From: Candidatus Uhrbacteria bacterium RIFCSPLOWO2_01_FULL_47_17
GTDB lineage: Bacteria > Patescibacteriota > Patescibacteriia > UBA9934 > GWF2-40-263
Reading direction: 5' to 3'
Assembly: GCA_001791305.1 (NCBI GenBank)
Contig: MGEI01000005.1
Span: 404,208 to 468,207, forward strand
Length of the DNA: 64,000 nt
In this document: piece after piece, positions 1-64,000 of the stretch
How the letters are laid out: every line of letters starts with the position of its first letter
How positions within the stretch are numbered: the first letter of the stretch is position 1
The notes under the pieces: model-generated
Seen by the model: the letters and a program-made list of their open reading frames with translations, nothing else
What the model was told of the DNA's origin: nothing
Database searches by the model: none
Program-made: the position numbers and the translations under genes

Positions 1-221
1 TTCTCCGCCTCGGAGTGTATGAATTGAAGTTTGCCGATGCGATTCCCGCAAAGGTCGCCATCAATGAAGCAATCGAACTCGCCAAAGGATTCGGTGGACA
101 GTCGAGCGGAAGATTTGTGAACGGAGTTCTTGGAGCGGTGTATAAAGATATGGTGGCGAAGGGAGAAGTGAAGAAGGTGGATTTGGAGGTGAAGGAGGAA
201 AAAGTAACTAATATTGGCTGA
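1..221 (+). CDS. nusB: Transcription antitermination factor NusB, C-terminal part (5' end lies outside the window)
   Basis: The translation ...[33 protein letters not shown] matches the conserved NusB C-terminal motif FVNGVLG. It is immediately followed by rnc. Confidence 0.55.
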
Positions 222-282
222 GCTTGTCGAAGCCTCGAAAAACGCATCTGGGCCTTCGACAGGCTCAGGCAATAACTTTTGT

Positions 283-978
283 ATGCCTAAAACCGAACTA
301 GCTGATCTCGAACAAACTCTTGGTGTTACGTTTCAGAATAAAGACACGTTACAACAAGCGCTTGTTCATCGATCGTATTTAAATGAACACCCAGACTTTC
401 GTTTGGGTCATAATGAACGTCTCGAGTTTCTCGGTGACGCAGTTCTCGAACTGGTCGTTACAGAACACTTGTACTCGCATTTTGAAAATCCAGAAGGGGA
501 ACTCACAAACTGGCGCGCGGCTCTTGTGAATGCGGAAATGCTCGCGGAGCTTTGTAATAAATTGGAAATTGAACCGTACTTACATTTGTCGCGAGGGGAA
601 TCAAAGGATACGGGATCAAAGGCGCGCAAATATATTCTCGCCAATGCCTTCGAAGCCATCATCGGATCGATTTACCTCGACCAAGGTTGGGTCGGCGCCA
701 AAAAGTTTATCGATGAGCGCGTGCTCTCTCAGCTTGATCGTATTTTGAAAGACCAATTACACATCGATCCAAAAAGCCGTTTTCAAGAAGCGGCACAAGA
801 ACATGAGGGTGTGACGCCTTCGTATAAAGTCTTGTCGGAAACGGGTCCAGATCATGCAAAAGAATTTATTGTTGGCGTGTTTATCGGTAAGGAACAGATC
901 GCGACAGGAACCGGAATGTCCAAGCAAGAGGCACAAGTTTCAGCTGCGCAGGCGGGGATTGCGGCGAAGGAGTGGTAA
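283..978 (+). CDS. rnc: Ribonuclease III
   Basis: Carries the RNase III signature HRSYLNEH...NERLEFLGDAVLELVVTEHLY and a C-terminal dsRBD (GPDHAKEFIVGV...GTGMSKQEAQVSAAQAG). The start was taken at M24 of the ORF (ATG at 283); an alternative ATG lies at 214. Confidence 0.85.
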   Translation: MPKTELADLEQTLGVTFQNKDTLQQALVHRSYLNEHPDFRLGHNERLEFLGDAVLELVVTEHLYSHFENPEGELTNWRAALVNAEMLAELCNKLEIEPYLHLSRGESKDTGSKARKYILANAFEAIIGSIYLDQGWVGAKKFIDERVLSQLDRILKDQLHIDPKSRFQEAAQEHEGVTPSYKVLSETGPDHAKEFIVGVFIGKEQIATGTGMSKQEAQVSAAQAGIAAKEW

Positions 979-1028
979 TTTTTGCGTCATCCTGAAGGAG
1001 TCAGACGACTGAAGGATCTCTCATGAAA

Positions 1029-1058
1029 ATCAAAATCGGCTCGTGTGAGCCGATTTTA
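1029..1058. terminator. Bidirectional hairpin terminator between rnc (+) and the hydrolase gene (-)
   Basis: AATCGGCTC-gtgt-GAGCCGATT stem-loop with flanking T/A runs. Confidence 0.5.
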
Positions 1059-1064
1059 AATTTG

Positions 1065-1667
1065 TCATTGCGAGGAGTTCGACGACGCGACAAGCTTGAG
1101 TACTGCCTCAAGCGCACTCGGCAATTCTTTTGTCCCTCCGTCTTCGGTGAAGTGTCCCATTGCGTGTTCAACGACAATTTTTGATCCAAGTTCGTCTCTA
1201 AATCGATCTTGATTATCCATTGGCACGAACGGATCATTGTCGGAGAAAATCGCGACAGAGTTTGGAAGGTGTGATTTTATTTTTTCGAGATTGAGGGGAG
1301 TTTCGAGCCAGTGTTTTTCGATGTCTTGTGATTCTTCTCCCTCCTCCGCAATATTTGTGAGTCTCGTTAAGAATCCAGCGACAAACACCGCACCACCAAC
1401 GCGAACGTTCTCGGGCAATGTCTCGAGATAGCGTACAATCGCCTGACATCCCATTGAGTGCCCGACAAAGAATGTTTGTTCGTCAGCGGTTCCAACAATC
1501 TCGGAAATTTTTGGAATCCAATTAAAAATGCGAGGACGAGCCGCATCCGGCATGTGAGGAGTGACGACTTCGAATCCTTGTTTCTTGAGTTCAGTTTTCA
1601 ACCAAGGGAGCCAACCTTCCTCCGGTGTACCATCCCAACCATGAATAATGAAAGCGCGTTTGTGCAT
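1065..1667 (-). CDS. Alpha/beta-fold serine hydrolase (YdeN/RBBP9-like)
   Basis: Has a GHSMG nucleophile elbow (FFVGHSMGCQAI), begins AFIIHGW, and is about 200 aa, as typical for this family. Confidence 0.5.
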   Translation of the reverse strand: MHKRAFIIHGWDGTPEEGWLPWLKTELKKQGFEVVTPHMPDAARPRIFNWIPKISEIVGTADEQTFFVGHSMGCQAIVRYLETLPENVRVGGAVFVAGFLTRLTNIAEEGEESQDIEKHWLETPLNLEKIKSHLPNSVAIFSDNDPFVPMDNQDRFRDELGSKIVVEHAMGHFTEDGGTKELPSALEAVLKLVASSNSSQ

Positions 1668-1702
1668 ATGGAAACAGAATAACAGATTGTGTCATTCGTT
1701 TG

Positions 1703-1726
1703 TAGGGGAGGGTCGTGACCCTCCCA
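1703..1726. repeat. Family-C palindromic element GTAGGGGAGGGTCGYGACCCTCCC (second copy at 32163)
   Basis: A near-identical palindrome recurs at 32163..32192 with a similar 3' flank (AATGC). It sits intergenic, downstream of the minus-strand gene 1761..2108, and probably acts as its terminator. Confidence 0.6.
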
Positions 1727-1760
1727 CACAAATGCATAGCATAAAAAAACTCCGAACAGG

Positions 1761-2108
1761 TTAGTCGGAGTTGACGCAAATAGATGATTCGACCAGATCA
1801 TGGAATTTCATGTGGTGTGAGAATCGATGACCTTCGAAATGAACTTCGATAACATTGCTTGTTTTTCCGTTTGCGTATGGTCGATGAATCTTGATGACGA
1901 TTCCGCGTGCGCCCTCTTCGGCGCCAAACTTTCCGTTTGCAATCACCATCTGACCGCGTTCGGCGCGCGCACGATTGTTTCGAATCGAATAATAAACCCC
2001 ACCAGTTTCTCGTTCAAGAAAAAAACCATTGACTTCTTCTGTGGCGATCCCAAACTCAGGTCGAATCGGAACCGGATCTTCATGAGCGTTTACGGTCGGT
2101 TTTATCAT
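1761..2108 (-). CDS. Hypothetical protein (115 aa)
   Basis: The ORF is intact and followed by the palindromic terminator. No family was recognised; a dUTPase/dCTP-deaminase-like beta-rich composition is only a guess. Confidence 0.3.
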   Translation of the reverse strand: MIKPTVNAHEDPVPIRPEFGIATEEVNGFFLERETGGVYYSIRNNRARAERGQMVIANGKFGAEEGARGIVIKIHRPYANGKTSNVIEVHFEGHRFSHHMKFHDLVESSICVNSD

Positions 2109-2227
2109 TGTGGTTTGCCTTTTTGGTTGGGGGGAAAGAGCGAAACGTAAAGGAAACGTATCAGAAGAATTGGTTTACGTCAACTGTCCGAATCAAAAAA
2201 AATACACCACGAAAAGTGATGTATTTT

Positions 2228-2302
2228 TGGTGCACCGGGCGGGGATCGAACCCGCGACCAAGAGATTAAGAGTCTCCTGCTCTACCGCTGAGCTACCGAT
2301 GC
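2228..2302 (-). tRNA. tRNA-Lys (anticodon CUU)
   Basis: The reverse complement GCATCGGTAGCTCAGCGGTAGAGCAGGAGACTCTTAATCTCTTGGTCGCGGGTTCGATCCCCGCCCGGTGCACCA folds as a cloverleaf. It has a 7-bp acceptor stem, a GGAGA/TCTCT anticodon stem with loop CTCTTAA giving anticodon CTT, a TTCGATC T-loop and an encoded CCA. Confidence 0.85.
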
Positions 2303-2377
2303 ATGTGCGTCGAAATAATACTGAATTGATTGACGGACGTCAATATTTGCATTATGATTCCGCTGTTCGAGGAATAT

Positions 2378-2454
2378 GCGAGCGTAGCTCAGCTGGATAG
2401 AGCGCGTGGCTTCGAACCACGAGGTCGGGGGTTCGAGCCCCTCCGCTCGCACCA
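2378..2454 (+). tRNA. tRNA-Arg (anticodon UCG)
   Basis: GCGAGCGTAGCTCAGCTGGATAGAGCGCGTGGCTTCGAACCACGAGGTCGGGGGTTCGAGCCCCTCCGCTCGCACCA. The acceptor stem GCGAGCG/CGCTCGC pairs, the anticodon stem is CGTGG/CCACG with loop CTTCGAA giving TCG, the T-loop is TTCGAGC and CCA is encoded. Confidence 0.85.
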
Positions 2455-2566
2455 CAAAAGCACCACGATTAGTGGCGCTTTTTTGTTTCCTGGAATCTTG
2501 ACATTTTTGGAAAAATTTGATAGTTTCCATTCATCGTTCCTTTTGATTTCCACATGAAGGGAGGTT

Positions 2567-3094
2567 GTGATGGCCGCAGATAGAGATTGGAATCTCCAGT
2601 TTGTTCTTCCTCGAATCGTGTTTTTGGTCTTGTGTCTTGTTGGTGGATTCGGATTGTTTCACGCAAGTCGAGTGATCAAAATCCCTTCTTCGTTCATGGA
2701 ACCAACAGGTGATCCGATTTCACCACCTTCTTCCAATCCTCAACCGTCCGCTCTGCTCTCTATGCCCGTGCTTACGGAAGCGCAGATGAGGCAAGCGATT
2801 GCATCTGATTTGAAGATTCAAGCTGGTCCTTGCAGAGGGTACCCTGGAACCGAACAAATCATTGCGAACATTTGCGATGACGGAAACGGATCGTTCTTTG
2901 TCATGCTGAATCCAAACGCCCCACCAACGCTTCGGATCGCGCATCTCATGGAACGCGTTCGTTCCTACAAGCGCGATTTTCCTGATCGACGTATCCTTGG
3001 TGTGACACCGGTGACAGACACACTTTGCGAAGAGAATAATTGCGCGCATATCATGTACGGCGCGTACGGTCGGTACGAAGTTGTTCAAAAGTGA
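2567..3094 (+). CDS. Hypothetical membrane-anchored protein
   Basis: Has an N-terminal TM helix (IVFLVLCLVGGFGLF) followed by a Pro/Ser-rich linker. A hairpin plus T-run follows the stop (3101..3128). Confidence 0.4.
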   Translation: MMAADRDWNLQFVLPRIVFLVLCLVGGFGLFHASRVIKIPSSFMEPTGDPISPPSSNPQPSALLSMPVLTEAQMRQAIASDLKIQAGPCRGYPGTEQIIANICDDGNGSFFVMLNPNAPPTLRIAHLMERVRSYKRDFPDRRILGVTPVTDTLCEENNCAHIMYGAYGRYEVVQK

Positions 3095-3163
3095 TTTCTC
3101 AACAGTCTCCGCGTGAGGCTGTTTTTTATTTTTTGGACAAAGAAAAAAACGCACCGGGGTGCG

Positions 3164-3547
3164 TTAGAAGGTGGAAGGCCGAGGCGTCATGGAAGAGTTT
3201 GGAGCGGTGTATCCCGCTGCGGGTTCGTTCATGCGGCGTTCGGTGTACTTGACCGCGGAAGAACCTGACACGGCGCGATACGAACCGGACGGGCGACCAG
3301 AGCTCACGAACTTCGTGTTCGTGTCGAGCGTACGGGTTTCGATCTTGATGGTCGGGAAGCGACCCTTGAGCTTGTCATAGGCGCGTCGATGGCACGCAGG
3401 AATGAGATCTGCGCGTGCGGTCGACGGCGTCTTGTGGACGTGGCCGATCGGACGCGTACCGCCCAGGGCGAAAATCGGAACGATGTTTTCTTCGTACGCG
3501 TATTTTTCGCACCCGAGACACTTTTCAGCTTGACCCTGACTTGGCAT
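3164..3547 (-). CDS. Small Cys/His-rich zinc-ribbon protein (HNH-like?), 127 aa
   Basis: AAGGAAA SD before the ATG (MPSQGQAEKCLGCEKY...IGHVHKTP...IPACHRRAYDKLKG). It has its own TTGACA-N17-TATTCT promoter (3655..3683 on the minus strand) and a hairpin plus T7 terminator (3141..3165). The GC content is higher than in flanking DNA. Confidence 0.4.
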   Translation of the reverse strand: MPSQGQAEKCLGCEKYAYEENIVPIFALGGTRPIGHVHKTPSTARADLIPACHRRAYDKLKGRFPTIKIETRTLDTNTKFVSSGRPSGSYRAVSGSSAVKYTERRMNEPAAGYTAPNSSMTPRPSTF

Positions 3548-3654
3548 GAGGATTTCCTTGTGGAAGTCCACCAAAAGCAATTAATCTGCCACATGACAGA
3601 TGTCCGCCTTTGGCGGGGTGAGGGTTGAAAGAACCAGGCACTAGGGATTTCGAT

Positions 3655-3683
3655 AGAATACGTGCGCTAGATTATTTTGTCAA
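3655..3683 (-). promoter_or_regulatory. Sigma70-like promoter TTGACA-N17-TATTCT for the zinc-ribbon gene
   Basis: Minus-strand sequence TTGACAaaataatctagcgcacgTATTCT. The same consensus is seen at 27825, 29227, 39731..39759 and 52489. Confidence 0.45.
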
Positions 3684-3696
3684 AGCTTCCGGTGTG

Positions 3697-3718
3697 AATA
3701 AAAAAAGACCCGGGCAGG
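3697..3718 (-). terminator. Rho-independent terminator of the GNAT-like gene
   Basis: Minus-strand GACCCtgcccGGGTC followed by TTTTTTT. Confidence 0.5.
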
Positions 3719-3727
3719 GTCGAAGGG

Positions 3728-4441
3728 TCAGGAGGGTTTTGTGATGCGCGAATCGATAGATCGCTCCGGCTTGCCGACCCGTTGCCAGGTCGGGAACGGA
3801 ACGCGCACGCGGCAGGACTGATTCTTGAGCGGGCATTTCATGTTGTTGTGCGTCCCTGTTTTTTCAAACGGGCATACACAAGTCGCCTTATGCGTTTTCT
3901 TCGGCAGCGACGCGTACGAAATCATCTGCATGCCATGACGCATGCCAAGATGAATGGCGGCGAGGTTCGTCGTGGTCGCAAGAATGTTCTTGCTTTGGTT
4001 CTCTGAGAGGATGCGACGATAAAGCGCGTCTGCAATCGGCATATGACGACTGCCATGATAGCGATAGTCAGGATGAACCCAGAGCGTGCCGAGTTCGAAC
4101 CAGTCGCGATCCTGTTCGTCTCGACCAAGGTGCCAAAGCGCGATGCATCCGACGACGAGGTAGTTGAGTCGTGTATCAACAGCGATGATGATGTGATGCT
4201 GGTCCGCAACGGTCCGAAGTTCGAGACTCGTCTTTGTGAGCAGGTGTTCTTCATTTTGCGTTGCGTCAACGACTTGCGGAATCCACCAAGCAAAACGCTT
4301 GAGAGCTGATCCAGAGAGGTATTGAATTCCCGGTGTGCGAAACGTGTCGAACAGATTTGCGGGCGTGGTGCCAAGCGAGCTTGTTTGGAACACCGCGAGC
4401 AAATCTTTGCGTGTTTGCGGATTAAACAACGATGGGATCAT
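3728..4441 (-). CDS. GNAT-like acyltransferase with a Cys-rich C-terminal tail
   Basis: GNAT motif-A-like segment WVHPDYRYHGSRHMPIADALYRRIL and a C-terminal CVCPFEKTGTHNNMKCPLKNQSCRVRV. The start was chosen at the internal Met preceded by GGAGGA; the longer ORF reaches 4585 but would overlap the divergent gene. Confidence 0.4.
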   Translation of the reverse strand: MIPSLFNPQTRKDLLAVFQTSSLGTTPANLFDTFRTPGIQYLSGSALKRFAWWIPQVVDATQNEEHLLTKTSLELRTVADQHHIIIAVDTRLNYLVVGCIALWHLGRDEQDRDWFELGTLWVHPDYRYHGSRHMPIADALYRRILSENQSKNILATTTNLAAIHLGMRHGMQMISYASLPKKTHKATCVCPFEKTGTHNNMKCPLKNQSCRVRVPFPTWQRVGKPERSIDSRITKPS

Positions 4442-4527
4442 GATTCCTCCGTGCATGAGCCAAAGGAGAATATCGGAATCATTGGAAAGTTGCAAGACGC
4501 GTACCACTTCTTTATGATACAGAACAT

Positions 4528-5427
4528 ATGATCGAAGCCATCTCAGAATCCATTGCAAAAGTTGTTGGGGCGCAAAAAGGTCCAACGATTGTGGTGATGG
4601 GCGGAATTCACGGAAATGAACGTACAGGTGTTGAGGTCGTAAAAAAACTTGCGTATCAGTTTGAACATAGCGAAATCAATCTTGCGTCAGGAGTGTTGTA
4701 TTTGATTTTAGGAAATCCAAAAGCGATTGAGCGTGATACCCGGGGGAGTGAAGACCATGCGGATTTGAATCGTTGTTTTAAACGCGACGTTCTCGAATGC
4801 ATTCCCGAAACGTACGAACAGACGCGCGCTCAAGAGATCGCAAAGATTCTCGCCACAGCCGACATCTCAATCGACCTTCACGCCACAAACAAACCTTCCG
4901 TCCCGTTTCTTTGCTGCGCCGTCGACGAGGCACACGAAAAAATTTACCAATGGTTTGACTGCGACCGCGTCCTCGCTGATCCACGCTACATCCTCGGCGG
5001 CGAGCCTGTGACGACGGACGAGTTTATCGATCTCAACGGTGGAGTCGGAATTTGTTATGAGACTGGACAGTCGAAGGATTTGAGTCGCATTGACGAGGTG
5101 TTGAGTGATGTGAGGGATGTGTTGAGGGATCAGAACATGATCGCGGCTATGGCCCCCTCTCCCTTCGAGGGAGAGGGCGGGGGGAGAGGGGTCACACGAT
5201 CTGTTTATGAACTCGTCTCCGTCATCAATCTCACCGAAGCTGGATTTCGATACGAAGGAACTCTCGGTGGCGGGTCGTTCGAGGAATTCACTTCTGGCCA
5301 AACGATCGGCTACATCGGTGATAAACCCGTGGTTGCCGAGTTTGATGGCGTGATCGTGTTCCCAAAGATTCCGGAATTGCAGACCTTTGGGAAGCCGGTG
5401 GTGTATCTCGCAAAGAAAATCAAGTAA
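4528..5427 (+). CDS. Succinylglutamate desuccinylase/aspartoacylase (AstE/AspA) family zinc hydrolase
   Basis: VVMGGIHGNERTG signature and the HADLNRCF region. It carries an in-frame family-A repeat at 5152..5195 that encodes PSPFEGEGGGRGV. Confidence 0.6.
   Translation: MIEAISESIAKVVGAQKGPTIVVMGGIHGNERTGVEVVKKLAYQFEHSEINLASGVLYLILGNPKAIERDTRGSEDHADLNRCFKRDVLECIPETYEQTRAQEIAKILATADISIDLHATNKPSVPFLCCAVDEAHEKIYQWFDCDRVLADPRYILGGEPVTTDEFIDLNGGVGICYETGQSKDLSRIDEVLSDVRDVLRDQNMIAAMAPSPFEGEGGGRGVTRSVYELVSVINLTEAGFRYEGTLGGGSFEEFTSGQTIGYIGDKPVVAEFDGVIVFPKIPELQTFGKPVVYLAKKIK
5152..5195. repeat. Family-A palindromic/G-tract element (GCCCCCTCTCCCTTCGAGGGAGAGGGCGGGGGGAGAGGGGTCAC), in frame within a CDS
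   Basis: A near-identical copy lies at 24672..24715 inside the ComEC-like gene. Related copies lie at 29402..29445, 36916..36960 and 35402..35440. Confidence 0.75.
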
Positions 5428-5445
5428 TGTTACTATCTGTCTGTT

Positions 5446-6714
5446 ATGAAATATTCAAATTGTTTTGCGAAAACGTCTAAAATGGCGCCGGCGGATGCGG
5501 ATTCGGCGAATGCCAAATTCCTTGTTCAAGCCGGGTTTGTGGATCAGACCATGGCCGGGGTTTATACCTGGTTGCCGTTCGGATTGTCTGTGCTTCGTAA
5601 AGTTGAACAGATTGTCCGCGAAGAAATGAATGCGCTCGGAGCTCTTGAGATTTTTATGCCGTCCCTTCATCCAAAAGAATTTTGGGAGGCAACCAATCGT
5701 TGGGACAATGTAGGCTTTCATTTTAAAACTCATTCGCAAACAGACAAAGATTACGCGCTCGGCGCAAGTCATGAAGAAGTTGTGACGCCACTCGTGAAGA
5801 AATTTATTGAGTCGTATAAGAGTTTGCCGTTTGCAACATACCAGATCAACACAAAGTTTCGTGACGAGCTTCGAGCGAAGTCCGGCGTGCTTCGTGGTCG
5901 AGAATTCCGCATGAAAGACATGTACAGCTTTCACACGAACCAAGAAGATCTTTCCGCATTTTATCAGAAGACTCTCGAGGCATACGTTCGTGCGTACAAC
6001 CGATGTGGTCTCAACGTAAAAGTTGCTGAAGCAAGTGGAGGCGTTTTTACAAAGAACATGTCGCACGAGTTTCAAGCATTGACGGATGCGGGTGAAGATA
6101 CGATTCTTGCATGTTCGAAGTGTGAATTCGGACAGAACGTCGAAGTTGCAACGGTAAAGGATGGAGACGCGTGTCCAAAATGTGGAAGTTCGATTGTGAC
6201 CGTGAAGGGAATTGAGATCGGAAATATTTTTGATCTTGGAACAAAATACTCGGACGCCTTCGACCTGAACTTCACGGATGAAAATGGCGAGCGCAAAAAA
6301 GTTTTGATGGGATGTTATGGAATCGGAACTTCGAGATTGGTCGGCGCAATCGTTGAGGCGTGTCATGATGAAAAGGGAATGATCTGGCCAAAGTCTGTTG
6401 CGCCATTCCAGGTTCATCTTGTGACACTCAACAGCAAAGACGATGCGGTTCGCGAGAACATCATGGGAACGGCTGATGACCTTGTGCGAGATCTCGAAGC
6501 ACAAGGTGTTGAGGTTCTCTGGGATGATCGCGAGGATGTGTCTCCGGGCGCCAAGTTCGCGGACGCAGATTTGATCGGCGCGCCACTTCGTGTGATTGTT
6601 TCCGAGAAGTCATTGAAAGAAGAATCGGTTGAATGGAAAGAACGCGCAGGAACAGAAAGCCGATTGGTGAAATTGGCGGATGTATTGGAAGAAATAAAAG
6701 AATTCGTGAAATAA
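5446..6714 (+). CDS. proS: Prolyl-tRNA synthetase (short form without the INS editing domain)
   Basis: N-terminus SNCFAKTSKMAPADADSANAKFLVQAGFVDQ...YTWLPFGLSV, class II motifs (FRDELRAKSGVLRGREFRMKDMYSFH) and a CxxC...CxxC mini-insertion (CSKCEFG...CPKCGS) where bacterial INS domains normally sit. Confidence 0.85.
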   Translation: MKYSNCFAKTSKMAPADADSANAKFLVQAGFVDQTMAGVYTWLPFGLSVLRKVEQIVREEMNALGALEIFMPSLHPKEFWEATNRWDNVGFHFKTHSQTDKDYALGASHEEVVTPLVKKFIESYKSLPFATYQINTKFRDELRAKSGVLRGREFRMKDMYSFHTNQEDLSAFYQKTLEAYVRAYNRCGLNVKVAEASGGVFTKNMSHEFQALTDAGEDTILACSKCEFGQNVEVATVKDGDACPKCGSSIVTVKGIEIGNIFDLGTKYSDAFDLNFTDENGERKKVLMGCYGIGTSRLVGAIVEACHDEKGMIWPKSVAPFQVHLVTLNSKDDAVRENIMGTADDLVRDLEAQGVEVLWDDREDVSPGAKFADADLIGAPLRVIVSEKSLKEESVEWKERAGTESRLVKLADVLEEIKEFVK

Positions 6715-6721
6715 ACGGATA

Positions 6722-6750
6722 ATAGGCGGGGTCTCTGACCCCGCTTTTTG
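6722..6750. repeat. Family-B palindrome ATAGGCGGGGTCtctgACCCCGC plus T-run (terminator of proS)
   Basis: The same element recurs at 22715, 26057 and 34038. Here it is followed by TTTTTG right after the proS stop. Confidence 0.6.
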
Positions 6751-6824
6751 TATTGACAAAATGCCGAAAATCGGGTAGTATTCGACCTCGTCTAAAAACG
6801 ATTTGGCGAGCGGGAGGAAGGAAT

Positions 6825-8141
6825 ATGTACGACGTCATCGTAGTCGGCGGTGGAGTTTCTGGAACGGCTTTGCTCTGGGTTTTGTCTCATTACTCGAGCG
6901 CAAAGCGTATTTTGTTCATTGAACGACGCAAGGGCGTTGGAATGGTGAACTCGAACGTCACGAACAATTCGCAGACGCTTCACAAGGGCGACATCGAAAG
7001 CAACTATGCGCTCGACAAAGCGCTCCAAGTGAAGTGGGGTGCGGATCTGCTCAGCGCGTTTGTGGACGAGCATTTGCCGCACGGCAAGCTCGTGATTCCA
7101 AAGCAATTGATCGCCGTCGATCATGAAATCGACGAACTTACGACTCGGTTCCACGCGTTCAAGTCGCACTATCCGGACATCCAACTCCTTGATCGAGAAG
7201 GCATTGCCGCGCTCGAGCCGAAGGTGATGGAAGGTCGTGATCCGAATCAAAAGATCGCGTCGCTCTACAGTCCTCGCGGTCACGCCGTGAACTATCATCT
7301 GCTCGCGGAGAAGTTTCTCGAGCTCGCGCGCCAAGGCGGTGCCGAGATCGATGTGCTTTACAACACGTCCGTTCAAAGCATCGATCGCGCTGCGCATGGA
7401 TTCAATGTGAAAGCGGACGGCGTCATTCATTCGGCGAAGTTTGTGAACGTATCGGCAGGATCGGCGAGCCTCTTGTTCGCTCATGCTCTCGGTTACGAAC
7501 AGGATCTCGCACTTCTTCCCGTTGCCGGCAGTTTTTACACCAACAAGCGTGTTGGTGGATTGCTGCAAGGCAAGGTGTACACCATGCAGAATCCGAAGCT
7601 GCCGTTTGCGGCTGTGCACGGAGATCCAGCGGTGTACAACACGGACGAAACACGTTTCGGTCCGACCGCTCGGCCGCTTCCGCTCCTCGAGCGCGACTCG
7701 TGGCGGACGCTCGCCGAGTTTCTCGACATCGGCACCATAACGCCGCGCGGAATCTGGAGTCTTCTGAAGATCGTCTGCGATCCAACCATCGGCAAGTTCG
7801 CCGCCTGGAATATGGTGTTCGACCTCCCGTGGATCGGCACGCATGCATTCCTGCGCGACGCGCGCAAGATCGTGCCAAGCCTCGGTATCGACGACATCAT
7901 GCTCGACAAAGGCGCAGGCGGTGTGCGCGGTCAGCCGTTCAGTCTCGTCACCGGTCAGATCGTGAAAGGTCGCGATCGCTTCATTCCAAAGGACGCGCCC
8001 ATCGCGTTCACGCTCGCTCCTTCGCCAGGTGCATCGTACTGCCTCGGCAACGCGGTCGAACTCTCGCGCGCGATCGCAGAGCGCACGTCGATCCAGTTCG
8101 ACGAACGGCGTCTCCTTGCAGATCTCCATCCTGCGATGTAA
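6825..8141 (+). CDS. mqo: Malate:quinone oxidoreductase
   Basis: MYDVIVVGGGVSGTAL FAD motif, the Mqo-specific SNVTNNSQTLHKGDIESNY (cf. [21 protein letters not shown]), PKVMEGRDPNQKIA and C-terminal APSPGAS. GGAGGAAGG SD precedes the ATG at 6825. Confidence 0.8.
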   Translation: MYDVIVVGGGVSGTALLWVLSHYSSAKRILFIERRKGVGMVNSNVTNNSQTLHKGDIESNYALDKALQVKWGADLLSAFVDEHLPHGKLVIPKQLIAVDHEIDELTTRFHAFKSHYPDIQLLDREGIAALEPKVMEGRDPNQKIASLYSPRGHAVNYHLLAEKFLELARQGGAEIDVLYNTSVQSIDRAAHGFNVKADGVIHSAKFVNVSAGSASLLFAHALGYEQDLALLPVAGSFYTNKRVGGLLQGKVYTMQNPKLPFAAVHGDPAVYNTDETRFGPTARPLPLLERDSWRTLAEFLDIGTITPRGIWSLLKIVCDPTIGKFAAWNMVFDLPWIGTHAFLRDARKIVPSLGIDDIMLDKGAGGVRGQPFSLVTGQIVKGRDRFIPKDAPIAFTLAPSPGASYCLGNAVELSRAIAERTSIQFDERRLLADLHPAM

Positions 8142-8145
8142 TTCT

Positions 8146-8178
8146 CTTCTAAGAGTCTCTGATGAGACTCTTTTTTCT
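8146..8178 (+). terminator. Rho-independent terminator after mqo
   Basis: AGAGTCTCtgatgGAGACTCT followed by TTTTTT. Confidence 0.6.
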
Positions 8179-8431
8179 TTACGTTTGTGGTGCATGGACG
8201 GCTCGCGAACCGCCCCTACGTTGACAAACCTCTTTTTTTCTGCTTTACTAGAATTAGTATGAACTTATTTTTTGCTCACATCACAGGGAAACCAATGTTC
8301 GCCGATTACTCCGTCGAACGTACTTTTATTTTCCCGGTTTGTGATGCATTGATTTAAGGTATTTTCCTAGAATCAGTCCAAGATCAACCCGGGAAACCGG
8401 GTTGTTTTGTTTGTAGTGCATCGATGAACTG

Positions 8432-9700
8432 GTGAAAACTGGTTCTATCGATCGCGTTACTTTTTCGAAGAAAACGGGTGCAGATGTCCTGCAAACGGTT
8501 GCTTCGTGCTGCTCTTTGGAGGAATTCGTGCGCACTGAACACAAATATTATTTGTATGACGCGGTTGTTGATTTCGGACTCGCGATGACCGTTACGGCTT
8601 ACGCGCCGTTTCTTATTTCGATCGGACTCACACTCGGCGAAGTCTCGCTCATCAACGCGTTCTTCTGGCTCACAATCGTCCTTGCGGAAATTCCAACCGG
8701 GATGCTCGCGGACGGGAAGAGTCGGGCGTGGTCGCTCAAAATGGGATGTGTATTTTTCACTCTCGGTGCATTTGCTTATCTGTTTGCGAACGGATTTTGG
8801 AGCGCACTCGTTTGCGAGTGTGTAATCGGAATCGGCATGGCGTTTTTCTCGGGAGCCGAGCAGGCGTGGGTCACAGACGCGCTTCATCGCGAAGGTCGCG
8901 ATCATGAACGTCGCAAGGTCTTTGCGACCGCGGGTGTGATCCGTGGATTCGTGATGGTTGTTGGTGGATTTCTCGGATCGATCTTCGCCCTCTCGAACGC
9001 ACGACTCATCTGGCTTCCGATGATCATCACCTCGCCGCTTGCATGGCTCGTGGTTCACAAACTCATGAATGGACAAGGAGAGCCGATTCACAAGATGACC
9101 GAAGTCGAAGCGTTGCGCGCGAGTGTGTCGCTTCTGAAATCGAATCGATCGCTCAAGTGGGTGATTGGAATGATGTTCGTGTTTGGTGCCGTCATATCGT
9201 TCAATCACTTTTGGTCGCCGTATTTCCAACCGCTCGTTGGAACGATGGGGCTTTCCTGGGTGTGGGCGATCATGTATATCGGTCTCGCGCTTTCCGCCGT
9301 TATCGTTCGTCGTCTCTCGATTCCTCAAGGGCAAGAAGCGGCATGGATTGCGGCATCGGTTGTTGTGACCGGTATTGGTCTTGGGGGTGTAGGTCTTTCC
9401 TCCGGCCTTCTTCTTCCGCTCTTTATGGCGACCATGCATGAATGCGGCCGTGGAATGCTCGGTCCGCTCGTCGATTCGTTTGTGCAACATCGCGTTGAAA
9501 GCGGATACCGCGCAACGTTCGGCTCGCTTCAATCTCTTCTCGGAAAGATCAGCCTCGCGATTGTGCCGGCTCTCATCTGGCTCACAATTCGTCATGATCC
9601 AAACACGCCCGAGACGATCCGCTTCGTCTGGTTTGTGTGCGGACTCGTTCTGATCATTGGATCGCTCATGTTGTTTCTTGTGCGTCCACGAAACGCATAA
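8432..9700 (+). CDS. MFS transporter
   Basis: Hydrophobic TM helices throughout (~400 aa; a 12-TM topology was not counted). The first TM may begin near residue 40, so the true start may lie downstream of 8432 or use a non-ATG codon. Confidence 0.55.
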   Translation: MKTGSIDRVTFSKKTGADVLQTVASCCSLEEFVRTEHKYYLYDAVVDFGLAMTVTAYAPFLISIGLTLGEVSLINAFFWLTIVLAEIPTGMLADGKSRAWSLKMGCVFFTLGAFAYLFANGFWSALVCECVIGIGMAFFSGAEQAWVTDALHREGRDHERRKVFATAGVIRGFVMVVGGFLGSIFALSNARLIWLPMIITSPLAWLVVHKLMNGQGEPIHKMTEVEALRASVSLLKSNRSLKWVIGMMFVFGAVISFNHFWSPYFQPLVGTMGLSWVWAIMYIGLALSAVIVRRLSIPQGQEAAWIAASVVVTGIGLGGVGLSSGLLLPLFMATMHECGRGMLGPLVDSFVQHRVESGYRATFGSLQSLLGKISLAIVPALIWLTIRHDPNTPETIRFVWFVCGLVLIIGSLMLFLVRPRNA

Positions 9701-9705
9701 CTTAA

Positions 9706-9746
9706 AACCACCCGTCGCTAAAGCTTTGGGTGGTCTTTTTTTCTTG
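9706..9746. terminator. Bidirectional terminator between the MFS gene (+) and hup (-)
   Basis: ACCACCCgtcgctaaagctttGGGTGGT followed by T8. Confidence 0.55.
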
Positions 9747-10037
9747 CTAAACCGTTCGCTTGCCTTTCAACGTATCCTTCAGCGCTTTTCCTGCTTTAAA
9801 CTTTGGTACAACAACGCTTGGAATAGTGATCGGCTCGGATGGTTTTTGTGGATTCACACCAATGCGTCCTTTGCGTTCGCGTGCAGAGAAGGTTCCGAAT
9901 CCTGCGATGGTAACCTCGCCGCCGTTTGCGAGTTCGCGTGTAACGATCTCTTCAAACAAGGCGATGAAATCATCGGCGAGTTTTTTGGAGATCTGTAATT
10001 TTTCCGCGATCCGAGTCGCGAGATCAGCTTTATTCAT
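9747..10037 (-). CDS. hup: DNA-binding protein HU
   Basis: MNKADLATRIAEK...GFGTFSARERKGRIGVNPQKPSEPITIP; a 96-aa HU/IHF fold. Confidence 0.85.
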   Translation of the reverse strand: MNKADLATRIAEKLQISKKLADDFIALFEEIVTRELANGGEVTIAGFGTFSARERKGRIGVNPQKPSEPITIPSVVVPKFKAGKALKDTLKGKRTV

Positions 10038-10058
10038 ATTGGTCTTATTCTACACGAA

Positions 10059-11687
10059 TTACCTTGCGTATTCAATCACGCGTGTCTCGCGGATGATGGT
10101 GACTTTAATTTCTCCAGGATAGCTGAGTTCGGATTCAATCTTATTCGCAATATCTTTTGCAAGTTGGTAACTCGCCAAATCTGAGATTTTTTCTGGGTGG
10201 ATGAAGATACGAACCTCGCGTCCCGCTTGAATCGCATAAACTTTCTCAACGCCTTCGAAGGATCCCGCCGTGCGTTCCAATTCTTCCATGCGTTGAATGA
10301 AGTTCTCGAGAGACTGCTTGCGTGCTCCTGGGCGTGCTCCGCTAATCGCATCCGCCGCTTTTACGATCGCACCTTCAATCGTTCGAGGTCGGTCTTCATG
10401 GTGCGCGATCGATTGATAACAAATCTCTTCCGGGAATCCGAACTTCTTCATGATGTTGTATCCAATTTCTGGATGCGCACCTTGCATGTCGTGGTCTACT
10501 GCCTTGCCGATATCGTGGAAGAGTCCACCTTTTTTACAGATGAACACATCTGCACCAAGTTCTTCTGCCATCATTCCGGCGAGTGTTCCAACTTCAATCG
10601 AGTGTTGAAGCGCGTTTTGTCCGTAGCTGGTACGGAAGCGCATACGGCCAAGGATTGAAACAAGTTTTGGATCGATCGAAGAAACAGGAATTCCAAGTTG
10701 GTACAGTGCATCTTCTCCGTTCTTTTTCAATTCTTGCGCAAGAGATTTCTTTGCTTCCATGATGGATTCTTCGATACGTGCTGGTTGAATGCGTCCGTCT
10801 TTGATGAGCGCATCGAGCGCGCGCTTTGCGACTTGGCGACGAATAGGGGAGAATCCGCTGATCGTAATCATGTTTGGCGTGTCGTCGACAATGATTTCTG
10901 TTCCGGTTTGAAGTTCAATCGCTTTGATGTTGCGTCCTTCTTTTCCAATGATACGTCCTTTCATTTCGTCATTTGGAAGTTCGACGGCGGTGGTTGTTCC
11001 GTCAACAGAGACAGAGGATGCAAATCGGGTGATGGCGAGTGAAAGAAGTTTGCGAGATTTGATTTCGACTTCTTCTTCCGTAATCTCATCCATTTTGCGC
11101 AAACGACTCTGCAATGCTTCTTGTGAGTCGACCTCGATCTGCTTCAACAAACGCTCTTCTGCTTGTTCTTTTGTGAGTTTTGCAATCTCTTGCAGCTTTT
11201 CGTTTTGTTCAAGTTTGATGAGTTCAATACTCACCTTCACATCTTCGATCTGTTTTTTCTGATCTTCAAGTTTCGTTTTCTTGTCTTCGATCTCGATCAA
11301 TTTCTGATCAAACAATTCTTCACGTTTTTCCAAACGCTTTTGTTGTTCTTGGAGTTCGCGTCGGCGTGTTTGTTCTTCTTGCTTGGCTTCTTCAATCATC
11401 TTGATCGATTTTTCTTTTGCTTCGATCAGGTACTCTTGTTGTTTTGTCTTTGCCTCGTTTAACAGTTCTTGGTGTTTTGCTTTTGCCTCTGTAATAATTT
11501 TTTCTGCGCGATTTTCCGCATCATCGGCAAGGCGTGCAGCTTGGGCTTTGCGATAGGCATATCCCGCAGCTGCTCCGCCACCGAGTCCGATGAGGAGTAG
11601 AAGGATTGAAATAAACATATAATAAAACTTCTCAAATCTTGAGAAGTTCAAACCAGGCTCCGAGGATTCTCGAAGTGGAGTATTCAA
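10059..11687 (-). CDS. rny: Ribonuclease Y
   Basis: N-terminal TM helix followed by a long coiled coil (KEQAEERLLKQIE...), a KH domain (IIGKEGRNIKAIE) and an HD domain (LFHDIGKAVDHD), in a 542-aa protein. Confidence 0.85.
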   Translation of the reverse strand: MNTPLRESSEPGLNFSRFEKFYYMFISILLLLIGLGGGAAAGYAYRKAQAARLADDAENRAEKIITEAKAKHQELLNEAKTKQQEYLIEAKEKSIKMIEEAKQEEQTRRRELQEQQKRLEKREELFDQKLIEIEDKKTKLEDQKKQIEDVKVSIELIKLEQNEKLQEIAKLTKEQAEERLLKQIEVDSQEALQSRLRKMDEITEEEVEIKSRKLLSLAITRFASSVSVDGTTTAVELPNDEMKGRIIGKEGRNIKAIELQTGTEIIVDDTPNMITISGFSPIRRQVAKRALDALIKDGRIQPARIEESIMEAKKSLAQELKKNGEDALYQLGIPVSSIDPKLVSILGRMRFRTSYGQNALQHSIEVGTLAGMMAEELGADVFICKKGGLFHDIGKAVDHDMQGAHPEIGYNIMKKFGFPEEICYQSIAHHEDRPRTIEGAIVKAADAISGARPGARKQSLENFIQRMEELERTAGSFEGVEKVYAIQAGREVRIFIHPEKISDLASYQLAKDIANKIESELSYPGEIKVTIIRETRVIEYAR

Positions 11688-11853
11688 TGATTCTTGGAAT
11701 TATCGCAAAAACAATCTCGTTAGGTGTTGAGAGTCGGAAAAGAGAAGACGAAAATTGTTTGTGATAGAAAAACCCATAATCTGTTGAACAGCTTGAACTT
11801 CTGAAGAACTTTTTTCTCAAGAATTACACAAAAAGAGTACCAAAAAGCCGTTC

Positions 11854-12564
11854 CTACGTCAAACGGCTCAAAAACGATTCGATTTTTATGAGATGACTCT
11901 CGATGTTTGCGGAATCGAGCTGGTCGAAGGTCATGGCGTCCGCAATAACGAAGAGTCCAATGGATGTTCGACGAAGTTCCGAAACATATCCACCCACACT
12001 AAGTTTGGCGCCAAGATCCCGGGCGATCGATCGAATGTATGTTCCAGAAGAGCAATGAATCCGGAGGGAAATGTTTGAAAAGTCTGAAAGGTCGGAAAGG
12101 TTTGAAAGGCATTCGATCGAATAGATTTTAACCTTTCGAGGTTCCACAAGCGTTGGTGTTCCGGCCCGAGCTAGTTCGTACAGCTTTTTCCCTTGCACTT
12201 TAATAGCTGCATACGTAGGCGGAACCTGGTCGATTGTCCCTGTAACTGTTTTGAGAGCTTCTTCGATTACGGAAGGGGTTAGGGGCGAGGGGTTGGGGGT
12301 TAGGGTGATTTCCCCCTTTATATCATCTGTTGTCGAGGTTGCCCCCAAAATAAATGTCGCTTCATAACGTTTATCAAGTCCGACGAACTTCTGGAGTTCG
12401 CGTGTGGCCTCTCGAGAAACAGCAATCAAAAGCAAACCGGTTGCAAACGGATCGAGGGTTCCAGCGTGGCCGATGCGTTTTTCGCCCGTTAAACGACGAA
12501 GTCGCGCGACGACATCAAACGAGGTGATTCCTTCTGGTTTGTCGATGAGGATGAAACCTTTCAT
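11854..12564 (-). CDS. truB: tRNA pseudouridine(55) synthase TruB
   Basis: MKGFILIDKPEGITSFDVVARLRRL...GHAGTLDPFATGLL. The start was taken at the internal Met of the longer ORF. An in-frame G-tract repeat at 12272..12316 encodes LTPNPSPLTPS. Confidence 0.8.
   Translation of the reverse strand: MKGFILIDKPEGITSFDVVARLRRLTGEKRIGHAGTLDPFATGLLLIAVSREATRELQKFVGLDKRYEATFILGATSTTDDIKGEITLTPNPSPLTPSVIEEALKTVTGTIDQVPPTYAAIKVQGKKLYELARAGTPTLVEPRKVKIYSIECLSNLSDLSDFSNISLRIHCSSGTYIRSIARDLGAKLSVGGYVSELRRTSIGLFVIADAMTFDQLDSANIESHLIKIESFLSRLT
12272..12316. repeat. G-tract element GGGGTTAGGGGCGAGGGGTTGGGGGTTAGGG (G-quadruplex-capable) inside the truB coding region
   Basis: Five G3+ tracts sit on the plus strand; truB mRNA carries the C-rich complement, translated as TPNPSPLTP. 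A short related CCCTAACCCC lies at 14786..14797. Confidence 0.55.
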
Positions 12565-12733
12565 AATATTCGAATCATACTCGACCGATTGGGCTTTGAC
12601 AAAAGTTCGGGTGCACTTGATTTCATTGACCATTCCCCCCTTTTCTTATACACTCGTCGACAACTGCCAGATTTATTTTTATTTCATGCATGGGTACTCA
12701 TAAAGGGCACCCCTACGATCGTTTCGGCCCCAT

Positions 12734-14782
12734 TTGCCTATGAACATTACCGAACTTGCCCGTCGTCTTCGTGTCCGTCCGGATGAACTCTTGCAGAAAT
12801 TGCCAGAGCTTGGTTTTGCGGTTGGTGCACGCGCCATCAAAGTGGATGACCGCCAAGCGCAGAAAATTATGGAGGCGTGGGCGGAAATGTCTCGTAAAGA
12901 GCGTTTGGCGCGCAAAGTGGAAATGCAAAAGGCACATTCGGGCACGCGTCTTGAAATGCCGGAAGAAGATCGTAAGCCGGTAAAGATTCCGGCGATTACG
13001 ACGGTGCGTGATTTCGCATCGTTGTTGGATTTGTCTGTGCCACGCATCATGCAAGAGCTCATGAAGAACGGAATTCTTGCGAGTATCAACGAACGCATCG
13101 ACTTCGACACAGCTTCGATCATCGCGGAAGATCTTGGATTCCGCGCGGAGCTTGATACGGATACAAAAAATAATAACGAAGACACATCGGGAATTGATAA
13201 AATTCGCGAACGTTCGGATAGCGAAAAGAAAGAAGACTTGGTTACGCGTCCGCCGGTTGTGGTTGTCATGGGACACGTTGACCATGGAAAAACAAAATTG
13301 TTGGATGCCATCCGCACCACAAACGTGATGGCAACAGAAGCGGGTGGAATTACGCAGCACATTGGTGCATATCAAGTGGAACGCAACGGTCGTCATCTGA
13401 CATTTATCGACACGCCAGGTCACGAAGCGTTTACGGTTATGCGTTCGCGTGGTGCAAAGGTTGCGGACATTGCCATTCTTGTGGTCGCAGCTGATGATGG
13501 AGTGCAACCACAAACAAAAGAAGCGATTAACATTATCAAATCCGCAAACCTTCCATTCATTGTTGCGCTCAACAAGATCGATAAAGAAGGAGCAAACATT
13601 GATCGCGTGAAAGGTGAGCTTGCAGAATTGAACATCACCGCAGAAGATTGGGGTGGTTCGAGTATTATCGTTCCTGTGTCTGCGCGAGAAGGAAAAAACA
13701 TCGATCAACTCCTCGACATGTTGCTCCTCGTTACAGACATGGAGAAAGATCGTATTGTTGCAAATCCAAATGCACGCGCGATTGGAACCGTTGTCGAGTC
13801 TCATGTTGATACAGGAACGGGTCCTGTTGCAACCGTGCTCGTTCAAAGCGGAACCCTCAGTGTTGGCGACACATTGTCGATTCGCGACACACTTTATGGC
13901 CGCGTTCGCGCCATGAAAGATTGGAATGGAAAAACACTTTTGAAAGCAACGCCATCCACACCGGTTGAGATTGTTGGATTTAAAGTGGCGCCGGCTGTTG
14001 GGGATGTTATGGATGTTCCAAATCCATCCAAAGAATTGAAAAAAATGAAAGCCACAGACAGCTCGATGAAAGCCACGGAAGAAATGGCGTCTATTCATCG
14101 CACACAAGCGCAGTCCGAAGAATCAAAAACAGAAGAAGGGAAAAAGCATGTTTTGCCACTCATCATTCGTTCAGACGTTCTCGGGTCTCTCGAAGCGATT
14201 CTTGGAATGATCGACAAAATTAAACATGAAGATGTTTCTGTCAAAGTGATTAAGAAAGGTCTTGGAAACATTACCGACACGGACGTTCAAGATGCAGAAG
14301 CGGGTGGAGCCATCATCATGGCGTTTAACACACGTCCAAGTGGAACGGCAGAAATCCTTGCGCGCGACAAACACGTCTCTATTCGCAAGTACGACATTAT
14401 CTACAGACTATTTGATGATGTGATTGAAGAGTTGAAGAAGCTGCTTCCAGCAGAACTCATCATCACAGAACTTGGTGGATTTGAAGTGGTGAAAGTCTTC
14501 CGCAAAACAGATCATGGATTTATTGTGGGAGGAAAAGTAAAGAAATCAAAAATCTTGCCAAAAACAAAATTGCGTATTTCACGTAATGGAGAGTATGTTG
14601 GTGAAGGAGAAATTCTCGTGCTCCAACTTGGCCCCGGTGAAATCAAAGAAGGACAACCCGGACAAGAAATTGGATTGTCGTTCAAAGGAAAAGTAAAACC
14701 AGAAGAAGGGGATATCTTTGAAACGTACACAGAAGAGAAGATCACAAAATTATTTAAAATTGAAGGCATTGACGCGCGTTAA
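12734..14782 (+). CDS. infB: Translation initiation factor IF-2
   Basis: G-domain motifs [25 protein letters not shown] and NKID, within a 682-aa protein. Confidence 0.9.
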   Translation: MPMNITELARRLRVRPDELLQKLPELGFAVGARAIKVDDRQAQKIMEAWAEMSRKERLARKVEMQKAHSGTRLEMPEEDRKPVKIPAITTVRDFASLLDLSVPRIMQELMKNGILASINERIDFDTASIIAEDLGFRAELDTDTKNNNEDTSGIDKIRERSDSEKKEDLVTRPPVVVVMGHVDHGKTKLLDAIRTTNVMATEAGGITQHIGAYQVERNGRHLTFIDTPGHEAFTVMRSRGAKVADIAILVVAADDGVQPQTKEAINIIKSANLPFIVALNKIDKEGANIDRVKGELAELNITAEDWGGSSIIVPVSAREGKNIDQLLDMLLLVTDMEKDRIVANPNARAIGTVVESHVDTGTGPVATVLVQSGTLSVGDTLSIRDTLYGRVRAMKDWNGKTLLKATPSTPVEIVGFKVAPAVGDVMDVPNPSKELKKMKATDSSMKATEEMASIHRTQAQSEESKTEEGKKHVLPLIIRSDVLGSLEAILGMIDKIKHEDVSVKVIKKGLGNITDTDVQDAEAGGAIIMAFNTRPSGTAEILARDKHVSIRKYDIIYRLFDDVIEELKKLLPAELIITELGGFEVVKVFRKTDHGFIVGGKVKKSKILPKTKLRISRNGEYVGEGEILVLQLGPGEIKEGQPGQEIGLSFKGKVKPEEGDIFETYTEEKITKLFKIEGIDAR

Positions 14783-14799
14783 CCCTAACCCCTTTCTTT

Positions 14800-15120
14800 A
14801 TGTCCGAGCTTGTCCTCACAGAAGAAAATTTTGATCAATCCATTTTGCAGGCAGAAAAATTAGTGCTCGTGGATTTTTGGGCACCGTGGTGTGGTCCGTG
14901 CCGCATGATGGCTCCTGTCCTTGAAGAACTCGCGGCTGAAATGGATTCGGTGACGATCGGAAAGATTAACGTCGACGAACAATCCGCCCTCGCGCAACGG
15001 TTCAACATTCTCTCCATTCCAACATTCATCTTGTTCAAGAAGGGAGAAGTGATCGATCAGTTCTCCGGAGCGATGACGAAACAAGCGTTTAAGAGTCACA
15101 TCGAAAAACATTTAGTATGA
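14800..15120 (+). CDS. trxA: Thioredoxin
   Basis: WAPWCGPC active site in a 106-aa protein. Confidence 0.9.
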   Translation: MSELVLTEENFDQSILQAEKLVLVDFWAPWCGPCRMMAPVLEELAAEMDSVTIGKINVDEQSALAQRFNILSIPTFILFKKGEVIDQFSGAMTKQAFKSHIEKHLV

Positions 15121-16049
15121 CGCACAATCTCATCATCATTGGTTCAGGGCCCGCTGGATATACGGCGGCTATTTATGCCGCACGTGCAGAATTGAAACCA
15201 ATTTTGTTCGAGGGGCAAGTCGCGGGCGGACAACCTGGAGGACAACTCATGCTTACAACGGATGTTGAGAATTTTCCGGGATTCCCAACGGGAATCATGG
15301 GGCCTGACCTTATGGTGGAAATGAAAAAACAAGCAGAACGATTTGGAACCGAGATCGTCTCGAAGGATGTGACGTTTGTCGATTTTTCCTCTCGTCCATT
15401 CCTCGTAAAATCCGGAGACGATGAGTATCGCGCGAACAGTGTGATCATTTGCACAGGCGCGCAAGCAAAGTGGCTCGGGGTTCCAGGCGAACAACAATTT
15501 CAAGGTCATGGAGTTTCTGCATGTGCAACATGCGACGGATTTTTTTTCAAAGAAAAACACGTCGTGGTGGTTGGCGGGGGAGATGCGGCTATGGAAGAAG
15601 CAAACTTCCTCACACGCTTTGCGTCGAAGCTCACGCTTCTTGTTCGATCGGATGCGCTTCGTGCAAGTAAGATTATGCAAGAGCGCGTCAAGGCGAATCC
15701 GAAGATTACGATCATGTGGAATACAGAAGTTGTGGAAGTTGTTGGTGATTCCAAGATGACGGGTCTCAAATTAAAAAACAACAAGACAAACGAGATGATT
15801 GAAATACAAGCTGACGGACTCTTCGTCGCAATTGGTCACAAGCCGAACACAGAATTGTTTCAAGGCAAGCTCGAGCTCGACGAGGTTGGATATATCGTGA
15901 CAAAGGCACACTCGACCGCAACAAGCGTCGACGGCGTTTATGCGGGAGGAGATGTTGCGGATCATGTGTACCGTCAAGCGATTTCGGCTGCGGGAACTGG
16001 GTGTATGGCCGCACTTGATGCCGAACGATTCTTGAGCAAAAACCATTGA
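15117..16049 (+). CDS. trxB: Thioredoxin-disulfide reductase
   Basis: IIIGSGPAGYTAAIYAARA, the redox-active CATCDGFFF and the NADPH site VVGGGDAAMEEA. Confidence 0.9.
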   Translation: MTHNLIIIGSGPAGYTAAIYAARAELKPILFEGQVAGGQPGGQLMLTTDVENFPGFPTGIMGPDLMVEMKKQAERFGTEIVSKDVTFVDFSSRPFLVKSGDDEYRANSVIICTGAQAKWLGVPGEQQFQGHGVSACATCDGFFFKEKHVVVVGGGDAAMEEANFLTRFASKLTLLVRSDALRASKIMQERVKANPKITIMWNTEVVEVVGDSKMTGLKLKNNKTNEMIEIQADGLFVAIGHKPNTELFQGKLELDEVGYIVTKAHSTATSVDGVYAGGDVADHVYRQAISAAGTGCMAALDAERFLSKNH

Positions 16050-16066
16050 CATTTCAATGGTTTTTT
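16041..16066 (+). terminator. Terminator after trxB
   Basis: CCATTGAcatttcAATGG followed by TTTTTT. Confidence 0.5.
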
Positions 16067-16116
16067 GATACCTTATTTGCTTCGTGTGCAGCTCGTGCAC
16101 GCGATGTGGAGGTGTG

Positions 16117-18072
16117 ATGGAACCCGTTTTCGAAGCTCCTTCGCGCACGTCGCGTGTTTGGAAGTGGGTTGTTGGTCGGCCGCGGAGTCTCGCGGACAAT
16201 CAGATTTTTCATCAGCTGTCCCTGATTCCGTTTCTCGCTTGGGTCGGACTCGGTGCGGACGGACTTTCGTCCTCCGCGTACGGCCCACCCGAATCATTCG
16301 CTGCGCTCGGGACACATCGGTGGCTCGCGCTTGCGATGGCCGCGATGACCGCGATCACGGTTCTCATCATCTCGTTTGCCTACATGCGGATCATCGCTTC
16401 GTTCCCGAACGGAGGGGGCGGATACGTTGTCGCAACACGGTCGCTCGGCGCTGTTCCCGGACTCGTTTCCGGTTCCGCCCTTCTTGTCGACTATGTTCTC
16501 ACGGTCACGGTTTCGATCGCGGCTGCGGGTGACGCGCTCTTCAGCTTCATGCCAGAGACCGCCGTTCCATTCAAATTCGGGTTCGAGGTTTTCCTGCTTG
16601 CTGGAATGACCCTCCTCAACTTTCGCGGCGTCAAAGAAGCGATTCTTCCGCTCGTGCCGGTTTTTCTCCTGTTTATTCTGACACACATCATTTTGGTGGT
16701 GGCGGGGTTGATGGGATCTGAAACCGCCGTGCCAATCGCAACGCAGGTTCGTGAAGGTTGGCGCGCGAGTTCCTCACAACTTGGACTCATAGGCGTTCTC
16801 TTGCTTGCCGCACGCGCATGGTCGCTTGGCGGTGGTACGTACACCGGGATTGAAGCGGTTTCAAACGCGATGCCGATCTTGCGTGAACCGCGCGTGAAAA
16901 CCGCGCGCGTGACCATGATCTACATGGCGCTCTCACTTGCGATCATGGCATCCGGTTTGCTCATGGGGTACTTGCTTGTCGATATCCATCCGGTTTCTGG
17001 TCAAACGTTGAACGCGGTTCTCGCGTCGCGTGTGTCAGAGAATTGGATGGGTGGAAAGACCTTCATGATGATCACCCTTCTTGCAGAAGGCGCCCTCCTT
17101 GTGGTGGCCGCGCAAGCTGGCTTTCTTGGAGGCCCACGCGTTCTTGCTAACATGGCACTTGATGGATGGGTGCCGCGTCGTTTTGCCGCATTGTCCCAAC
17201 AGCTTACGGAGCGGAACGGCATTGTGCTTATCGGCGGAACCGCCCTCATCGCCCTTTGGTACACGAAGGGAGATGTGAGTCACTTGGTCGTCATGTACTC
17301 CATCAATGTGTTTCTCACGTTTTCGCTTTCCATGCTTGGCATGCTCAGAAAGTCGTGGGAGAAACGTTCGGCTTCGGACTTGTTCCTTTTCGCGATCGCG
17401 TTTCTATTGTGCGCGTCCATTCTGTGTGTCACCGCCATCGAAAAGTTTTCGCACGGCGGATGGGTCACACTTCTTGTGACCACGCTCCTTGTGGTTCTCT
17501 GTTACGTCATCCGTGCCCATTATCGTGCGGTGGCAAAACGACTGCCTTCGCTCGATGTGGATTTGCCACAGATTGAAATTCCAGAGGAACCGCATTCCTC
17601 CACTCTCAAACCGAATGCCCCGACCGCCGTGATTTTGGTGGGTGGATATAACGGTGTTGGTCATCAGACCCTGAATGTGGTTTTGCGGGCGTTCCCGGGC
17701 CACTACAAAAATGTCATCTTTGTTGCGGCAGGCGCCGTCGACTCTGCCACCATCAAAGACGAACACGAGCTCGAAGTGCTTCGTTCGCGCACAAAGGAAT
17801 CGGTTCATCGATACGTTCTGCTTGGGCAATCGCTCGGTTTGAACGCCGATGGAATGGATTGTGTTGGAACGGATGTCGTTCAAGAGCTCGAGTCGCTTTG
17901 TCTCATTGCGGCAACGGTTCACCCAAACATCACCTTCTTTGCCGGCAAGATCATGTTCGGCCGCGAAAAGTGGTGGCACAACATTCTCCACAACCAAACC
18001 GCGTTCGCCTTGCAAAAGCGCCTCCAATGGGACGGCCACACCATGGTGATCCTCCCCGTCCGTCTTCACTGA
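16117..18072 (+). CDS. Amino acid permease (APC superfamily) with a C-terminal cytoplasmic domain
   Basis: Many hydrophobic segments in the N-terminal ~430 aa (SFAYMRIIASFPNGGGGYVVATRSLG is APC-like) plus a ~200-aa hydrophilic C-terminal domain. The start was taken at MEPVFE. Confidence 0.55.
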   Translation: MEPVFEAPSRTSRVWKWVVGRPRSLADNQIFHQLSLIPFLAWVGLGADGLSSSAYGPPESFAALGTHRWLALAMAAMTAITVLIISFAYMRIIASFPNGGGGYVVATRSLGAVPGLVSGSALLVDYVLTVTVSIAAAGDALFSFMPETAVPFKFGFEVFLLAGMTLLNFRGVKEAILPLVPVFLLFILTHIILVVAGLMGSETAVPIATQVREGWRASSSQLGLIGVLLLAARAWSLGGGTYTGIEAVSNAMPILREPRVKTARVTMIYMALSLAIMASGLLMGYLLVDIHPVSGQTLNAVLASRVSENWMGGKTFMMITLLAEGALLVVAAQAGFLGGPRVLANMALDGWVPRRFAALSQQLTERNGIVLIGGTALIALWYTKGDVSHLVVMYSINVFLTFSLSMLGMLRKSWEKRSASDLFLFAIAFLLCASILCVTAIEKFSHGGWVTLLVTTLLVVLCYVIRAHYRAVAKRLPSLDVDLPQIEIPEEPHSSTLKPNAPTAVILVGGYNGVGHQTLNVVLRAFPGHYKNVIFVAAGAVDSATIKDEHELEVLRSRTKESVHRYVLLGQSLGLNADGMDCVGTDVVQELESLCLIAATVHPNITFFAGKIMFGREKWWHNILHNQTAFALQKRLQWDGHTMVILPVRLH

Positions 18073-18099
18073 ACTCTCGTATGAGAGTTCTTTTTTTGT
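18073..18099 (+). terminator. Terminator after the permease gene
   Basis: GAACTCTCgtatGAGAGTTC followed by T7. Confidence 0.6.
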
Positions 18100-18171
18100 T
18101 CGATCCATTGACACACCCCGCATTTTTTGGTTCACTTCCGGCATCGAGAGCGGTTTCTCGACGTACATTGC

Positions 18172-19305
18172 ATGGAGGTTTCCGTGTCTGACTATCCAAT
18201 CGAACGTGAGCGTCGATGGCTTGTGAAGGATTTCGATCGCGGCGTTCTCGAGAGCTTCGGCGTCATCCGCAAATACATTCGCCAAGGATACTTTGATGTT
18301 TTGGGCGAACGCAGTTTCCGTGTGCGTATTATCGATGGCAAGAAAGCTGTCGTGACGCTGAAAACTGGTTCGGGTGAATATCGCACAGAGCGTGAGCATG
18401 AGATCAATCTTGAAGCAGCGAACGTGATGTTTGACGCGACAACGTACGTCGTCGGAAAGACTCGTTACGTGATCGACGGATGGGAACTCGATCTTTTCGA
18501 TGGCTCTTTGCAAGGGATTGTCGTGCTTGAGTACGAAGCGCATGGCGATGAACCGATTCCTGAATTGCCGTCGTGGATTCACGACGCGATCGATGTGACG
18601 GACTCGCTCACAAACCTGCATCTCGCACGCATGGCAAAGGAGATCAGCGGCGATGTGAATGAACACGTCTCGCGTTACCTGGAACCAAAGCTGCCGAAGA
18701 TTGTGCTCACCGGCGGGCCATGTTCGGGCAAGAGCACGCTCATGCGTGAGATCATGGAAAAGTATGGCGATCGCGTGCACTGCGTGCCCGAGGTCGCGAC
18801 GATTCTCATCGCGCAAGTCGGCATTCTGCCGGATGCGAAAGACGAGGCGCACAACGCACGCTTTCAGAAAATCTTGTACCGCGTGCAACGGTCGTTCGAA
18901 GAAGCGGCGGAGTTGCAAGCGATCAAAGACGGGAAGCAGGTGATTATTCTGGATCGCGGCACGCTCGATGCGGTCGCGTATTTCGAGGGTGAAATCAACG
19001 AACAGCGACAGGCGTTGTTCAGTATCGCAACAGGTGTCAACGTGCGTGATGAGCTGAAGAGGTATGATCAGGTCATCTATCTTGCGCCGCCTTCGCGCGA
19101 GGTGTACGAAGCACAACGGACAAACAACGCCGCGCGTCTTGAGACGTTCGAACAGGCAATGAAACTCGCTGATCGCACGTGTGAGGCGTGGCTTGTCCGA
19201 GAAATTCCCGAGTGGTCGTATTTTCGTTTCAAGCATGTCGGTGGAAATACCTGGGAAGAAAAGCGCGACACTGCCTTCGATGCACTCAGAATGTTCTTTC
19301 TTTAG
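18172..19305 (+). CDS. CYTH (triphosphate tunnel) domain fused to a P-loop AAA_28/NadR-type (nicotinamide-riboside-kinase-like) domain
   Basis: N-terminal YPIERERRWLV...FRVRIIDGKKAVVTLKTG...EYRTEREHEI matches the CYTH beta-tunnel pattern. C-terminal KIVLTGGPCSGKSTLMREI ... IILDRGTLDAVAY resembles NadR-C/AAA_28 kinases. Confidence 0.5.
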   Translation: MEVSVSDYPIERERRWLVKDFDRGVLESFGVIRKYIRQGYFDVLGERSFRVRIIDGKKAVVTLKTGSGEYRTEREHEINLEAANVMFDATTYVVGKTRYVIDGWELDLFDGSLQGIVVLEYEAHGDEPIPELPSWIHDAIDVTDSLTNLHLARMAKEISGDVNEHVSRYLEPKLPKIVLTGGPCSGKSTLMREIMEKYGDRVHCVPEVATILIAQVGILPDAKDEAHNARFQKILYRVQRSFEEAAELQAIKDGKQVIILDRGTLDAVAYFEGEINEQRQALFSIATGVNVRDELKRYDQVIYLAPPSREVYEAQRTNNAARLETFEQAMKLADRTCEAWLVREIPEWSYFRFKHVGGNTWEEKRDTAFDALRMFFL

Positions 19306-19308
19306 AAC

Positions 19309-19331
19309 CCCAACGGGTTCTTTTTTTGTCC
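19309..19331 (+). terminator. Terminator after the CYTH-kinase gene
   Basis: GAACCCcaacGGGTTC followed by T7. Confidence 0.6.
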
Positions 19332-19348
19332 GAGAAAATAAAAAGACA

Positions 19349-19367
19349 CCTTCTTAAGGTGTCAGAT
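19349..19367 (-). terminator. Terminator of the minus-strand gene 19373..20257
   Basis: GACACCttaagaaGGTGTC with a T-run on the minus strand. Confidence 0.5.
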
Positions 19368-19372
19368 TTGCT

Positions 19373-20257
19373 TCAAGCCGCTTGCGCGTCTGTGTTTGCG
19401 GCACGTTGCGGCTTAAAGAGAAAAAAATTTCGGACTTGTTTCACCTCGTCATCGATCCGAAAGTCGAATGTGTAGGGAATCGTCATTTGACAAGGGTGAA
19501 ACACATATCCCGGATACTGCTCATGGATGCGGGCCATGCCTTCCTGAAGACGCCGTGTCCAATCATCTGCAGAATCTTGGGTGCTGACATTTTCCTGATG
19601 GCGAACACGTTCGATCTGAAACGTTTTGTCTGTTGGATTTGCTTGTTTCACTTGGAGACAAGTCACTGCTTCGTTTTTTTCGCTGAAGACGAACAGATCA
19701 ATTCCAAGCATATATGATTCATAGACGCTTGGTAAATACATCCAGCACTCGTCGAGTTCTGAAATGATTTCGATGGTCTGTGCGCATGCGTGCGCGTAGT
19801 CGCAGCTCATGTTCCAGATGTTCGATCGGATCCCGGGCAGGGCGCCGATTTTGAGCACGCTCGGAATATCTTTCGGATCAAGATCCAAAAAGAGTTCAAC
19901 GAGTTTCTGCTTACACATGGCAACAAGAACGCTGTGAGATCTACGTTCATTGTCCGAGAATTGCGGGTGCATGAAGTGGAACGTCATGCGGTGCAAGATG
20001 ATCGCTTCAAACAGACATTTTTCCACTTCCGACAGCTGCTTTCTGAACGCGATGTATGTGGAGTCGAGCACGCGCTGAAAGAATGCGTTGTGTGTTTGCA
20101 CATGTCGTGTTTTCGAAAGCTCGGGCGCTTCCGGGAGATAGACAGGTTTGTTTTGCAAAAAGTCTTCCACACGACGCAAAATATCTGGCGTGAACATTTT
20201 GCTTCCGCGCACAAGACAGATTTCGTGATGAGTACGCAAGAATGTGTCGAGCATCAC
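19373..20257 (-). CDS. Hypothetical protein (294 aa; the start may instead be the internal Met at 20197)
   Basis: A long intact ORF with its own terminator. No family was recognised; a ThyX-like RHR..S..S.RY motif was looked for and is absent. Confidence 0.35.
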   Translation of the reverse strand: MMLDTFLRTHHEICLVRGSKMFTPDILRRVEDFLQNKPVYLPEAPELSKTRHVQTHNAFFQRVLDSTYIAFRKQLSEVEKCLFEAIILHRMTFHFMHPQFSDNERRSHSVLVAMCKQKLVELFLDLDPKDIPSVLKIGALPGIRSNIWNMSCDYAHACAQTIEIISELDECWMYLPSVYESYMLGIDLFVFSEKNEAVTCLQVKQANPTDKTFQIERVRHQENVSTQDSADDWTRRLQEGMARIHEQYPGYVFHPCQMTIPYTFDFRIDDEVKQVRNFFLFKPQRAANTDAQAA

Positions 20258-20365
20258 CTACCTCATGGAGATGGATATCCCATCTCATCTAAAAAGGACG
20301 ATATGGAAGACTACCAACAGAATCCGGTTGCGTCAAGCCTTTTTGTTCGATATGATCCTTTTACT

Positions 20366-23209
20366 ATGAGCTATAACCATCAGGAAATTGAAAAGAAATG
20401 GCAGGCCAAATGGGCGGCCAATCGAGCGGGTCATGTTGACGAGGCCGCGTCGAGAGACAACGCGCTCTATTATTTGATCATGTTTCCGTACCCATCTGGA
20501 TCTGGTTTGCACGTGGGACACGTGGAATCGCAAGCCGCGATCGATATTTTGGCTCGCATGGAACGCATGCGTGGAAAAAATGTGTTGTGTCCGATCGGAT
20601 ACGATGCCTTCGGTTTGCCCGCCGAGAATTATGCGATCAAGACGGGAGTACACCCTGCCGAGACCACAAAAAAAGCGATCGAGAATTTTCATAACCAAAT
20701 GCAATCGCTTGGTCTTTCGTTTGATTGGTCACGCGAAATTTCGACGGCTGATCCGGAATATTACAAATGGACGCAATGGTTATTTTTGTTGTTCTACAAA
20801 AACGGATTGGCGTACAGAAAAAAATCTCCCGTGAACTGGTGCGAAGGATGCCATACGGTTCTTGCAAACGAGCAGGTTGTCGCGGGAGCTTGTGAGCGTT
20901 GCGGGACGGTTGTTGTGCAAAAAGAGTTGGAGCAATGGTTTTTTCATATCACAAAATATGCAGATCGACTTCTTGCGGGATTGGATTCGATCGACTGGCC
21001 AGAGAAGATTAAGTCGATGCAACGCAACTGGATTGGGAAGAGTGTGGGGGCAGAGATAAACTTTTTAGTGATGAGTGATGAGGGATCAGGGATCAGTGAT
21101 CAGGCGAAAGATTCCCTCAAGTTTACACCGGAGCTAACCGAGTTAATTTATTCAGGAAAAAAGACCAACACGATTCGTTTGGAGAAAAAGAATTTGCAAG
21201 TTGGTGACACGGTTCGACTCATGACTCGATTGAGTGCAACAGAAACGCATTCATTCGCGTTTGCGAAAATTACGGGTGTTGATTTGATAAAGCTGAACGA
21301 CATCTCACTTGATCTCAAAGGACACGAAAGATATGAATCACGAGAAGCCATGTTAAAAAGTTATCAAGATTTTTATGGTGCAACTGTTTCGTTAGAAACA
21401 GAATTTGTTCTTTATCACTTTGCGAACGTTACGCCGCTCATTACCGTCTTCACCACACGCCCAGACACACTCTTCGGCGCAACCTATCTCGTTCTCGCGC
21501 CCGAACACGCACTCGTCGATCAGATCGTCACAGACGAACATCGATCCGAGATCGACACGTATCGAATCGCTGCATCAAAAAAGTCTGTGCTTGAACGAAC
21601 GGAATTACAAAAAGAAAAGACGGGAGTCTTCACAGGTGCCTATGCAATCAATCCGGCAAATGGAGAACAGATTCCAGTCTGGATCGCGGATTATGTGATC
21701 ACAACTTACGGAACAGGAGCGATTATGGCGGTACCCGCACACGATGCGCGCGATTTTGAGTTTGCAAAGAAATATGAGTTGCCAATCAAAGTTGTCGTGA
21801 AGCCGGCCGTGCTGCAAACGCTCATGTCCGAGACTCTCGCAGTCTCTCACGGTGCACAGTCTTCCGTCGAGATCGTCTCGGATTGTTTTACAGAACAAGG
21901 AATTGCGATCAACTCCGCGTTTCTCGATGGCCTCTCGACTGCGGACGCAAAACAAAAGATGATTGCTTGGCTCGAAGAAAAACATATTGGAAATGCAAAA
22001 ACGACTTTTCGTCTCCGTGACTGGCTTGTTTCTCGCCAGCGATACTGGGGAGCGCCGATCCCGATTATTTGGTGTGAAAATTGCGGTGCGCAGCCGGTTG
22101 AGGAAGCACAGCTTCCTGTCGAACTTCCAACCGACGTCGATTTCTCCGCCATAGGCGGATCCGCCTCCGGCGGAAAACCAACAGGTGAATCACCGCTCGT
22201 CGATTCAAACACATTTCACAATGTGAAATGTCCGACGTGCGGAAAAGCCGCGCGTCGCGAATCCGACACGATGGACACGTTCGTCGATTCGTCCTGGTAC
22301 TATCTTCGCTACACAGATCCGCACAATACGAATGCGTTCGCGGACAAATCAAAAATTGATTATTGGTGCCCGGTCGACCTGTATCTCGGCGGTGCAGAAC
22401 ATGCTGTGATGCATTTGTTGTACGCGCGATTTTTTGCGTACGCGCTTCACGATCTGGGCTATCTTGGCTTCGAAGAGCCATTCTTGAAACTCAAAAATCA
22501 AGGTCTCATTCTTGGTCCGGACGGCGACAAGATGTCAAAATCAAAAGGGAACGTGGTGAACCCGGACGAGATGGTTTCCGAATATGGCGCGGACGCACTT
22601 CGTTTGTATGAAATGTTCATGGGCCCACTCGAAGACGCAAAGCCGTGGGATACGAAAGGCGTAGTCGGCGTTCGTCGTTTTCTCGATAAGGTTCACAATT
22701 TGTGCATTCGCGTTATAGGCGGGGTCCCCAGACCCCGCGACGATGCGCATACGAAATTGATTCATAAATCCATCAAAAAAATCACGTCCGATCTCGAAGA
22801 ATTAAAATTCAACACAGCCATCTCTCAGCTCATGATTGTTGTGAATGAATTCTCGAGCGCGTCTTCGATCAACAAAGAAACGTTCGAAACGTTTTTGAAA
22901 CTCCTCGCGCCTCTCGCACCACACCTCGCCGAGGAACTGTGGGAGAAGCTTGGACACACGACGTCGATCTTTGCAGAGTCATGGCCTGTGTTCGATTCAA
23001 CACTCATCGTCGACGATGTGGTCGACATGGGTGTTCAAGTAAATGGAAAAGTTCGCGGGACGATCTCGCTTGCACCAAGTGCGGACGAGGCCACGGCAAA
23101 AGAACTCGCGTTTGCAAATGTGAATGTGATGAAATGGATTGATGGCAAAGAGATTATGAAGATTGTGTATGTGCCAGGAAAGATTTTTAACATTGTTGTA
23201 AAGGAATAG
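20366..23209 (+). CDS. leuS: Leucyl-tRNA synthetase with an inserted ASCH-like domain
   Basis: Starts MSYNHQEIEKKWQ, with PYPSGSGLHVGHV (the HIGH motif), the TTRPDTLFGATYLVLAPEH editing domain and KMSKS. A ~115-aa insertion (21067..21420) sits between the catalytic and editing regions. A family-B repeat lies in frame at 22715..22742. Confidence 0.9.
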   Translation: MSYNHQEIEKKWQAKWAANRAGHVDEAASRDNALYYLIMFPYPSGSGLHVGHVESQAAIDILARMERMRGKNVLCPIGYDAFGLPAENYAIKTGVHPAETTKKAIENFHNQMQSLGLSFDWSREISTADPEYYKWTQWLFLLFYKNGLAYRKKSPVNWCEGCHTVLANEQVVAGACERCGTVVVQKELEQWFFHITKYADRLLAGLDSIDWPEKIKSMQRNWIGKSVGAEINFLVMSDEGSGISDQAKDSLKFTPELTELIYSGKKTNTIRLEKKNLQVGDTVRLMTRLSATETHSFAFAKITGVDLIKLNDISLDLKGHERYESREAMLKSYQDFYGATVSLETEFVLYHFANVTPLITVFTTRPDTLFGATYLVLAPEHALVDQIVTDEHRSEIDTYRIAASKKSVLERTELQKEKTGVFTGAYAINPANGEQIPVWIADYVITTYGTGAIMAVPAHDARDFEFAKKYELPIKVVVKPAVLQTLMSETLAVSHGAQSSVEIVSDCFTEQGIAINSAFLDGLSTADAKQKMIAWLEEKHIGNAKTTFRLRDWLVSRQRYWGAPIPIIWCENCGAQPVEEAQLPVELPTDVDFSAIGGSASGGKPTGESPLVDSNTFHNVKCPTCGKAARRESDTMDTFVDSSWYYLRYTDPHNTNAFADKSKIDYWCPVDLYLGGAEHAVMHLLYARFFAYALHDLGYLGFEEPFLKLKNQGLILGPDGDKMSKSKGNVVNPDEMVSEYGADALRLYEMFMGPLEDAKPWDTKGVVGVRRFLDKVHNLCIRVIGGVPRPRDDAHTKLIHKSIKKITSDLEELKFNTAISQLMIVVNEFSSASSINKETFETFLKLLAPLAPHLAEELWEKLGHTTSIFAESWPVFDSTLIVDDVVDMGVQVNGKVRGTISLAPSADEATAKELAFANVNVMKWIDGKEIMKIVYVPGKIFNIVVKE
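22715..22742. repeat. Family-B palindrome ATAGGCGGGGTCCCCAGACCCCGCGACGA inside leuS (in frame, encoding IGGVPRPRDD)
   Basis: 27 of 29 nt are identical to the intergenic copy at 34038..34069. The same core occurs at 6722 and 26057. Confidence 0.7.
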
Positions 23210-23212
23210 GGT

Positions 23213-24523
23213 ATGAACTTGGTGATCATCGGCACGGGCTATGTTGGCCTTACGTCTGCGCTCGGATATACACAACTCGGTCATCGTGTTGCGTGTGTTG
23301 ATGTGAATGCGGAAAAAATTGCGCAATTGGATCTGGGACATGTTCCGTTTTTTGAATCGGGTTTATCGGATGTTCTTCATACAGCGCAAGAAGCCGGTTC
23401 GATTATTTTTACGACAGACCTCGCATCTGTTTTGTCCGAAGCGGAACTTGTGTTGTTTGCCGTTGGAACACCGTCGGCCTCTACGGGCGAAGCGAACTTG
23501 TCGTTTTTATTGCATGCAGCGCGTGATGTTGGTCGTCATTTGGATCACGAAGTATTGCTCGTCGTGAAGAGTACGGTTCCGGTCGGAACAAATCGTCGTG
23601 TTCTTGAGGTCGCGCGCGAGGCGATGACCGTTGCCGGTCGAGGAGATCTCACAAGTTTGATTCAAATCGCGTCGCTCCCAGAATTTTTGCGAGAGGGAAG
23701 TGCCATTGCGGATTTTATGGCGCCGGAGCGAATCGTTGTTGGCGCGGATGATGACGTTGCCTATCGACTTGTGGAAGAACTCCATCGCGGCATTCAAACC
23801 ACATGGGTGAAGACAACGATCGAGACAGCAGAGCTTACGAAGTACGCGGCGAACGCAATGCTCGCAACAAAGATTTCGTTTATCAATGAGATCGCAAATA
23901 TCGCAGAGCGCACCGGAGCGAATGTGGTCGACATTGCGCATGCGATCGGACTCGACTCGAGAATCGGGCCGCATTTTTTGAACGCAGGCATCGGCTACGG
24001 TGGTTCATGCTTCCCGAAGGACGTCTCGGCGCTGCGACAAATTGCGGGCGCGAATGGATATGATTTTAAATTGTTGTCTGCTGTGATTGAGGTGAACAAT
24101 CATCAACGCGATCTTTTTTTGAAAAAAATTCAAGAGATGCTTGGAAACATGAAGGGCCGACGCATTGCGGTCTGGGGACTCGCGTTCAAACCGGGAACAG
24201 ATGATGTGCGTGAATCGGCGGCGATTGATCTTGTACGAAGACTCTACGCGATCGGTGCGGAAGTTTGCGCGTTTGATCCGCAAGCGATCGAGACGGCGCG
24301 AAAAATTTTGCCGGATGGAATTCAGTTCGCGGGAACCGCGATCGATGCAGCCGAAGGGGCAGAAGCACTCATCGTTCTTACCGAGTGGCCAGAGTTCCGC
24401 GATGTTTCATTCTCGACCCTCAAAGCACGCATGCTCGATCCGATTGTTTTTGATGGACGCAACTGCCTGAAAGATGCACACCTCGAAAAATTTGGATTCA
24501 CCTATGTTGGTGTCGGTATTTAA
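23213..24523 (+). CDS. ugd: UDP-glucose 6-dehydrogenase / nucleotide-sugar dehydrogenase
   Basis: MNLVIIGTGYVGLTSA NAD-binding motif and the catalytic GGSCFPKD. Confidence 0.85.
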   Translation: MNLVIIGTGYVGLTSALGYTQLGHRVACVDVNAEKIAQLDLGHVPFFESGLSDVLHTAQEAGSIIFTTDLASVLSEAELVLFAVGTPSASTGEANLSFLLHAARDVGRHLDHEVLLVVKSTVPVGTNRRVLEVAREAMTVAGRGDLTSLIQIASLPEFLREGSAIADFMAPERIVVGADDDVAYRLVEELHRGIQTTWVKTTIETAELTKYAANAMLATKISFINEIANIAERTGANVVDIAHAIGLDSRIGPHFLNAGIGYGGSCFPKDVSALRQIAGANGYDFKLLSAVIEVNNHQRDLFLKKIQEMLGNMKGRRIAVWGLAFKPGTDDVRESAAIDLVRRLYAIGAEVCAFDPQAIETARKILPDGIQFAGTAIDAAEGAEALIVLTEWPEFRDVSFSTLKARMLDPIVFDGRNCLKDAHLEKFGFTYVGVGI

Positions 24524-26036
24524 AAAGATCACAACATCGCCATCAAGAACATTCGCCCTTCTCGCGGCGATGTTTTGTTTCGGCATCCTCGTAGGTCCAC
24601 TCGCGATCGGCATCTCGACGTCGGTCTTCGGCGTGCTCCTCGCGATCTGTCTCCTGAGCTTCTCATTCATAGCCCCCTCTCCCTTCGAGGGAGAGGGCGG
24701 GGGGAGAGGGGTCACAAGTGCATCTTCTCGAAACACATTCCGCATCTTATGCCTTGCTCTCTTCTTCCTCGTCTTGGGATTATTTTGCTACCAACAAAGT
24801 GAAATTCCAAAAAACATTCCCACGGTTCGTGACTTCACCGGTTCTCAGATCCGCATCGAAGGTGATGTGATCGCCGAGTCATCCATCAAAACAAAATCAC
24901 AACAAGTGACAATTGGTCGCGTGAAAGTTGCTGACGTGCCCGTATTCGGAAACGTGCTCGTAACTGTCTTGAGGGAACAGTCGATCGCATACGGCGATCA
25001 CCTCGTCTTCTCTTGCTCCATGCAAATTCCACGACCATTCAGTGGATTCGCGTATGATCGCTTCCTCCAAGCAAAGGGAACCTTTGCGCTTTGTCGCTTT
25101 CCGCACGATCTCGAACGCGCGCCCTCGAATGCGTTCTCGCTTGTTGCTTCGATCCTCACATTCAAACGAGACGTTGTCTCAACCATGAAACACGTCTTTC
25201 CCGAACCGCATGCTTCGTTCCTCTTTGGTCTCGTCTTCGGAGGAAATGTTGGTCTTGAGCGAACGATCCAAGACGAGTTTCGAGAAACCGGCATGTCACA
25301 CATCCTCGCCGCCTCCGGTTTCAATGTCTCGCTTTTCACCTTCGTCTTCTTCGGCTGGATCGTTCAGCACCTCGGCCGTAAACGCGGCGCGATCGCAACC
25401 GCAATTTTGCTCGCTGTGTATGTGATCATGGCCGGCGCAACCGCCGCCGTGGTTCGCGCCGCAATCTTCGGAGGTGTTCTCCTTATCGGTTCCATGATCG
25501 GGCGACGCGCGTCGATCGTGAATACGCTTCTGCTCACCGCATCCGTCATGTTGTTTTACAATCCGCGTTGGCTCCTCGACGACGTTGGTTTTCAACTCTC
25601 GTTCGTCGCCTTCGCCGCAATCATTTTCATCGCGCCGCGTCTCGAAGAAAAACTCGAGTTCGTTCCCGAACACATCGGCATCCGCAACGCCCTCGCCGGT
25701 TCACTCTCTGCAATTTTTCTCACGCTTCCCATCATCCTCTGGCAGTTCGGCTCGATCTCGCTTGTCGCCCCATTCGCAAACGTTTTCGTGCTCCCACTCG
25801 TTCCATTCCTCATGTTCTACACAATCGCGATTCTGCCGATCGCCTGGCTTTCGACTTCCATCGGACAACTCATCGCTCTGCCGGCGCTCTTCGGATCGAA
25901 ATACATTCTCGCGATAGTCTCGATATTCGCCTCGCCAACATTCGCCTCCGTTTCCGTTCCGTTCGCGCAGACAGCCGCGGTCATCGTTGTGATTGGGCTC
26001 GCCATCGGATCCGTTGTCTTTTTTCGACGGGCGTGA
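24504..26036 (+). CDS. ComEC/Rec2-like membrane protein (DUF4131 plus competence domain)
   Basis: FGLVFGGNVGLERTIQDEFRETGMSHILAASGFNVSLF, the ComEC core, and multiple TM helices. An in-frame family-A repeat lies at 24672..24715. The start was taken at an internal Met because the long ORF overlaps the end of ugd. Confidence 0.6.
   Translation: MLVSVFKKITTSPSRTFALLAAMFCFGILVGPLAIGISTSVFGVLLAICLLSFSFIAPSPFEGEGGGRGVTSASSRNTFRILCLALFFLVLGLFCYQQSEIPKNIPTVRDFTGSQIRIEGDVIAESSIKTKSQQVTIGRVKVADVPVFGNVLVTVLREQSIAYGDHLVFSCSMQIPRPFSGFAYDRFLQAKGTFALCRFPHDLERAPSNAFSLVASILTFKRDVVSTMKHVFPEPHASFLFGLVFGGNVGLERTIQDEFRETGMSHILAASGFNVSLFTFVFFGWIVQHLGRKRGAIATAILLAVYVIMAGATAAVVRAAIFGGVLLIGSMIGRRASIVNTLLLTASVMLFYNPRWLLDDVGFQLSFVAFAAIIFIAPRLEEKLEFVPEHIGIRNALAGSLSAIFLTLPIILWQFGSISLVAPFANVFVLPLVPFLMFYTIAILPIAWLSTSIGQLIALPALFGSKYILAIVSIFASPTFASVSVPFAQTAAVIVVIGLAIGSVVFFRRA
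24672..24715. repeat. Family-A element in frame within the ComEC-like gene (encodes PSPFEGEGGGRGV)
   Basis: 43 of 44 nt are identical to the copy at 5152..5195. Confidence 0.75.
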
Positions 26037-26056
26037 TATCTTTGCGACAAATTCAT

Positions 26057-26080
26057 GCGGGGTCAGGGGACCCCGCCTAT
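26057..26080. repeat. Family-B palindrome (reverse orientation) GCGGGGTCaggGGACCCCGCCTAT between comEC and ndk
   Basis: Same core as 6722, 22715 and 34038. Confidence 0.6.
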
Positions 26081-26092
26081 AACATAAAATGT

Positions 26093-26551
26093 ATGGCCGA
26101 CATTCAACGCACCCTCGTTTTGCTTAAACCAGACGCGCTTCAGCGTGATTTGCTTGGGGAGATTCTTACGCGTTTTGAACGCAAAGGACTCAAAATCATC
26201 GGACTCAAGTTGTTCCAACTTTCAGACGAACAACTGAATGTGCACTACGCACACCTTGCGGAAAAATCCTTCTTCGCCGATTTGAAAAATTTTATGAAGC
26301 ACACACCGGTTGTCGGAATCGTGCTTGAAGGCATGGAAGCGGTTTCCGAAGTGCGCAAAATGATTGGTTCCACAAACCCATTGCAAGCGGATGCAGGAAC
26401 CGTGCGTGCAGATTTCTCGATGAACGTTTCATCGAACTTGGTGCATGCTTCCGACAGTCTCGAGAACGCCGCGGCAGAAGTTGCACGATTCTTTAAAGAA
26501 GAAGAATTGTTTACCTACGTAAAAATTACCGATCAATATATTTTCGGATAA
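26093..26551 (+). CDS. ndk: Nucleoside diphosphate kinase
   Basis: MADIQRTLVLLKPDALQR...NLVHASDS, with the catalytic His in NxxHxSD, in a 152-aa protein. Confidence 0.9.
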   Translation: MADIQRTLVLLKPDALQRDLLGEILTRFERKGLKIIGLKLFQLSDEQLNVHYAHLAEKSFFADLKNFMKHTPVVGIVLEGMEAVSEVRKMIGSTNPLQADAGTVRADFSMNVSSNLVHASDSLENAAAEVARFFKEEELFTYVKITDQYIFG

Positions 26552-26653
26552 TGCCATAAACAGCTCTGACGTCACGTCGGGGCTTTTTTGTTTGACAAAG
26601 CCCGTTCGTTTCTTTAAGGTCAAGCTATCGTTCTTTTACCAGTCGAGGGTCGC

Positions 26654-27802
26654 ATGATTGATTGGGCAACTCTGCAAGAATGGCAAACGGATTGGTTGCA
26701 TGTGGATCCGAGTCAGATCCAAAAACGTCGCAGGTTTTTGATCGATGCGCTCAGCCGCGAGCAAACACATGTCACGCGCGCGATGAATACGCTCAGAAAT
26801 GGTCGTCTGCGTTTGGTGCGTGAGTATGCGGATATTTTTACGGATCAGCTCGAGCTTGATTCGTCCGTTTCCACAACGCTCAATCCGCACCGATTACTCG
26901 AACTTGCCGAAAAGCCGTGGGCAGATCAAAAACCAGATGCGCAACGCTGGTTTGAGTCCATCAGTCGGTTTGATCAAGCGGTCGCGGTCGCAAAAATCGA
27001 AATGTCGGATTCGTACGAAATGCTCGCGCGCGACATCAACGATCTCATGGATTTTTTATGGGGACATTTGTTTGAACCTGTTTTTGAAAAGATCGAGGTC
27101 TATTGCTATCACGATCCGGCAACTGGGTACGCTGTTTCCGCCGAAGATGTCGGCATCGGTCATCATTTGTCACGACCGGGATTAAAACGCCGCAAATCGA
27201 ATTTGACCTGTCGAAAAACCATGAAGGGTGAACTCGCGTTTTTTCGCCATCGCATCAAAGACGCGTTTGACGCGTGGCTGAAATCGCAACGACAGGTTCA
27301 TGATCCGGAGAAAAAACATCCTTACACGGTGTATGATCGCTGCGGGCTCACATTCATTGTTCCGACCATGATGGAGTTGCATGACGTAGCTCTTCAAATC
27401 GTCGAGCTGTTGCTCGATCACGGAGGAACGGAGATTGAACCGCTCGATACGAATTTTGTTGCGGAACAGTCGATCGACGCAACGAATCGTCAATCTTCAC
27501 CTGCCTACAAAGCCGCAAAGACCCTGATTCAATTTCGCGGACGCGTGTACGAATTTCAGTTCCTGACATTTCATGATTACTTCACAAGTAAGCGTTCCTT
27601 GAATGATTCAAATCATGATTTGTATCGTTTGCGACAAACGCTCAAATACTTCTTGCCACTTCTGTGGCCAAAAGAAATTTACGCGGTCGATTGGGGGAAT
27701 CCTCACATCATCTCCTCGCTCCGCAAATGGAAAATCAATCAACTTGGTTTGCGTGTGAACGGAAAACACACATCCACACATGAGTCTTCTGAAGATCCTT
27801 GA
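26654..27802 (+). CDS. RelA/SpoT-like nucleotidyltransferase-fold protein (small alarmone synthetase / toxSAS-like)
   Basis: RHRIKDAFDAWLKS...VYDRCGLTFIV parallels RvKs..Si..Kl...iyDi.g.RiIV, and GRVYEFQFLTFHDY parallels vEvQIRT..mH. An unrecognised ~190-aa domain sits upstream of it. Confidence 0.4.
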   Translation: MIDWATLQEWQTDWLHVDPSQIQKRRRFLIDALSREQTHVTRAMNTLRNGRLRLVREYADIFTDQLELDSSVSTTLNPHRLLELAEKPWADQKPDAQRWFESISRFDQAVAVAKIEMSDSYEMLARDINDLMDFLWGHLFEPVFEKIEVYCYHDPATGYAVSAEDVGIGHHLSRPGLKRRKSNLTCRKTMKGELAFFRHRIKDAFDAWLKSQRQVHDPEKKHPYTVYDRCGLTFIVPTMMELHDVALQIVELLLDHGGTEIEPLDTNFVAEQSIDATNRQSSPAYKAAKTLIQFRGRVYEFQFLTFHDYFTSKRSLNDSNHDLYRLRQTLKYFLPLLWPKEIYAVDWGNPHIISSLRKWKINQLGLRVNGKHTSTHESSEDP

Positions 27803-27824
27803 ACGGGGATCTTTTTTTGATCGG

Positions 27825-27853
27825 TTGACAGGTATCACTCCATCACGTATTCT
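27825..27853 (+). promoter_or_regulatory. Promoter TTGACA-N17-TATTCT
   Basis: TTGACAggtatcactccatcacgTATTCT, 34 nt upstream of the 27887 ATG. Confidence 0.45.
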
Positions 27854-27886
27854 TTTGCTCGCGTGCGTGCACGCTTGGGGGTTCTC

Positions 27887-28357
27887 ATGATGACAGAATT
27901 CAAGCTCCGCTTCGGTCAGCTCACGAAAAAGGCCCGTGTGATGTTCATGGAAGGGAACATCACGTTCGGGCAGGCGCACCAGTTCTCGACGGCTCGGCAT
28001 CGGTTTCGGAAGGTGCAACTGAACGACCTCACTCGTCGTCACATCGATCATCACACCGAGATTCTCAAGTCCCTGCCGTTCATCACGTACTCGATCCAGT
28101 CGGTCGATGATTTGATGCATGAGATCTCGCGTCTTCCGCGTGCGATCCAGCATGCGATCATGAGCGGACAACTGACTCTCGTGCAAGCGCGCTACGCTCG
28201 CGAGCGCTCGCTCGGACGCAAAGACATCGCGGCGCTCACGTCGCGCAACGCAACCGATCTCATCACCGCACCCGTCACGCGCCCGGTTCGCAAAGCCCCG
28301 CGTGACCTCGTCCCGCTCCGCCGCCCGTCCTCGCCGCGCATCCCCACGCGTCGATAG
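27887..28357 (+). CDS. Hypothetical basic protein (156 aa), GC-rich
   Basis: Has its own promoter and a GGGG SD; the sequence is Arg-rich. The overlapping minus-strand ORF 27608..28186 was rejected. Confidence 0.3.
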   Translation: MMTEFKLRFGQLTKKARVMFMEGNITFGQAHQFSTARHRFRKVQLNDLTRRHIDHHTEILKSLPFITYSIQSVDDLMHEISRLPRAIQHAIMSGQLTLVQARYARERSLGRKDIAALTSRNATDLITAPVTRPVRKAPRDLVPLRRPSSPRIPTRR

Positions 28358-28707
28358 TCTCCTCGATCCTGATTCGTCAGGGTTTTTTTGTTGTGCATAA
28401 CCAGTTCATAACAAGTGCATAAGTTTGGTTGATTTTCCTTGAGCCTTTTTCATTTTCGAGATACAGTTAAATTGCCTCCCGGGCTAGCGGGTGCCCTCAA
28501 CTATGCCCTTCCAAGACGGTTTCGCGTTTTGCCTGCAAAACAAGAAACTCACGGATGTTTCTCATTTCGATGTTGGCGTCGTGGAGCGACCCCTCTACCT
28601 CAACCGCATCCAATGAGGAAGAGACGAATACTTCATCGCATTTTGTCTCTTCACCGATTTTCCTCATGGTCCTCGAGGAACACCCGTTTTCCCGCCAGGC
28701 GCCAAAA

Positions 28708-28737
28708 AATCCTCTTCCCTTCGGAGAGGATTTTTTG
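28708..28737 (+). terminator. Strong hairpin plus T-run in the long noncoding gap
   Basis: AATCCTCTtcccttcggAGAGGATT followed by TTTT. Confidence 0.5.
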
Positions 28738-28865
28738 ATTTTGATTGGATGATCCTTGGATTTTGGTAATCAACCAAGATTGTTTGACAAAAAGCCCAAA
28801 ACGCGATAGTCTTTTCTCTCGCGTTTTTGTTTTGCGAGACGTATTGTCATAACCACGGAGGAGAG

Positions 28866-29189
28866 ATGATCTACTGTCTCATGACGTCCATTGGTCTTAC
28901 CGAGGAGATTCGTTGGTGCTTGTTTGATCAAGCACGTGAATTGATCAGTCTTGGTCGGGAGCGGTGCAACATCGCCTCAGATTTTTTGGAAGGATATGTC
29001 GCGACAACTGGTAAGACCTGTGCACTTGGTGGAGTGATCGGCGTTCAGTTCGAGGCGTATGTGGAATCCAATCGCGGCAAAGGCTTGGTGCGATACCTCG
29101 TCCGTACGGGCGATCTTCCGGATCGCGAAAAACTCGCTTGGGCCTCACTTGATCCCGAACAGGGTACAGCCAAACAGGACGTGAACTAA
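28866..29189 (+). CDS. Hypothetical protein (107 aa)
   Basis: GGAGGAG SD before the ATG (MIYCLMTSIG...) and a terminator hairpin ACAGACGCatgaaGCGTCTGT plus T5 after the stop. Confidence 0.35.
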   Translation: MIYCLMTSIGLTEEIRWCLFDQARELISLGRERCNIASDFLEGYVATTGKTCALGGVIGVQFEAYVESNRGKGLVRYLVRTGDLPDREKLAWASLDPEQGTAKQDVN

Positions 29190-29226
29190 CCTTACAGACG
29201 CATGAATGCGTCTGTTTTTCTTTTGT

Positions 29227-29390
29227 TTGACATATGGTTTTGTATCGCGTATGTTGAATGTAACAAGTTTATGTTGAAACAAGTATTTCTCAATTCCGTT
29301 CACCATATTCGCCCTTCCGCCTGAAGGTCTGTGTTTCTGTTGTTTAAAAAAACAAAAACACCCTTCCAGGTCGGAAGGGTGTTTTTGTTT
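29227..29390 (+). ncRNA. Candidate small RNA: promoter TTGACA-N17-TATGTT (29227..29255) to a rho-independent terminator (29358..29390)
   Basis: There is no plausible ORF. The ~130-nt transcript ends at ACACCCTTCCaggtcGGAAGGGTGT followed by TTTTGTTTT. A family-A repeat and the GNAT start follow. Confidence 0.35.
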
Positions 29391-29401
29391 TGGGCGTCCC
29401 A

Positions 29402-29445
29402 GCCCCCTCTTCTCATCGAGGAGAGGGCGGGGGGAGAGGTGTCCC
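29402..29445. repeat. Family-A variant element immediately upstream of the GNAT start codon
   Basis: GCCCCCTCTTCTCATCGAGGAGAGGGCGGGGGGAGAGGTGTCCC, directly followed by the ATG. Confidence 0.65.
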
Positions 29446-30009
29446 ATGCGTATTCGTCGATTGAATTTCAGTGATCTTCGGCAAGTGGTTCTGTTGTATT
29501 GCGGGTGTTTCACAGAAGCTCCGTGGTTCGAATGCTTCGATCCGGAAGAAGTGTGGCAAGAGTTCGTGTTGCTGTTTGCGCAAGCGCTTCCAAAAAAGGT
29601 TCGTGCAAAACACAAAGAACGCGCAGAGTTTCTCGTATGTGAAAATGAGGGTCAAATCGTGGGCGCTGCGATCGGATTTCCAATGGCTCAGAAACCAGAT
29701 GTCGCCACCCTTGTGACGACAGACACGGAACACACATTTTATTTTTCCGAACTGTTCGTGAGTTCGATGTATCGCAAGCAAGGTGTCGCGAAAGCGCTGA
29801 TTCGTGCGCGTATGAAAAAAGCTCGCGCGCGCGGGTTCACACACGGCGTGGTGCGCACCTCGATTGCGCAGTCCGTCATTCAACATCTCTATGTCGACGA
29901 GCTCGGGTTTTCGATCGTTGCGACACAAGAGGTCACATCGACAAAAGTGATCGATGGCGTGAAACAGGACGTCCCTGACACGCGTGTGATCATGGCCGGA
30001 AAAATCTAG
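29446..30009 (+). CDS. GNAT family N-acetyltransferase
   Basis: Motif A VSSMYRKQGVAKALI in a 187-aa protein. Two hairpin terminators follow (30006..30030, 30041..30075). Confidence 0.6.
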   Translation: MRIRRLNFSDLRQVVLLYCGCFTEAPWFECFDPEEVWQEFVLLFAQALPKKVRAKHKERAEFLVCENEGQIVGAAIGFPMAQKPDVATLVTTDTEHTFYFSELFVSSMYRKQGVAKALIRARMKKARARGFTHGVVRTSIAQSVIQHLYVDELGFSIVATQEVTSTKVIDGVKQDVPDTRVIMAGKI

Positions 30010-30107
30010 GAGAGGGAGGGGCATGCCCCTCCCTTACGTAAACGTACAGGCGCACGACATGCGCCTGTTTTTTGTGTATGAAAAAACCATCTCGAGATTC
30101 GAGATGG

Positions 30108-32072
30108 TTAGAGGTTGACTTCTTCGATCCAAGCCGTGAGGACAACGTCCGCAGGAGCGCGCCAGTCACCGCGAGGCGAGAGCGACACGCTTGCGATCTT
30201 CGGGCAGTCCGGCAGGTTTTGCCGTTTGAATTGTGCGTTCGAGAATCGCTTCAGGAACGCGAGCAACCATTTCAGAATCGTGGCGCGATCGAATTCTCCC
30301 GCGAACGTGAGTTCGGCGAGCCAAGCAATTTTTCGCGGCGCGTATCCATTGCGGATCATGTGCCAGAGGAAAAAGTCGTGCAGGATGTACGGACCGATGA
30401 TGTCTTCGGTTAGTTGCTCGATTTCGCCAGCCTTCTTTGCTTTCACAAGTTCTGGCGAAACGGGCGTCGCGAGAACGTCGAGGATCGACGTGCGGATTTC
30501 CTTGAAGAGCTCGATGTCCGCCGCGTGGCGAACAAGGTATTTCACGAGCGTTTTCGGGATGTCGCCGTTTGGATTGTACATCGACTGTTGATCGCCGTTG
30601 TACGTGCACCAACCTTGCGCGATTTCCGAGAGATCGCCCGTGCCAATCACGAACCCGAGGTCCATGAGAATGTGCGTGCGTTCACGCGCTTGCGCGTTCT
30701 CACACTGCAGGCACGTCCAGCACGGCTCGTGGCCAATGCTGCGAAGATGAGTCGTCACATTCTTCACAATCGAAATGTCTTTCCAGGTGACGCCGGTTTG
30801 CTGAATGAGCTTCAGCGCATTTTTCTTTGTGCGCTTCGAAGTGCCAGCGCCCGGCATCGTCACCGCAAGGATGCCCTTGCGATCCCAACCGAGTTCGTCA
30901 AACGCGCGAAGTGTGAAGAGAAATGCGAGAAGCGAATCGAGTCCGCCCGAGATGCCGATGACAACCTGACGTTTCGTCACGTTTTCGACACTCAAGAGTT
31001 TTCGCTTGAGCGCGGTCACGGCGTGGGCGAAGATGTCTTCGCACCGTTCGGCGCGTAGCTTGTCATCCGACGGAACAAACGGGAGTTTGTTCAGGGGGAC
31101 GATCGGACGCACCGCGATCGCATCGTCGGACGATTTGATCGTGCACTCGATCCGATGGAACGTTTTCGGATCGACCATCGAGGTCTGACCGAAACTTCCG
31201 GACATGAATCGCTCGCGTTCGAGCTTCTCGACATCAATGTCTGTGATGAGGAGTTGCGATTCGAACTGAAACGGTTTGGAGCGAATCCGCAGATGGCCGT
31301 TTTCGGCAATCATCGCGTCGCCGTCAAAGATGACATCGCCGGACGATTCCCACGGACCAGACGAGACGTACAAGTACGCACTCATGCAGCGCGCCGACTG
31401 TTGCGTCACGAGGTCTTTGCGATACGCTCCCTTTCCAATCTCGCTGTTTGAAGCAGAGAGATTGGTGAGGATCGTCGCGCCCGCATTCGCCATGTGCGAA
31501 CTCGGAGGAATCGGCATCCAGACGTCTTCACAGATTTCCGTGCCGAGACAAAAGATGCGGTGCTTGCTCGAACCCGTGCCCACGAACACATCTATCACGT
31601 GATTCGTTCCAAACGGAACACGCTGTCCGCAGAGTTCCACTTCCGAAATAGTCGCTTCATACGATGGTCGAAACCATCGGCTTTCGTAGAAGTGCTTGTA
31701 GTTCGGAATGAACGTCTTTGGCGTCACACACAAGATCTTGCCCTTGTGGCAGGTCACTGCAACATTGAACAACTTTTGGTTCACGAGCAGTGGCATGCCG
31801 ACTTGGATGATCATGTCGATCGCGTCTGTTAGATTGAGAAACAACTGAAGTTCCTCGACGGCTTTCTTGTGGAGAAATGGTTGCAAGAACAAATCGCCGC
31901 AGGTGTAGCCGGTAAGCGAGAGTTCTGGAAACGTGAGCAACTGTACACGCTCATGTTCAGCATTCCCAACAAGTTTCATCATCTCAAACACATTCATACG
32001 TGGATTTGCAACGTGCACTCTCGGCACCGCAACCGCCACACGAACAAGACCAAACGTATTCTTGGGTTTCAT
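30108..32072 (-). CDS. nadE: Glutamine-dependent NAD+ synthetase (N-terminal CN-hydrolase domain plus C-terminal NAD synthetase)
   Basis: Nitrilase-type N-terminus (LLTFPELSLTGYTCGDLF), C-terminal PP-loop VIGISGGLDS and a GGAGG SD. The start was chosen at the internal Met, giving 654 aa. Confidence 0.85.
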   Translation of the reverse strand: MKPKNTFGLVRVAVAVPRVHVANPRMNVFEMMKLVGNAEHERVQLLTFPELSLTGYTCGDLFLQPFLHKKAVEELQLFLNLTDAIDMIIQVGMPLLVNQKLFNVAVTCHKGKILCVTPKTFIPNYKHFYESRWFRPSYEATISEVELCGQRVPFGTNHVIDVFVGTGSSKHRIFCLGTEICEDVWMPIPPSSHMANAGATILTNLSASNSEIGKGAYRKDLVTQQSARCMSAYLYVSSGPWESSGDVIFDGDAMIAENGHLRIRSKPFQFESQLLITDIDVEKLERERFMSGSFGQTSMVDPKTFHRIECTIKSSDDAIAVRPIVPLNKLPFVPSDDKLRAERCEDIFAHAVTALKRKLLSVENVTKRQVVIGISGGLDSLLAFLFTLRAFDELGWDRKGILAVTMPGAGTSKRTKKNALKLIQQTGVTWKDISIVKNVTTHLRSIGHEPCWTCLQCENAQARERTHILMDLGFVIGTGDLSEIAQGWCTYNGDQQSMYNPNGDIPKTLVKYLVRHAADIELFKEIRTSILDVLATPVSPELVKAKKAGEIEQLTEDIIGPYILHDFFLWHMIRNGYAPRKIAWLAELTFAGEFDRATILKWLLAFLKRFSNAQFKRQNLPDCPKIASVSLSPRGDWRAPADVVLTAWIEEVNL

Positions 32073-32162
32073 GTTGTCTCCTTCCTGATTTTCGCATACC
32101 GACACGATTGTCAGTGGGCGAAGAAAAGGGGCGATGTAAACATCGCCAGATCGTATCGTGTC

Positions 32163-32192
32163 CGTAGGGGAGGGTCGCGACCCTCCCCTACG
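32163..32192. repeat. Family-C palindrome CGTAGGGGAGGGTCGCGACCCTCCCCTACG between the radical SAM gene and nadE
   Basis: Paralog of 1703..1726 with the same AATGC flank. Confidence 0.6.
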
Positions 32193-32205
32193 AATGCGCA
32201 TCGCA

Positions 32206-33165
32206 TCAATACAGAATATCGCCGTTGTGATCCCAGTTGCGGTAACCGTGACCGTCGGGCTTGTGCACGATCGACTTCATGACCGTACCGCCGTTTGCTT
32301 CTTCGCAGCGCGCAAACGTGACGTTCACGCCATGCGACTGCTCGTCGAAAATCCCGCCGACCAGGAACACAGGCGTGCCCCACGGAAGCGGATTGCCGAT
32401 GCGGACGCCGTGTTCCTTGTTCATACCGAACTCGGTGAACGCGGTCTGGAGCGGCGCGATGTCGATCCAGTTCGTCGCATTCCAGTCGATCACTTCCTGC
32501 GTCGCGCGGCCAACCGATTCCGGTCGCCATACTTCGCGGATGACCACCATTTGCACGCCGAGGTTGCCGAGCACACGAATGTACTCGAGAATCCCAGCCG
32601 TATTTTTCACACCTGACTTGTTGATGACAAGCGACGCGCGAACCATGAGTCCAAAGCTTCGACAACGTTGAATCAACTCCGCCGGCGACTTCTTGATCAA
32701 CATGAGTTCACGATTCTGTTTGAAGTCGTGACTCGCGATCGAGAGCGTGATCATGGTGAGACCAGCATTGACGAGATCCGGAAGTAGATATTCTCTTGAA
32801 ATGGACGGTGGTAGATTGGGTTGGAACAAGTAACCGTTCGTATGCATGTCCACGAGCGGAAGATAACGACTGCATTCTTTCACAACACTCACGAGGTACT
32901 CAGCTTTTTCCTGACTTGGATCCGCACGCCCTGTGAGGATCGCGTGCGTTGCGCCCGTGCGTTCTGCAAATCGCAGACCGACACGAAGACGCTTCAAGCC
33001 ACAGAGCTTCACAAGCTTCTCGTCTTCAACCTCCGTCCCGGGCGTTGTGCGACTGATGCAAAACTTGCAACCAGCTGTGCAACGCTCGCGGGTAGAGAGC
33101 TGAATCGAAATGCTTTGTGCGCGCATCTGTCCAGAACCGTGAGCGATTTGCTGATGGTCTGCCAT
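32206..33165 (-). CDS. Radical SAM protein of unknown function
   Basis: CTAGCKFC (a Cx3Cx2C motif) near the N-terminus and an AAGGTGAAGGAG SD. Confidence 0.55.
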   Translation of the reverse strand: MADHQQIAHGSGQMRAQSISIQLSTRERCTAGCKFCISRTTPGTEVEDEKLVKLCGLKRLRVGLRFAERTGATHAILTGRADPSQEKAEYLVSVVKECSRYLPLVDMHTNGYLFQPNLPPSISREYLLPDLVNAGLTMITLSIASHDFKQNRELMLIKKSPAELIQRCRSFGLMVRASLVINKSGVKNTAGILEYIRVLGNLGVQMVVIREVWRPESVGRATQEVIDWNATNWIDIAPLQTAFTEFGMNKEHGVRIGNPLPWGTPVFLVGGIFDEQSHGVNVTFARCEEANGGTVMKSIVHKPDGHGYRNWDHNGDILY

Positions 33166-33248
33166 TGAATGAACTCCTTCACCTTCACACGTCGACGAAA
33201 TTGTCGGCGGGTGGAGAAAAGGATGATGCATGTGCATCATCAAGCCTG

Positions 33249-33962
33249 TTAATCCATTTCCACTCCATGTTCTTCGCCATCCATATCGTCATCACCGCGC
33301 TCATCTTCGAACGGATAGGCGGCATCGTCGCTAGAGACACCCTCGCAATCACAGGAGTGATCGATGACCTCGTTCAGACGAACGATCTTGCGTTCGAGGA
33401 GCTTCAAGCGAATGTATTGAATGAATGCGAGCACGCGCAGGTCGTCGCAGACGAACGTTTCGAGATCTTTTGTTGAGACCCAGTGACGGGTGATCCCTTC
33501 GTTCTCGCCTTCCGCGCTGCGAACGTCATCGTCCTTGCCCGTAAGTTGTTCGGGGCGTACCTCGGCATAGCAAAGGTATGCACGTTCGGTGAGGACACCA
33601 ATCGATAGCACCATGCTTTGGCCGAAGTTCAACATCTCGATGTCATCCTCCGTGAGGTCAACTCCGACTTCTTCCATCGCTTCTTTGATGAGAAGTTGTT
33701 TGGGCGAAAGTTTTACATCGAATCGACCCGCAAACGGCGTGACGAGCGTGCCGTGCGGATTCTCGTCTGACATCGCCGCAACGTGATCTTGCCTGATGAG
33801 CAAAATGCGTTCGTTGACGACATCGTGGAGAACTCCCGCAACAGAATCCGTTGTCCGGATGAATTCATTCAAGAATCGATTGCCGGGTTTTAGCCAGCGC
33901 TCCAGTATGACAAACCCTTTGTGAGGGATGTCGACCAGAACGGGAAGCGGTTTGTTTGCCAT
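33249..33962 (-). CDS. Nudix hydrolase (ADP-ribose/NAD-related pyrophosphatase candidate) with an acidic C-terminal tail
   Basis: Nudix box GRFDVKLSPKQLLIKEAMEEVGV. The SD is nearly identical to that of the radical SAM gene. Confidence 0.6.
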   Translation of the reverse strand: MANKPLPVLVDIPHKGFVILERWLKPGNRFLNEFIRTTDSVAGVLHDVVNERILLIRQDHVAAMSDENPHGTLVTPFAGRFDVKLSPKQLLIKEAMEEVGVDLTEDDIEMLNFGQSMVLSIGVLTERAYLCYAEVRPEQLTGKDDDVRSAEGENEGITRHWVSTKDLETFVCDDLRVLAFIQYIRLKLLERKIVRLNEVIDHSCDCEGVSSDDAAYPFEDERGDDDMDGEEHGVEMD

Positions 33963-34037
33963 CGTTGTTTCCTTCACCTTCACATGCCGACACAATTGTC
34001 AGCATGCGGAGAAAAGGGGTGATTGAATCACCCAGGT

Positions 34038-34069
34038 TATGGGCGGGGTCACCAGACCCCGCGACGAAT
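34038..34069. repeat. Family-B palindrome TATGGGCGGGGTCACCAGACCCCGCGACGAAT downstream of pncB
   Basis: Near-identical to the copy inside leuS. Confidence 0.65.
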
Positions 34070-35325
34070 CAGACCAAACACGTAACATTTACATGTTCGT
34101 ATCGATCGTAATTCGTCAGTCGTTTCACACGCAGTACAGCAGATGTGCGGCCGGTCAGTTTCTTTCGGTTGTCCGAGAGTTTGACGGTTGCGCGTCCCGA
34201 GATGTGAGTGAGCTTGCAGACAATCGAGAGTGCTTTCAGTCCGCGATTGTTTTCGTAATTCTGGAAACCCATGTTGTTGCCAAGGTTCGTGCCCCAGCCA
34301 AACGCGAGTTTGATGCGACCGCGGAAGTGCGCGTTCAATTGCACGATGAGTCGTGCGTCGAGACCGTCCGAGAAGACAATGAGTTTCGTCTTTGGATCGA
34401 TTCCGATCAACTCGTAAAACTTGATGATCTTTTCGCCGTATGCAAACGGGTCGCCGGAATCGTGACGTGTTCCGATCCACAGCTCGGCAAACGCCTTGAA
34501 GTGTTCGAGGAAGTAGTCCGAGCCGTACGTGTCCGAAAGCGCGATCGAAAGGATGGTGCCGTAGAGTGCAAACCATTGTTCGAGGAGCAGATCGTGCGAG
34601 TACATGTACCCGCGTGCGTCGTCCTCTTTGTGGTAAATGCCTTGATAGCCCATGTCCATTTCGTGGGCGATGGTGCCGATCGCTTCAATGCCGAGTTCAA
34701 GCGCGATCCAGATGTTGGATGTGCCCGCAAATTGTTTGCCCATTGTTGCAGCACAGGTTGCAACAACTTCGAACTGCCAATCATAGCTCCACCGACGACG
34801 CGTGCTGAAATCTGTGACGACGGCGTCCGATTCCATGACAATGTCGATGTTCTCGATGAGCTTGTCGCGGCCCGAGGCAATGACTTCTTCTTCCGTGAGC
34901 CCGAGCTCTTTGCACTTTGCGCGGAAGTAGATGCGATTGACCACGTTCATGATGAACGTTTCCCACATCGTGATTGCGGTCCACTTGCCCTGCGCGTAAA
35001 TGGCGAGCTTGCCTTTCACCACGCCGACATGAATGTCCGAGAGCTTGTAGCTGCGAAGCCACGTAAGGAACGCAGGCTGCAGTTGTTTGCCAAGGGTTGG
35101 ATGATTCCGAAGGCGTTCGATCATGCCCTGCGTCATCGTCATCTGCTTGATGTGGTCGAGTTCCGCTTGGACTTGTTCGACCGTCATGTAATTGAGCAGA
35201 TTCACATCTGTCCGATTTTTGAACGTGAAGCGTCCCTTGCGTTTGCGCTGATGGAGCCAGATGAACTGGAGCATCATCAGTTTGTACTTGTCTGTATCGA
35301 GTAAGTTCTTGACGATGTCGAACAT
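34069..35325 (-). CDS. pncB: Nicotinate phosphoribosyltransferase
   Basis: MFDIVKNLLDTDKYKLMMLQ (cf. pncB's DTDxYKLTM), ~418 aa, AGGAGG SD. Confidence 0.75.
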   Translation of the reverse strand: MFDIVKNLLDTDKYKLMMLQFIWLHQRKRKGRFTFKNRTDVNLLNYMTVEQVQAELDHIKQMTMTQGMIERLRNHPTLGKQLQPAFLTWLRSYKLSDIHVGVVKGKLAIYAQGKWTAITMWETFIMNVVNRIYFRAKCKELGLTEEEVIASGRDKLIENIDIVMESDAVVTDFSTRRRWSYDWQFEVVATCAATMGKQFAGTSNIWIALELGIEAIGTIAHEMDMGYQGIYHKEDDARGYMYSHDLLLEQWFALYGTILSIALSDTYGSDYFLEHFKAFAELWIGTRHDSGDPFAYGEKIIKFYELIGIDPKTKLIVFSDGLDARLIVQLNAHFRGRIKLAFGWGTNLGNNMGFQNYENNRGLKALSIVCKLTHISGRATVKLSDNRKKLTGRTSAVLRVKRLTNYDRYEHVNVTCLV

Positions 35326-35348
35326 CGTGCCTCCTGTTTCAACGCTTA

Positions 35349-35371
35349 CTCATGAACCCCGTGTTCATGAG
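35349..35371. promoter_or_regulatory. Inverted repeat CTCATGAAC-cccgt-GTTCATGAG in the pncB leader
   Basis: Perfect 9-bp arms, 24-46 nt upstream of the pncB start. Confidence 0.35.
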
Positions 35372-35506
35372 AGAAATGTGCCCCCGAATGCGTTCCACGA
35401 AGCCCCTCCTGCGAAGGAGGGGTTGGGGGAGGTTGCGCTCAGGAAAACGTTTCTTGAAGGAAAAATGTTCCCGGGGCTGAATGATTCAACCCCGAGACGA
35501 GATGAC

Positions 35507-36895
35507 TTACAATTCGCTGATGCGACGTTGCAAATCTGTTTCTGGAAAGAAGGCGAGTTCTGCGGTTGCGGTTGCGCTTCGACGAATATTCATCCAGTTT
35601 AGTTCGCCAAGCGCGACGCCGTCGCAGAAACCGCGCATAGGGCGCTTTTCTTGGTTCATGGCTTCGAATCGAATGCTTGTTTCGATCGGAAGCGGTTCGT
35701 TCTTCCAATGATGGGAGCACACGCAGCTTCCAACAAGTTGGAGCATTTGTGTGCCGGGGATGAGGCGTGATCCGCCCATGCGGTACGCATACCCCGTTGA
35801 TCCAGCCGCCGTTGAGACGAGCATGATGTCTGACATGATGGGATCGAATTTCACTTCGCCGTTCATGAGGACACGTGTCCAAATTGTTTGCCCGCTGAGG
35901 CGATCCACCCATGCATCGTTGAATGCGAGCATGTTGGATTGTGTGCCGTCAACAGATTCCGCCTCTATGTATAACAGCGATTCTGTGTACGTCTTGAGTT
36001 CGAGGTGTGATTGCAGTTGATCAACAATCTTCGTTTCGTCGAAGTCGTTGAGCAAGAATCCTTTCGTGCCGCGATTGAGTCCGAGGAAGGGAACATGGTC
36101 ACGCCACAGACGACGAATCGTATGAAGCATGAATCCATCGCCCCCAATCACGACAATGCAATTGTGTTCACCGATGGGTGTCTGAAACGCATCTGATAAT
36201 CTCTTGCCGATCGCAACCGTACTTTCATTGCGGTCGTTTGCGACAACAAGCGGTCGAAGTGTTTCTTGAAATTCCGCAGGACCTCGCATGATGCGTCCCG
36301 TGAATAACTGATGTCGTGCGATGTATTGACCAATCGCTGGTGACACAAGATCGTCGATTGACTGATGCCTGAAGATCCGTTCGCGAATTTCCGAACTGGA
36401 TCCACGGAGCGTCGGTTCGATGATCGTGTGGTGTGGCGGAAGATCTTCGGGCACGCATTCGATTCCATGGCGCATGTGCACGAGGAAGTGAAGTGTGTTC
36501 CAGACTTCCTGTCCGCAAAACCACGTTCGATGAATCTCGGACAATCCATGCGCGCCACCGGCAACGATGTCGGCGCCGATCACGTGACAGATTTCATGAT
36601 TCGGATACAGCGCACGATAGCGCTGATCTATGTCGAACGAACGCGTAAACACAGATTGCTCGAGATCTGTGAGATCAATTTCGACACGCGGGATGCGGCC
36701 GAACGCGAGGTCACAGAGTGCTGCACGAGACGCAAGTGAAAGATCGTTCGTCGTCTCTTTGTCCGGTCGCGGCCCGCACGGAAGAACGATGAGACGATCA
36801 TCCGGTCCGAGCTTACTCGCAAGTTTCTGAACAATCGCCTCATGATGCAATCCCGGAGGATTGAAACTGCCACCGTACAGAAAAATCTTTGGCAT
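35507..36895 (-). CDS. Bifunctional NaMN/NMN adenylyltransferase (NadD-like) - NAD kinase (NadK) fusion
   Basis: N-terminal IFLYGGSFNPPGLHHEAI and SSEIRERI; C-terminal VVIGGDGFMLHTIR (GGDG) and TAAGSTGYAYRMGG; 462 aa. Confidence 0.7.
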   Translation of the reverse strand: MPKIFLYGGSFNPPGLHHEAIVQKLASKLGPDDRLIVLPCGPRPDKETTNDLSLASRAALCDLAFGRIPRVEIDLTDLEQSVFTRSFDIDQRYRALYPNHEICHVIGADIVAGGAHGLSEIHRTWFCGQEVWNTLHFLVHMRHGIECVPEDLPPHHTIIEPTLRGSSSEIRERIFRHQSIDDLVSPAIGQYIARHQLFTGRIMRGPAEFQETLRPLVVANDRNESTVAIGKRLSDAFQTPIGEHNCIVVIGGDGFMLHTIRRLWRDHVPFLGLNRGTKGFLLNDFDETKIVDQLQSHLELKTYTESLLYIEAESVDGTQSNMLAFNDAWVDRLSGQTIWTRVLMNGEVKFDPIMSDIMLVSTAAGSTGYAYRMGGSRLIPGTQMLQLVGSCVCSHHWKNEPLPIETSIRFEAMNQEKRPMRGFCDGVALGELNWMNIRRSATATAELAFFPETDLQRRISEL

Positions 36896-36915
36896 CTTGT
36901 ACTCCTGTGTTCGAA

Positions 36916-36960
36916 GCCCCCTCTCCCTTCGAGGGAGAGGGCTGGGGAGAGGGTTTGTCC
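36916..36960. repeat. Family-A element upstream of the nadD-nadK start
   Basis: GCCCCCTCTCCCTTCGAGGGAGAGGGCTGGGGAGAGGGTTTGTCC. Confidence 0.65.
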
Positions 36961-37042
36961 TTGCATTAAGCGTCTCACCTCTTGAGGCGCTTAAGAAAAG
37001 GGCAGAGCTTTGGAAAACTCTGCAAGTTGGAAAAAGTTCGTG

Positions 37043-37813
37043 CTACTCTTGGATGAATCTTTCCGCGATCAGGAGTTTACGGAGGATATGCGGGCTCGAT
37101 TTGTCGACGACGTAGAGGTTCTCTCTTTTATCGGCGAACGTGCCAGCGACGAGTTCGGCGGCGATCTCGTCTGCCGCACGACCCGAGCCTTTCACCACAA
37201 TGGTGGGCCAACCTTTCTTGATCGAGCGCATGACTTCATCGCGCGTGATCGCACCGCCGTTCCAGGCAATGACGCCGGCGCGGTGGAAGCCGCCGTATTG
37301 CGTGAGCTGATCCATGAGTCCGAACGCGGCATCCAAGTCGCCATCCCAACCGAGCTTGCCTTCCGCCCCGTCTTGAACGAGGAGGATTGCGTTCATGCTC
37401 GGGTTTGGCGCGGTGCCGTAGTCGTCGAGTACGAGGCGAGACTCTTCGACGAGACGCAGAACGTCCGTGCGAGGAGTCGAACCGAGTGCGACACACTTTG
37501 GATTGCCCGCGGCAACAACGCCAGGAACATCTGTGACCATCGGATCGAGGTTGCCGTCTTTGTCGAATTGGCGCGTGCCACCCGACCAGATCATGCCCTC
37601 GAAACCCTTGAATGCGATCTGGAAAAAATCCATCATCGCTTTCTTATCATCGGCATTCATCCCTTTGCATCCGCCGCTGATGCGAATGCAGACTTTACGC
37701 GCCGCACGCGTTGCCATGAGGGCGAACGTTGCGGGGAGTTGAGCTCCCTTGTCTTGAATGATCAGAACAGTCCTGCCGTCCTGACCAGTTACCGTTTTTG
37801 CGGACATGAACAC
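37043..37813 (-). CDS. SLOG/LOG-like Rossmann-fold protein, paralog 1
   Basis: RISGGCKGM..., WSGGTRQFD..., WNGGAITRDEV... and VVKGSGRAADEI parallel the LOG motifs GGG.G.M / PGG.GT.EE. Confidence 0.4.
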   Translation of the reverse strand: MFMSAKTVTGQDGRTVLIIQDKGAQLPATFALMATRAARKVCIRISGGCKGMNADDKKAMMDFFQIAFKGFEGMIWSGGTRQFDKDGNLDPMVTDVPGVVAAGNPKCVALGSTPRTDVLRLVEESRLVLDDYGTAPNPSMNAILLVQDGAEGKLGWDGDLDAAFGLMDQLTQYGGFHRAGVIAWNGGAITRDEVMRSIKKGWPTIVVKGSGRAADEIAAELVAGTFADKRENLYVVDKSSPHILRKLLIAERFIQE

Positions 37814-37858
37814 CTTCGCACTTCCTAATTTTCCACACCCATGATTTCACGGACGCAG

Positions 37859-38605
37859 TTACTCCGGGGGAAGCATCCCGAAGGAAATGAGATGTTGGCG
37901 AATGTCGCGCGAATCTTTTTCGGCGACACGAACGTTTGGATGTGCTTCGAGAAACGCATTGTTGCTCGCGTACTCATCCGCCTTGCGACCACTTCTTCGT
38001 ATGAGGAGGACGGGCCAACCACGTTTTGCGGTTGCGAGGATTTCGCGTTCCGTCACGCCACCGCCGTTGTAGACGATGAGCAATGATTTGAATTCCGCGA
38101 ACTCGCGCAGGTCTTTCGTGATCTGCAAGCACTCTTCGAACTCCGCGTCCCAAATGGCCGGTTGATCCGGCGACACTTGAACGAGCAGGCACATATCTTG
38201 GTTCGGATGAATGATGGTGCGATAGGTATCCGCATCACTCTCCGAAACCACGAGTCCGTGTTCCGTGATTTTGATCTCCGACGTCCTCGGCACAACGCCG
38301 AGTGACACCATGTTTGGACACACGTCGCGAATGTGCGACGGAATCTCGGTGATCCCAGGCACAATCTGCGACACGTCTTGTTTCTGAATCATGCGCGTGC
38401 CACCAAAGAGCATGGCGCCTGCAAATCCAGCGAATGCATCTGCGAAGAGCGAAAGAAAATCCCGCGCATCCTCGGCGGACATGTATCCACATCCGCCCGT
38501 GAGTCGTACAACAACTCGATTGCGAGCGGTCGTGAGTCTCAGAGCGATCTTTACTGACCGGTCTCCTTGATTCTTCACGAACAAGGAGGGAATGATGTGT
38601 GACAT
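37859..38605 (-). CDS. SLOG/LOG-like Rossmann-fold protein, paralog 2
   Basis: RLTGGCGYMSAED, LFGGTRMIQ, YNGGGVTEREI and LLIRRSGRKADEY share their motif order with paralog 1 (37043..37813). Confidence 0.4.
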   Translation of the reverse strand: MSHIIPSLFVKNQGDRSVKIALRLTTARNRVVVRLTGGCGYMSAEDARDFLSLFADAFAGFAGAMLFGGTRMIQKQDVSQIVPGITEIPSHIRDVCPNMVSLGVVPRTSEIKITEHGLVVSESDADTYRTIIHPNQDMCLLVQVSPDQPAIWDAEFEECLQITKDLREFAEFKSLLIVYNGGGVTEREILATAKRGWPVLLIRRSGRKADEYASNNAFLEAHPNVRVAEKDSRDIRQHLISFGMLPPE

Positions 38606-38751
38606 CGTGTTCTCCTTGTGTTTGTGAACCTTCGATTTCAGAACCTCATGGTTGAGGTGCTGAAGAAAAGGGCTCTGTCATTTCTTTTTGCGGATCTGTA
38701 TGTGCAAGCGGAAATGGAGAGCAGGGGAGAGTTGAGAAAGAGCGAAGAGAC

Positions 38752-39510
38752 TTAGACGTGGATCTGATTCGAGTTGATGCACTCCACGCCGCGAGCGATG
38801 AGGCGCGCTTCCATGAAGGCAATCGAACCCGGGTAGTCGCCATCGGGAGGCAAGCCAACCGAACGCGTGCCGTCGCGGACGATGTAGGACTCGAAGCCTT
38901 CGAGTGCGGCGTCTTCGGCCGTGAAGCCAACGCAGAAGTCGAACGCGAGACCGACGATGAACACGCGCCTGATGCCGCGCTCCTTCAGAATGCGACCGAG
39001 TCCGGTCGGCATCCAAAGCGTATCGCGAAACGCGCTGTAGCTGTCGACACGCGGATCCGTTCCTTTCGGAAAGTGCAGAACGAACGCGCTCTCGAGATCA
39101 CGCAAGCCATCGAAGAGACGAATCTCGTTCGTGGTCATTTCGGCATGTTCGTCCCAGAGGAGCGTTTCGTGCCGATTCAGGCGCATGAGGTAAGCGATCA
39201 AGTCTTCATTGGTGAAGAGTGCATGTTTCGCGATCTTGACCTTGTGACCCAAAACTTCCGTGATCGTGAGCGGACCGCGAGCCCGCTTCACGTAGGAGGT
39301 TCGATAGTTGATGTGTCCTTTCGGATGCGCGTCAAAGACGTTGTATCGCTGATTGCGCTTGAATTTCAGAACGAGCTCTCGGATGACATCGACGATTTCA
39401 AGGGCGCCAGGCACGGGCAGTCCGCCATTTGGACCGAATGCATTTGTGACATCGACCACGATGACAGCATCGCCTTTGCCGATCTGAATCAAACCATCAA
39501 GGTTCCGCAT
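38752..39510 (-). CDS. pncA: Nicotinamidase (isochorismatase-like cysteine hydrolase)
   Basis: VIVVDVTNAF...VFDAHPKGHINY...VFIVGLAFDFCVGFTAEDA (catalytic Cys); GAGGAG SD. Confidence 0.7.
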   Translation of the reverse strand: MRNLDGLIQIGKGDAVIVVDVTNAFGPNGGLPVPGALEIVDVIRELVLKFKRNQRYNVFDAHPKGHINYRTSYVKRARGPLTITEVLGHKVKIAKHALFTNEDLIAYLMRLNRHETLLWDEHAEMTTNEIRLFDGLRDLESAFVLHFPKGTDPRVDSYSAFRDTLWMPTGLGRILKERGIRRVFIVGLAFDFCVGFTAEDAALEGFESYIVRDGTRSVGLPPDGDYPGSIAFMEARLIARGVECINSNQIHV

Positions 39511-39725
39511 GACTTCTCCTCATTCCCCACATGGGGGAGTTTAATGAACAGCAGCTGCGGGAAACCCTGTGTTTTCCGCATGTGAATTCATTGAAAAACG
39601 TATTTTTAGAACCCGAGAGAATACCAGTTTTTGGCGAAAATGTCAATGGTTTTTGGCCTGTTTACACGAACGGATCCTCGGGCGCCTCTTTCATGGATTT
39701 TTCGGTTGGAACGAACGTTAAATTA

Positions 39726-39760
39726 AAGTAAGTGTAGTACATACACTTACTTGTGTCAAG
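39726..39760 (-). promoter_or_regulatory. pncA promoter (minus strand TTGACA-N17-TACACT) overlapped by the perfect inverted repeat AAGTAAGTGTA-gtaca-TACACTTACTT
   Basis: The 11-bp palindrome arms span the -10 element and spacer, as expected for a repressor operator. Confidence 0.45.
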
Positions 39761-39818
39761 ACCCAATAAAAACGCACCAATCTTTCGATTTGGTGCGTTT
39801 TGTTCCGTTGACTTTTCG

Positions 39819-40487
39819 TTACATTATCTCTACATATTCCAGCTTCTTGTGCTTGAACTTATAGAGCTCCGCCGGGCGGTTTGCCTCGCCGCCTCGTTTC
39901 TTTCCAATCGGAACGATCAGATCAAGAGCCAAAATGCGCTTACGGAAGTTGCGTTTATCAACAGTTGTATCAAGAATAATCTCGTAAACACGCTGTAAAT
40001 CTGTGAGGGTGAACTCTTCGGAAAGCAGGCTCCAGGCGATGTTTGTGTACTGGAGTCGGCTTTTGAGCCGTGTAATTGCTTCTTTTGCGATGTGCTTATG
40101 ATCATAAGCCAATTCCGGGAGTTTTTTCACGGGCCACCACTTCACGTCTTGGTACTTATCGGTTGTTTTGAGCTCGACTTCCGATGAGGAAATAAGCGCA
40201 AACGACGCGACCGAGATCACACGCTCGAGTTGATCGCGTTCAATGGAATCAAACGTTTTGAGCTGTTCGAGGTAGACGTTCGAAACACCGGTTTGTTCTT
40301 TTAAGATCCGAACGGCCGTCTCTTCGGTTGTCTCTGTATTCTCGACGCGTCCGCCAGGGAAGGCCCAGAGTCCTGTATACGGCGACTTTTTCATTTGGAT
40401 GAGAAGGGCGCAGAGTTCGCCGTCTTTGACGGTGAAGATGACGGTATCAACCGCGACGATGATCGATTGCTTTGGGGGATTGGGCAT
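39819..40487 (-). CDS. nrtR: NrtR-like Nudix-related transcriptional regulator of NAD metabolism (Nudix plus C-terminal wHTH)
   Basis: Nudix box GGRVENTETTEETAVRILKEQTGV. The C-terminal ~90 aa (FTLTDLQRVYEIIL...RNFRKRILALDLIVPIGKKR...) fits the NrtR winged-helix domain. It heads an NAD-salvage gene array. Confidence 0.55.
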   Translation of the reverse strand: MPNPPKQSIIVAVDTVIFTVKDGELCALLIQMKKSPYTGLWAFPGGRVENTETTEETAVRILKEQTGVSNVYLEQLKTFDSIERDQLERVISVASFALISSSEVELKTTDKYQDVKWWPVKKLPELAYDHKHIAKEAITRLKSRLQYTNIAWSLLSEEFTLTDLQRVYEIILDTTVDKRNFRKRILALDLIVPIGKKRGGEANRPAELYKFKHKKLEYVEIM

Positions 40488-40494
40488 ATTTGTT

Positions 40495-40509
40495 TGTGTA
40501 AATTACACA
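40495..40509. promoter_or_regulatory. Perfect palindrome TGTGTAA-A-TTACACA immediately upstream of the nrtR start (candidate autoregulatory operator)
   Basis: Perfect 7-bp arms, sitting in the divergent nrtR / 40583 intergenic region. Confidence 0.4.
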
Positions 40510-40582
40510 CAAAGTACCAGAGAATGCGCGTTGCGTCAAGCGGGTGGAAAAAAGCGCGCGAGTCTCGTATACTATTCTCACT

Positions 40583-40885
40583 ATGTTTGATCGAGAAAAA
40601 TCACCATACATTCCACCCATGACCGGAGAAGAAGCGCTCGCCATGTTTGGCGATCGTTCACTCCTTACGCTTGAAGAGCAGCGTGATCGTCTTGGTTTGC
40701 TCACAAATGAAATGGCACAAGAACTTGCCGCACTTCGTGAAGATCCCGAAGCAGATTGGGAGGTTGTTTCAAGATTGGAATCTGATTTGGATGAGGTGCG
40801 TGAAACATTAAGCAGAACAAACAAAGAGATTCGAAAATTAGGACAAGATTTTGGAAAGAAGCGCGGTCCGCTTACGCTGCATTAA
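40583..40885 (+). CDS. Hypothetical coiled-coil protein (100 aa)
   Basis: A TATACT -10 element lies 10 nt upstream (near-leaderless). It is followed by murA. Confidence 0.35.
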   Translation: MFDREKSPYIPPMTGEEALAMFGDRSLLTLEEQRDRLGLLTNEMAQELAALREDPEADWEVVSRLESDLDEVRETLSRTNKEIRKLGQDFGKKRGPLTLH

Positions 40886-40888
40886 CTT

Positions 40889-42187
40889 ATGTCTGTTTTT
40901 CATGTCACCGGCGGGAAACCTCTCATTGGAGAAATTACTGTTTCTGGCGCAAAGAACGCTGCGTCCAAAATGTTGATCGCAACATTGCTCACTTCGGAAT
41001 CCGTTGTACTCAAAAATGTTCCGCGTCAACAAGAAACACAAATCACGCAAGAGATTCTCGAAGCCGTTGGGGCGAAGATCGACTGGCGCGCGCAGAATGA
41101 AGTGTGTGTAACAACAGCGTCGATCGCATCCACAAACGCTACATCACTCTCGCGAAAAAATCGCATTAGTATTTTGGCACTCGCGCCACTCTTGCATCGT
41201 GCGGGCGAAGCATTTGTTCCTCGGGTGGGTGGCGACGCGATTGGGCCGCGCCCCGTGAATTTTCATATTGATATTTTGACGAAGATGGGTGCGGAAATTT
41301 CCGAAACAGAAAACGGATATCACGCAAAAATCTTGAAACGATTAAAAGGAACACTCATTGAGCTCGCGTATCCATCCGTCGGCGCAACGGAAACCGCTAT
41401 TCTCGCCGGTGTACTTGCTGAAGGTCGCACCACGATCAGAAACGCGGCGGGAGAGCCGGAAGTAAAACAGTTGATCATGATGCTCCAAAACATGGGAGCG
41501 ATTATTCAGATCAATTCTGGACGTTGGATTGAAATTTTCGGCGTTGAAAAATTACGAGGAACAGAAGTCACAGTGATGCCGGACCGCATCGAGGCCGCAT
41601 CGTACGGATCGATGGCGATCGGAACGCGTGGCGAAATTCTCGTCCGCGGCGCAGAGCATGCGCATATGATGACGTTTCTCAATGCGGTGCGTAGAATCGG
41701 TGGGGAATATGAAGTGAAGCCGAACGGGATTTTGTTTCGCGGAACGCGGCCGCTGAAAGGTATTGAGCTCGAGACCGACACACATCCAGGCTTTATGACC
41801 GACTGGCAGCAACCGTTCGTCACTGTTCTTACACAGGCCGAAGGAACTTCGGTCGTGCACGAAACGGTTTACGAAGAACGCTTCGGCTACACAGACGCAC
41901 TCAAAAAAATGGGGGCGGACATCACGCTCTTCTCGAATTGTCTTGGTGAAAGTCCGTGTCGATTTAAAGGCATGAATTACAAACACTCGGCGGTGATCAA
42001 CGGACCATCGAAATTGCACGCCGCCGAAGTTGAAGTCCCAGACATTCGCGCCGGCCTCGCGTTCGTTGTTGCAGCACTCATTGCAGACGGCACATCGACC
42101 CTTACAGGAATCGAACATCTTGATCGTGGGTATGAGAACCTCGAAGAGAAACTGCGGGGAGTTGGCGCGGATATAAAAAGAGAGTGA
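40889..42187 (+). CDS. murA: UDP-N-acetylglucosamine 1-carboxyvinyltransferase
   Basis: MSVFHVTGGKPLIGEITVSGAKNAASKMLIATLL, 432 aa. Confidence 0.9.
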   Translation: MSVFHVTGGKPLIGEITVSGAKNAASKMLIATLLTSESVVLKNVPRQQETQITQEILEAVGAKIDWRAQNEVCVTTASIASTNATSLSRKNRISILALAPLLHRAGEAFVPRVGGDAIGPRPVNFHIDILTKMGAEISETENGYHAKILKRLKGTLIELAYPSVGATETAILAGVLAEGRTTIRNAAGEPEVKQLIMMLQNMGAIIQINSGRWIEIFGVEKLRGTEVTVMPDRIEAASYGSMAIGTRGEILVRGAEHAHMMTFLNAVRRIGGEYEVKPNGILFRGTRPLKGIELETDTHPGFMTDWQQPFVTVLTQAEGTSVVHETVYEERFGYTDALKKMGADITLFSNCLGESPCRFKGMNYKHSAVINGPSKLHAAEVEVPDIRAGLAFVVAALIADGTSTLTGIEHLDRGYENLEEKLRGVGADIKRE

Positions 42188-42321
42188 ATAAGTGATGGAG
42201 TGGAAGAGTGAAGGAAGAAAACAATTTTTGTTTTTGTAATGCCTCTTCTGCCGATTTACTAAATAGAAAAATTGCCCCCCTCGATCACTCCTCCACTCCA
42301 TCACTCATTCACTTTGTCTCT

Positions 42322-43002
42322 ATGTTTCTCACCCTCTTATTTTCCTCCCCACCTCTCGCCCTCGCCTGGATCCTCGCGATTCTTTTTTCGCTCACCATTC
42401 ACGAATTTTCGCACGCTCTCGTCGGCAAGCTGAAGGGCGATCACACGGCCGAGCGCGAAGGTCGACTCACACTTAATCCAATGGCACACTTAGATTTATT
42501 TGGATTTATTCCGCTTTTGCTGTTTGGATTTGGTTGGGCAAAACCCGTTCCGTTTAATCCGTACAATTTAAAAAATCCAAAATGGGATTCTGTGCTCATT
42601 GCGCTTGCTGGACCTGGATCAAACTTGATCATCGCGGCTGTGTGCTCCGTCGCATTTCGTGTGCTTCTCGAAGGGGGATTGTCACCTTATAGTTTGCTCA
42701 CTGCGTTTCTCTTTTTTCTCATCCTCCTCAATTTGTTTTTAGCGCTTTTCAATGTCATTCCAATCGCGCCACTCGATGGATCCAAATTATTTTTCGCGCT
42801 TTTCGATGCGCCAAAGTATGAACAGCTCAGGAACTTCGTCGCGTTTCGCGGCCCACAAATCTTGATGTTCGCTGTACTCATTTCGCTTTTTACAAATTTT
42901 AACATCTTCTTTTTTATCTCCACGCCAGCATACGCGATTTGTGACACACTTACCGGTGCAAGTTGTGCGGCGTATCAAGGGATGTTGTTTGGATCGTTGT
43001 AA
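42322..43002 (+). CDS. Site-2 protease family (M50) membrane metalloprotease
   Basis: HEFSHAL (the HExxH motif) in the first TM region and a second motif region NLFLALFNVIPIAPLDGSKL. Confidence 0.55.
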   Translation: MFLTLLFSSPPLALAWILAILFSLTIHEFSHALVGKLKGDHTAEREGRLTLNPMAHLDLFGFIPLLLFGFGWAKPVPFNPYNLKNPKWDSVLIALAGPGSNLIIAAVCSVAFRVLLEGGLSPYSLLTAFLFFLILLNLFLALFNVIPIAPLDGSKLFFALFDAPKYEQLRNFVAFRGPQILMFAVLISLFTNFNIFFFISTPAYAICDTLTGASCAAYQGMLFGSL

Positions 43003-43071
43003 AACGGTTCACGCTTTGACTTTTTTCCTCTTCGACTTTATGCTGCCTCCAGCTCTTTCCTGGAGGATTTC

Positions 43072-43788
43072 ATGTTTTTAAGATTTGGGGAGCAGTTTTA
43101 TCCCGTGATCCACGTTGTGGATGATGTACAAGCGCTCCGCAATGTCCGCATTGCGTTTGAAAACGGTGCGCATGGGGTGTTTCTCATCAATCACGAATGT
43201 TCTGCGCAAACCCTGCTCGGTGTTTACCAAGCTGTGCGTTCGGTGTTTCCGAATCGTTGGATCGGTCTCAATTTTCTTGATCTTGATCCGCTTCAAGCGC
43301 TGACAGTTGTACCACAAGACGCAAACGCTCTTTGGGTTGATTCCGTACGAATCAATCTTGCGGCAGAAGATCCGGTGCAACACGCGCGTCGTTACGATCT
43401 GTTTCGTCGCTCGACCGGTATACGCTGGCGCGGCGAGTTGTTTGGAGGCGTTGCTTTCAAGTACCAACCGCAAAACGGCGATCCTGCACGCGAAGCCGAA
43501 CTCGCTGCTCCGTTTGTGGACGTGATTACCACAAGCGGTTCCGGAACGGGTTCCGCGCCGGACATCGAGAAAATCCATCTCATGAGGTTCGCCACACCCC
43601 TCAAACCACTCGCGATTGCAAGCGGCATGACCCCGGAAAACGTCCGTGATTTCATCCCGCTCGCAAGCAAGTTCCTGGTCGCAACCGGCATCAGCGATTC
43701 CCACACCGAACTGAATCCCGCCCGCGTCCGCGCCTTCGCAGACGCCGTCACCGCGTACACCCTCGAACTCTACGACCTTCAATCCTGA
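43072..43788 (+). CDS. BtpA/SgcQ-family TIM-barrel protein
   Basis: PVIHVVDD...ENGAHGVFLINH and VITTSGSGTGSAPDIEKI...ASGMTPENV resemble the BtpA family. A hairpin that sequesters the GGAGG SD precedes the start. Confidence 0.45.
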   Translation: MFLRFGEQFYPVIHVVDDVQALRNVRIAFENGAHGVFLINHECSAQTLLGVYQAVRSVFPNRWIGLNFLDLDPLQALTVVPQDANALWVDSVRINLAAEDPVQHARRYDLFRRSTGIRWRGELFGGVAFKYQPQNGDPAREAELAAPFVDVITTSGSGTGSAPDIEKIHLMRFATPLKPLAIASGMTPENVRDFIPLASKFLVATGISDSHTELNPARVRAFADAVTAYTLELYDLQS

Positions 43789-43959
43789 GACACCTCTCAG
43801 GTTTTTTGTTTGAAAAACCCACAAAAACCCCACAAACCATTGACAAAATCGCATTTTTGTGGTATATTTATCCGTCAAAAATTGGGCGAAGTGCGCCCTC
43901 TTTTTGCACGATTGTTCGCTAAAATCGAACCTTTATTGTTTCAGCCAAAGAGGTGACAC

Positions 43960-46900
43960 GTGTCGAATCAAGAGAAAAAAGGTGCATTCGGGTTCATTGT
44001 GAATGAAGCGGTTGGAAAAGTGGAACCTGTTCTTGTCGTAGTTGATAAGAATGGGGATGCAGAAGTGTTCGATGTTCTGAGTGTTCGTCAACAAGCATCA
44101 AAAAGTCTTCCGTTCGACGATTACGAGGCTCAGTTCCTCGATCTTGTGCGACAGAATCAGGTCGTCATCCTCGCGGCCGAAACCGGCGCGGGGAAGTCGA
44201 CCAAGGGTCCGCTCGCGCTCCTGCGTGCAGGGCTCGGTGGCAGCAAGTTGATCGGGGTTTCCGAACCTCGTCGACCGGCTGCAACCTTGCTTGCAAAGTG
44301 GGTGGCGGAACTTTACGGAACTAAACTTGGTGACGAGGTTGGTTATCAGATTGGTCAGGATCGCACGCTTGGATCCTCGACGAAGCTCGTGTATCTGACC
44401 GAAGGCGTCCTTCTGAACCAGCTCCACTCGGATCCGCTTCTCTCGCGCTACAGCGTCATCGTCCTCGACGAGGTGCATGAGCGTGGGGTGAATCAGGATT
44501 TGTTGATGGCGCTCGTGAAGAACGTGCTTCCGAAGCGGCCTGACCTCAAAGTTGTGGTCATGTCGGCCACGATCGATACGGACAAGTTTTCAAAGTACTT
44601 CGGCAATGCTCCTGTGCTCACGGTTCCCGGTCGGGTTTTCCCGGTTGAGATCCGTTATGCAAAGGAGACTCCGGAGAATGGCAACATGGTCAAGGCTGCG
44701 ATCGAAAAGGTTCTCGAGATTTTGCATAGCAACGAGCCGGGCGACATCCTCGTTTTCCTCCCGGATCAGTCCACCATCATGCAAGTTGTGAGCGCGCTCG
44801 AAAAAGAAATGGAGCGCGAACTCTCGCGTTACCGGTTCCTGCCGCTTTACGGCTCGCAGGCACCGGATGATCAAGCCGAAGTCTTCGTGGTCGATCATCG
44901 TCGTCGCGTCATTGTGGCGACGAACATCGCGGAAACCTCGCTCACGATTGATCCTCTTGGACACACCGTCGATTCTGGGCTCATCAAGGCGACGGTCTAC
45001 GTCGATGCCAACATGTCCGCGCTGCAAGTGACCGAGCATTCGAAAGCTGGTTGCAATCAACGCGCAGGACGAGTTGGTCGAACCAAAGGTGGTATCTGCC
45101 ACCGTCTGTATACGAGAGAAGATTTCGAAAGCCGCGTGGAATTCACGAAGCCCGAGATCTTGCGCATGTCGCTCGATCAAGTGCTTCTGGACCTGCGTTG
45201 CATGAAGCATTCGCTTGCGGAAATCCTCGCTCTCGACCTCATGGATGCTCCGAAGCCCGAACAGTGGAAGGACGCCGAAACGCGTCTGAAGCTGCTTGGT
45301 GCGCTCGGCGCGGACGGGGAGGTCACGAAGGATGGGTTCAGGATGAAGAAGTTCCATGTGGAGCCGATGATCGGCCGCATGATCCTTGAGGGCGAAAAGC
45401 ACGGATGTCTGGAAGAAGTGATCGTGATCGCTGCGTGCCTTGCAAGTACGCGCCCGATCTTCGTCGCTCCGAAAGACAAGCGTGAAGAAGCTCGCAGGGC
45501 AAAGAAGGCCTTCGACGATCCGAACTCGGACTTGCTCACCTTTCTCAAGGTGTGGAGGATCTGGGATCAGTCCGAAGGAGATCATCGTTGGGCGAGGGAA
45601 AATTTCCTCTCGTCTCGTGCGCTCAGTCAGGTGGATCGCATGCGCGACCAGCTGATCGATACGCTCGAGCGTGAAGGGGTTGAATACTCGTCTTCGAATA
45701 ACGAGCTCGCGCTCCGTAAGGCGGTTGCCGCGGGACTCATCGTGAATATTGCGCAGAGGACAGGCGAATACAATTACGCATGGAACGGTCGCGGAACGTT
45801 CATCTCTCCAGGCTCCGCGCTGTTTGGAGATGATCCGCCGCGACTGCTCGTGTGCACCAAAGTCATGGAATCCACTTCGACCCGTACGAATAATCGAACG
45901 GGACGTCCGGAACAGGTGACACGTGCATACATGCACAACTGTCACGCGATTGAACTTGCGTGGCTGAATGAACTCGTGCCCGCGGAAGCGTGCGTGGTTG
46001 ATGTGACTTTTGAGACGGATTATGAAACGAAGAAGGATCAGTTGGTGTATCGACGTTCGTGGAACGGAATCGAACTCGAGCGTAAAACCTTGGAGACGAT
46101 TCCGGAATCACTCATTCCGTTCATTGCCGCTTGGGTGACCAAGCAGCTTGCAGACGGGTATGGATTTTTCTGTGATAGCGCGCCGCAGCTCGTGAAGATA
46201 AAGAAGCGGATCGCTCCAGCGATTCCGTTGTATGTCTTTGGTGACGAACGGCGTCAGCTCATGCAGCCGACCATGGAATTGTTTACGAAAGCGATTGCGA
46301 AGAAGATCGCGGGGAAGCCCACGATCGAACTCGTTCTCGCGGCAGTGAACGCAATCACCGCGGAAGACATTTTGATCGGTGACGCACTCAAGGTTTACCA
46401 AGCGCAACACGCGGCAGAGATGCAACGTGAGCGTGAGGAAACCGAGGCGCGTGCTCGTCGTGAACAAAACCTGCGCGAACAACAGGAACGCATGTTGGAA
46501 CAGCAGCGAAAGTCTCGCGAAAAGGCCGCGCAAGAGCGAGCCGAACGTGAGCGGATTGAAGCTGAGCGGTGCGTGACGGTTCGTTCGAACGTGGTTCGTC
46601 TTCCGGAGTCGCTTGTGGATCAACGCGAGTTGATTCTCCTGTGGCTCTCGGAGCTCGAAGAGGCAAAGACCGCGCTTCAAGCCGAACTCGCATGGGTGGA
46701 AACACTCAAGCGTGGTGTGGTGAAAGGTGAGATCATTGCTCTCACGTTTCGTGATCGGGGTGACGGGTTCATGGTTGCGGATTGGAAACGTGAGTTGGTC
46801 ATGGCTCCGGCAAACGACCTCGCTCATTATCCGAAAAGCAACGAATCTTGGTGGTGCCACGTGATTCCTAGGAACGGTCCGACGCAAATTTTGCTCTGCC

Positions 46901-46992
46901 GCAAGGTAGGCAAGAAGCGGGCAGACATCGAGAAAATCCTTCAAGATGGTCTCGAAATGTTCCCCGGCCTCCCGAGTCAGCTCCTTCAGTAG
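43960..46992 (+). CDS. hrpA: ATP-dependent DEAH-box RNA helicase HrpA-like
   Basis: AAETGAGKST (motif I), LDEVHER (DEVH), MSATID and QRAGRVGR, plus HA2/OB-like regions and a coiled-coil C-terminal extension. GTG start with an AAAGAGGTG SD. Confidence 0.75.
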   Translation: MSNQEKKGAFGFIVNEAVGKVEPVLVVVDKNGDAEVFDVLSVRQQASKSLPFDDYEAQFLDLVRQNQVVILAAETGAGKSTKGPLALLRAGLGGSKLIGVSEPRRPAATLLAKWVAELYGTKLGDEVGYQIGQDRTLGSSTKLVYLTEGVLLNQLHSDPLLSRYSVIVLDEVHERGVNQDLLMALVKNVLPKRPDLKVVVMSATIDTDKFSKYFGNAPVLTVPGRVFPVEIRYAKETPENGNMVKAAIEKVLEILHSNEPGDILVFLPDQSTIMQVVSALEKEMERELSRYRFLPLYGSQAPDDQAEVFVVDHRRRVIVATNIAETSLTIDPLGHTVDSGLIKATVYVDANMSALQVTEHSKAGCNQRAGRVGRTKGGICHRLYTREDFESRVEFTKPEILRMSLDQVLLDLRCMKHSLAEILALDLMDAPKPEQWKDAETRLKLLGALGADGEVTKDGFRMKKFHVEPMIGRMILEGEKHGCLEEVIVIAACLASTRPIFVAPKDKREEARRAKKAFDDPNSDLLTFLKVWRIWDQSEGDHRWARENFLSSRALSQVDRMRDQLIDTLEREGVEYSSSNNELALRKAVAAGLIVNIAQRTGEYNYAWNGRGTFISPGSALFGDDPPRLLVCTKVMESTSTRTNNRTGRPEQVTRAYMHNCHAIELAWLNELVPAEACVVDVTFETDYETKKDQLVYRRSWNGIELERKTLETIPESLIPFIAAWVTKQLADGYGFFCDSAPQLVKIKKRIAPAIPLYVFGDERRQLMQPTMELFTKAIAKKIAGKPTIELVLAAVNAITAEDILIGDALKVYQAQHAAEMQREREETEARARREQNLREQQERMLEQQRKSREKAAQERAERERIEAERCVTVRSNVVRLPESLVDQRELILLWLSELEEAKTALQAELAWVETLKRGVVKGEIIALTFRDRGDGFMVADWKRELVMAPANDLAHYPKSNESWWCHVIPRNGPTQILLCRKVGKKRADIEKILQDGLEMFPGLPSQLLQ

Positions 46993-47205
46993 AAGGTTTC
47001 TTACCCCAGATGTTCACTGAACACCTGGGGTTTTTCTTTTCCCCAATATTCTTGACGCTTTTCCCCCTCCGTGATATCTTTTGGCCACATAAAACGCTGC
47101 TGAAATTCAGAAATTCGTCGACCTCAATTTATTTGAGTTTTATTTTTCTTATAACGTCTTTATTGGCCCAACGGGTCGTCTGGCTTTTCCGAGCCTTCCA
47201 CAATT

Positions 47206-47634
47206 ATGCCAACAGTCAATCAACTTATTCGTAAAGGCCGACATCCAAAAGGATCCAAGACAAAATCTCCAGCCATGCAATACACCTTCGATTCTTTGCA
47301 CCGCAAAAAAACAACCCTCACAAAGGGAAGTCCATTTAAGCGCGGTGTTTGTGTAAAGGTTGCAACCATGACTCCAAAGAAGCCAAACTCTGCTATTCGT
47401 AAAATTGCGCGCGTGCGTCTTTCAAACGGAACAGAAGTAAACGCTTACATCCCAGGAGAAGGACACAACTTGCAAGAGCACTCAATCGTCATGATTCGTG
47501 GTGGTCGTGTAAAAGATCTTCCGGGTGTTCGTTATCACATCGTTCGCGGTGTGTATGACGCCCAAGGAGTAAAGGGTCGTATGCAAGGTCGTTCAAAATA
47601 CGGCGCACAACGTCCTAAAGTCAAAAAAGCTTAA
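47206..47634 (+). CDS. rpsL: 30S ribosomal protein S12 (with a ~18-aa internal insertion)
   Basis: [12 protein letters not shown]...KRGVCVKV...[10 protein letters not shown]...[10 protein letters not shown]...[14 protein letters not shown]. Confidence 0.9.
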
Positions 47635-47705
47635 CATTTATTCATGAGTGGAGTACCTGATTATTGAGTCAGGGAATAAATTCCATTCGATTATTTCATA
47701 ACATT

Positions 47706-48173
47706 ATGCGCGGAAAAAAAGCTACTCGACGTGAGATTACTCCAGACCCAAAGTTTGGAAATGTTGTTGTTGCAAAACTCATCAACACCATCATGCAAAA
47801 CGGAAAGAAAACCGTTGCACAAGGAATTGTGTATGACGCGTTTGAACTCATGAACAAAAAAACAAACGAAGATCCTATTGAAACATTTGAAAAAGCTTTG
47901 AAGAACGTCATGCCTTCGCTTGAAGTGAAGTCAAAGCGTGTTGGTGGTGCTAACTATCAAGTTCCGATGTCTGTTCGTGGTGATCGTCGTTATCTTTTGA
48001 CATTTCGCTGGATTATTACAGCCGCTCGCGCAAAGAAAGGTCGCCGTATGGCAGAAAAACTTTCAGACGAATTGCTCGCAGCTGCAGCAGGAGAAGGGGA
48101 CGCCGTAAAAAAGAAATTGGATGTTCAACGCATGGCAGAGGCAAACCGCGCGTTTGCTCACTTTGCGAAATAA
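47706..48173 (+). CDS. rpsG: 30S ribosomal protein S7
   Basis: MRGKKATRREITPDPKFGN...; start taken at the internal Met. Confidence 0.85.
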   Translation: MRGKKATRREITPDPKFGNVVVAKLINTIMQNGKKTVAQGIVYDAFELMNKKTNEDPIETFEKALKNVMPSLEVKSKRVGGANYQVPMSVRGDRRYLLTFRWIITAARAKKGRRMAEKLSDELLAAAAGEGDAVKKKLDVQRMAEANRAFAHFAK

Positions 48174-48236
48174 TTTTTTCCATTCTTCTATTCTATTTCT
48201 GTACGGGCGACTCGTGAGTCGCCCCTACGATCATTT

Positions 48237-50336
48237 ATGCCTCGTGAATACCCACTGCAGGACGTTCGTAACTTCGGAATTTTCGCTCACATCGATGCAG
48301 GAAAAACAACCGTTTCTGAACGCGTGCTTTTTTACACAGGAAAGAAACACAAAATTGGTGAAGTGCATGAAGGTGCTGCAACCATGGACTGGATGGAACA
48401 AGAAAAGGAACGTGGAATTACCATCACAGCCGCTGCAACAACGTGTTTTTGGAAAGATCACCAATTGAACTTGATTGATACTCCAGGACACATCGACTTT
48501 ACCGTTGAGGTGAAGCGCTCGATGCGTGTTTTGGATGGAGGAGTTGCTGTGTTTGATGGTGTTGCCGGAGTGGAACCACAATCCGAAACTAACTGGCGCT
48601 ATGCGGATGATTTTAAAGTGCCTCGTATTGTTTTTATTAACAAACTTGATCGCACAGGAGCAGATTTTTACAAGGATGTTGCGTCTGTTCACAACCGTCT
48701 CACAAAGCGCGCATACTGCATTCAACTTCCAATCGGAACAGAAGGTGGATTCAATGGAATCATCGATCTTTTGAAAATGCGTGCGTTCATGTACCGAGAT
48801 GAAACCGGACGTGAAATTGAAGAGACGGATATTCCAGAAGATTACAAAGCGAAAGCAGATGTATATCGCACCATCCTCGTTGAAGCTGTTTGTGAAAATG
48901 ACGAGAAGCTCATGGAAAAATATTTGGCCGGTGAATTTATTACCGAGGCTGAAATGAATCCTGTGATTCGTCGCACAACCATCTCAAACGAATTCATTCC
49001 AATCATGTGTGGTTCCGCGCTGAAAAACAAAGGTGTTCAACTTTTGTTGGATGCGGTTGTTGCGTATCTTCCAAGCCCACTCGATGTTCCAGCCTTTCAC
49101 GGAACAGATCCAGATGATCATGAAATCATCATTGATCGTCACTCCTCTGATTCTGAACCATTTGCCGCCCTCGCGTTTAAGATCGCAGCGGATCCATTTG
49201 TTGGAAAGCTCGCCTTTTTCCGCGTGTACTCCGGTTCGGTAAAAGCAGGAACATACATTTTGAACTCTTCAAACGGGGCAAAGGAACGTGTCGGACGTAT
49301 CGTCCGCTTGCACGCAAACACCCGTGAAGAAATTCAAGAAGTGTTTGCGGGAGAAATCGCCGCAATGGTAGGACTCAAAGAAACATTTACTGGTCACACA
49401 CTTTGTGATCCTGAAAACCCAATTTTGCTCGAGGCGATTGTGTTCCCAGAACCAGTTATCTCGATTGCGATTGAACCAAAAACAAAAGGAGACCAAGAAA
49501 AAATGGGAGTTGCTCTTCAAAAATTGGCTGAAGAAGACCCAACCTTCCGCGTTCGTACGGACGAGGAAACAAACCAAGTCATTATTTCCGGAATGGGAGA
49601 ACTTCACCTCGACATTATTGTCGATCGTATGAAGCGCGAGTTCTCCGTTGACTGTAACGTTGGAACTCCACAGGTTTCTTACCGCGAAACCATTAAAGGA
49701 AACGCGGAAGGAGAAGGAAAATACGTTCGTCAAACCGGTGGAAAGGGACAATACGGACACGCAGTTGTGCGTATCGAAAAATTGCCACCAGGATCTGGAT
49801 TCGAGTTTGAAGAAGAAATTAAAGGTGGATCCGTTCCAAAAGAATTCTTTAATCCAATCGAAAAAGGTGCACACGAAGCCGCAGATCGCGGAGTTATCGC
49901 TGGATATCCTCTTCTCGACGTTAAGGTTATCTTGACTGATGGAAGTTTCCACGATGTCGACTCTTCCGAAGCCGCCTTTAAAATCGCAGGATCGATGGCG
50001 TTCCAAGACGCAGCAAAGAAAGCTGGCGTGGAACTCATGGAGCCAATCATGAAAGTTGAAACAGTTACACCAGAAGACTTCATGGGATCTGTTGTTGGAG
50101 ACATGAACGCAAAGCGCGGACAAATTCAAAGCATGGAAGACCGCTCAGGAGCAAAAGTCATCCTCGCGTTTATTCCACTCGCAGAAATGTTCGGCTACGC
50201 AACAACGCTTCGCAGCATGACCCAGGGCCGCGCAAGTTACTCCATGGAATTTGATCACTACGATTCCGTTCCAAGTAACGTGTCAAAGGAAATTATTGAG
50301 AAACGTGGAGGACAGAACAGACGTGTTGGAGGTTAA
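48237..50336 (+). CDS. fusA: Elongation factor G
   Basis: [22 protein letters not shown], 699 aa. Confidence 0.9.
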
Positions 50337-50351
50337 ACGATTAGAAAAAGA

Positions 50352-50384
50352 AAAAACCGAGCCTCACACGAGGCTCGGTTTTAG
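50352..50384. terminator. Bidirectional terminator after fusA
   Basis: AACCGAGCCTCacacGAGGCTCGGTT flanked by A and T runs. Confidence 0.6.
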
Positions 50385-50923
50385 GTTTTGATATATAATC
50401 TCACATTCTCAATTGTCTTCTCCTCTTTCCATTTCGGAAACTTAAATCCATTTGCTACCACTCTCGCACCAACCGGCAATTCTTTTTGTAACTTTTCTTC
50501 AATTCCTTTCATGGCGTAAGAGATCTGGTAGAGCAACACGAGATTTGTGTTTGAAACATCAACATGCCAAAATGATTCAGGACGTATTTCGATTTTGTCG
50601 GAAAGATGTTCGTTCTCGACCAACTCGCGAGACTGCTTCACAAGCCAATGTTGAATTTCATACCCGATCGATTTTTTCGCTCCAGCTTTTGCGGCCGCAA
50701 TGAGCAATCGACCATCGCCGCTTCCGAGATCCATGACGATATCGTTCGGCTGGATATTCGCAAGTTCAAGCATGGCAGGAATAGCTTCGACGGGAGTGCC
50801 AACATAAATTCCGCCGCCGGCGAATGTTGGAATCATGACGCAAATCAAATCGCGTGTGGCGAAGAAGAGGTAAAAAAGCGCACCAATTCCAATGATACCC
50901 AAGAGAAGATAAAGAAAAACCAT
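50381..50923 (-). CDS. Class I SAM-dependent methyltransferase with an N-terminal TM anchor
   Basis: VMDLGSGDGRLLIAAA (motif I); inserted between fusA and tuf on the opposite strand. Confidence 0.55.
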   Translation of the reverse strand: MVFLYLLLGIIGIGALFYLFFATRDLICVMIPTFAGGGIYVGTPVEAIPAMLELANIQPNDIVMDLGSGDGRLLIAAAKAGAKKSIGYEIQHWLVKQSRELVENEHLSDKIEIRPESFWHVDVSNTNLVLLYQISYAMKGIEEKLQKELPVGARVVANGFKFPKWKEEKTIENVRLYIKT

Positions 50924-51940
50924 ATGATTCCAAAAAAAGTGTTAGTTGCGTTTGGGTTTACGAGAGTCACTTCGACAAAACAACTCGCAAGCGGACTCAT
51001 TCACCAAACATATCGCATCAAGAATGATCGGAAGCAGTATATCATCCAACGTTTACACCCGGTACTTGCGTCGAAAGAAATCGCGAACGATTTTTTGGTT
51101 GTCACAAAATATTTGAAGGAAGAAAAGTTCCTCGCACCCGAGTGTCTTCTTTCAAAAAAGGGCGAAGTGCTCGTCGATGATGGGGAATGGAAGTGGCGCG
51201 TACAGACATTTGTTCCTGGAAAAACCGTCTCCTTATTAAAGGATGCGAAGATGGCGACGGAAGCGGGGAAGATTTATGCGCGGTTCCACGAAACAGTCGC
51301 ATTGATGCCGTATAAATTTCAATCGAAGAAAATTTTGCATGATACAGAGGCGCTTTTCGAAAAGTTTCGCCACACGGTTGATGCGTATCGCGACTCTGAA
51401 CTTATGCTCGATGTTATTCATGATGTTGTGTTTCTTCTCGAGCAAACACCAAGATTTTTTTTACCTAACACATTGCCACTTCGCGTGATTCACGGTGATC
51501 CAAAAATTTCGAACATTCTTTTCGATAAAGTTGGAAAAGCAAAAGCGCTTGTGGATCTCGACACAGTGAATCGCCGACCTGTGCTCGTTGAGCTTGGGGA
51601 TGCGTTTCGTTCTTGGTGTGGTGGAAGGGAAGATGACCCGAAGAGTGTGTTTTCGATCCCAATGTTCCGCGCAGCTTGGAAGGGATATGCCTCGAACGCA
51701 ACATTTTTAACGAAAACAGAGCGTAAATACGTCGGAAAAGCAATTGGAACGATCACGCTCGAGCTTGCTTGCCGATTCATGACGGATTACTTTGTTGACG
51801 ATTACTTTGGTTGGGATGCGTCTCGATATGCATCTCGACGCGCTCATAATCTTGCTCGCGCGCGGGGACAAATTGTCGAATTCAAAGATTACCTAAAAAA
51901 GCGCGAAATCATTGAGAAAATCATTCAAAAATCTGCTTGA
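50924..51940 (+). CDS. Aminoglycoside/choline-kinase-like phosphotransferase (APH family)
   Basis: Brenner motif VIHGDPKISNILFD and LVDLDTV. Its ATG abuts the divergent MTase start (CATATG). Confidence 0.55.
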   Translation: MIPKKVLVAFGFTRVTSTKQLASGLIHQTYRIKNDRKQYIIQRLHPVLASKEIANDFLVVTKYLKEEKFLAPECLLSKKGEVLVDDGEWKWRVQTFVPGKTVSLLKDAKMATEAGKIYARFHETVALMPYKFQSKKILHDTEALFEKFRHTVDAYRDSELMLDVIHDVVFLLEQTPRFFLPNTLPLRVIHGDPKISNILFDKVGKAKALVDLDTVNRRPVLVELGDAFRSWCGGREDDPKSVFSIPMFRAAWKGYASNATFLTKTERKYVGKAIGTITLELACRFMTDYFVDDYFGWDASRYASRRAHNLARARGQIVEFKDYLKKREIIEKIIQKSA

Positions 51941-51972
51941 CAGGGGGCTCGAATCGACTAAAATGCGGACAT

Positions 51973-52485
51973 ATGAAAGATCAGCTCAAACGCATCTTGA
52001 ATCTGGTTCGTAAAACCGGTGACACTATGATTGTTACGGATCCGGATGGGGAAGATGTTTATGTTGTGATGGGGCTCGATCGGTATGAAGATCTTCGCAA
52101 TGAGACGGGTTTTGATGAAGAAATGGCTGAAGATGAGTGGAATCGGTTTGAAGAAGAGCAAAAACGTCTGGGTGATTGGGATGCAAACAGTGACTTTTTG
52201 TCCAAGAATGAGGAGCCTGAGGAGTCCGTCGTTGAAAACACTCCAGACATCTGGAACACGATGAAGCCGGCGGGAGAGGTGGGTGAAACCTGGGATTTGG
52301 CTCAATTATCTGAGGAGGAGGCGGTAAATCTTGAGGAACAGTATAAAAAGTATACACAGGAGTTCGTCATGGGTTCCGTTCCTGAATCTATTTTAGAGAC
52401 AAAAATTGAAGAAATTCCACCAAAATTAGCAGAAAATGAGGAGGATTTTGGTGAAGAACAGTTTTATCTCGAACCGATTGAGTAA
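51973..52485 (+). CDS. Phd/YefM-like N-terminal domain followed by a long acidic tail
   Basis: MKDQLKRILNLVRKTGDTMIVTDPDGEDVYVVMGLDRYEDL resembles the YefM antitoxin fold; it is followed by ~130 aa rich in Glu/Asp. Confidence 0.35.
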   Translation: MKDQLKRILNLVRKTGDTMIVTDPDGEDVYVVMGLDRYEDLRNETGFDEEMAEDEWNRFEEEQKRLGDWDANSDFLSKNEEPEESVVENTPDIWNTMKPAGEVGETWDLAQLSEEEAVNLEEQYKKYTQEFVMGSVPESILETKIEEIPPKLAENEEDFGEEQFYLEPIE

Positions 52486-52488
52486 GAC

Positions 52489-52517
52489 TTGCGCGATTTA
52501 AAAGGGTTTGCTATACT
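52489..52517 (+). promoter_or_regulatory. tuf promoter TTGCGC-N17-TATACT
   Basis: Lies between the acidic-protein gene and the tuf start. Confidence 0.4.
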
Positions 52518-52596
52518 TTCGCCTGTCTCGAAAGGTCAACTCTTTTCGATAAATAAGCAAAAATTAATTTTGGGCGTTAAGCCCTTTCTCATCTTT

Positions 52597-53790
52597 ATGG
52601 CAGAAGTATTTGCGCGCACCAAGCCGCACGTTAACGTTGGAACCATTGGTCACGTTGACCACGGTAAGACAACAACAACAGCTGCCCTCCTCGCCGTTTT
52701 GGGTGCGAGAGGACTTGCTGCACAATCAAAGGGAATGGACGATTTGGACAAAGCTCCAGAGTCAAAAGCTCGTGGAATCACGATCGCAACCGCTCACTGT
52801 GAATATGAGTCTGAAAAGCGTCACTACGCTCATGTGGACTGTCCAGGACACGCTGACTACATCAAAAACATGATCACAGGTGCTGCTCAAATGGACGGCG
52901 CAATCTTGGTTGTTTCTGCTGCAGACGGCCCAATGCCACAAACACGTGAGCACATTTTGCTCGCGCACCAAGTTGGAGTTCCAGCCATGGTGGTCTTCTT
53001 GAACAAAGTAGACATGGTTGACGACCCAGAACTTATTGATCTTGTTGAAGAAGAAGTTCGTGATCTTTTGAAAAAATACAAATTCCCAGGCGACGAAGTA
53101 CCTGTTATTCGCGGATCTGCATTGAAAGCCCTTCAAAACCCAACAGACGAAGCTGCTTCAAAATGCATCATGGATATCGTGAATGCGCTCGACACCTACA
53201 TCCCAGAGCCAGTTCGTGAAACAGACAAGCCACTCCTCATGCCAATTGAAGACGTCTTCTCTATTGAAGGACGTGGAACAGTGGTAACAGGACGCATTGA
53301 GCGCGGAACTATCAACTTGAACGATGAAGTTCAATTGGTCGGAATCCACGAAGAACCACAAAAAACAATCGTTACTGGAATCGAAATGTTTAACAAGTCT
53401 TTGGCTCAAGGACTTGCTGGTGACAACGCTGGAATTTTGCTTCGCGGAATCAAGAAAGAAGATGTTGAGCGCGGAATGGTCCTTGCAAAACCAGGATCCA
53501 TCACCCCTCACACAGAATTCGAAGCAGAAATTTACGCCCTCACAAAAGAAGAAGGTGGACGCCACAAACCATTCTTTAAAGGATACAAGCCTCAGTTCTA
53601 CGTCCGTACAACAGACGTAACAGGTGAAGTTATTCTTCCAGAAGGAACAGAGATGGTTATGCCTGGAGACACTGTTAGCGCAACCGTTAAACTCATCCAC
53701 CCAGTTGCTTTGGAAGAAAAGATGAACTTCGCTATTCGCGAAGGTGGAAAAACAGTTGGAGCCGGAATCGTTGTAAAAATTATCAAGTAA
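52597..53790 (+). CDS. tuf: Elongation factor Tu
   Basis: [26 protein letters not shown], 397 aa. Confidence 0.9.
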
Positions 53791-53846
53791 TTTAACGTGT
53801 AAGGGGCGCTTCCCGCTCCTTACACATCGTTCTTTCTTTCATAATT

Positions 53847-54185
53847 GTGAGCAATACAACTACAAAAAAAGAACAAGAGGACAAGCCACGCTTGCGCATC
53901 AAAATTCGTGCATATGATAGCAAGATCATTGATCAAGCTACAGAAACGATTTTGAAAACAGTTGAGCGTTCCGGAGCAAAAGTGATTGGCCCAATTCCTC
54001 TTCCAACAGAGAAGAAGAAATATACCGTTAACCGCTCTACGTTCGTCCACAAAGATTCTCGTGATCAGTTTGAAATGCGTATTCATAAGCGCATTATTGA
54101 CATCACAGAAACAACAGACAAAACTATTGATGCCTTGATGAGTTTAAACCTCCCAGCTGGTGTTGATGTCGAAATCAAAACATAA
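53847..54185 (+). CDS. rpsJ: 30S ribosomal protein S10 (GTG start)
   Basis: [21 protein letters not shown]... Confidence 0.85.
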
Positions 54186-54476
54186 CCCTGACTTCGGTCA
54201 GGTTTCAGAGAAAAGAACTTTTCTTTCTTCTGAAGCCTGACTGAATCAAGCAATCAATTAAACAAGGAAGAAAGATCTTACGCATCTGGTACGTACTTGC
54301 AAGAAAACCTTCCTGAGCTTTGAGCGATTGTCCCGGAGATTATTACATTGTAAGCAACAATTCCTTCGTACAAACGGTATTCCTCCAGAATTTTGGAGAT
54401 CTTGTATTAGGGGCTAGAAGCCGAACGTTATTTGTAAAAATGACTTTCGACTTCTAGCTTTTGTGCTAGTAAGCAT

Positions 54477-55121
54477 TTGAAAACACGTATGCCATTTATC
54501 ATCGGACGCAAAGTCGAAATGACACAACAATTTAAGGATGACGGTACCGTCGTTCCGGTTACGCTTATTAAAGCCGAGCCAAATATTGTTACCCAAATCC
54601 GCGAAGAATCACGCGACGGTTACGTTGCGGTTCAAGTTGGATCTGAGGTTACAACCAAATCACTCGTTAAGAGTGAGGCGGGGCACCTCACAGACCTTCC
54701 GCAAGTGAAAACATTGCGTGAGTTTCGTGTGGCGCGTGTTCCAGAAAATTACGTTCGTGGAGCAAAGATTCGCGTAAGTGATTTTGTTCCTGGTACAAAA
54801 GTTGATATCGTCGGTGTTTCAAAAGGACGTGGATTTGCTGGTGTGATGAAACGCCATCACTTCTCAGGAAGTAAAGCAACACACGGTAACAAAGATCAAC
54901 AACGTATGGGAGGTTCCATTGGTTCTCAACGCCAAGGAAAAGTTATCAAGGGTCAACGCATGGGTGGACATATGGGTGATGTGCGTGTGACCGTTAAAAA
55001 TCTTGAAGTTGTCTCCTTTGATGCAGATAAAAACTTACTTGCAGTAAAAGGTGCGATTCCAGGTGCACGTGGAGGACTTATCTTGGTTCGTTCACATGAA
55101 AGAAAACAATTATGGCAGTAG
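54477..55121 (+). CDS. rplC: 50S ribosomal protein L3
   Basis: GRKVEMTQQF...; 214 aa. Confidence 0.85.
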   Translation: MKTRMPFIIGRKVEMTQQFKDDGTVVPVTLIKAEPNIVTQIREESRDGYVAVQVGSEVTTKSLVKSEAGHLTDLPQVKTLREFRVARVPENYVRGAKIRVSDFVPGTKVDIVGVSKGRGFAGVMKRHHFSGSKATHGNKDQQRMGGSIGSQRQGKVIKGQRMGGHMGDVRVTVKNLEVVSFDADKNLLAVKGAIPGARGGLILVRSHERKQLWQ

Positions 55122-55747
55122 TATCCCTCCTCAATACAAAAGGTGAACAAGTCGGATCGCTTACTTTGGAAGCGAGTTTGTTTGACGTAAAAATGAACCC
55201 CGCACTCATTCACGAAGCTGTTGTTGCTCAACAAGCAAACTCTCGTGAGGCAATTGCGCACACAAAAACACGTGGTGAAGTTGCTGGTTCAAGCAAAAAA
55301 CCATGGAAACAAAAGGGAACAGGACGTGCTCGTCATGGTTCCACAAAGTCCCCAATTTGGGTTGGTGGTGGAATCACTTTTGGTCCACGTAATGAACGAA
55401 ATTTTTCTCTGAAGATCAACAAACGTGCAAAGCGAAAAGCGCTTGCTATGATCTTGTCTGAAAAGGTTTCATCAGAACGTTTTGTTGCCGTTGATGTTTT
55501 GGATCTTAAAGATGGCAAAACAAAAGAATTGGCAATGATTCTTAAAAATTTGCCAATTTCAAAAAAGAAAACACTCATCGTTCTTCCGCCAGCACAAAAG
55601 GATGTTGCGATTGCCGCAAAGAACATGAAGGGTATTGAGACAATGCCGTCAAATACATTAAACGTTGTCGATCTCTTAAAGGCAGACGTTGTGTTGATCT
55701 CAAAAGAAGCGATTGACATGATCACTCAAACTTACAAGCGAGCGTAA
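55112..55747 (+). CDS. rplD: 50S ribosomal protein L4
   Basis: Position within the S10 operon and sequence. Confidence 0.85.
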   Translation: MAVVSLLNTKGEQVGSLTLEASLFDVKMNPALIHEAVVAQQANSREAIAHTKTRGEVAGSSKKPWKQKGTGRARHGSTKSPIWVGGGITFGPRNERNFSLKINKRAKRKALAMILSEKVSSERFVAVDVLDLKDGKTKELAMILKNLPISKKKTLIVLPPAQKDVAIAAKNMKGIETMPSNTLNVVDLLKADVVLISKEAIDMITQTYKRA

Positions 55748-55751
55748 CGGT

Positions 55752-56132
55752 ATGGGAATTTTCAAAAAAAACAATTCAACAACGAAAGTGCCAAAAGTGG
55801 CAAAAGAAAAGAAAGAGGCTTCTGTTTCTGAAACAAAGAAACTTTTGCCATTTATTTCTTCTGTGCTTATTCGGCCGATCGTTACGGAAAAAAGTGCGAT
55901 TCTCGCTTCAAAAAATTCGTATGTCTTTGCTGTAGCAAAGACTGCAAATAAAATCGAGATCGCGTCTGCTGTTCGTAAAATGTACGGTCTTTCACCTGAA
56001 TCCGTAAACATTCAGAATGTACGCGGAAAATACGTACGTCGCGGAAAAGTTGACGGACATCGCAAAGCTTGGAAAAAAGCTATCGTTACATTGCCTAAAG
56101 GAAAAACTTTGAATATTTACGAAGGGGTCTAA
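55752..56132 (+). CDS. rplW: 50S ribosomal protein L23 (with an N-terminal Lys-rich extension)
   Basis: ...LIRPIVTEKSAILASKNSYVFAV... Confidence 0.85.
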   Translation: MGIFKKNNSTTKVPKVAKEKKEASVSETKKLLPFISSVLIRPIVTEKSAILASKNSYVFAVAKTANKIEIASAVRKMYGLSPESVNIQNVRGKYVRRGKVDGHRKAWKKAIVTLPKGKTLNIYEGV

Positions 56133-56162
56133 TCAGGGCTGCAACGAGAATTAACAACACTT

Positions 56163-57011
56163 ATGCCAGTTAAACGCTACAAACCAACGACTGCAGGACG
56201 CCGCAATTCAAGTGTGGATACTTTTGAAGATCTCACAGCATTTAAGCCGTTGAAATCTTTGACCATTCACAAAAAGAAATTCGCTGGTCGTTCCAATGGA
56301 AAAATCACGGTCCGTCATCAAGGTGGTGGGGTAAAGCAACGCATCCGTCTCGTTGATGCGAAGCGTGATAAATTTGATGTCCCTGCTAAAGTGGCAACCA
56401 TTGAATATGATCCAAACCGTGGTGCGCGTATCGCCCTCCTCTTTTATAAGGATGGAGAAAAGCGCTACATCGTAGCTCCAATTGGTTTGAACGTAGGAGA
56501 CACAGTCGTTTCTTCAAAACAAAAAGGTGAAATTCAGACGGGAAATCGATTCTCACTTGAACACATTCCTATTGGAATTCAAGTGTATGATATCGAACTT
56601 CAACCTGGAAAAGGTGGACAATTGGTTCGTGGAGCAGGTTCTACCGCTCAGCTCATGGCCGTTGAAGGCCCTTACGCAACCGTGAAGTTACCATCCGGAG
56701 AAATTCGCATGGTCTTCAAACAGTGTATGGCGACCATTGGTCAAACCTCAAATCCAGATCGCCGATTGATTCGTTGGGGAAAAGCAGGTCGAACACGCCA
56801 TCGCGGTATCCGTCCAACCGTTCGTGGAAAAGCCATGAACCCAGTGGATCACCCACATGGTGGAGGAGAAGCTCGAAACTCAATTGGTCTCAAGCATCCA
56901 AAGACACCTTCTGGGAAACCAGCCCTTGGTGTGAAGACGCGTCGTAAACAAGCGTCTGATAAATTAATCATTCAACGTCGTAAGAAGGGCCGATTCGTCG
57001 GCGGTAAGTAA
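56163..57011 (+). CDS. rplB: 50S ribosomal protein L2
   Basis: ...[13 protein letters not shown]..., 282 aa. Confidence 0.9.
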
Positions 57012-57015
57012 TCCT

Positions 57016-57354
57016 ATGTCACGCAGTTTGAAAAAAGGTCCCTACGTTCATCCGAAGCTGATCAAAAAGATCGGTAAGTTGAAAGCGGGTGATCAAACAC
57101 CAATCAAAACATGGGCACGCTCTTCCACAATTACGCCAGAGATGCTCGGTTTCACCTTTGCTGTGCATAACGGAAAAGATTTCATTAAAGTTCGTGTCGT
57201 AGAAAACATGGTTGGACACAAACTTGGAGAATTTTCTGCAACACGTAAATTTGTTCGCCATGGCGGTAAGCTTCAAAAAGAGGCTGAAGCAGGTGCCGGT
57301 GCTCCAAAAGCAGCTCCAAAAACAGCAGCAAAACCAGCTGCAAAGAAAAAATAG
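57016..57354 (+). CDS. rpsS: 30S ribosomal protein S19 (with a C-terminal Ala/Lys-rich extension)
   Basis: [15 protein letters not shown]... Confidence 0.9.
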
Positions 57355-57367
57355 TGATTGAACATGT

Positions 57368-57787
57368 ATGCAAGTGAAAGCTCACGCTCGCCATATTCGC
57401 ATGTCATCTCGTAAGGTCCGTCTCGTGATTGACCTCATTCGCGGTGCTCGTGTGGAAAAAGCGCAAACACAACTTCGTTTTGCCAACAAACTCGCCGCTG
57501 AACCGGTGCTGAAACTTTTGAATTCGGCTATCGCAAACGCGGTGAATAATTTTCAACTCAATAAAGATGATTTGAAAATTACTTCCATTACCGCAGACGA
57601 AGGTCCTATTTTGGATCGTTGGCAGCCTCGCGCACATGGACGTGCCATGCCAATCCGTAAGCGCAGTACACACATTTCCATTATTCTGGAAGCAATTCCA
57701 CAAAAGGAAAATGGGGAAACATCTGCTGAAAAGCCTGTGTCAAAAAAGCGTGTTTTAAAAAAGTCCGTAACCACTAAGACTGAATAA
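57368..57787 (+). CDS. rplV: 50S ribosomal protein L22
   Basis: MQVKAHARHIRMSSRKVRLVIDLIRG... Confidence 0.85.
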   Translation: MQVKAHARHIRMSSRKVRLVIDLIRGARVEKAQTQLRFANKLAAEPVLKLLNSAIANAVNNFQLNKDDLKITSITADEGPILDRWQPRAHGRAMPIRKRSTHISIILEAIPQKENGETSAEKPVSKKRVLKKSVTTKTE

Positions 57788-57795
57788 TCACTTCT

Positions 57796-58446
57796 ATGGG
57801 AAATAAGGTACATCCAAGAGGGTTCAGAATCGGCGTCACACAAGGGTGGGACAGTCTTTGGTTCGCAGATTCAAAAAACTACGTCAAACTTTTGCAAGAA
57901 GATGTCATGATTCGAGCTCATCTCATGAAGACATTGAAAGATGCATTGATTGACAAGGTGGAAATTGAACGCACACGCCAAGAAATCAAAATTACGATTT
58001 ACTCCGCAAAGCCTGGAATTATCATTGGTCGAGGCGGAACAGGAATCGAAGATCTTTCCAAAAAAATCAAAACAAAATTTTTCGCTGGAAAGCGTGTAAA
58101 ATTGTCCATCAATGTAAAAGAGGTTCAAAATGCCTCTCTTTCATCTCAAGTGGTTGGTCAACAGATTGCCGCGGACATTGAAAAGCGTATGCCATTTCGT
58201 CGTGTGATGAAAGGAACGCTTGAGCGCGTCACGAAGGCTGGAGCAAAAGGGGTAAAAGTTGTCATCAGCGGACGTTTAAATGGTTCTGAAATCGCACGTC
58301 GCGAAATGCTTGCGCAAGGAAAAATTCCTTTGCACACCCTTCGTTCAGATATTGACTACGCTTCCGTAACAGCTCGAACCATCTGGGGAGCAATCGGAAT
58401 CAAAGTATGGATTAACCGCGGAGAAGTTTTTGATAAGAAAGCTTAG
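57796..58446 (+). CDS. rpsC: 30S ribosomal protein S3
   Basis: [18 protein letters not shown]... Confidence 0.9.
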
Positions 58447-58457
58447 GATCGAAATTT

Positions 58458-58877
58458 ATGTTAATGCCGAAGAAGGTAAAACATCGCAAATCCCACAAAG
58501 GACGCGCTCGCGGAAAACGTCTTGCAACTCGCATGACAACTGTTGCGTTCGGAGATTTTGCGATCAAAGCAACATCAGAAGCATGGGTCACCTCACGTCA
58601 GATTGAAGCTGCTCGTCGCGCGATGACACGTGCCATCAAGCGCGGAGGAAAGATCTGGATCCGTATTTTCCCAGACAAGCCCGTCACCTCAAAGGGTTCA
58701 GAAATGCCTATGGGTAAAGGAAAAGGTGCGGTTGACCACTACGTCGCCGTTATCCGTCCAGGAACCGTCATGTTTGAAATGGGTGGAATTTCTGAAGACC
58801 TTGCTCGTCACGCGCTTACGCTCGCGGCAAGTAAGCTCCCGCTCAAGACCAAAATCATCTCTCGTGAAATTGCTTAA
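58458..58877 (+). CDS. rplP: 50S ribosomal protein L16
   Basis: [19 protein letters not shown]... Confidence 0.9.
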
Positions 58878-58882
58878 TCTGT

Positions 58883-59077
58883 ATGGATGCAAAAACTCTT
58901 CGACAAAAAACTCCGGATGCGCTTTTGCATGATATTCATAATGCAGGAGAAAAGCTAAAATCTCTCGAGTTTAGATTGTCTTCAAACCAAGTAAAAAATG
59001 TGCGCGAAATTCGTTTGATTAAAAAACAAATGGCACGTATGCGCACACTCGTCCACGAATCTCAAAAGAATACATAA
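58883..59077 (+). CDS. rpmC: 50S ribosomal protein L29
   Basis: 64 aa, in the expected position. Confidence 0.8.
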   Translation: MDAKTLRQKTPDALLHDIHNAGEKLKSLEFRLSSNQVKNVREIRLIKKQMARMRTLVHESQKNT

Positions 59078-59080
59078 CGT

Positions 59081-59326
59081 ATGAACACAAAGATTAGCAC
59101 AATTCGACGCGCATTTACTGGAGTTGTCACATCCAACAAAATGGAGAAGACGATTGTGGTTCGTGTTGACCGAACACTCGTGCATCCAAAATATGGAAAG
59201 CGTTATGTGCGCAGTGAAAAGTTTCACGTGCATGCCCCAACGGGAACATACGAAATCGGACAAACGGTTTCCTTTAAGGAGTGCCGTCCACTTTCAAAAA
59301 CAAAACGTTGGACCGTTGTTGCGTAA
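59081..59326 (+). CDS. rpsQ: 30S ribosomal protein S17
   Basis: ...GVVTSNKMEKTIVVRVDRTLVHPKYGK... Confidence 0.85.
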   Translation: MNTKISTIRRAFTGVVTSNKMEKTIVVRVDRTLVHPKYGKRYVRSEKFHVHAPTGTYEIGQTVSFKECRPLSKTKRWTVVA

Positions 59327-59407
59327 AACAAACAGTTCGTCGTTCGGCCTGAGAAAATGAATCTTCGTTTTCTGAATCGAACGACCAACGACAAATCATT
59401 CAATTCT

Positions 59408-59779
59408 ATGGTACAAGAACTCTCAGTGATCAAAGTTGCAGATAATACAGGAGCAAAAAAGCTCATGGTTATTCGCGTACTCGGAGGTTTTCAAAAGCGT
59501 TATGCACACTTGGGCGAACTTGTTGTTTGTTCCGTCAAAGAAGCTGTTCCACATGCAGCCGTCAAAAAGTCTGATGTTGTGACAGCAGTCATGGTGCGTA
59601 CACGTAAAGAGACGCGTCGTAAAGATGGAACTTATATCCGTTTCGATGAAAATGCTGCGGTGATCATTGATAAAAAGACCAAAGATCCAAAAGGAACACG
59701 TATTTTTGGACCGGTTGCTCGTGAATTGCGTGCAGGTGGATACAATAAAATTATTTCTCTTGCACCAGAAGTGCTTTAA
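59408..59779 (+). CDS. rplN: 50S ribosomal protein L14
   Basis: [18 protein letters not shown]...; start taken at the internal Met. Confidence 0.85.
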
Positions 59780-59791
59780 CTCACCCATCTT

Positions 59792-60115
59792 ATGAAAATC
59801 AAATCTGGCGACAAAGTCCGGGTTTTGACCGGCAAAGATCGAAACAAAGAAGGGAAAGTGCTTCAGGTATTTCCTGTGCTCGAGCGTGTGGTTGTGGAGG
59901 GTGTGAACATCCTTACAAAGCACATGAAAGGCCGCGGAGAACATGCGGGCCAAAAGATTCAGTTTCCCTCTCCCATTCATGTATCGAATGTGCAGCTCAT
60001 TTCTGAAAAAACAGGGGCACATGGTCGTATTGGATATAAGATGATTGATGCAGAAGGTGCCAAAAAGAAGATTCGCATCCTTCGTAAAAAAGGAGCTGTC
60101 GAGGATATTGAATAA
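59792..60115 (+). CDS. rplX: 50S ribosomal protein L24
   Basis: MKIKSGDKVRVLTGKDRNKEGKV... Confidence 0.85.
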   Translation: MKIKSGDKVRVLTGKDRNKEGKVLQVFPVLERVVVEGVNILTKHMKGRGEHAGQKIQFPSPIHVSNVQLISEKTGAHGRIGYKMIDAEGAKKKIRILRKKGAVEDIE

Positions 60116-60120
60116 ACATT

Positions 60121-60663
60121 ATGTCACTCAAAGATTCATACAAAACATCTGTCGTCCCTGAACTCATGAAAGAGTTTGGGTACAAAAATGTGAATGCGGT
60201 GCCTGTGGTCAACACGGTGACACTGAATATTGGAGTTGGGCCTGGCATGAAAGATGCAAAATTCCTTGAAACCGCACAAAATACGTTAAAGCGAATTACC
60301 GGACAAAAGCCGGTTACCACAAAAGCACGTAAGTCCATTGCAGGATTTAAAATCCGCGAAGGAAGTGTGGTGGGTGTCATGGTGACGCTTCGTGGAAAGC
60401 GTATGTGGGACTTTTTAGAAAAATTGATCAATGTCTCTTTGCCTCGCGTACGTGACTTCCGTGGTCTTTCAAAAAAATCTTTTGATGGAAACGGAAATTA
60501 CTCAATCGGGTTTAAAGAGCACATGGCTTTTCCAGAAATTTCAACAGAAGAAATTGAAATCACGCACGGAATTCAGGTTACAATCGCAACATCCGCAAAA
60601 ACAGATAAAGAAGCAGAAGCTTTGCTCAAACACTTGAGACTTCCTCTCAAACAAGACGCATAA
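60121..60663 (+). CDS. rplE: 50S ribosomal protein L5
   Basis: Position and sequence. Confidence 0.85.
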
Positions 60664-60665
60664 AT

Positions 60666-60851
60666 ATGGCAACAGAAAATCAAATTGCGAAATCTAAAAT
60701 GAAACCAAAGTTTTCGACCCGCATTCACCGACGTTGTTGGAAGTGTGGAAGAAATCGTGGGTTTATGCGTGCCTTTCAGTTGTGCCGTATTTGTTTTCGA
60801 GAATTGGCTAACAAAGGAGAAATTCCAGGTGTAAGAAAATCAAGTTGGTAA
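60666..60851 (+). CDS. rpsN: 30S ribosomal protein S14 type Z (zinc-binding)
   Basis: 61 aa with CWKCGR...CRIC. Confidence 0.85.
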
Positions 60852-60852
60852 T

Positions 60853-61245
60853 ATGATCACAGACCCAATCTCAGACATGCTCACACGCATCCGTAACGCG
60901 CAGGCTGTTAAAAAAGCCTCGCTTGCTTTGCCGTACTCGAACATCAAGTTCGCGATTGCAAAAATTCTTGAAAAAGAAGGATTCATTGTAAAAGCTGTGA
61001 TGACAACGGAATCAAAATTTCCGATGATTCAAATCGATTTGAAATATACAAATCACATCCCTGCTATTCAGTCTATCCAACGCGTGAGCAAACCAGGACG
61101 TCGCGTCTATACCAAGTCAGAAGACTTGCGTTCGATTTTGTCTGGACTCGGTATCTCCATCGTATCCACGTCAAACGGACTCATGACCAATAAAGAAGCA
61201 CATGCTCGCCATCTTGGGGGAGAAGTGCTCTGTGAAGTTTATTAG
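60853..61245 (+). CDS. rpsH: 30S ribosomal protein S8
   Basis: MITDPISDMLTRIRNA... Confidence 0.9.
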   Translation: MITDPISDMLTRIRNAQAVKKASLALPYSNIKFAIAKILEKEGFIVKAVMTTESKFPMIQIDLKYTNHIPAIQSIQRVSKPGRRVYTKSEDLRSILSGLGISIVSTSNGLMTNKEAHARHLGGEVLCEVY

Positions 61246-61256
61246 AAAACAATCAT

Positions 61257-61814
61257 ATGTCACGTGTTGGAAAAAAACCTATTCTTATCCCTCAAGGCGT
61301 CGATGTAACCGTTGATGACAAGTTCGTCACGGTGAAAGGACCAAAAGGATCATTGTCACGGACTGTTCATCCGCTTGTTTCGCTTGCTCTGAGTGACGAT
61401 GCAGAAGGAAAACGTCTGATCGTTTCTGTGGAAGATGAAACAGAAAAGGTGAATCGATCTCAATGGGGAACCGCACGTACATTGATTTCTAACATGATTA
61501 TGGGCGTTACGGTTGGATTCAGTAAAAAATTAGAAGTAAACGGAGTTGGTTATCGCGTAAATCTTCAGGGACGCACATTGAATCTTGTTGTTGGGTATTC
61601 TCATGAGGTTCCATTTCTTCTTCCGGAAGGCATCACGGCAACAGTTGATGGAAACGTCATTACGATTATTGGAAGCGATAACGAATTAGTTGGAGAAATC
61701 GCCGCACGTATTCGTAAGGTGCGTAAACCAGAACCGTATAAAGGAAAAGGAATTAAATATACAGATGAAGTAGTTCGTCGCAAGGCTGGTAAGTCACAAA
61801 AGGCTGCCGCTTAA
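61257..61814 (+). CDS. rplF: 50S ribosomal protein L6
   Basis: MSRVGKKPILIPQGVDVT... Confidence 0.9.
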   Translation: MSRVGKKPILIPQGVDVTVDDKFVTVKGPKGSLSRTVHPLVSLALSDDAEGKRLIVSVEDETEKVNRSQWGTARTLISNMIMGVTVGFSKKLEVNGVGYRVNLQGRTLNLVVGYSHEVPFLLPEGITATVDGNVITIIGSDNELVGEIAARIRKVRKPEPYKGKGIKYTDEVVRRKAGKSQKAAA

Positions 61815-61823
61815 TATAAACGT

Positions 61824-62174
61824 ATGAACGGATTGAAAAAACAACTTGGTCGCGCACGACGTGCACATCGTACACGTATCGTGATGCACGGAACGGAACT
61901 CAAACCTCGTTTGAGTGTTTCGCGCAGCTTGAAGCATATTTACGCTCAACTTATCAATGATGATAAGGGTGTAACCATTGCTTCTGCATCAGACATGGAA
62001 GTGAAATCAGATGCACTTCCCATTCAGGTTGCAAAAGCGGTTGGTGAAATCATTGCAAAGAAGGCAACAGCTGCCGGAGTTGAAACTGTTGTGTTTGATC
62101 GAGGTTCATTTCGTTATCATGGCCGTGTGGCCGCTTTGGCAGAGGGAGCACGTTCAGCAGGTTTGAAGTTCTAA
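61824..62174 (+). CDS. rplR: 50S ribosomal protein L18
   Basis: Position and sequence. Confidence 0.85.
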   Translation: MNGLKKQLGRARRAHRTRIVMHGTELKPRLSVSRSLKHIYAQLINDDKGVTIASASDMEVKSDALPIQVAKAVGEIIAKKATAAGVETVVFDRGSFRYHGRVAALAEGARSAGLKF

Positions 62175-62181
62175 TTTTGAT

Positions 62182-62769
62182 ATGACAAACGCACAAACAA
62201 CTTCACGACCAAAAACATCTTTTTCTTCAAAACCCGGCGGAGCCGGATCCACTTCAGGTGGAAAATCTTTTGGTGGAAAAGGTGATACTCGCGGAAAAGG
62301 CGGAAAACGCCCGGACCGTGAAAAAAAAGAACCACGAGAATTTGATCAAAAAATTCTTGATCTTGCACGTGTTACACGTGTGACCGCCGGTGGAAAACGC
62401 ATGTCTTTTCGTTGTGCCCTTGTGATTGGTGACCGAAAAGGACGCGTTGGATTTGGTGTCGCAAAGGGTGCAGACGTTCAAATTGCGGTTGATAAAGCGT
62501 ATCGCCAAGCCAAAAAGAATTTAATTACCGTGCCATTGGTCCAAGAAACATTGCCACATGCGGTAACCGTCAAGCTTGGTTCCGCAATGATCATGTTGAA
62601 ACCAGCTCCAAAAGGTTCTGGACTAAAAGCAGGTGGGGCTATTCGTGTGATCTTGGAATACGCCGGAGTTCCAAACGCGGTTTCAAAAATTTTGAACTCG
62701 AACAATAAAATTAACATTGCTCACGCAACGTTTCTCGCCATTCAATCATTGAATGATTCCAAAAAATAA
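62182..62769 (+). CDS. rpsE: 30S ribosomal protein S5 (with an N-terminal Gly/Lys-rich extension)
   Basis: ...RVTRVTAGGKRMSFRCALVIGD... Confidence 0.9.
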   Translation: MTNAQTTSRPKTSFSSKPGGAGSTSGGKSFGGKGDTRGKGGKRPDREKKEPREFDQKILDLARVTRVTAGGKRMSFRCALVIGDRKGRVGFGVAKGADVQIAVDKAYRQAKKNLITVPLVQETLPHAVTVKLGSAMIMLKPAPKGSGLKAGGAIRVILEYAGVPNAVSKILNSNNKINIAHATFLAIQSLNDSKK

Positions 62770-62773
62770 TTGT

Positions 62774-63208
62774 ATGTCACTTTCACTTCACACATTGAAA
62801 CCAAGCCCACATTCAAAAAAGGATCGAAAATACATCGGTCGTGGTTTGGGTTCAAAAGGAACTTACTCCGGTCGTGGAGTTAAAGGGCAAGGGGCACGTT
62901 CTGGTGTTTCTGGATTGAAGTTGAAAGGAATGCGTAAGATCATTCTCTCTACACCAAAGTTGCGTGGATTTAAATCGAAGAATCCAAAAGCTCAAGTCTT
63001 GAATCTTGACGTTCTCTCGAAAGCTTTCCCAGAAGGAGGTAAAATTACCCCAAAGCAATTGGTTGCAAAGAAATTGATTTTGGATGCAATGGCCGTGACC
63101 AAAATTCTTGGAAACGGAACCGTTACCGCAAAGTTTATCCTCAAAGGATGTCTTGTTTCTGCGTCAGCAAAAGAAAAAATTGAACAAGCAGGCGGCTCCG
63201 TCGTGTAA
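62774..63208 (+). CDS. rplO: 50S ribosomal protein L15 (directly follows S5; no L30 gene between)
   Basis: MSLSLHTLKP...GRGLGSKGTYSGRGVKGQGARSG. Confidence 0.85.
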   Translation: MSLSLHTLKPSPHSKKDRKYIGRGLGSKGTYSGRGVKGQGARSGVSGLKLKGMRKIILSTPKLRGFKSKNPKAQVLNLDVLSKAFPEGGKITPKQLVAKKLILDAMAVTKILGNGTVTAKFILKGCLVSASAKEKIEQAGGSVV

Positions 63209-63250
63209 TATTTCGAGGGCACCCACAAGGGGAGCCCCTACAAATTTTCT

Positions 63251-64000
63251 ATGAACACTCTTCTTCGCATCTGGAAAACAAAAGAGCTTCGCTCAAGCTT
63301 GCTCTTTGTTCTCCTCATGCTCGTGATTTTTCGTATTGCAGCGCACATTCCAGCTCCTGGAATTGATGCAGCGGCTCTTGCGCAGGTGTTCGCAAAAAAT
63401 CAGTTTTTGGGACTCCTGAATATTTTTTCTGGAGGTACCCTGCAAAATTTTTCGATCGTCGCAATGGGAGTAATGCCTTACATCACAGCCTCTATTATTT
63501 TCCAGCTTCTCGGCATGATTGTTCCTGCATTTGAAGAAATGCAAAAGGAAGAATCCGGAAAACAAAAAATTAACCAATGGACACGATGGCTCACGGTTCC
63601 ACTCAGCTTTATTCAGGCATACAGTTTAATCCTTCTTCTTTCTCGACAAGGTCAATTTTTCACAGGAGCACAATCTACCACCATTCTATTTGCGGTGATT
63701 AGTATGACTGCCGGAACGGTGTTTCTCATGTGGCTTGGTGAATTGATTTCGGAAAAGAATATTGGAAACGGAGTTTCTATTTTGATCCTTGCCGGAATCG
63801 TGGCTGGACTTCCAACGCTTTTGAGTCAATCACTTGCGGTGTATGACAAGAGCCAGCTCGTGACACTCATTTTGTTTATCGTCGTTGTGATTGTAACCGT
63901 GATCGGAATCGTTATCATGAATGAAGCTCAGCGCAACATTCCTGTGCAATATGCTCGTCATATTCAAGGGTCGCGACTTGCGGGTGGATCCAGTTCACAC
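63251..64000 (+). CDS. secY: Preprotein translocase SecY (5' part; continues past the window end)
   Basis: MNTLLRIWKTKELRSSLLFVLLMLVIFRIAAHIPAPGID... Confidence 0.85.
   Translation, partial: MNTLLRIWKTKELRSSLLFVLLMLVIFRIAAHIPAPGIDAAALAQVFAKNQFLGLLNIFSGGTLQNFSIVAMGVMPYITASIIFQLLGMIVPAFEEMQKEESGKQKINQWTRWLTVPLSFIQAYSLILLLSRQGQFFTGAQSTTILFAVISMTAGTVFLMWLGELISEKNIGNGVSILILAGIVAGLPTLLSQSLAVYDKSQLVTLILFIVVVIVTVIGIVIMNEAQRNIPVQYARHIQGSRLAGGSSSH

Follow-up and report, generated by a model that had tools for sequence, protein, structure and literature searches.

Gene content of the locus

The locus described here raises two questions: what a pair of SLOG proteins, a Nudix hydrolase and a radical SAM enzyme could be doing among genes for NAD salvage, and how far the NrtR-like regulator at its head controls them. 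The window (i.e. the whole stretch of DNA analysed, 64 kb) lies on the chromosome of a Candidatus Uhrbacteria member (CPR/Patescibacteria), a bacterium from groundwater and one of the candidate phyla radiation, whose genomes are tiny. Based on the ORF list, Pfam and NCBIfam, the NAD gene array runs on the minus strand from 40487 to 30108 and holds nine genes, all co-directional; the original prediction spoke of eleven, a number at odds with its own list of nine. In transcription order, they are:

39819..40487, minus strand: nrtR, Nudix-like effector domain and C-terminal winged-helix DNA-binding domain (PF21906, PF00293)
38752..39510, minus strand: pncA, nicotinamidase, isochorismatase family (PF00857, 2.3e-13)
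37859..38605, minus strand: SLOG1, stand-alone TRPM-type SLOG (LSDAT_prok) protein
37043..37813, minus strand: SLOG2, SLOG1 paralog (PF18171, 40.8 bits)
35507..36895, minus strand: nadD-nadK fusion, NaMN adenylyltransferase and NAD kinase (PF01467, PF01513, PF20143)
34069..35325, minus strand: pncB, nicotinate phosphoribosyltransferase (TIGR01514, 305 bits for a cutoff of 269.55; PF04095, 2.8e-49)
33249..33962, minus strand: divergent Nudix hydrolase, ADPR-pyrophosphatase (YffH/AdpP/NudK) type (TIGR00052, 3e-7, below cutoff)
32206..33165, minus strand: radical SAM enzyme (rSAM), uncharacterised CPR-restricted family (CX3CX2C motif, confident rSAM fold)
30108..32072, minus strand: nadE, glutamine-dependent NAD synthetase (NF002730, 724 bits for a cutoff of 473; PF00795 and PF02540)

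All gene identities proposed initially were borne out by HMMs and two confident structure models. The whole is best explained, with good confidence, as a chromosomal locus for NAD salvage, NADP synthesis and ADP-ribose recycling, and its description as an NrtR-associated NAD salvage cluster is supported. The order of the array recurs in related genomes beyond chance; SLOG family membership, the winged-helix domain and gene order were all examined, and none speaks against the original prediction.

Three genes, Nudix, rSAM and nadE, have SD-preceded ATGs at codons 12, 27 and 44, respectively, of the longest ORFs; the longest-ORF starts are probably wrong, these ATGs being the probable ones. On identical contigs, the products called independently measure 237, 319 and 654 aa. 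When the likely true starts are used, successive spacers measure 308, 146, 51, 147, 181, 106, 83 and 133 nt, most of them with stable hairpins, so that the array is co-directional on one strand as described but less tight than stated. Likewise, a good SD was found for eight of the nine genes, nrtR having none.

Predicted NAD enzymes

The predicted enzymes make up a complete Preiss-Handler route. PncA would convert nicotinamide to nicotinate, PncB would use PRPP to yield NaMN, and the NadD domain would form NaAD; NadE would turn this into NAD, from which the NadK domain would finally produce NADP. The fusion protein combines a CTP_transf_like domain with the N and C domains of NAD_kinase (Pfam), matches TIGR00482 (1e-24) and NF003406 (1.2e-38) in NCBIfam, and is encoded in full by at least 12 related loci. 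The NCBIfam match of pncA (NF008623 / PRK11609, 1.5e-23) falls under the equivalog cutoff, as do the scores of nadD, nadK, Nudix and NrtR, which is expected given CPR divergence; these functions are predictions from sequence.

The Nudix protein is weak at the sequence level (PDB match to NudK/ADPRase, E about 0.006). Its family alignment nevertheless keeps the pattern G-x5-h-x7-KE-x2-EE-x-G, with the metal-binding glutamates retained. Its identity as a hydrolase stands, whereas its listing among genes of unassigned role does not, as it is a divergent enzyme of ADPR-pyrophosphatase type. Since ADPR recycling is already part of described NrtR regulons (PMC2330246), such a gene is ordinary in this setting. 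The enzyme would split ADP-ribose into AMP and ribose 5-phosphate, the ribose being returned to PRPP.

NrtR and its candidate operators

The product of the first gene carries the winged-helix domain that had been postulated (PF21906 NrtR_WHD, 2.5e-24) together with a NUDIX domain (PF00293, 5.3e-17), and scores 147.9 bits with NF050029, below the 400-bit equivalog cutoff. Its Nudix box, as read from the sequence, is degenerate (R-I-L-K-E-Q in place of RE-U-x-EE). Three sites were delineated around nrtR and pncA:

39726..39752, unstranded: candidate NrtR operator, 11-5-11 perfect palindrome, with the core AGTGTA-N5-TACACT perfect at 39731-39747
40493..40509, unstranded: candidate site for NrtR autoregulation; the degenerate palindrome TGTGTGTAATTTACACA lies 6 nt before the nrtR ATG
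39618..39646, minus strand: second promoter-like site (TTGACA, 17 nt, TG-n-TATTCT), nearer pncA and without operator

The candidate operator overlaps a promoter-like site (TTGACA, 17 nt, TACACT) at 39759-39731, upstream of pncA, and its core equals the GT-N7-AC of the published 21-bp NrtR palindrome (PMC2330246). GTGTA-N(1-7)-TACAC occurs twice in the 64 kb, for 0.03 expected, both times in the 5' regions of nrtR and pncA. Among 941 kb of related loci, operator-like sites with 0-1 mismatch number 24 for 2.6 expected (about 9-fold enriched), and they adjoin nrtR or precede the first NAD gene. The palindrome at nrtR shows three mismatches to the 17-mer consensus; it is conserved in two related loci (L007 and L009), as is the second promoter-like site, and eight other loci have operator-like sites 1-32 nt upstream of nrtR.

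Compared with NrtR-controlled Preiss-Handler operons (PMC2330246), the regulator architecture (Nudix-like domain plus winged helix), the enzyme set, an autoregulatory site at nrtR (a candidate here) and the roughly 21-bp operator with its GT-N7-AC core are shared. The present locus, in a CPR bacterium, differs by the fusion of nadD to nadK, by the interleaved SLOG pair, divergent Nudix hydrolase and radical SAM gene, by a repeated RNA element before most cistrons, and by an operator detectable at the cluster head only. Repression by NrtR would extend at least to nrtR itself and to the pncA-proximal transcript, and ADP-ribose would release it, as with characterised NrtRs.

Transcription units and a repeated RNA element

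Control by NrtR, initially proposed for the entire cluster, is supported for its head (one perfect operator and one degenerate palindrome) but not for the rest, as no operator-like site with up to two mismatches was found before nadD-nadK, pncB, Nudix, rSAM or nadE. The conserved, operator-free promoter-like site close to pncA also weighs against the favoured reading. Terminator-like structures were also recorded:

39769..39801, minus strand: intrinsic-terminator-like hairpin and T-run directly 3' of nrtR (12-bp perfect inverted repeat, then TTTTT)
35469..35497, minus strand: strong terminator-like hairpin (13 bp) and T-run 3' of nadD-nadK, with a counterpart in L007
30085..30109, minus strand: terminator-like hairpin and T-run at the nadE end

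Five further spacers contain hairpin-plus-CUUUUCU structures. Because most genes are set apart by spacers of 51-308 nt that contain such hairpins, the array may not be a single operon, and NrtR may not co-regulate the cluster tail. The missing distal operators, the hairpins and the spacer lengths would all suit several independent transcription units, with NrtR controlling just itself and the pncA promoter, and the other genes being constitutive or solely under an RNA element. We consider this arrangement possible but rather unlikely, as the short distal spacers show no evident sigma-70-like promoter, and gene order and orientation are kept across genomes. Moreover, short and interrupted U-tracts (UUUUCU) between the cistrons point to leaky termination, and elsewhere operators do precede gene runs: two lie before nadDK-pncB-SLOG1-SLOG2 in L041 and one before nrtR-pncA-nadK-pncB-rSAM-nadE in L011.

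Under the favoured reading, i.e. one NAD locus with NrtR acting at its head, the downstream genes would be tuned post-transcriptionally by an RNA element formed of two hairpins around CCUUUUCU. Five of the nine genes have a copy upstream:

38620..38699, minus strand: copy 1, upstream of SLOG1 (CM R1, 48.7 bits)
36949..37033, minus strand: copy 2, upstream of nadD-nadK (CM R1, 41.7 bits)
33963..34043, minus strand: copy 3, upstream of Nudix (CM R1, 58.3 bits; 3' arm overlaps the SD)
33168..33250, minus strand: copy 4, upstream of rSAM (CM R1, 60.2 bits; 3' arm overlaps the SD)
32075..32156, minus strand: copy 5, upstream of nadE (CM R1, 53.3 bits; 3' arm overlaps the SD)

A terminator-like hairpin is followed by the CCUUUUCU tract and by a second hairpin, in which the tract pairs with the purine-rich ribosome-binding region. 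This element, which matches no Rfam family, is new and, like the SLOG pair and rSAM, has no known role in NAD metabolism. It resembles fourU-type SD-sequestering hairpins, in which a four-U run pairs with the purine-rich ribosome-binding region, as well as leaky intercistronic intrinsic terminators, whose architecture is an upstream GC hairpin followed by a U tract. Unlike either, it would combine both functions on one U tract, is repeated up to five times per cluster and is confined to NAD-cluster spacers, where all 31 copies detected by the covariance model were located (0.95 Mb examined).

The SLOG pair

SLOG1 and SLOG2 share 31% identity, and both pass the PF18171 LSDAT_prok cutoff; they are SLOG proteins, as anticipated, of the TRPM/LSDAT branch. 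The top match of the confident structure model was the ADPR-binding MHR1/2 domain of TRPM2. With this domain, the pair has in common LSDAT_prok membership in Pfam and a GGxxT ... G(S/T)P ... GSG(R/L) block, whose GSGR arginine aligns, by position arithmetic, with R358 of human TRPM2, the residue holding the ADPR phosphates. By contrast with TRPM2, the SLOG proteins are stand-alone (about 250 aa, no channel or other effector), come as paired paralogs and keep, within the invariant LOG-like motif NGGxxTxxE, an invariant Glu as catalytic LOG enzymes do.

LOG and PpnN (YgdH) are nucleotide 5'-monophosphate phosphoribohydrolases. Structural similarity to them is lower than to TRPM, TIGR00725 matches SLOG2 at 0.0067 only, and no equivalent of the second LOG motif was recognisable when the SLOG alignment was read by eye; for the upstream LOG arginine motif, too, no counterpart was identified. 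We propose that SLOG1 and SLOG2 form a hetero-oligomer binding an ADP-ribose-like or mononucleotide product of NAD breakdown, most likely ADPR or NMN/NaMN. LOG-type chemistry is a further proposal: the complex may cleave the N-glycosidic bond of its ligand, thereby releasing the pyridine base along with ribose phosphate.

The two genes form a mobile module. Among 25 metagenome loci of at least 5 kb, 24 have SLOG1 and SLOG2 side by side; about a third of loci have the pair near NAD genes or nrtR, the rest lying outside a NAD context. SLOG1 and SLOG2 could have no part in NAD metabolism. In that case they would be, possibly together with rSAM, a mobile module for nucleotide sensing or conflict (anti-phage or phage-derived) that some lineages acquired within their NAD locus. 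The pair indeed travels as a self-contained unit between unrelated housekeeping genes (L094, L095), is also present on phage-like contigs of many short co-directional ORFs (L047, L049) and sometimes neighbours a NADAR-like gene. In addition, the SLOG of ThsA is a structural relative, and defence systems commonly use SLOG domains to sense signals derived from NAD (PMC9503650). We nonetheless judge this origin improbable. PADLOC defence models matched none of SLOG1, SLOG2, Nudix and rSAM, and the pair has no effector domain fused to it or consistently next to it. Its occurrences in or beside NAD clusters or nrtR span several lineages (L031, L032, L035, L037, L041, L054, L096): in independent ones it is found again next to nrtR or downstream of NrtR operators (L037, L041, L054), and once more with pncB, rSAM and nadE in L096. 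As for rSAM, viral structures gave generic matches only, and its predicted link to NAD genes is upheld by a conserved context, at least two NAD genes lying within 10 kb in 23 of the 24 species-level loci.

The radical SAM enzyme

The rSAM protein is weak at the sequence level, with an N-terminal CX3CX2C motif, and its family is essentially confined to Patescibacteria. A confident structure model revealed a MoaA/viperin-like fold, closest to MoaA, viperin and BlsE, which act on nucleotides and sugars; the nearest folds further comprise those of a lipid synthase and of peptide maturases. The partial TIM-barrel core and the N-terminal motif are shared with MoaA, viperin and BlsE, whereas a conserved C-terminal beta domain (KSIVHKPDGHGYRNWDHNGDILY) is its own. 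HMM similarity to MoaA is weak, and a MoaA identity was ruled out because the C-terminal auxiliary-cluster cysteines are absent. No viperin NCBIfam match was obtained for the protein of the window.

Alternatively, the enzyme might mature or activate a protein or cofactor, e.g. by modifying an enzyme of the cluster post-translationally, instead of acting on a free NAD-related nucleotide. The maturases among its nearest folds notwithstanding, we find this improbable: the SPASM/twitch cysteine set and a peptide-binding RRE domain are lacking, neither a conserved small precursor-peptide gene nor a glycyl-radical enzyme lies nearby, and among matches with full-length coverage the best are MoaA, viperin and BlsE, all of which act on small molecules. 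We rather propose an oxygen-independent radical transformation whose substrate is small and phosphorylated, plausibly a nucleotide of the pyridine or ADP-ribose kind, a step that would belong to none of the described NAD pathways; modification of a pyridine nucleotide is one such proposal. The family has no cysteines for a second cluster and many invariant polar residues, with a dense set of His, Asp, Arg, Asn and Gln that includes the C-terminal HKPDGHGYRNWD motif and likewise argues against a maturase.

Gene content and organization of the cluster

ORF calling combined with Pfam and NCBIfam scans delineated nine co-oriented ORFs on the minus strand between 40487 and 30108. The original prediction announced eleven genes, although its own list also amounts to nine; all the functional labels that it proposed are correct.

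Genes of the cluster in order of transcription (the longest ORF is given for the last three)
39819-40487, minus strand, nrtR: NUDIX domain and PF21906 NrtR_WHD (E = 2.5e-24)
38752-39510, minus strand, pncA: isochorismatase (PRK11609, 1.5e-23)
37859-38605, minus strand, SLOG1: above the PF18171 LSDAT_prok cutoff
37043-37813, minus strand, SLOG2: above the PF18171 cutoff, 31% identity to SLOG1
35507-36895, minus strand, nadD-nadK fusion: CTP_transf_like and NAD_kinase N and C domains
34069-35325, minus strand, pncB: TIGR01514, 305 bits, above cutoff
33249-33995, minus strand, Nudix: weak match, nearest YffH/AdpP and NudK
32206-33243, minus strand, radical SAM (rSAM): weak HMM match, CX3CX2C present
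30108-32201, minus strand, glutamine-dependent nadE: NF002730, 724 bits

The Preiss-Handler set is complete, i.e. the PncA, PncB, NadD and NadE families are all encoded in the cluster; pncB and nadE score above the NCBIfam cutoffs, and pncA and nadD above the Pfam domain cutoffs and below the equivalog cutoffs. Judging from the sequence, the true starts of Nudix, rSAM and nadE are likely the ATGs preceded by a Shine-Dalgarno (SD) sequence at codons 12, 27 and 44, respectively, and independent gene calls on identical contigs give proteins of 237, 319 and 654 aa. With these likely starts, the successive spacers measure 308, 146, 51, 147, 181, 106, 83 and 133 nt. The array is co-directional, as had been proposed, but not tight (spacers of 51-308 nt), and a good SD precedes eight of the nine genes, nrtR being the one that lacks it. 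Once gene count and starts are corrected, the observation is real and the interpretation first given to it is upheld in part.

The nadD-nadK fusion is common among related CPR loci (designated here by L numbers, from other genomes or metagenome contigs): besides 35507-36895 of the window, it was found in L007, L010, L012, L014, L019-L022, L026, L028, L031 and L035. nadD and nadK are separate genes in L009, L016-L018 and L023.

NrtR and its predicted operator

The regulator combines an N-terminal Nudix-like domain (PF00293, 5.3e-17) and the C-terminal winged helix PF21906, both above cutoff, and reaches 147.9 bits against the NCBIfam equivalog NF050029, below its 400-bit cutoff. Direct reading of the sequence revealed a degenerate Nudix box (R-I-L-K-E-Q in place of RE-U-x-EE), matching the description of non-catalytic NrtRs.

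The pattern GTGTA-N(1-7)-TACAC occurs twice in the 64-kb window, versus 0.03 expected. The first copy (40493-40509) stands 6 nt upstream of the nrtR ATG; the second is an 11-5-11 perfect palindrome (39726-39752, with a perfect AGTGTA-N5-TACACT core at 39731-39747) that overlaps a promoter-like TTGACA, 17 nt, TACACT. Related loci yielded the consensus tTAGTGTA-N5-TACACTAa. Across 941 kb of such loci, 24 sites with 0-1 mismatch were observed versus 2.6 expected from shuffles, and they precede nrtR by 1-32 nt or lie ahead of the first NAD gene; two-mismatch matches, which are at chance level (21 observed versus 39 expected), were disregarded. The published NrtR operator is a 21-bp palindrome with a GT-N7-AC core (PMC2330246), and the window motif fits both this length and this core. 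Given the enrichment of the sites, their position and their fit to the published motif, NrtR is well supported as the predicted regulator of its own gene and of the pncA promoter region.

The proposal that all nine genes are under NrtR thus holds for the head of the cluster (nrtR and the pncA promoter) but not for the five distal genes: no operator site with up to two mismatches was found before nadD-nadK, pncB, Nudix, rSAM or nadE, so that their membership in the regulon hinges on unproven read-through. Terminator-like hairpins with T-runs follow nrtR, nadD-nadK and nadE, and a second, conserved promoter-like site without operator lies nearer pncA. Among related loci, L041 has two operator sites before a nadDK-pncB-SLOG1-SLOG2 run, and L011 has a match of the two-mismatch, chance-level class just upstream of nrtR-pncA-nadK-pncB-rSAM-nadE, suggestive by its position alone.

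The Nudix protein

Four members of the cluster (SLOG1, SLOG2, Nudix and rSAM) had been left without a role in NAD metabolism. The Nudix protein is the least mysterious of them, since hydrolysis of ADP-ribose (ADPR) fits the logic of NrtR regulons. Its sequence makes it a probable divergent member of the ADPR-pyrophosphatase (YffH/AdpP)/NudK type, with 30.2 bits against TIGR00052 (cutoff 79.55) and 19.4 against PF00293 (cutoff 21.1). Its box reads G-x5-L-x7-KE-A-M-EE-V-G versus the canonical GX5EX7REUXEEXGU, the first E and the R being replaced, and across orthologues takes the form G-x5-hydrophobic-x7-KE-x2-EE-x-G, in which the metal-binding glutamates are kept. Such an enzyme would split ADPR into AMP and ribose 5-phosphate and so supply PRPP for PncB, and ADPR hydrolysis feeding PRPP accords with known NrtR regulon logic (PMC2330246).

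The radical SAM family

The CX3CX2C motif in a partial TIM barrel places the rSAM protein in the radical SAM superfamily. In the family alignment, this motif and many polar residues are invariant, a C-terminal KSIVHKPDGHGYRNWDHNGDILY motif is conserved, and second-cluster cysteines are absent. About 155 homologues were retrieved from a 5.8-billion-protein set, and all the named ones belong to Patescibacteria (Uhr-, Komeili-, Buchanan-, Falkow- and Parcubacteria); an identical protein is named from Candidatus Uhrbacteria bacterium RIFCSPHIGHO2_12_FULL_47_12. When 1.84 billion representatives were searched with a profile, only 39 proteins fell below 1e-30; the next matches form a shell of uncharacterised rSAMs, ~290 aa long, that all stay under every NCBIfam cutoff. 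The sole context available for a distant relative of ~290 aa was a 2-kb contig, which was uninformative.

Two known enzymes were considered and rejected. As MoaA (GTP 3',8-cyclase), the protein scores 21.4 bits against TIGR02666 versus a cutoff of 284 and has no conserved C-terminal cysteine triad; as a prokaryotic viperin, it has no match to NF038283, and its distant relatives reach 22-43 bits versus a cutoff of 180. A sequence search against PDB gave no match, and the BFVD viral structures gave generic rSAM matches only.

Genomic context was scanned with one genome per species, i.e. 24 loci. Of these, 23 have at least two of nadD, nadK, pncB, nadE, pncA, Nudix and nrtR within 10 kb of rSAM, mostly co-oriented and in many cases as its immediate neighbours; in the 24th, nrtR is the divergent neighbour. 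Other recurrent neighbours are all enzymes of NAD or ADPR turnover: ADP-ribosylglycohydrolase, Prs-like phosphoribosyl-pyrophosphokinase, histidine phosphatase, IU-nucleoside-hydrolase-like, isochorismatase-like and NAMPT-like proteins, and a deoxyribosyltransferase-like protein fused to Nudix. This strong guilt by association argues for a role of rSAM in NAD or ADPR metabolism, and its fold neighbours, together with the invariant polar residues, suggest that the substrate may be a small phosphorylated nucleotide. The literature search brought up no report of a connection between radical SAM enzymes and NrtR or NAD salvage.

In some clusters, NAMPT-like genes (~540 aa; L012, L023) and/or divergent Prs-like genes (~310 aa; L013, L015-L018, L026) adjoin rSAM. 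They recall phage NAD-reconstitution pathways, in which ADPR pyrophosphorylation is used.

The SLOG pair

The pair exceeds the gathering score of PF18171 and has the Rossmannoid fold of SLOG proteins, which assigns it to the LSDAT (TRPM-type) branch of the SLOG superfamily. As SLOG1 used as a single sequence against PDB returned only noise and its profile only weak TRPM matches, a fold search was needed; the SLOG1 structure model is confident (pLDDT 93). About 180 homologues of SLOG1 were retrieved, mostly from Patescibacteria, and the identical protein is also present on Rifle groundwater metagenome contigs and in GCA_001791565.1. The motifs TGGCGxM, FGGT, NGGxxTxxE and GSGR are invariant, and the profile-to-PDB alignment matches the NGG...GSGR block to its TRPM2 equivalent. 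LOG phosphoribohydrolases are marked by a PGGxGTxxE catalytic motif, an upstream arginine motif and membership in TIGR00725/LOG HMMs; the pair shares with them the glutamate of NGGxxTxxE, TIGR00725 matches SLOG2 at only 0.0067, and a search for an equivalent of the arginine motif found none. Arginine 358 of human TRPM2 contacts both ADPR phosphates (PMC6759353), and position arithmetic points to the GSGR arginine as its putative counterpart.

SLOG1 and SLOG2 are adjacent, in constant order, in 24 of the 25 metagenome loci of at least 5 kb, the exception being truncated by the contig end, and because of this near-constant adjacency they likely form a hetero-oligomer. NAD genes or nrtR are nearby in a minority of the metagenome loci: the pair lies inside NAD clusters in L031, L035, L041 and L096, and adjoins nrtR in L032, L037 and L054. 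Elsewhere it stands amid unrelated genes (L094/L095), and in L047, L049 and L050 is found on phage-like, low-GC contigs of many short co-directional ORFs, with a NADAR-like gene close by in L047 and L050. The SLOG pair was considered as a possible equivalent of nrtX-nrtY, the unassigned NrtR targets of Rodionov 2008; around distant SLOG-pair loci, no nrtR was detected within 10 kb even at relaxed thresholds. The fairest reading is that of a mobile two-gene module that handles a NAD-derived nucleotide and has been repeatedly recruited into NrtR/NAD loci. A defence-system label for SLOG1, SLOG2, Nudix and rSAM was dropped because a PADLOC scan of the four proteins gave no match.

The original prediction envisaged an N-glycosidase, a plausible candidate role in which the pair would hydrolyse its ligand; an NMN/NaMN nucleosidase activity, if true, would close the loop from ligase-derived NMN to PncA and PncB. 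Alternatively, the pair may bind ADPR without hydrolysing it.

A module that combines a protein-kinase-like protein of ~600 aa with a PP2C-like phosphatase and an isochorismatase-like protein (~310-360 aa, without Pfam match) recurs beside NrtR, SLOG or NAD genes in L016, L019, L023, L024, L032, L035 and L096.

A repeated RNA element in the spacers

Five spacers, those upstream of SLOG1, nadD-nadK, Nudix, rSAM and nadE, share a common architecture on the gene strand, a feature that the original prediction did not include.

Copies of the RNA element, built around CCUUUUCU
38620-38699, minus strand, RNA element
36949-37033, minus strand, RNA element
33963-34043, minus strand, RNA element
33168-33250, minus strand, RNA element
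32075-32156, minus strand, RNA element

Each comprises, in order, a GC-rich hairpin (P1), the tract CCUUUUCUY and a second hairpin (P2), the tract pairing with a purine-rich GAAGG segment that is itself the SD in the Nudix, rSAM and nadE leaders. In the 64-kb window, CCTTTTCTYM has six matches, five of them inside these spacers (0.88 expected), and the longer pattern CTTTTCTYC...GACAAT...GTCG has three (0 expected). Related genomes show the architecture in their orthologous spacers, where the stem sequences differ.

A covariance model run on 823 kb gave 31 matches at E < 0.01, all on the gene strand and in NAD-cluster spacers, distributed over 14 loci (the window, L007, L008, L009, L011, L014, L017, L018, L020, L021, L022, L028, L029 and L031), and none in the other 53 kb of the window or in SLOG-only loci; a further 126 kb gave one partial inner-stem match on the opposite strand (L044, E = 0.006). 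The structure was taken from single-sequence folds and tested by pair counting with slid-partner controls, RNAalifold having predicted no structure from the raw MAFFT alignment. In the model-aligned set, 79% of cells are paired versus 43-54% with slid partners, and 69 cells show double changes versus 14-33; the unfitted MAFFT alignment agrees in trend (76% paired versus 42-52%). P2 shows covariation, and P1 lies immediately 5' of the U tract in 25 of the 27 copies examined.

From its sequence, we read the element as a putative leaky intercistronic terminator whose U tract would then occlude the downstream ribosome-binding site; a ligand, a protein or temperature might open it. Few unpaired nucleotides are conserved outside the U tract, which argues against a complex aptamer, and searches of Rfam, including the NAD+ riboswitches, were negative both at gathering threshold and, over 30000-40900, at E <= 5. 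The confinement of the element to NAD clusters suggests a pathway-specific role.

Two other structured segments were observed. The pncA leader (39511-39617, minus strand, ~100 nt from the second promoter-like site to the ATG) is conserved in three genomes, with counterparts at 3700-3826 of L007 and 4540-4665 of L009; of its two hairpins (CTGCGGAAA...TTTCCCGCAG and CCCCAtgTGGGG), the second abuts the SD. The leader may act as an additional cis-regulatory RNA, or its conservation may simply reflect recent shared ancestry. The rSAM-nadE spacer contains a perfect 15+15 nt palindrome, CGTAGGGGAGGGTCG/CGACCCTCCCCTACG (32163-32192), just upstream of the fifth copy of the element, and L007 has a different hairpin at the equivalent position.

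Significance for NAD metabolism

Compared with known NrtR systems, four features are new: the nadD-nadK fusion, which is found widely among these CPR loci, the rSAM with its conserved presence, the SLOG pair, which recurs, and the RNA element; no paper describing this cluster was found in the literature. CPR/Patescibacteria have tiny genomes from which cofactor biosynthesis is mostly absent, and upkeep of the NAD pool is for this reason central to their host dependence. A joint reading, which we put forward as tentative and rather doubtful, would make rSAM an undescribed oxygen-independent step on a pyridine nucleotide or ADPR, SLOG1/SLOG2 the missing NMN/ADPR recycling enzyme or sensor, and the element a NAD-specific riboregulator responsive to a ligand or protein. 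Under this joint reading, candidate rSAM reactions are the conversion or repair of a NAD-derived nucleotide, or a new entry into the nicotinate branch, and the SLOG complex would serve organisms without de novo NAD synthesis.

The rSAM family and the RNA element are the most valuable leads, and the chemistries proposed are hypotheses. In almost all genomes that encode it, rSAM adjoins pncB, nadD, nadK and nadE, and its participation in the pathway, if true, would give NAD metabolism its first radical SAM step. Prokaryotic relatives of the TRPM2 ADPR site that stand alone, in a cluster predicted to be ADPR-regulated, offer a tractable system for finding what this ancient domain bound or hydrolysed at its origin. 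Two classes of NAD+ riboswitches are known; the element would bring a post-transcriptional layer to the control of NAD genes that is distinct from them.

Genomic setting

Among the other genes of the window are those for LeuRS, IF-2, RNase Y, ComEC, UDP-glucose dehydrogenase, thioredoxin reductase, MurA, an HrpA-like helicase and EF-G, and its composition is unremarkable. Around the cluster the window is ordinary CPR chromosome, and it is neither a phage nor an island.

A GNAT acetyltransferase gene (29446-30009, plus strand) is convergent to nadE and, in some relatives, has counterparts downstream of the cluster (L007, 13204-13794; L010, 8105-8638); NrtR acetylation is reported for mycobacteria (PMC6800001). 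Pfam gave nothing at E <= 0.001 for two sizeable ORFs of the window, 26654-27802 (plus strand, 382 aa) and 8384-9595 (minus strand, 403 aa). The leucyl-tRNA synthetase (19790-23209, plus strand, 1139 aa) has an ASCH domain (PF04266, residues 443-544) inserted ahead of its editing domain. Among the related loci, the TPA metagenome-assembled genomes L009, L012, L018, L022, L024, L025 and L030 are titled 'uncultured Gammaproteobacteria' despite a CPR-type cluster, and L096 is titled Aenigmarchaeota yet encodes sigma-70 and ParB; these titles are probably taxonomic mislabels or reflect mixed bins.

Follow-up and report, generated by a model that had tools for sequence, protein, structure and literature searches.

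TRPM-type SLOG paralogs in tandem, facultatively associated with NAD salvage genes, in Patescibacteria

The NAD-recycling gene cluster of Candidatus Uhrbacteria bacterium RIFCSPLOWO2_01_FULL_47_17 contains two adjacent genes for small, related proteins, which raises the question of what this pair does among the enzymes of NAD salvage. The region analyzed, referred to here as the window, comprises 64,000 nucleotides of contig MGEI01000005.1. A sequence-only reading had placed a tandem of SLOG/LOG-like paralogs at 37043-38605, and this span was found to be exact, running from the stop of open reading frame (ORF) A to the start of ORF B:

37859..38605, minus strand: LSDAT-B, the upstream paralog, 248 aa; ATG start with an AAGGAG ribosome-binding site; PF18171, TRPM-type SLOG
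37043..37813, minus strand: LSDAT-A, the downstream paralog, 256 aa; GTG start with AGGAAG 5' of it; PF18171, TRPM-type SLOG

A plus-strand ORF at 37010..37828 was rejected as a gene, being a shadow frame that overlaps the pair.

The two proteins, described from the outset as weakly identical paralogs of about 250 residues, indeed aligned with 31% identity over 238 residues (E 9e-36), and their profile-profile comparison gave an E value of 4e-58. Among related loci, the median identity was 49% between A proteins, also 49% between B proteins, and 30% between A and B; thus, the two copies go back to an old duplication and are under equal constraint. Of 46 non-redundant related loci of Patescibacteria, 43 have B directly upstream of A, and the other three are truncated contigs. 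The same B-to-A order in all 38 complete pairs, together with the reciprocal distinctness of the A and B families, bore out the old duplication that had been proposed. An old duplication with equal constraint is consistent with an obligate hetero-oligomer and, by analogy with LOG enzymes, which work as dimers, A and B may act jointly in such a complex.

The B-A pair is a conserved but rare two-gene module. Among 1.84 billion representatives, the family accounted for 443 clusters (50% identity), and a scan of GTDB genomes with a single peptide pattern retrieved only 7 loci; the context analysis was based instead on a metagenome scan (41 loci) plus contig look-ups. One additional locus was binned as Aenigmatarchaeota. 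The closest ortholog of B, from Ca. Uhrbacteria, is 92% identical, and A is 69% identical to that of locus L012. An exchange of A by recombination relative to B, as this disparity might suggest, was not supported by blastn: a single unbroken HSP of 82% identity spanned nrtR-pncA-B-A, and there was thus no evidence of a breakpoint around A. Longer homologs (P0074, P0087, P0096, P0409 and others) contained no second Pfam domain, and two B-like proteins of 705 and 801 amino acids have an N-terminal region of about 500 amino acids that carries no annotation.

To which family do these proteins belong? In Pfam, both exceeded the gathering cut-off (GA) of PF18171, LSDAT_prok (25.4 bits), with scores of 40.8 bits for A and 29.7 bits for B, and this domain is precomputed on most of the orthologs. 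The AF2 models (pLDDT 95.8 and pTM 0.92 for A; pLDDT 94.2 for B) displayed a Rossmann-like alternation of strands and helices, and no unrelated family was matched. In Foldseek, the best solved matches of A were the MHR1/2 regions of TRPM2/4/7/8 (E 3e-10, probability 1.0), and those of B were the TRPM2 chanzyme and TRPM channels (E 2e-8, probability 1.0). Overall, TRPM MHR1/2, the LSDAT_euk domain, provided the best structural matches of the pair (E 1e-8 to 3e-10, TM about 0.6-0.68) as well as its best PDB sequence matches, those of A being TRPM2 and 1rcu. The eukaryotic profile itself, PF18139, scored A below threshold (24.6 bits, GA 25.7) and did not match B.

The LOG family, in contrast, was not recovered. 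PF03641 had no match to A or B in Pfam at E<=1, and TIGR00725 matched weakly, over 50 residues with E 0.007 and a score of 15.9 bits, its cut-off being 106.9. In A, the counterpart of the LOG motif PGGxGTxxE is NGGAITRDE, and in B it is NGGGVTERE; neither retains the Pro or the third Gly. In LOG enzymes, the catalytic Arg sits in an MHxRK-type motif before the PGG strand; no such motif was found on reading the two sequences, and the helix preceding the NGG strand opens with W-x-G-D in A (156-159) and with W-x-x-E in B (152-155). Thus, A and B belong to the TRPM-type LSDAT branch of SLOG and not to the LOG family, so that of the original SLOG/LOG-like assignment the first half stands and the second does not. 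What they do share with LOG/PpnN proteins (PF03641) and with TIGR00725 (1rcu) is the superfold and the order of a Gly-rich loop followed by GGxxTxxE, although the loop in A and B is one residue shorter and contains a Cys. Lacking both the PF03641 match and the MHxRK motif, a glycosidase activity of the pair is at this stage hypothetical. The same two absences were counted against an enzyme, as was the fact that TRPM MHR1/2, structurally the closest relatives, sense ligands and are not enzymes.

Four motifs are common to the paralogs and are invariant or nearly so among 48 A and 48 B orthologs: R-x-[ST]-G-G-C-x-x-M (A R44-M52, B R34-M42), GGTR (A 78-81, B 68-71), NGGxxTxxE (A 185-193, B 180-188), and GSGR or SGR (A 209-212, B 205-207). 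The motif order reported earlier was therefore found in full, except that the pattern '(W/Y)NGG..TR.E' does not fit B (NGGGVTEREI). In both families, the Gly-rich loop follows the first core strand and the GGxxT a later one. In the AF2 models of both, the invariant residues map to C-terminal ends of strands and N-termini of helices, a location that in a Rossmannoid fold is the canonical ligand crevice. Each subunit, as modeled, retains a complete predicted nucleotide pocket, made up of the Gly-rich loop with its invariant Cys, GGTR, NGGxxTxxE and GSGR.

Two of the pocket residues bear on function. In the LOG-like 1rcu, the motif GGxxGTxxE ends in a Glu with which the motif Glu of A (E193) and of B (E188) aligns; TRPM2 carries Thr at this position, and the aligned TRPM sequences Thr or Ser, so that A and B differ from TRPM in this LOG-type Glu as well as in the invariant Cys of the Gly-rich loop. 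It is to be noted, nonetheless, that the SLOG domain of ThsA, a non-catalytic sensor, also retains the Glu, which for this reason cannot tell an enzyme from a sensor. The second residue is the GSGR Arg (A R212, B R207), for which hmmsearch gave R358 of human TRPM2 as the counterpart, with gsgR of the A profile placed against GSGR358. Owing to a constant offset of 24 residues, human R358 corresponds to zebrafish R334, which is part of the N-terminal ADP-ribose (ADPR) pocket of TRPM2 (PMC7555694).

The conservation of this pocket Arg in both A and B, and the presence of TRPM2 entries with ADPR and TRPM4 entries with ATP among the top structural matches, are points for a function other than catalysis, the main alternative to an enzyme, which we consider possible, if on the unlikely side: the heteromer would be a sensor or buffer that binds ADPR or a related NAD breakdown product and acts by regulation or sequestration. 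It might, for example, modulate a salvage enzyme through protein contact or, together with NrtR and a NUDIX ADPR pyrophosphatase (ADPRase), buffer free ADPR. SLOG domains, according to one description, sense or process nucleotide signals (PMC6459960). However, typical members of about 250 amino acids have no fused effector domain, there is no conserved partner gene across loci, and two equally constrained full pockets, placed among enzymes, suit a catalyst at least as well.

The genomic setting offers independent evidence. In the window, the pair lies between pncA upstream and nadD-nadK downstream, just as had been noted, in the following series of genes:

39819..40487, minus strand: nrtR, NUDIX-related transcriptional regulator of NAD metabolism (PF21906 NrtR_WHD 2.5e-24; NUDIX 5e-17)
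38752..39510, minus strand: pncA, nicotinamidase of isochorismatase fold (PF00857 2.3e-13; NCBIfam nicotinamidase/pyrazinamidase 1.5e-23)
35507..36895, minus strand: nadD-nadK fusion, NaMN adenylyltransferase and NAD kinase, 462 aa (PF01467, PF01513, PF20143; by NCBIfam, NAD kinase 1.2e-38, NaMN adenylyltransferase 1e-24)
34069..35325, minus strand: nicotinate phosphoribosyltransferase (NAPRTase), PncB type (PF04095 2.8e-49; PF17767 5.8e-22)
33249..33995, minus strand: divergent NUDIX hydrolase, AdpP/NudK-like (NUDIX 1e-3; TIGR00052 YffH/AdpP 3e-7), probably starting at an ATG at ~33962
32206..33243, minus strand: orphan radical SAM enzyme, CxxxCxxC motif CTAGCKFC, weak similarity to Radical_SAM, MoaA and viperin-like proteins; probable true start an ATG at ~33165
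30108..32201, minus strand: NadE, glutamine-dependent NAD synthetase (NCBIfam NF002730 1.2e-217, aligned from residue 46, with the true start probably near 32066)

The PDB matches of the divergent NUDIX protein were NudK and ADP-ribose pyrophosphatase. The radical SAM gene belongs to a large Patescibacteria family located in NAD clusters, and a comparison with PADLOC and PHROGs returned nothing for it except one weak QueE-like match. The control elements of the cluster are listed below.

40496..40508: candidate NrtR box for autoregulation, the second palindrome (GTGTAAATTACAC), placed between promoter and start codon of nrtR
39731..39759, minus strand: sigma-70-like promoter TTGACA-17-TACACT upstream of pncA (promoter scan, 10/12 matches)
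39732..39746: palindrome TAAGTGTA-N5-TACACTTA, overlapping the pncA promoter; candidate NrtR operator
38625..38675, minus strand: intercistronic hairpin element with core GCCCTTTTCTTCAGCACCTCAA; the B ribosome-binding site follows after about 20 nt
36954..37005, minus strand: second copy of the hairpin element, between A and nadD-nadK
35469..35497: strong terminator-like hairpin, 3' of nadD-nadK

In the window, pncA is the first gene of the transcription unit that holds B and A; the three genes follow a promoter with an NrtR-like palindrome, with no strong terminator between them. For the palindrome GTGTA-N(1-7)-TACAC, the window has two occurrences where 0.03 are expected; the same box adjoins nrtR or NAD genes in loci L012, L021, L028, L029 and L033, and the GTGTAAATTACAC palindrome is conserved, in the same position, in L003 and L012. 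The 22-nt hairpin core likewise occurs twice against 0 expected, and the element is conserved in L003, L012 and L016. RNAalifold predicted 15 pairs in it, 5 of them with compensatory changes, and a covariance model scored the copy near B at 67.8 bits and the other at 65.8 bits; no Rfam family matched. A fifth match to CCCTTTTCTY, at 12638, is unrelated, being the reverse complement of the truB ribosome-binding region.

NrtR is an ADPR-responsive regulator, and the linkage of the pair to NrtR and an AdpP-type NUDIX can therefore be read in favor of ADPR binding, though equally NrtR already supplies ADPR sensing. The pairing with the NUDIX ADPRase also mirrors the architecture of TRPM2, in which an LSDAT region is combined with a NUDT9H domain (PMC7306681), and in loci L008 and L036 the pair adjoins NADAR, a further point for a sensor.

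Across loci, the recurrent neighbors were NAPRTase (7 loci), NrtR (6), PncA (5), NadD/K (5), NadE (4) and NUDIX (4), and NAD genes are the sole recurrent neighbors that form a functional theme. They lay within 5 kb of the pair in 9 of the 24 loci with enough flank; in L029, for example, the order is nadD-NAPRT-B-A behind two NrtR-like boxes. The NAD context is facultative, applying to roughly 30-40% of loci, and the association claimed from the window thus stands as the only recurrent neighborhood but not as a general one. The absence of any NAD gene within 5 kb in about 60% of adequately flanked loci was counted against an enzyme of NAD metabolism, as were the Pol-beta nucleotidyltransferase, PurA-like enzyme, NADAR or Fic beside the pair in some loci and the stand-alone loci, in which there was no NrtR-like box directly upstream of B, only L047 having two one-mismatch sites.

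That the pair stands alone or beside unrelated genes in most loci would suit a general nucleotide 5'-monophosphate phosphoribohydrolase, like PpnN or AMP nucleosidase, which would supply ribose-5-phosphate and free bases to salvage-dependent episymbionts, its adjacency to NAD genes reflecting a shared need for PRPP. Some loci have, near the pair, an HD_4 hydrolase that is a relative of (p)ppGpp hydrolases, as well as a PurA-like enzyme, and the NAD cluster of L057 includes a PRPP synthetase, both of which agree with such a role. We nevertheless regard it as improbable, given that the recurrent neighbors are NAD genes, especially the dedicated regulator NrtR, that genes of purine or pyrimidine salvage do not recur beside the pair, and that the LOG catalytic Arg motif is absent.

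In L008/L025, L027 and L043 the pair adjoins a nucleotidyltransferase of Pol-beta type (644 aa), and vWA-like, PurA-like, Fic and NADAR genes are close by. Burroughs and colleagues reportedly defined LSDAT_prok in 2015 in the context of nucleotide-centric conflict systems, and the pair could accordingly be a component of defense or counter-defense that senses or degrades a signal made by the adjacent nucleotidyltransferase, with the NAD operon as a secondary home. This is very improbable in our view. The adjacency is limited to 3-4 distant loci; PADLOC and PHROGs had no match for A, B or the NUDIX protein; no relative of A or B was encoded in any candidate stretch of a viral contig scan; and no TIR, SIR2 or SLATT effector is nearby. 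Moreover, defense islands are patchy, whereas the pair is vertically conserved across Patescibacteria in the same order and under equal constraint. The SLOG domain of Thoeris ThsA, a sensor of 3'cADPR, and YpsA share with A and B the SLOG fold and a link to NAD-derived ligands. Unlike ThsA, A and B have no SIR2 or TM effector, no TIR partner in the window cluster and no PADLOC match, and their context is housekeeping salvage.

Taken together, the B-A pair probably binds or cleaves an NAD-derived nucleotide, the ligand most likely being a product of NAD turnover that contains ribose-5-phosphate and belongs to the NMN or ADP-ribose class. Our tentative preference, held at somewhat less than even confidence, is for a heteromeric enzyme whose substrate is a mononucleotide derived from NAD, an NMN nucleosidase being the most plausible candidate. 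It would carry out a LOG-like N-glycosidic hydrolysis of the pyridine mononucleotide, NMN + H2O -> nicotinamide + ribose-5-phosphate, and the nicotinamide would pass through the co-transcribed PncA to NAPRTase, NadD-NadK and NadE. Such a route through PncA would close the pyridine nucleotide cycle in organisms wholly dependent on salvage. In NAD clusters of other Patescibacteria, where the pair is absent from the 17-kb loci, a nucleoside-deoxyribosyltransferase-like domain is fused to NUDIX and, since this domain comes from a nucleotide N-glycosidase family, an N-glycosidase step is suggested in those clusters. For the NMN glycohydrolase of the E. coli pyridine nucleotide cycle, the 'gene [was] not yet identified' in 2005 (PMC1249556).

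Compared with LSDAT_prok as defined (PF18171; Burroughs, Zhang, Schaffer, Iyer and Aravind, NAR 2015), A and B have the above-threshold score, predicted fold and motifs in common; they apparently differ in being an obligate tandem of anciently diverged stand-alone paralogs of Patescibacteria, recurrent in Preiss-Handler NAD salvage/NrtR operons, with no fused or paired effector. Compared with TRPM, they are stand-alone proteins of about 250 amino acids with no channel, ankyrin or MHR3/4 region, although the GSGR Arg has its counterpart in the N-terminal ADPR site and the NUDIX ADPRase near the genes parallels NUDT9H. A bolder and rather doubtful extension is that B/A is an N-glycohydrolase of NMN or an ADPR-derived nucleotide, and that the LSDAT plus NUDT9H combination of TRPM2 descends from a prokaryotic NAD-recycling module; B/A would already have worked alongside a NUDIX ADPR pyrophosphatase in prokaryotes, and the same LSDAT fold would later have been recruited by animals as the ADPR sensor of TRPM2.

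To our knowledge, no LSDAT_prok member has been characterized experimentally. A and B are two small soluble proteins, and the enzyme and sensor outcomes are directly testable. A sensor function would make the pair the simplest stand-alone relative of the ADPR-binding domain of TRPM2 and a tractable model of its pocket; if the pair is catalytic, A/B would be the first enzymatic LSDAT protein and would fill the orphan step that makes nicotinamide for PncA. Patescibacteria and DPANN archaea are salvage-dependent episymbionts, and NAD supply is therefore a point of their dependence on the host.

Two adjacent minus-strand genes of the NAD-recycling operon, B upstream and A downstream, were found to encode a pair of related proteins:

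37859..38605, minus strand: B, 248 amino acids, ATG start preceded by AAGGAG
37043..37813, minus strand: A, 256 amino acids, GTG start preceded by AGGAAG

The genes are separated by 45 nucleotides, and their products share 31% identity over 238 aligned residues (E 9e-36), marking them as paralogs; comparison of the two families, profile against profile, returned E 4e-58. The four motifs noted in the sequence-only reading were all located in A as well as B, and R-x-[ST]-G-G-C-x-x-M, GGTR, NGGxxTxxE and GSGR were invariant or nearly so among 48 orthologs of each paralog. That reading had described the pair as SLOG/LOG-like, of which the SLOG part was upheld and the LOG part was not, because several results pointed to the TRPM-type LSDAT branch. 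Both proteins exceeded the gathering threshold that Pfam sets for PF18171 (LSDAT_prok, 'SLOG in TRPM, prokaryote'), A fell just short of that of LSDAT_euk, and PF03641 (LOG) matched neither at E<=1. The AlphaFold2 models, built with ortholog alignments, showed alternating strands and helices in a Rossmann-like arrangement (A, pLDDT 95.8 and pTM 0.92; B, pLDDT 94.2 and pTM 0.92), and Foldseek matched them in the PDB almost exclusively to the MHR1/2 domains of TRPM proteins, namely the TRPM2 chanzyme and TRPM2, 3, 4, 5, 7 and 8 (best E 3e-10 for A and 2e-8 for B, probability 1.0). PDB sequence searches concurred: their hits were TRPM2, TRPM8 and 1rcu, a LOG-like protein of TIGR00725. B also had a high-ranking structural match to 9nw3_6A, a stand-alone protein of 256 amino acids from the central pair of the ciliary tip (TM 0.60 by either length); thus, eukaryotes too have stand-alone LSDAT-like proteins. 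Rare long proteins, P0475 (801 amino acids; E 4e-47 against the B family by hhalign) and P0494 (705 amino acids), carry a B-like LSDAT domain at the C-terminus, and a Pfam search with their N-terminal ~500 residues found no match.

In homolog searches A and B formed separate ortholog sets, nearly all from Patescibacteria (Uhrbacteria, Falkowbacteria, Saccharibacteria, Absconditabacterales and others). The family is rare, with 443 clusters (50% identity, E<=1e-3) of 1.84 billion representatives. When loci were made non-redundant at 95% on A, A was preceded directly by a same-strand B in 43 of 46, the contig ending at A in the other three, and all 38 complete pairs (38/38) had the order B then A. 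Median identities were 49% for A-A, 49% for B-B and 30% for A-B; therefore, the duplication is older than the diversification of these lineages, and constraint on the two proteins is equal. Judged from sequence, this pattern is what a putative obligate hetero-oligomer would produce. In the closest relative of the window, locus L012, the A protein (10802-11572) is 69% identical, against 84-92% for B and the flanking genes, and the DNA aligns as a single continuous HSP of 82% identity; A thus appears to evolve faster between the two, without an obvious recombination breakpoint. Locus L015 (the same as L010; contig JACQII010000016.1, binned as Aenigmatarchaeota) has the order B-A-NAPRTase-rSAM-NadE-NUDIX, flanked by bacterial-type genes (sigma-70, ParB, PP2C, PPK2) and archaeal ones (SBDS, proteasome alpha, TrmB); either the entire cluster was transferred horizontally between domains, or the assembly is chimeric.

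The minus-strand gene order in the window is nrtR, pncA, B, A, nadD-nadK fusion, NAPRTase, NUDIX, radical SAM (rSAM) and NadE. A promoter, TTGACA-17-TACACT, lies upstream of pncA and is overlapped by the palindrome TAAGTGTA-N5-TACACTTA, the candidate NrtR operator consensus of this lineage.

39732..39746: candidate NrtR box, overlapping the -10 of the pncA promoter
40496..40508: candidate NrtR box with the N3 spacer, GTGTA-N3-TACAC, just upstream of nrtR
35507..36895, minus strand: nadD-nadK fusion, 462 amino acids, NaMN adenylyltransferase (NadD) and NAD kinase (NadK)

No GTGTA...TACAC palindromes other than these two boxes occur in the 64-kb window, where 0.03 are expected. In other genomes, too, this box lies beside nrtR or NAD operons (L012 8868; L021 4278 and 5021; L028 4057; L029 3369 and 3407; L033 484), and in L029 the two boxes stand ahead of nadD-NAPRT-B-A. 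No strong terminator was found among pncA, B and A in the window, the first of the operon being located after nadD-nadK, and we infer that pncA, B and A share a transcript controlled by NrtR. Repression by NrtR is said, from the work of Rodionov et al. 2008, to be relieved by ADP-ribose. The nadD-nadK fusion also occurs in L012, L016 and L033, L057 and L058 have nadD and nadK as individual genes, and L003 has a stand-alone NadD of 211 amino acids. Judging by ortholog lengths, NCBIfam alignment start and RBS positions, the mechanical ORFs of NUDIX (33249..33995), rSAM and NadE (30108..32201) were overcalled at the N-terminus, with probable true starts at ~33962, ~33165 and ~32066, respectively.

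A conserved intercistronic element precedes each of B, nadD-nadK, NUDIX, radical SAM and NadE. In order, it comprises a variable hairpin, CCCTTTTCT(T/C) and another hairpin, after which come GAAGG and the ribosome-binding site.

38625..38675 and 36954..37005, minus strand: copies flanking the B-A pair
near 34009..34018, 33213..33222 and 32121..32130, minus strand: looser copies
8419-8470, 9133-9184 and 12894-12948: copies in L003
9933-9983 and 11606-11656: copies in L012
1029-1080 and 2729-2780: copies in L016

With 0.3 occurrences expected, the 10-mer CCCTTTTCTY was counted 5 times in the window, and each of its four minus-strand copies (4/4) is within the NAD operon. The copies flanking B-A share a 22-nt core (2 in the window, 0 expected) that is kept in three related genomes, and the conserved hairpin shows compensatory changes in 5 of 15 pairs. 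An Rfam search with the element matched no family. It may act as an attenuator, as a small riboswitch-like element, or as a signal for the processing or stability of RNA.

All-against-all clustering of genes within 7 kb of the pair revealed NAD genes as the sole recurrent functional theme: NAPRTase in 7 non-redundant loci, NrtR in 6, PncA and NadD/NadK in 5 each, NadE and an AdpP-like NUDIX in 4 each, and radical SAM in 3. A NAD gene lay within 5 kb in at least 13 of 46 loci, at least 9 of 24 with >=5 kb of total flank, and at least 6 of 15 with >=5 kb on each side, all of them lower bounds because the window's own proteins served for detection. NrtR was the sole NAD-related neighbor in L013, L021, L027 and L028. 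Minor contexts comprised Pol-beta nucleotidyltransferase with PurA-like and vWA-like genes (L008/L025, L027, L043), NADAR (L008, L036), Fic, and an HD_4 hydrolase (L020 and L034/L044 by sequence, L013 by Pfam annotation). In Saccharibacteria-like and other loci (L008/L025, L027, L028, L043, L047 and L036 are grouped here), a Pol-beta-type nucleotidyltransferase of 644 amino acids abuts the pair, near a long PurA-like adenylosuccinate synthetase paralog (543 amino acids), vWA-like, DnaJ-kinase, Fic and NADAR genes. As a second context with partial conservation, this arrangement is reminiscent of nucleotide-centric conflict systems; that the pair is a component of such a system is very improbable.

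The rSAM gene belongs to a large orphan family of Patescibacteria tied to NAD clusters.

32206..33243, minus strand: window copy
8001-8963, L057; 8001-8960, L058; 12202-13131, L015: other copies

The window protein, placed between NAPRTase/NUDIX and NadE, is 100% identical to one of the Candidatus Uhrbacteria RIFCSPHIGHO2_12_FULL_47_12 MAG, and has the motif CTAGCKFC and weak similarity to MoaA and viperin-like proteins; in other genomes the gene adjoins ADP-ribosylglycohydrolase, PRPP synthetase and NadE. We know of no described NAD salvage pathway with a radical SAM step. Larger Patescibacteria NAD clusters, at L057 1094-13239 and L058 3308-12190, lacked the pair within the fetched loci. The order in L057 is NadD, PncA, an unknown 310-amino-acid gene, NadK, NAPRTase, NDT-like domain-NUDIX fusion, His-phosphatase, rSAM, ADP-ribosylglycohydrolase, PRPP synthetase and NadE; L058 has the unknown gene (~313 amino acids) before PncA, and the fusion, His-phosphatase and PRPP synthetase were not called in its fetched locus. 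In Patescibacteria NAD clusters that were pair-less over the 17-kb loci fetched, a nucleoside-deoxyribosyltransferase-like (NDT-like) domain is fused to NUDIX and brings a different N-glycosidase-type fold into this type of cluster; the fusion may be a functional analogue of the LSDAT pair plus NUDIX.

Rossmannoid proteins bind ligands at strand C-terminal ends and helix N-termini, and it is there that the invariant residues lie in both models. The motif Glu (A E193, B E188) aligned to the final residue of GGEIGTAIE in 1rcu, the Glu of the LOG-type motif GGxGTxxE, whereas TRPM2 has Thr at this position. The catalytic Arg motif of LOG is MHxRK, of which no counterpart was found in A or B; the helix bearing it in LOG instead opens with W-x-G-D in A and W-x-x-E in B. 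Both proteins have an invariant Cys within the Gly-rich loop. The GSGR Arg (A R212, B R207) aligned to human TRPM2 R358, which is the counterpart of R334 in the N-terminal ADPR pocket of the zebrafish protein, since the residue pairs Y271/Y295 and R278/R302 (zebrafish/human) give a constant offset of 24 (PMC7555694). Neither A nor B has the look of a degenerate partner, the predicted pocket being complete in both.

The LSDAT domain family itself is already known (PF18171; Burroughs et al. 2015, as cited in PMC13143021 and PMC6459960). In the searchable literature, outside of which the text of Burroughs et al. 2015 lies, neither the obligate tandem of stand-alone B and A paralogs, nor its near-restriction to Patescibacteria, nor its recurrent placement in NrtR/Preiss-Handler operons was found to be described. 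The best-supported reading, a tentative one, is that the pair is a heteromeric LSDAT enzyme acting on a NAD-derived ribose-5-phosphate nucleotide. The missing LOG Arg motif weakens the predicted activity, as do the facultative NAD context and the nearest relatives, which are sensors. A non-catalytic ADPR-type sensor or buffer is a somewhat less likely rival, and a general NMP phosphoribohydrolase serving as a source of ribose-5-phosphate is a distinctly improbable alternative. The heteromeric enzyme is favored because the Glu is retained in both proteins, both pockets are intact, A and B sit among enzymes in the operon, an analogous component (NDT-like domain plus NUDIX) occurs in pair-less clusters, and NMN glycohydrolase was listed without an identified gene in the E. 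coli pyridine nucleotide cycle in 2005 (PMC1249556). A further point in its favor is that these organisms rely wholly on salvage. Conversion of NMN to nicotinamide and ribose-5-phosphate would be the most economical reaction for this operon, and the nicotinamide so released would feed PncA.
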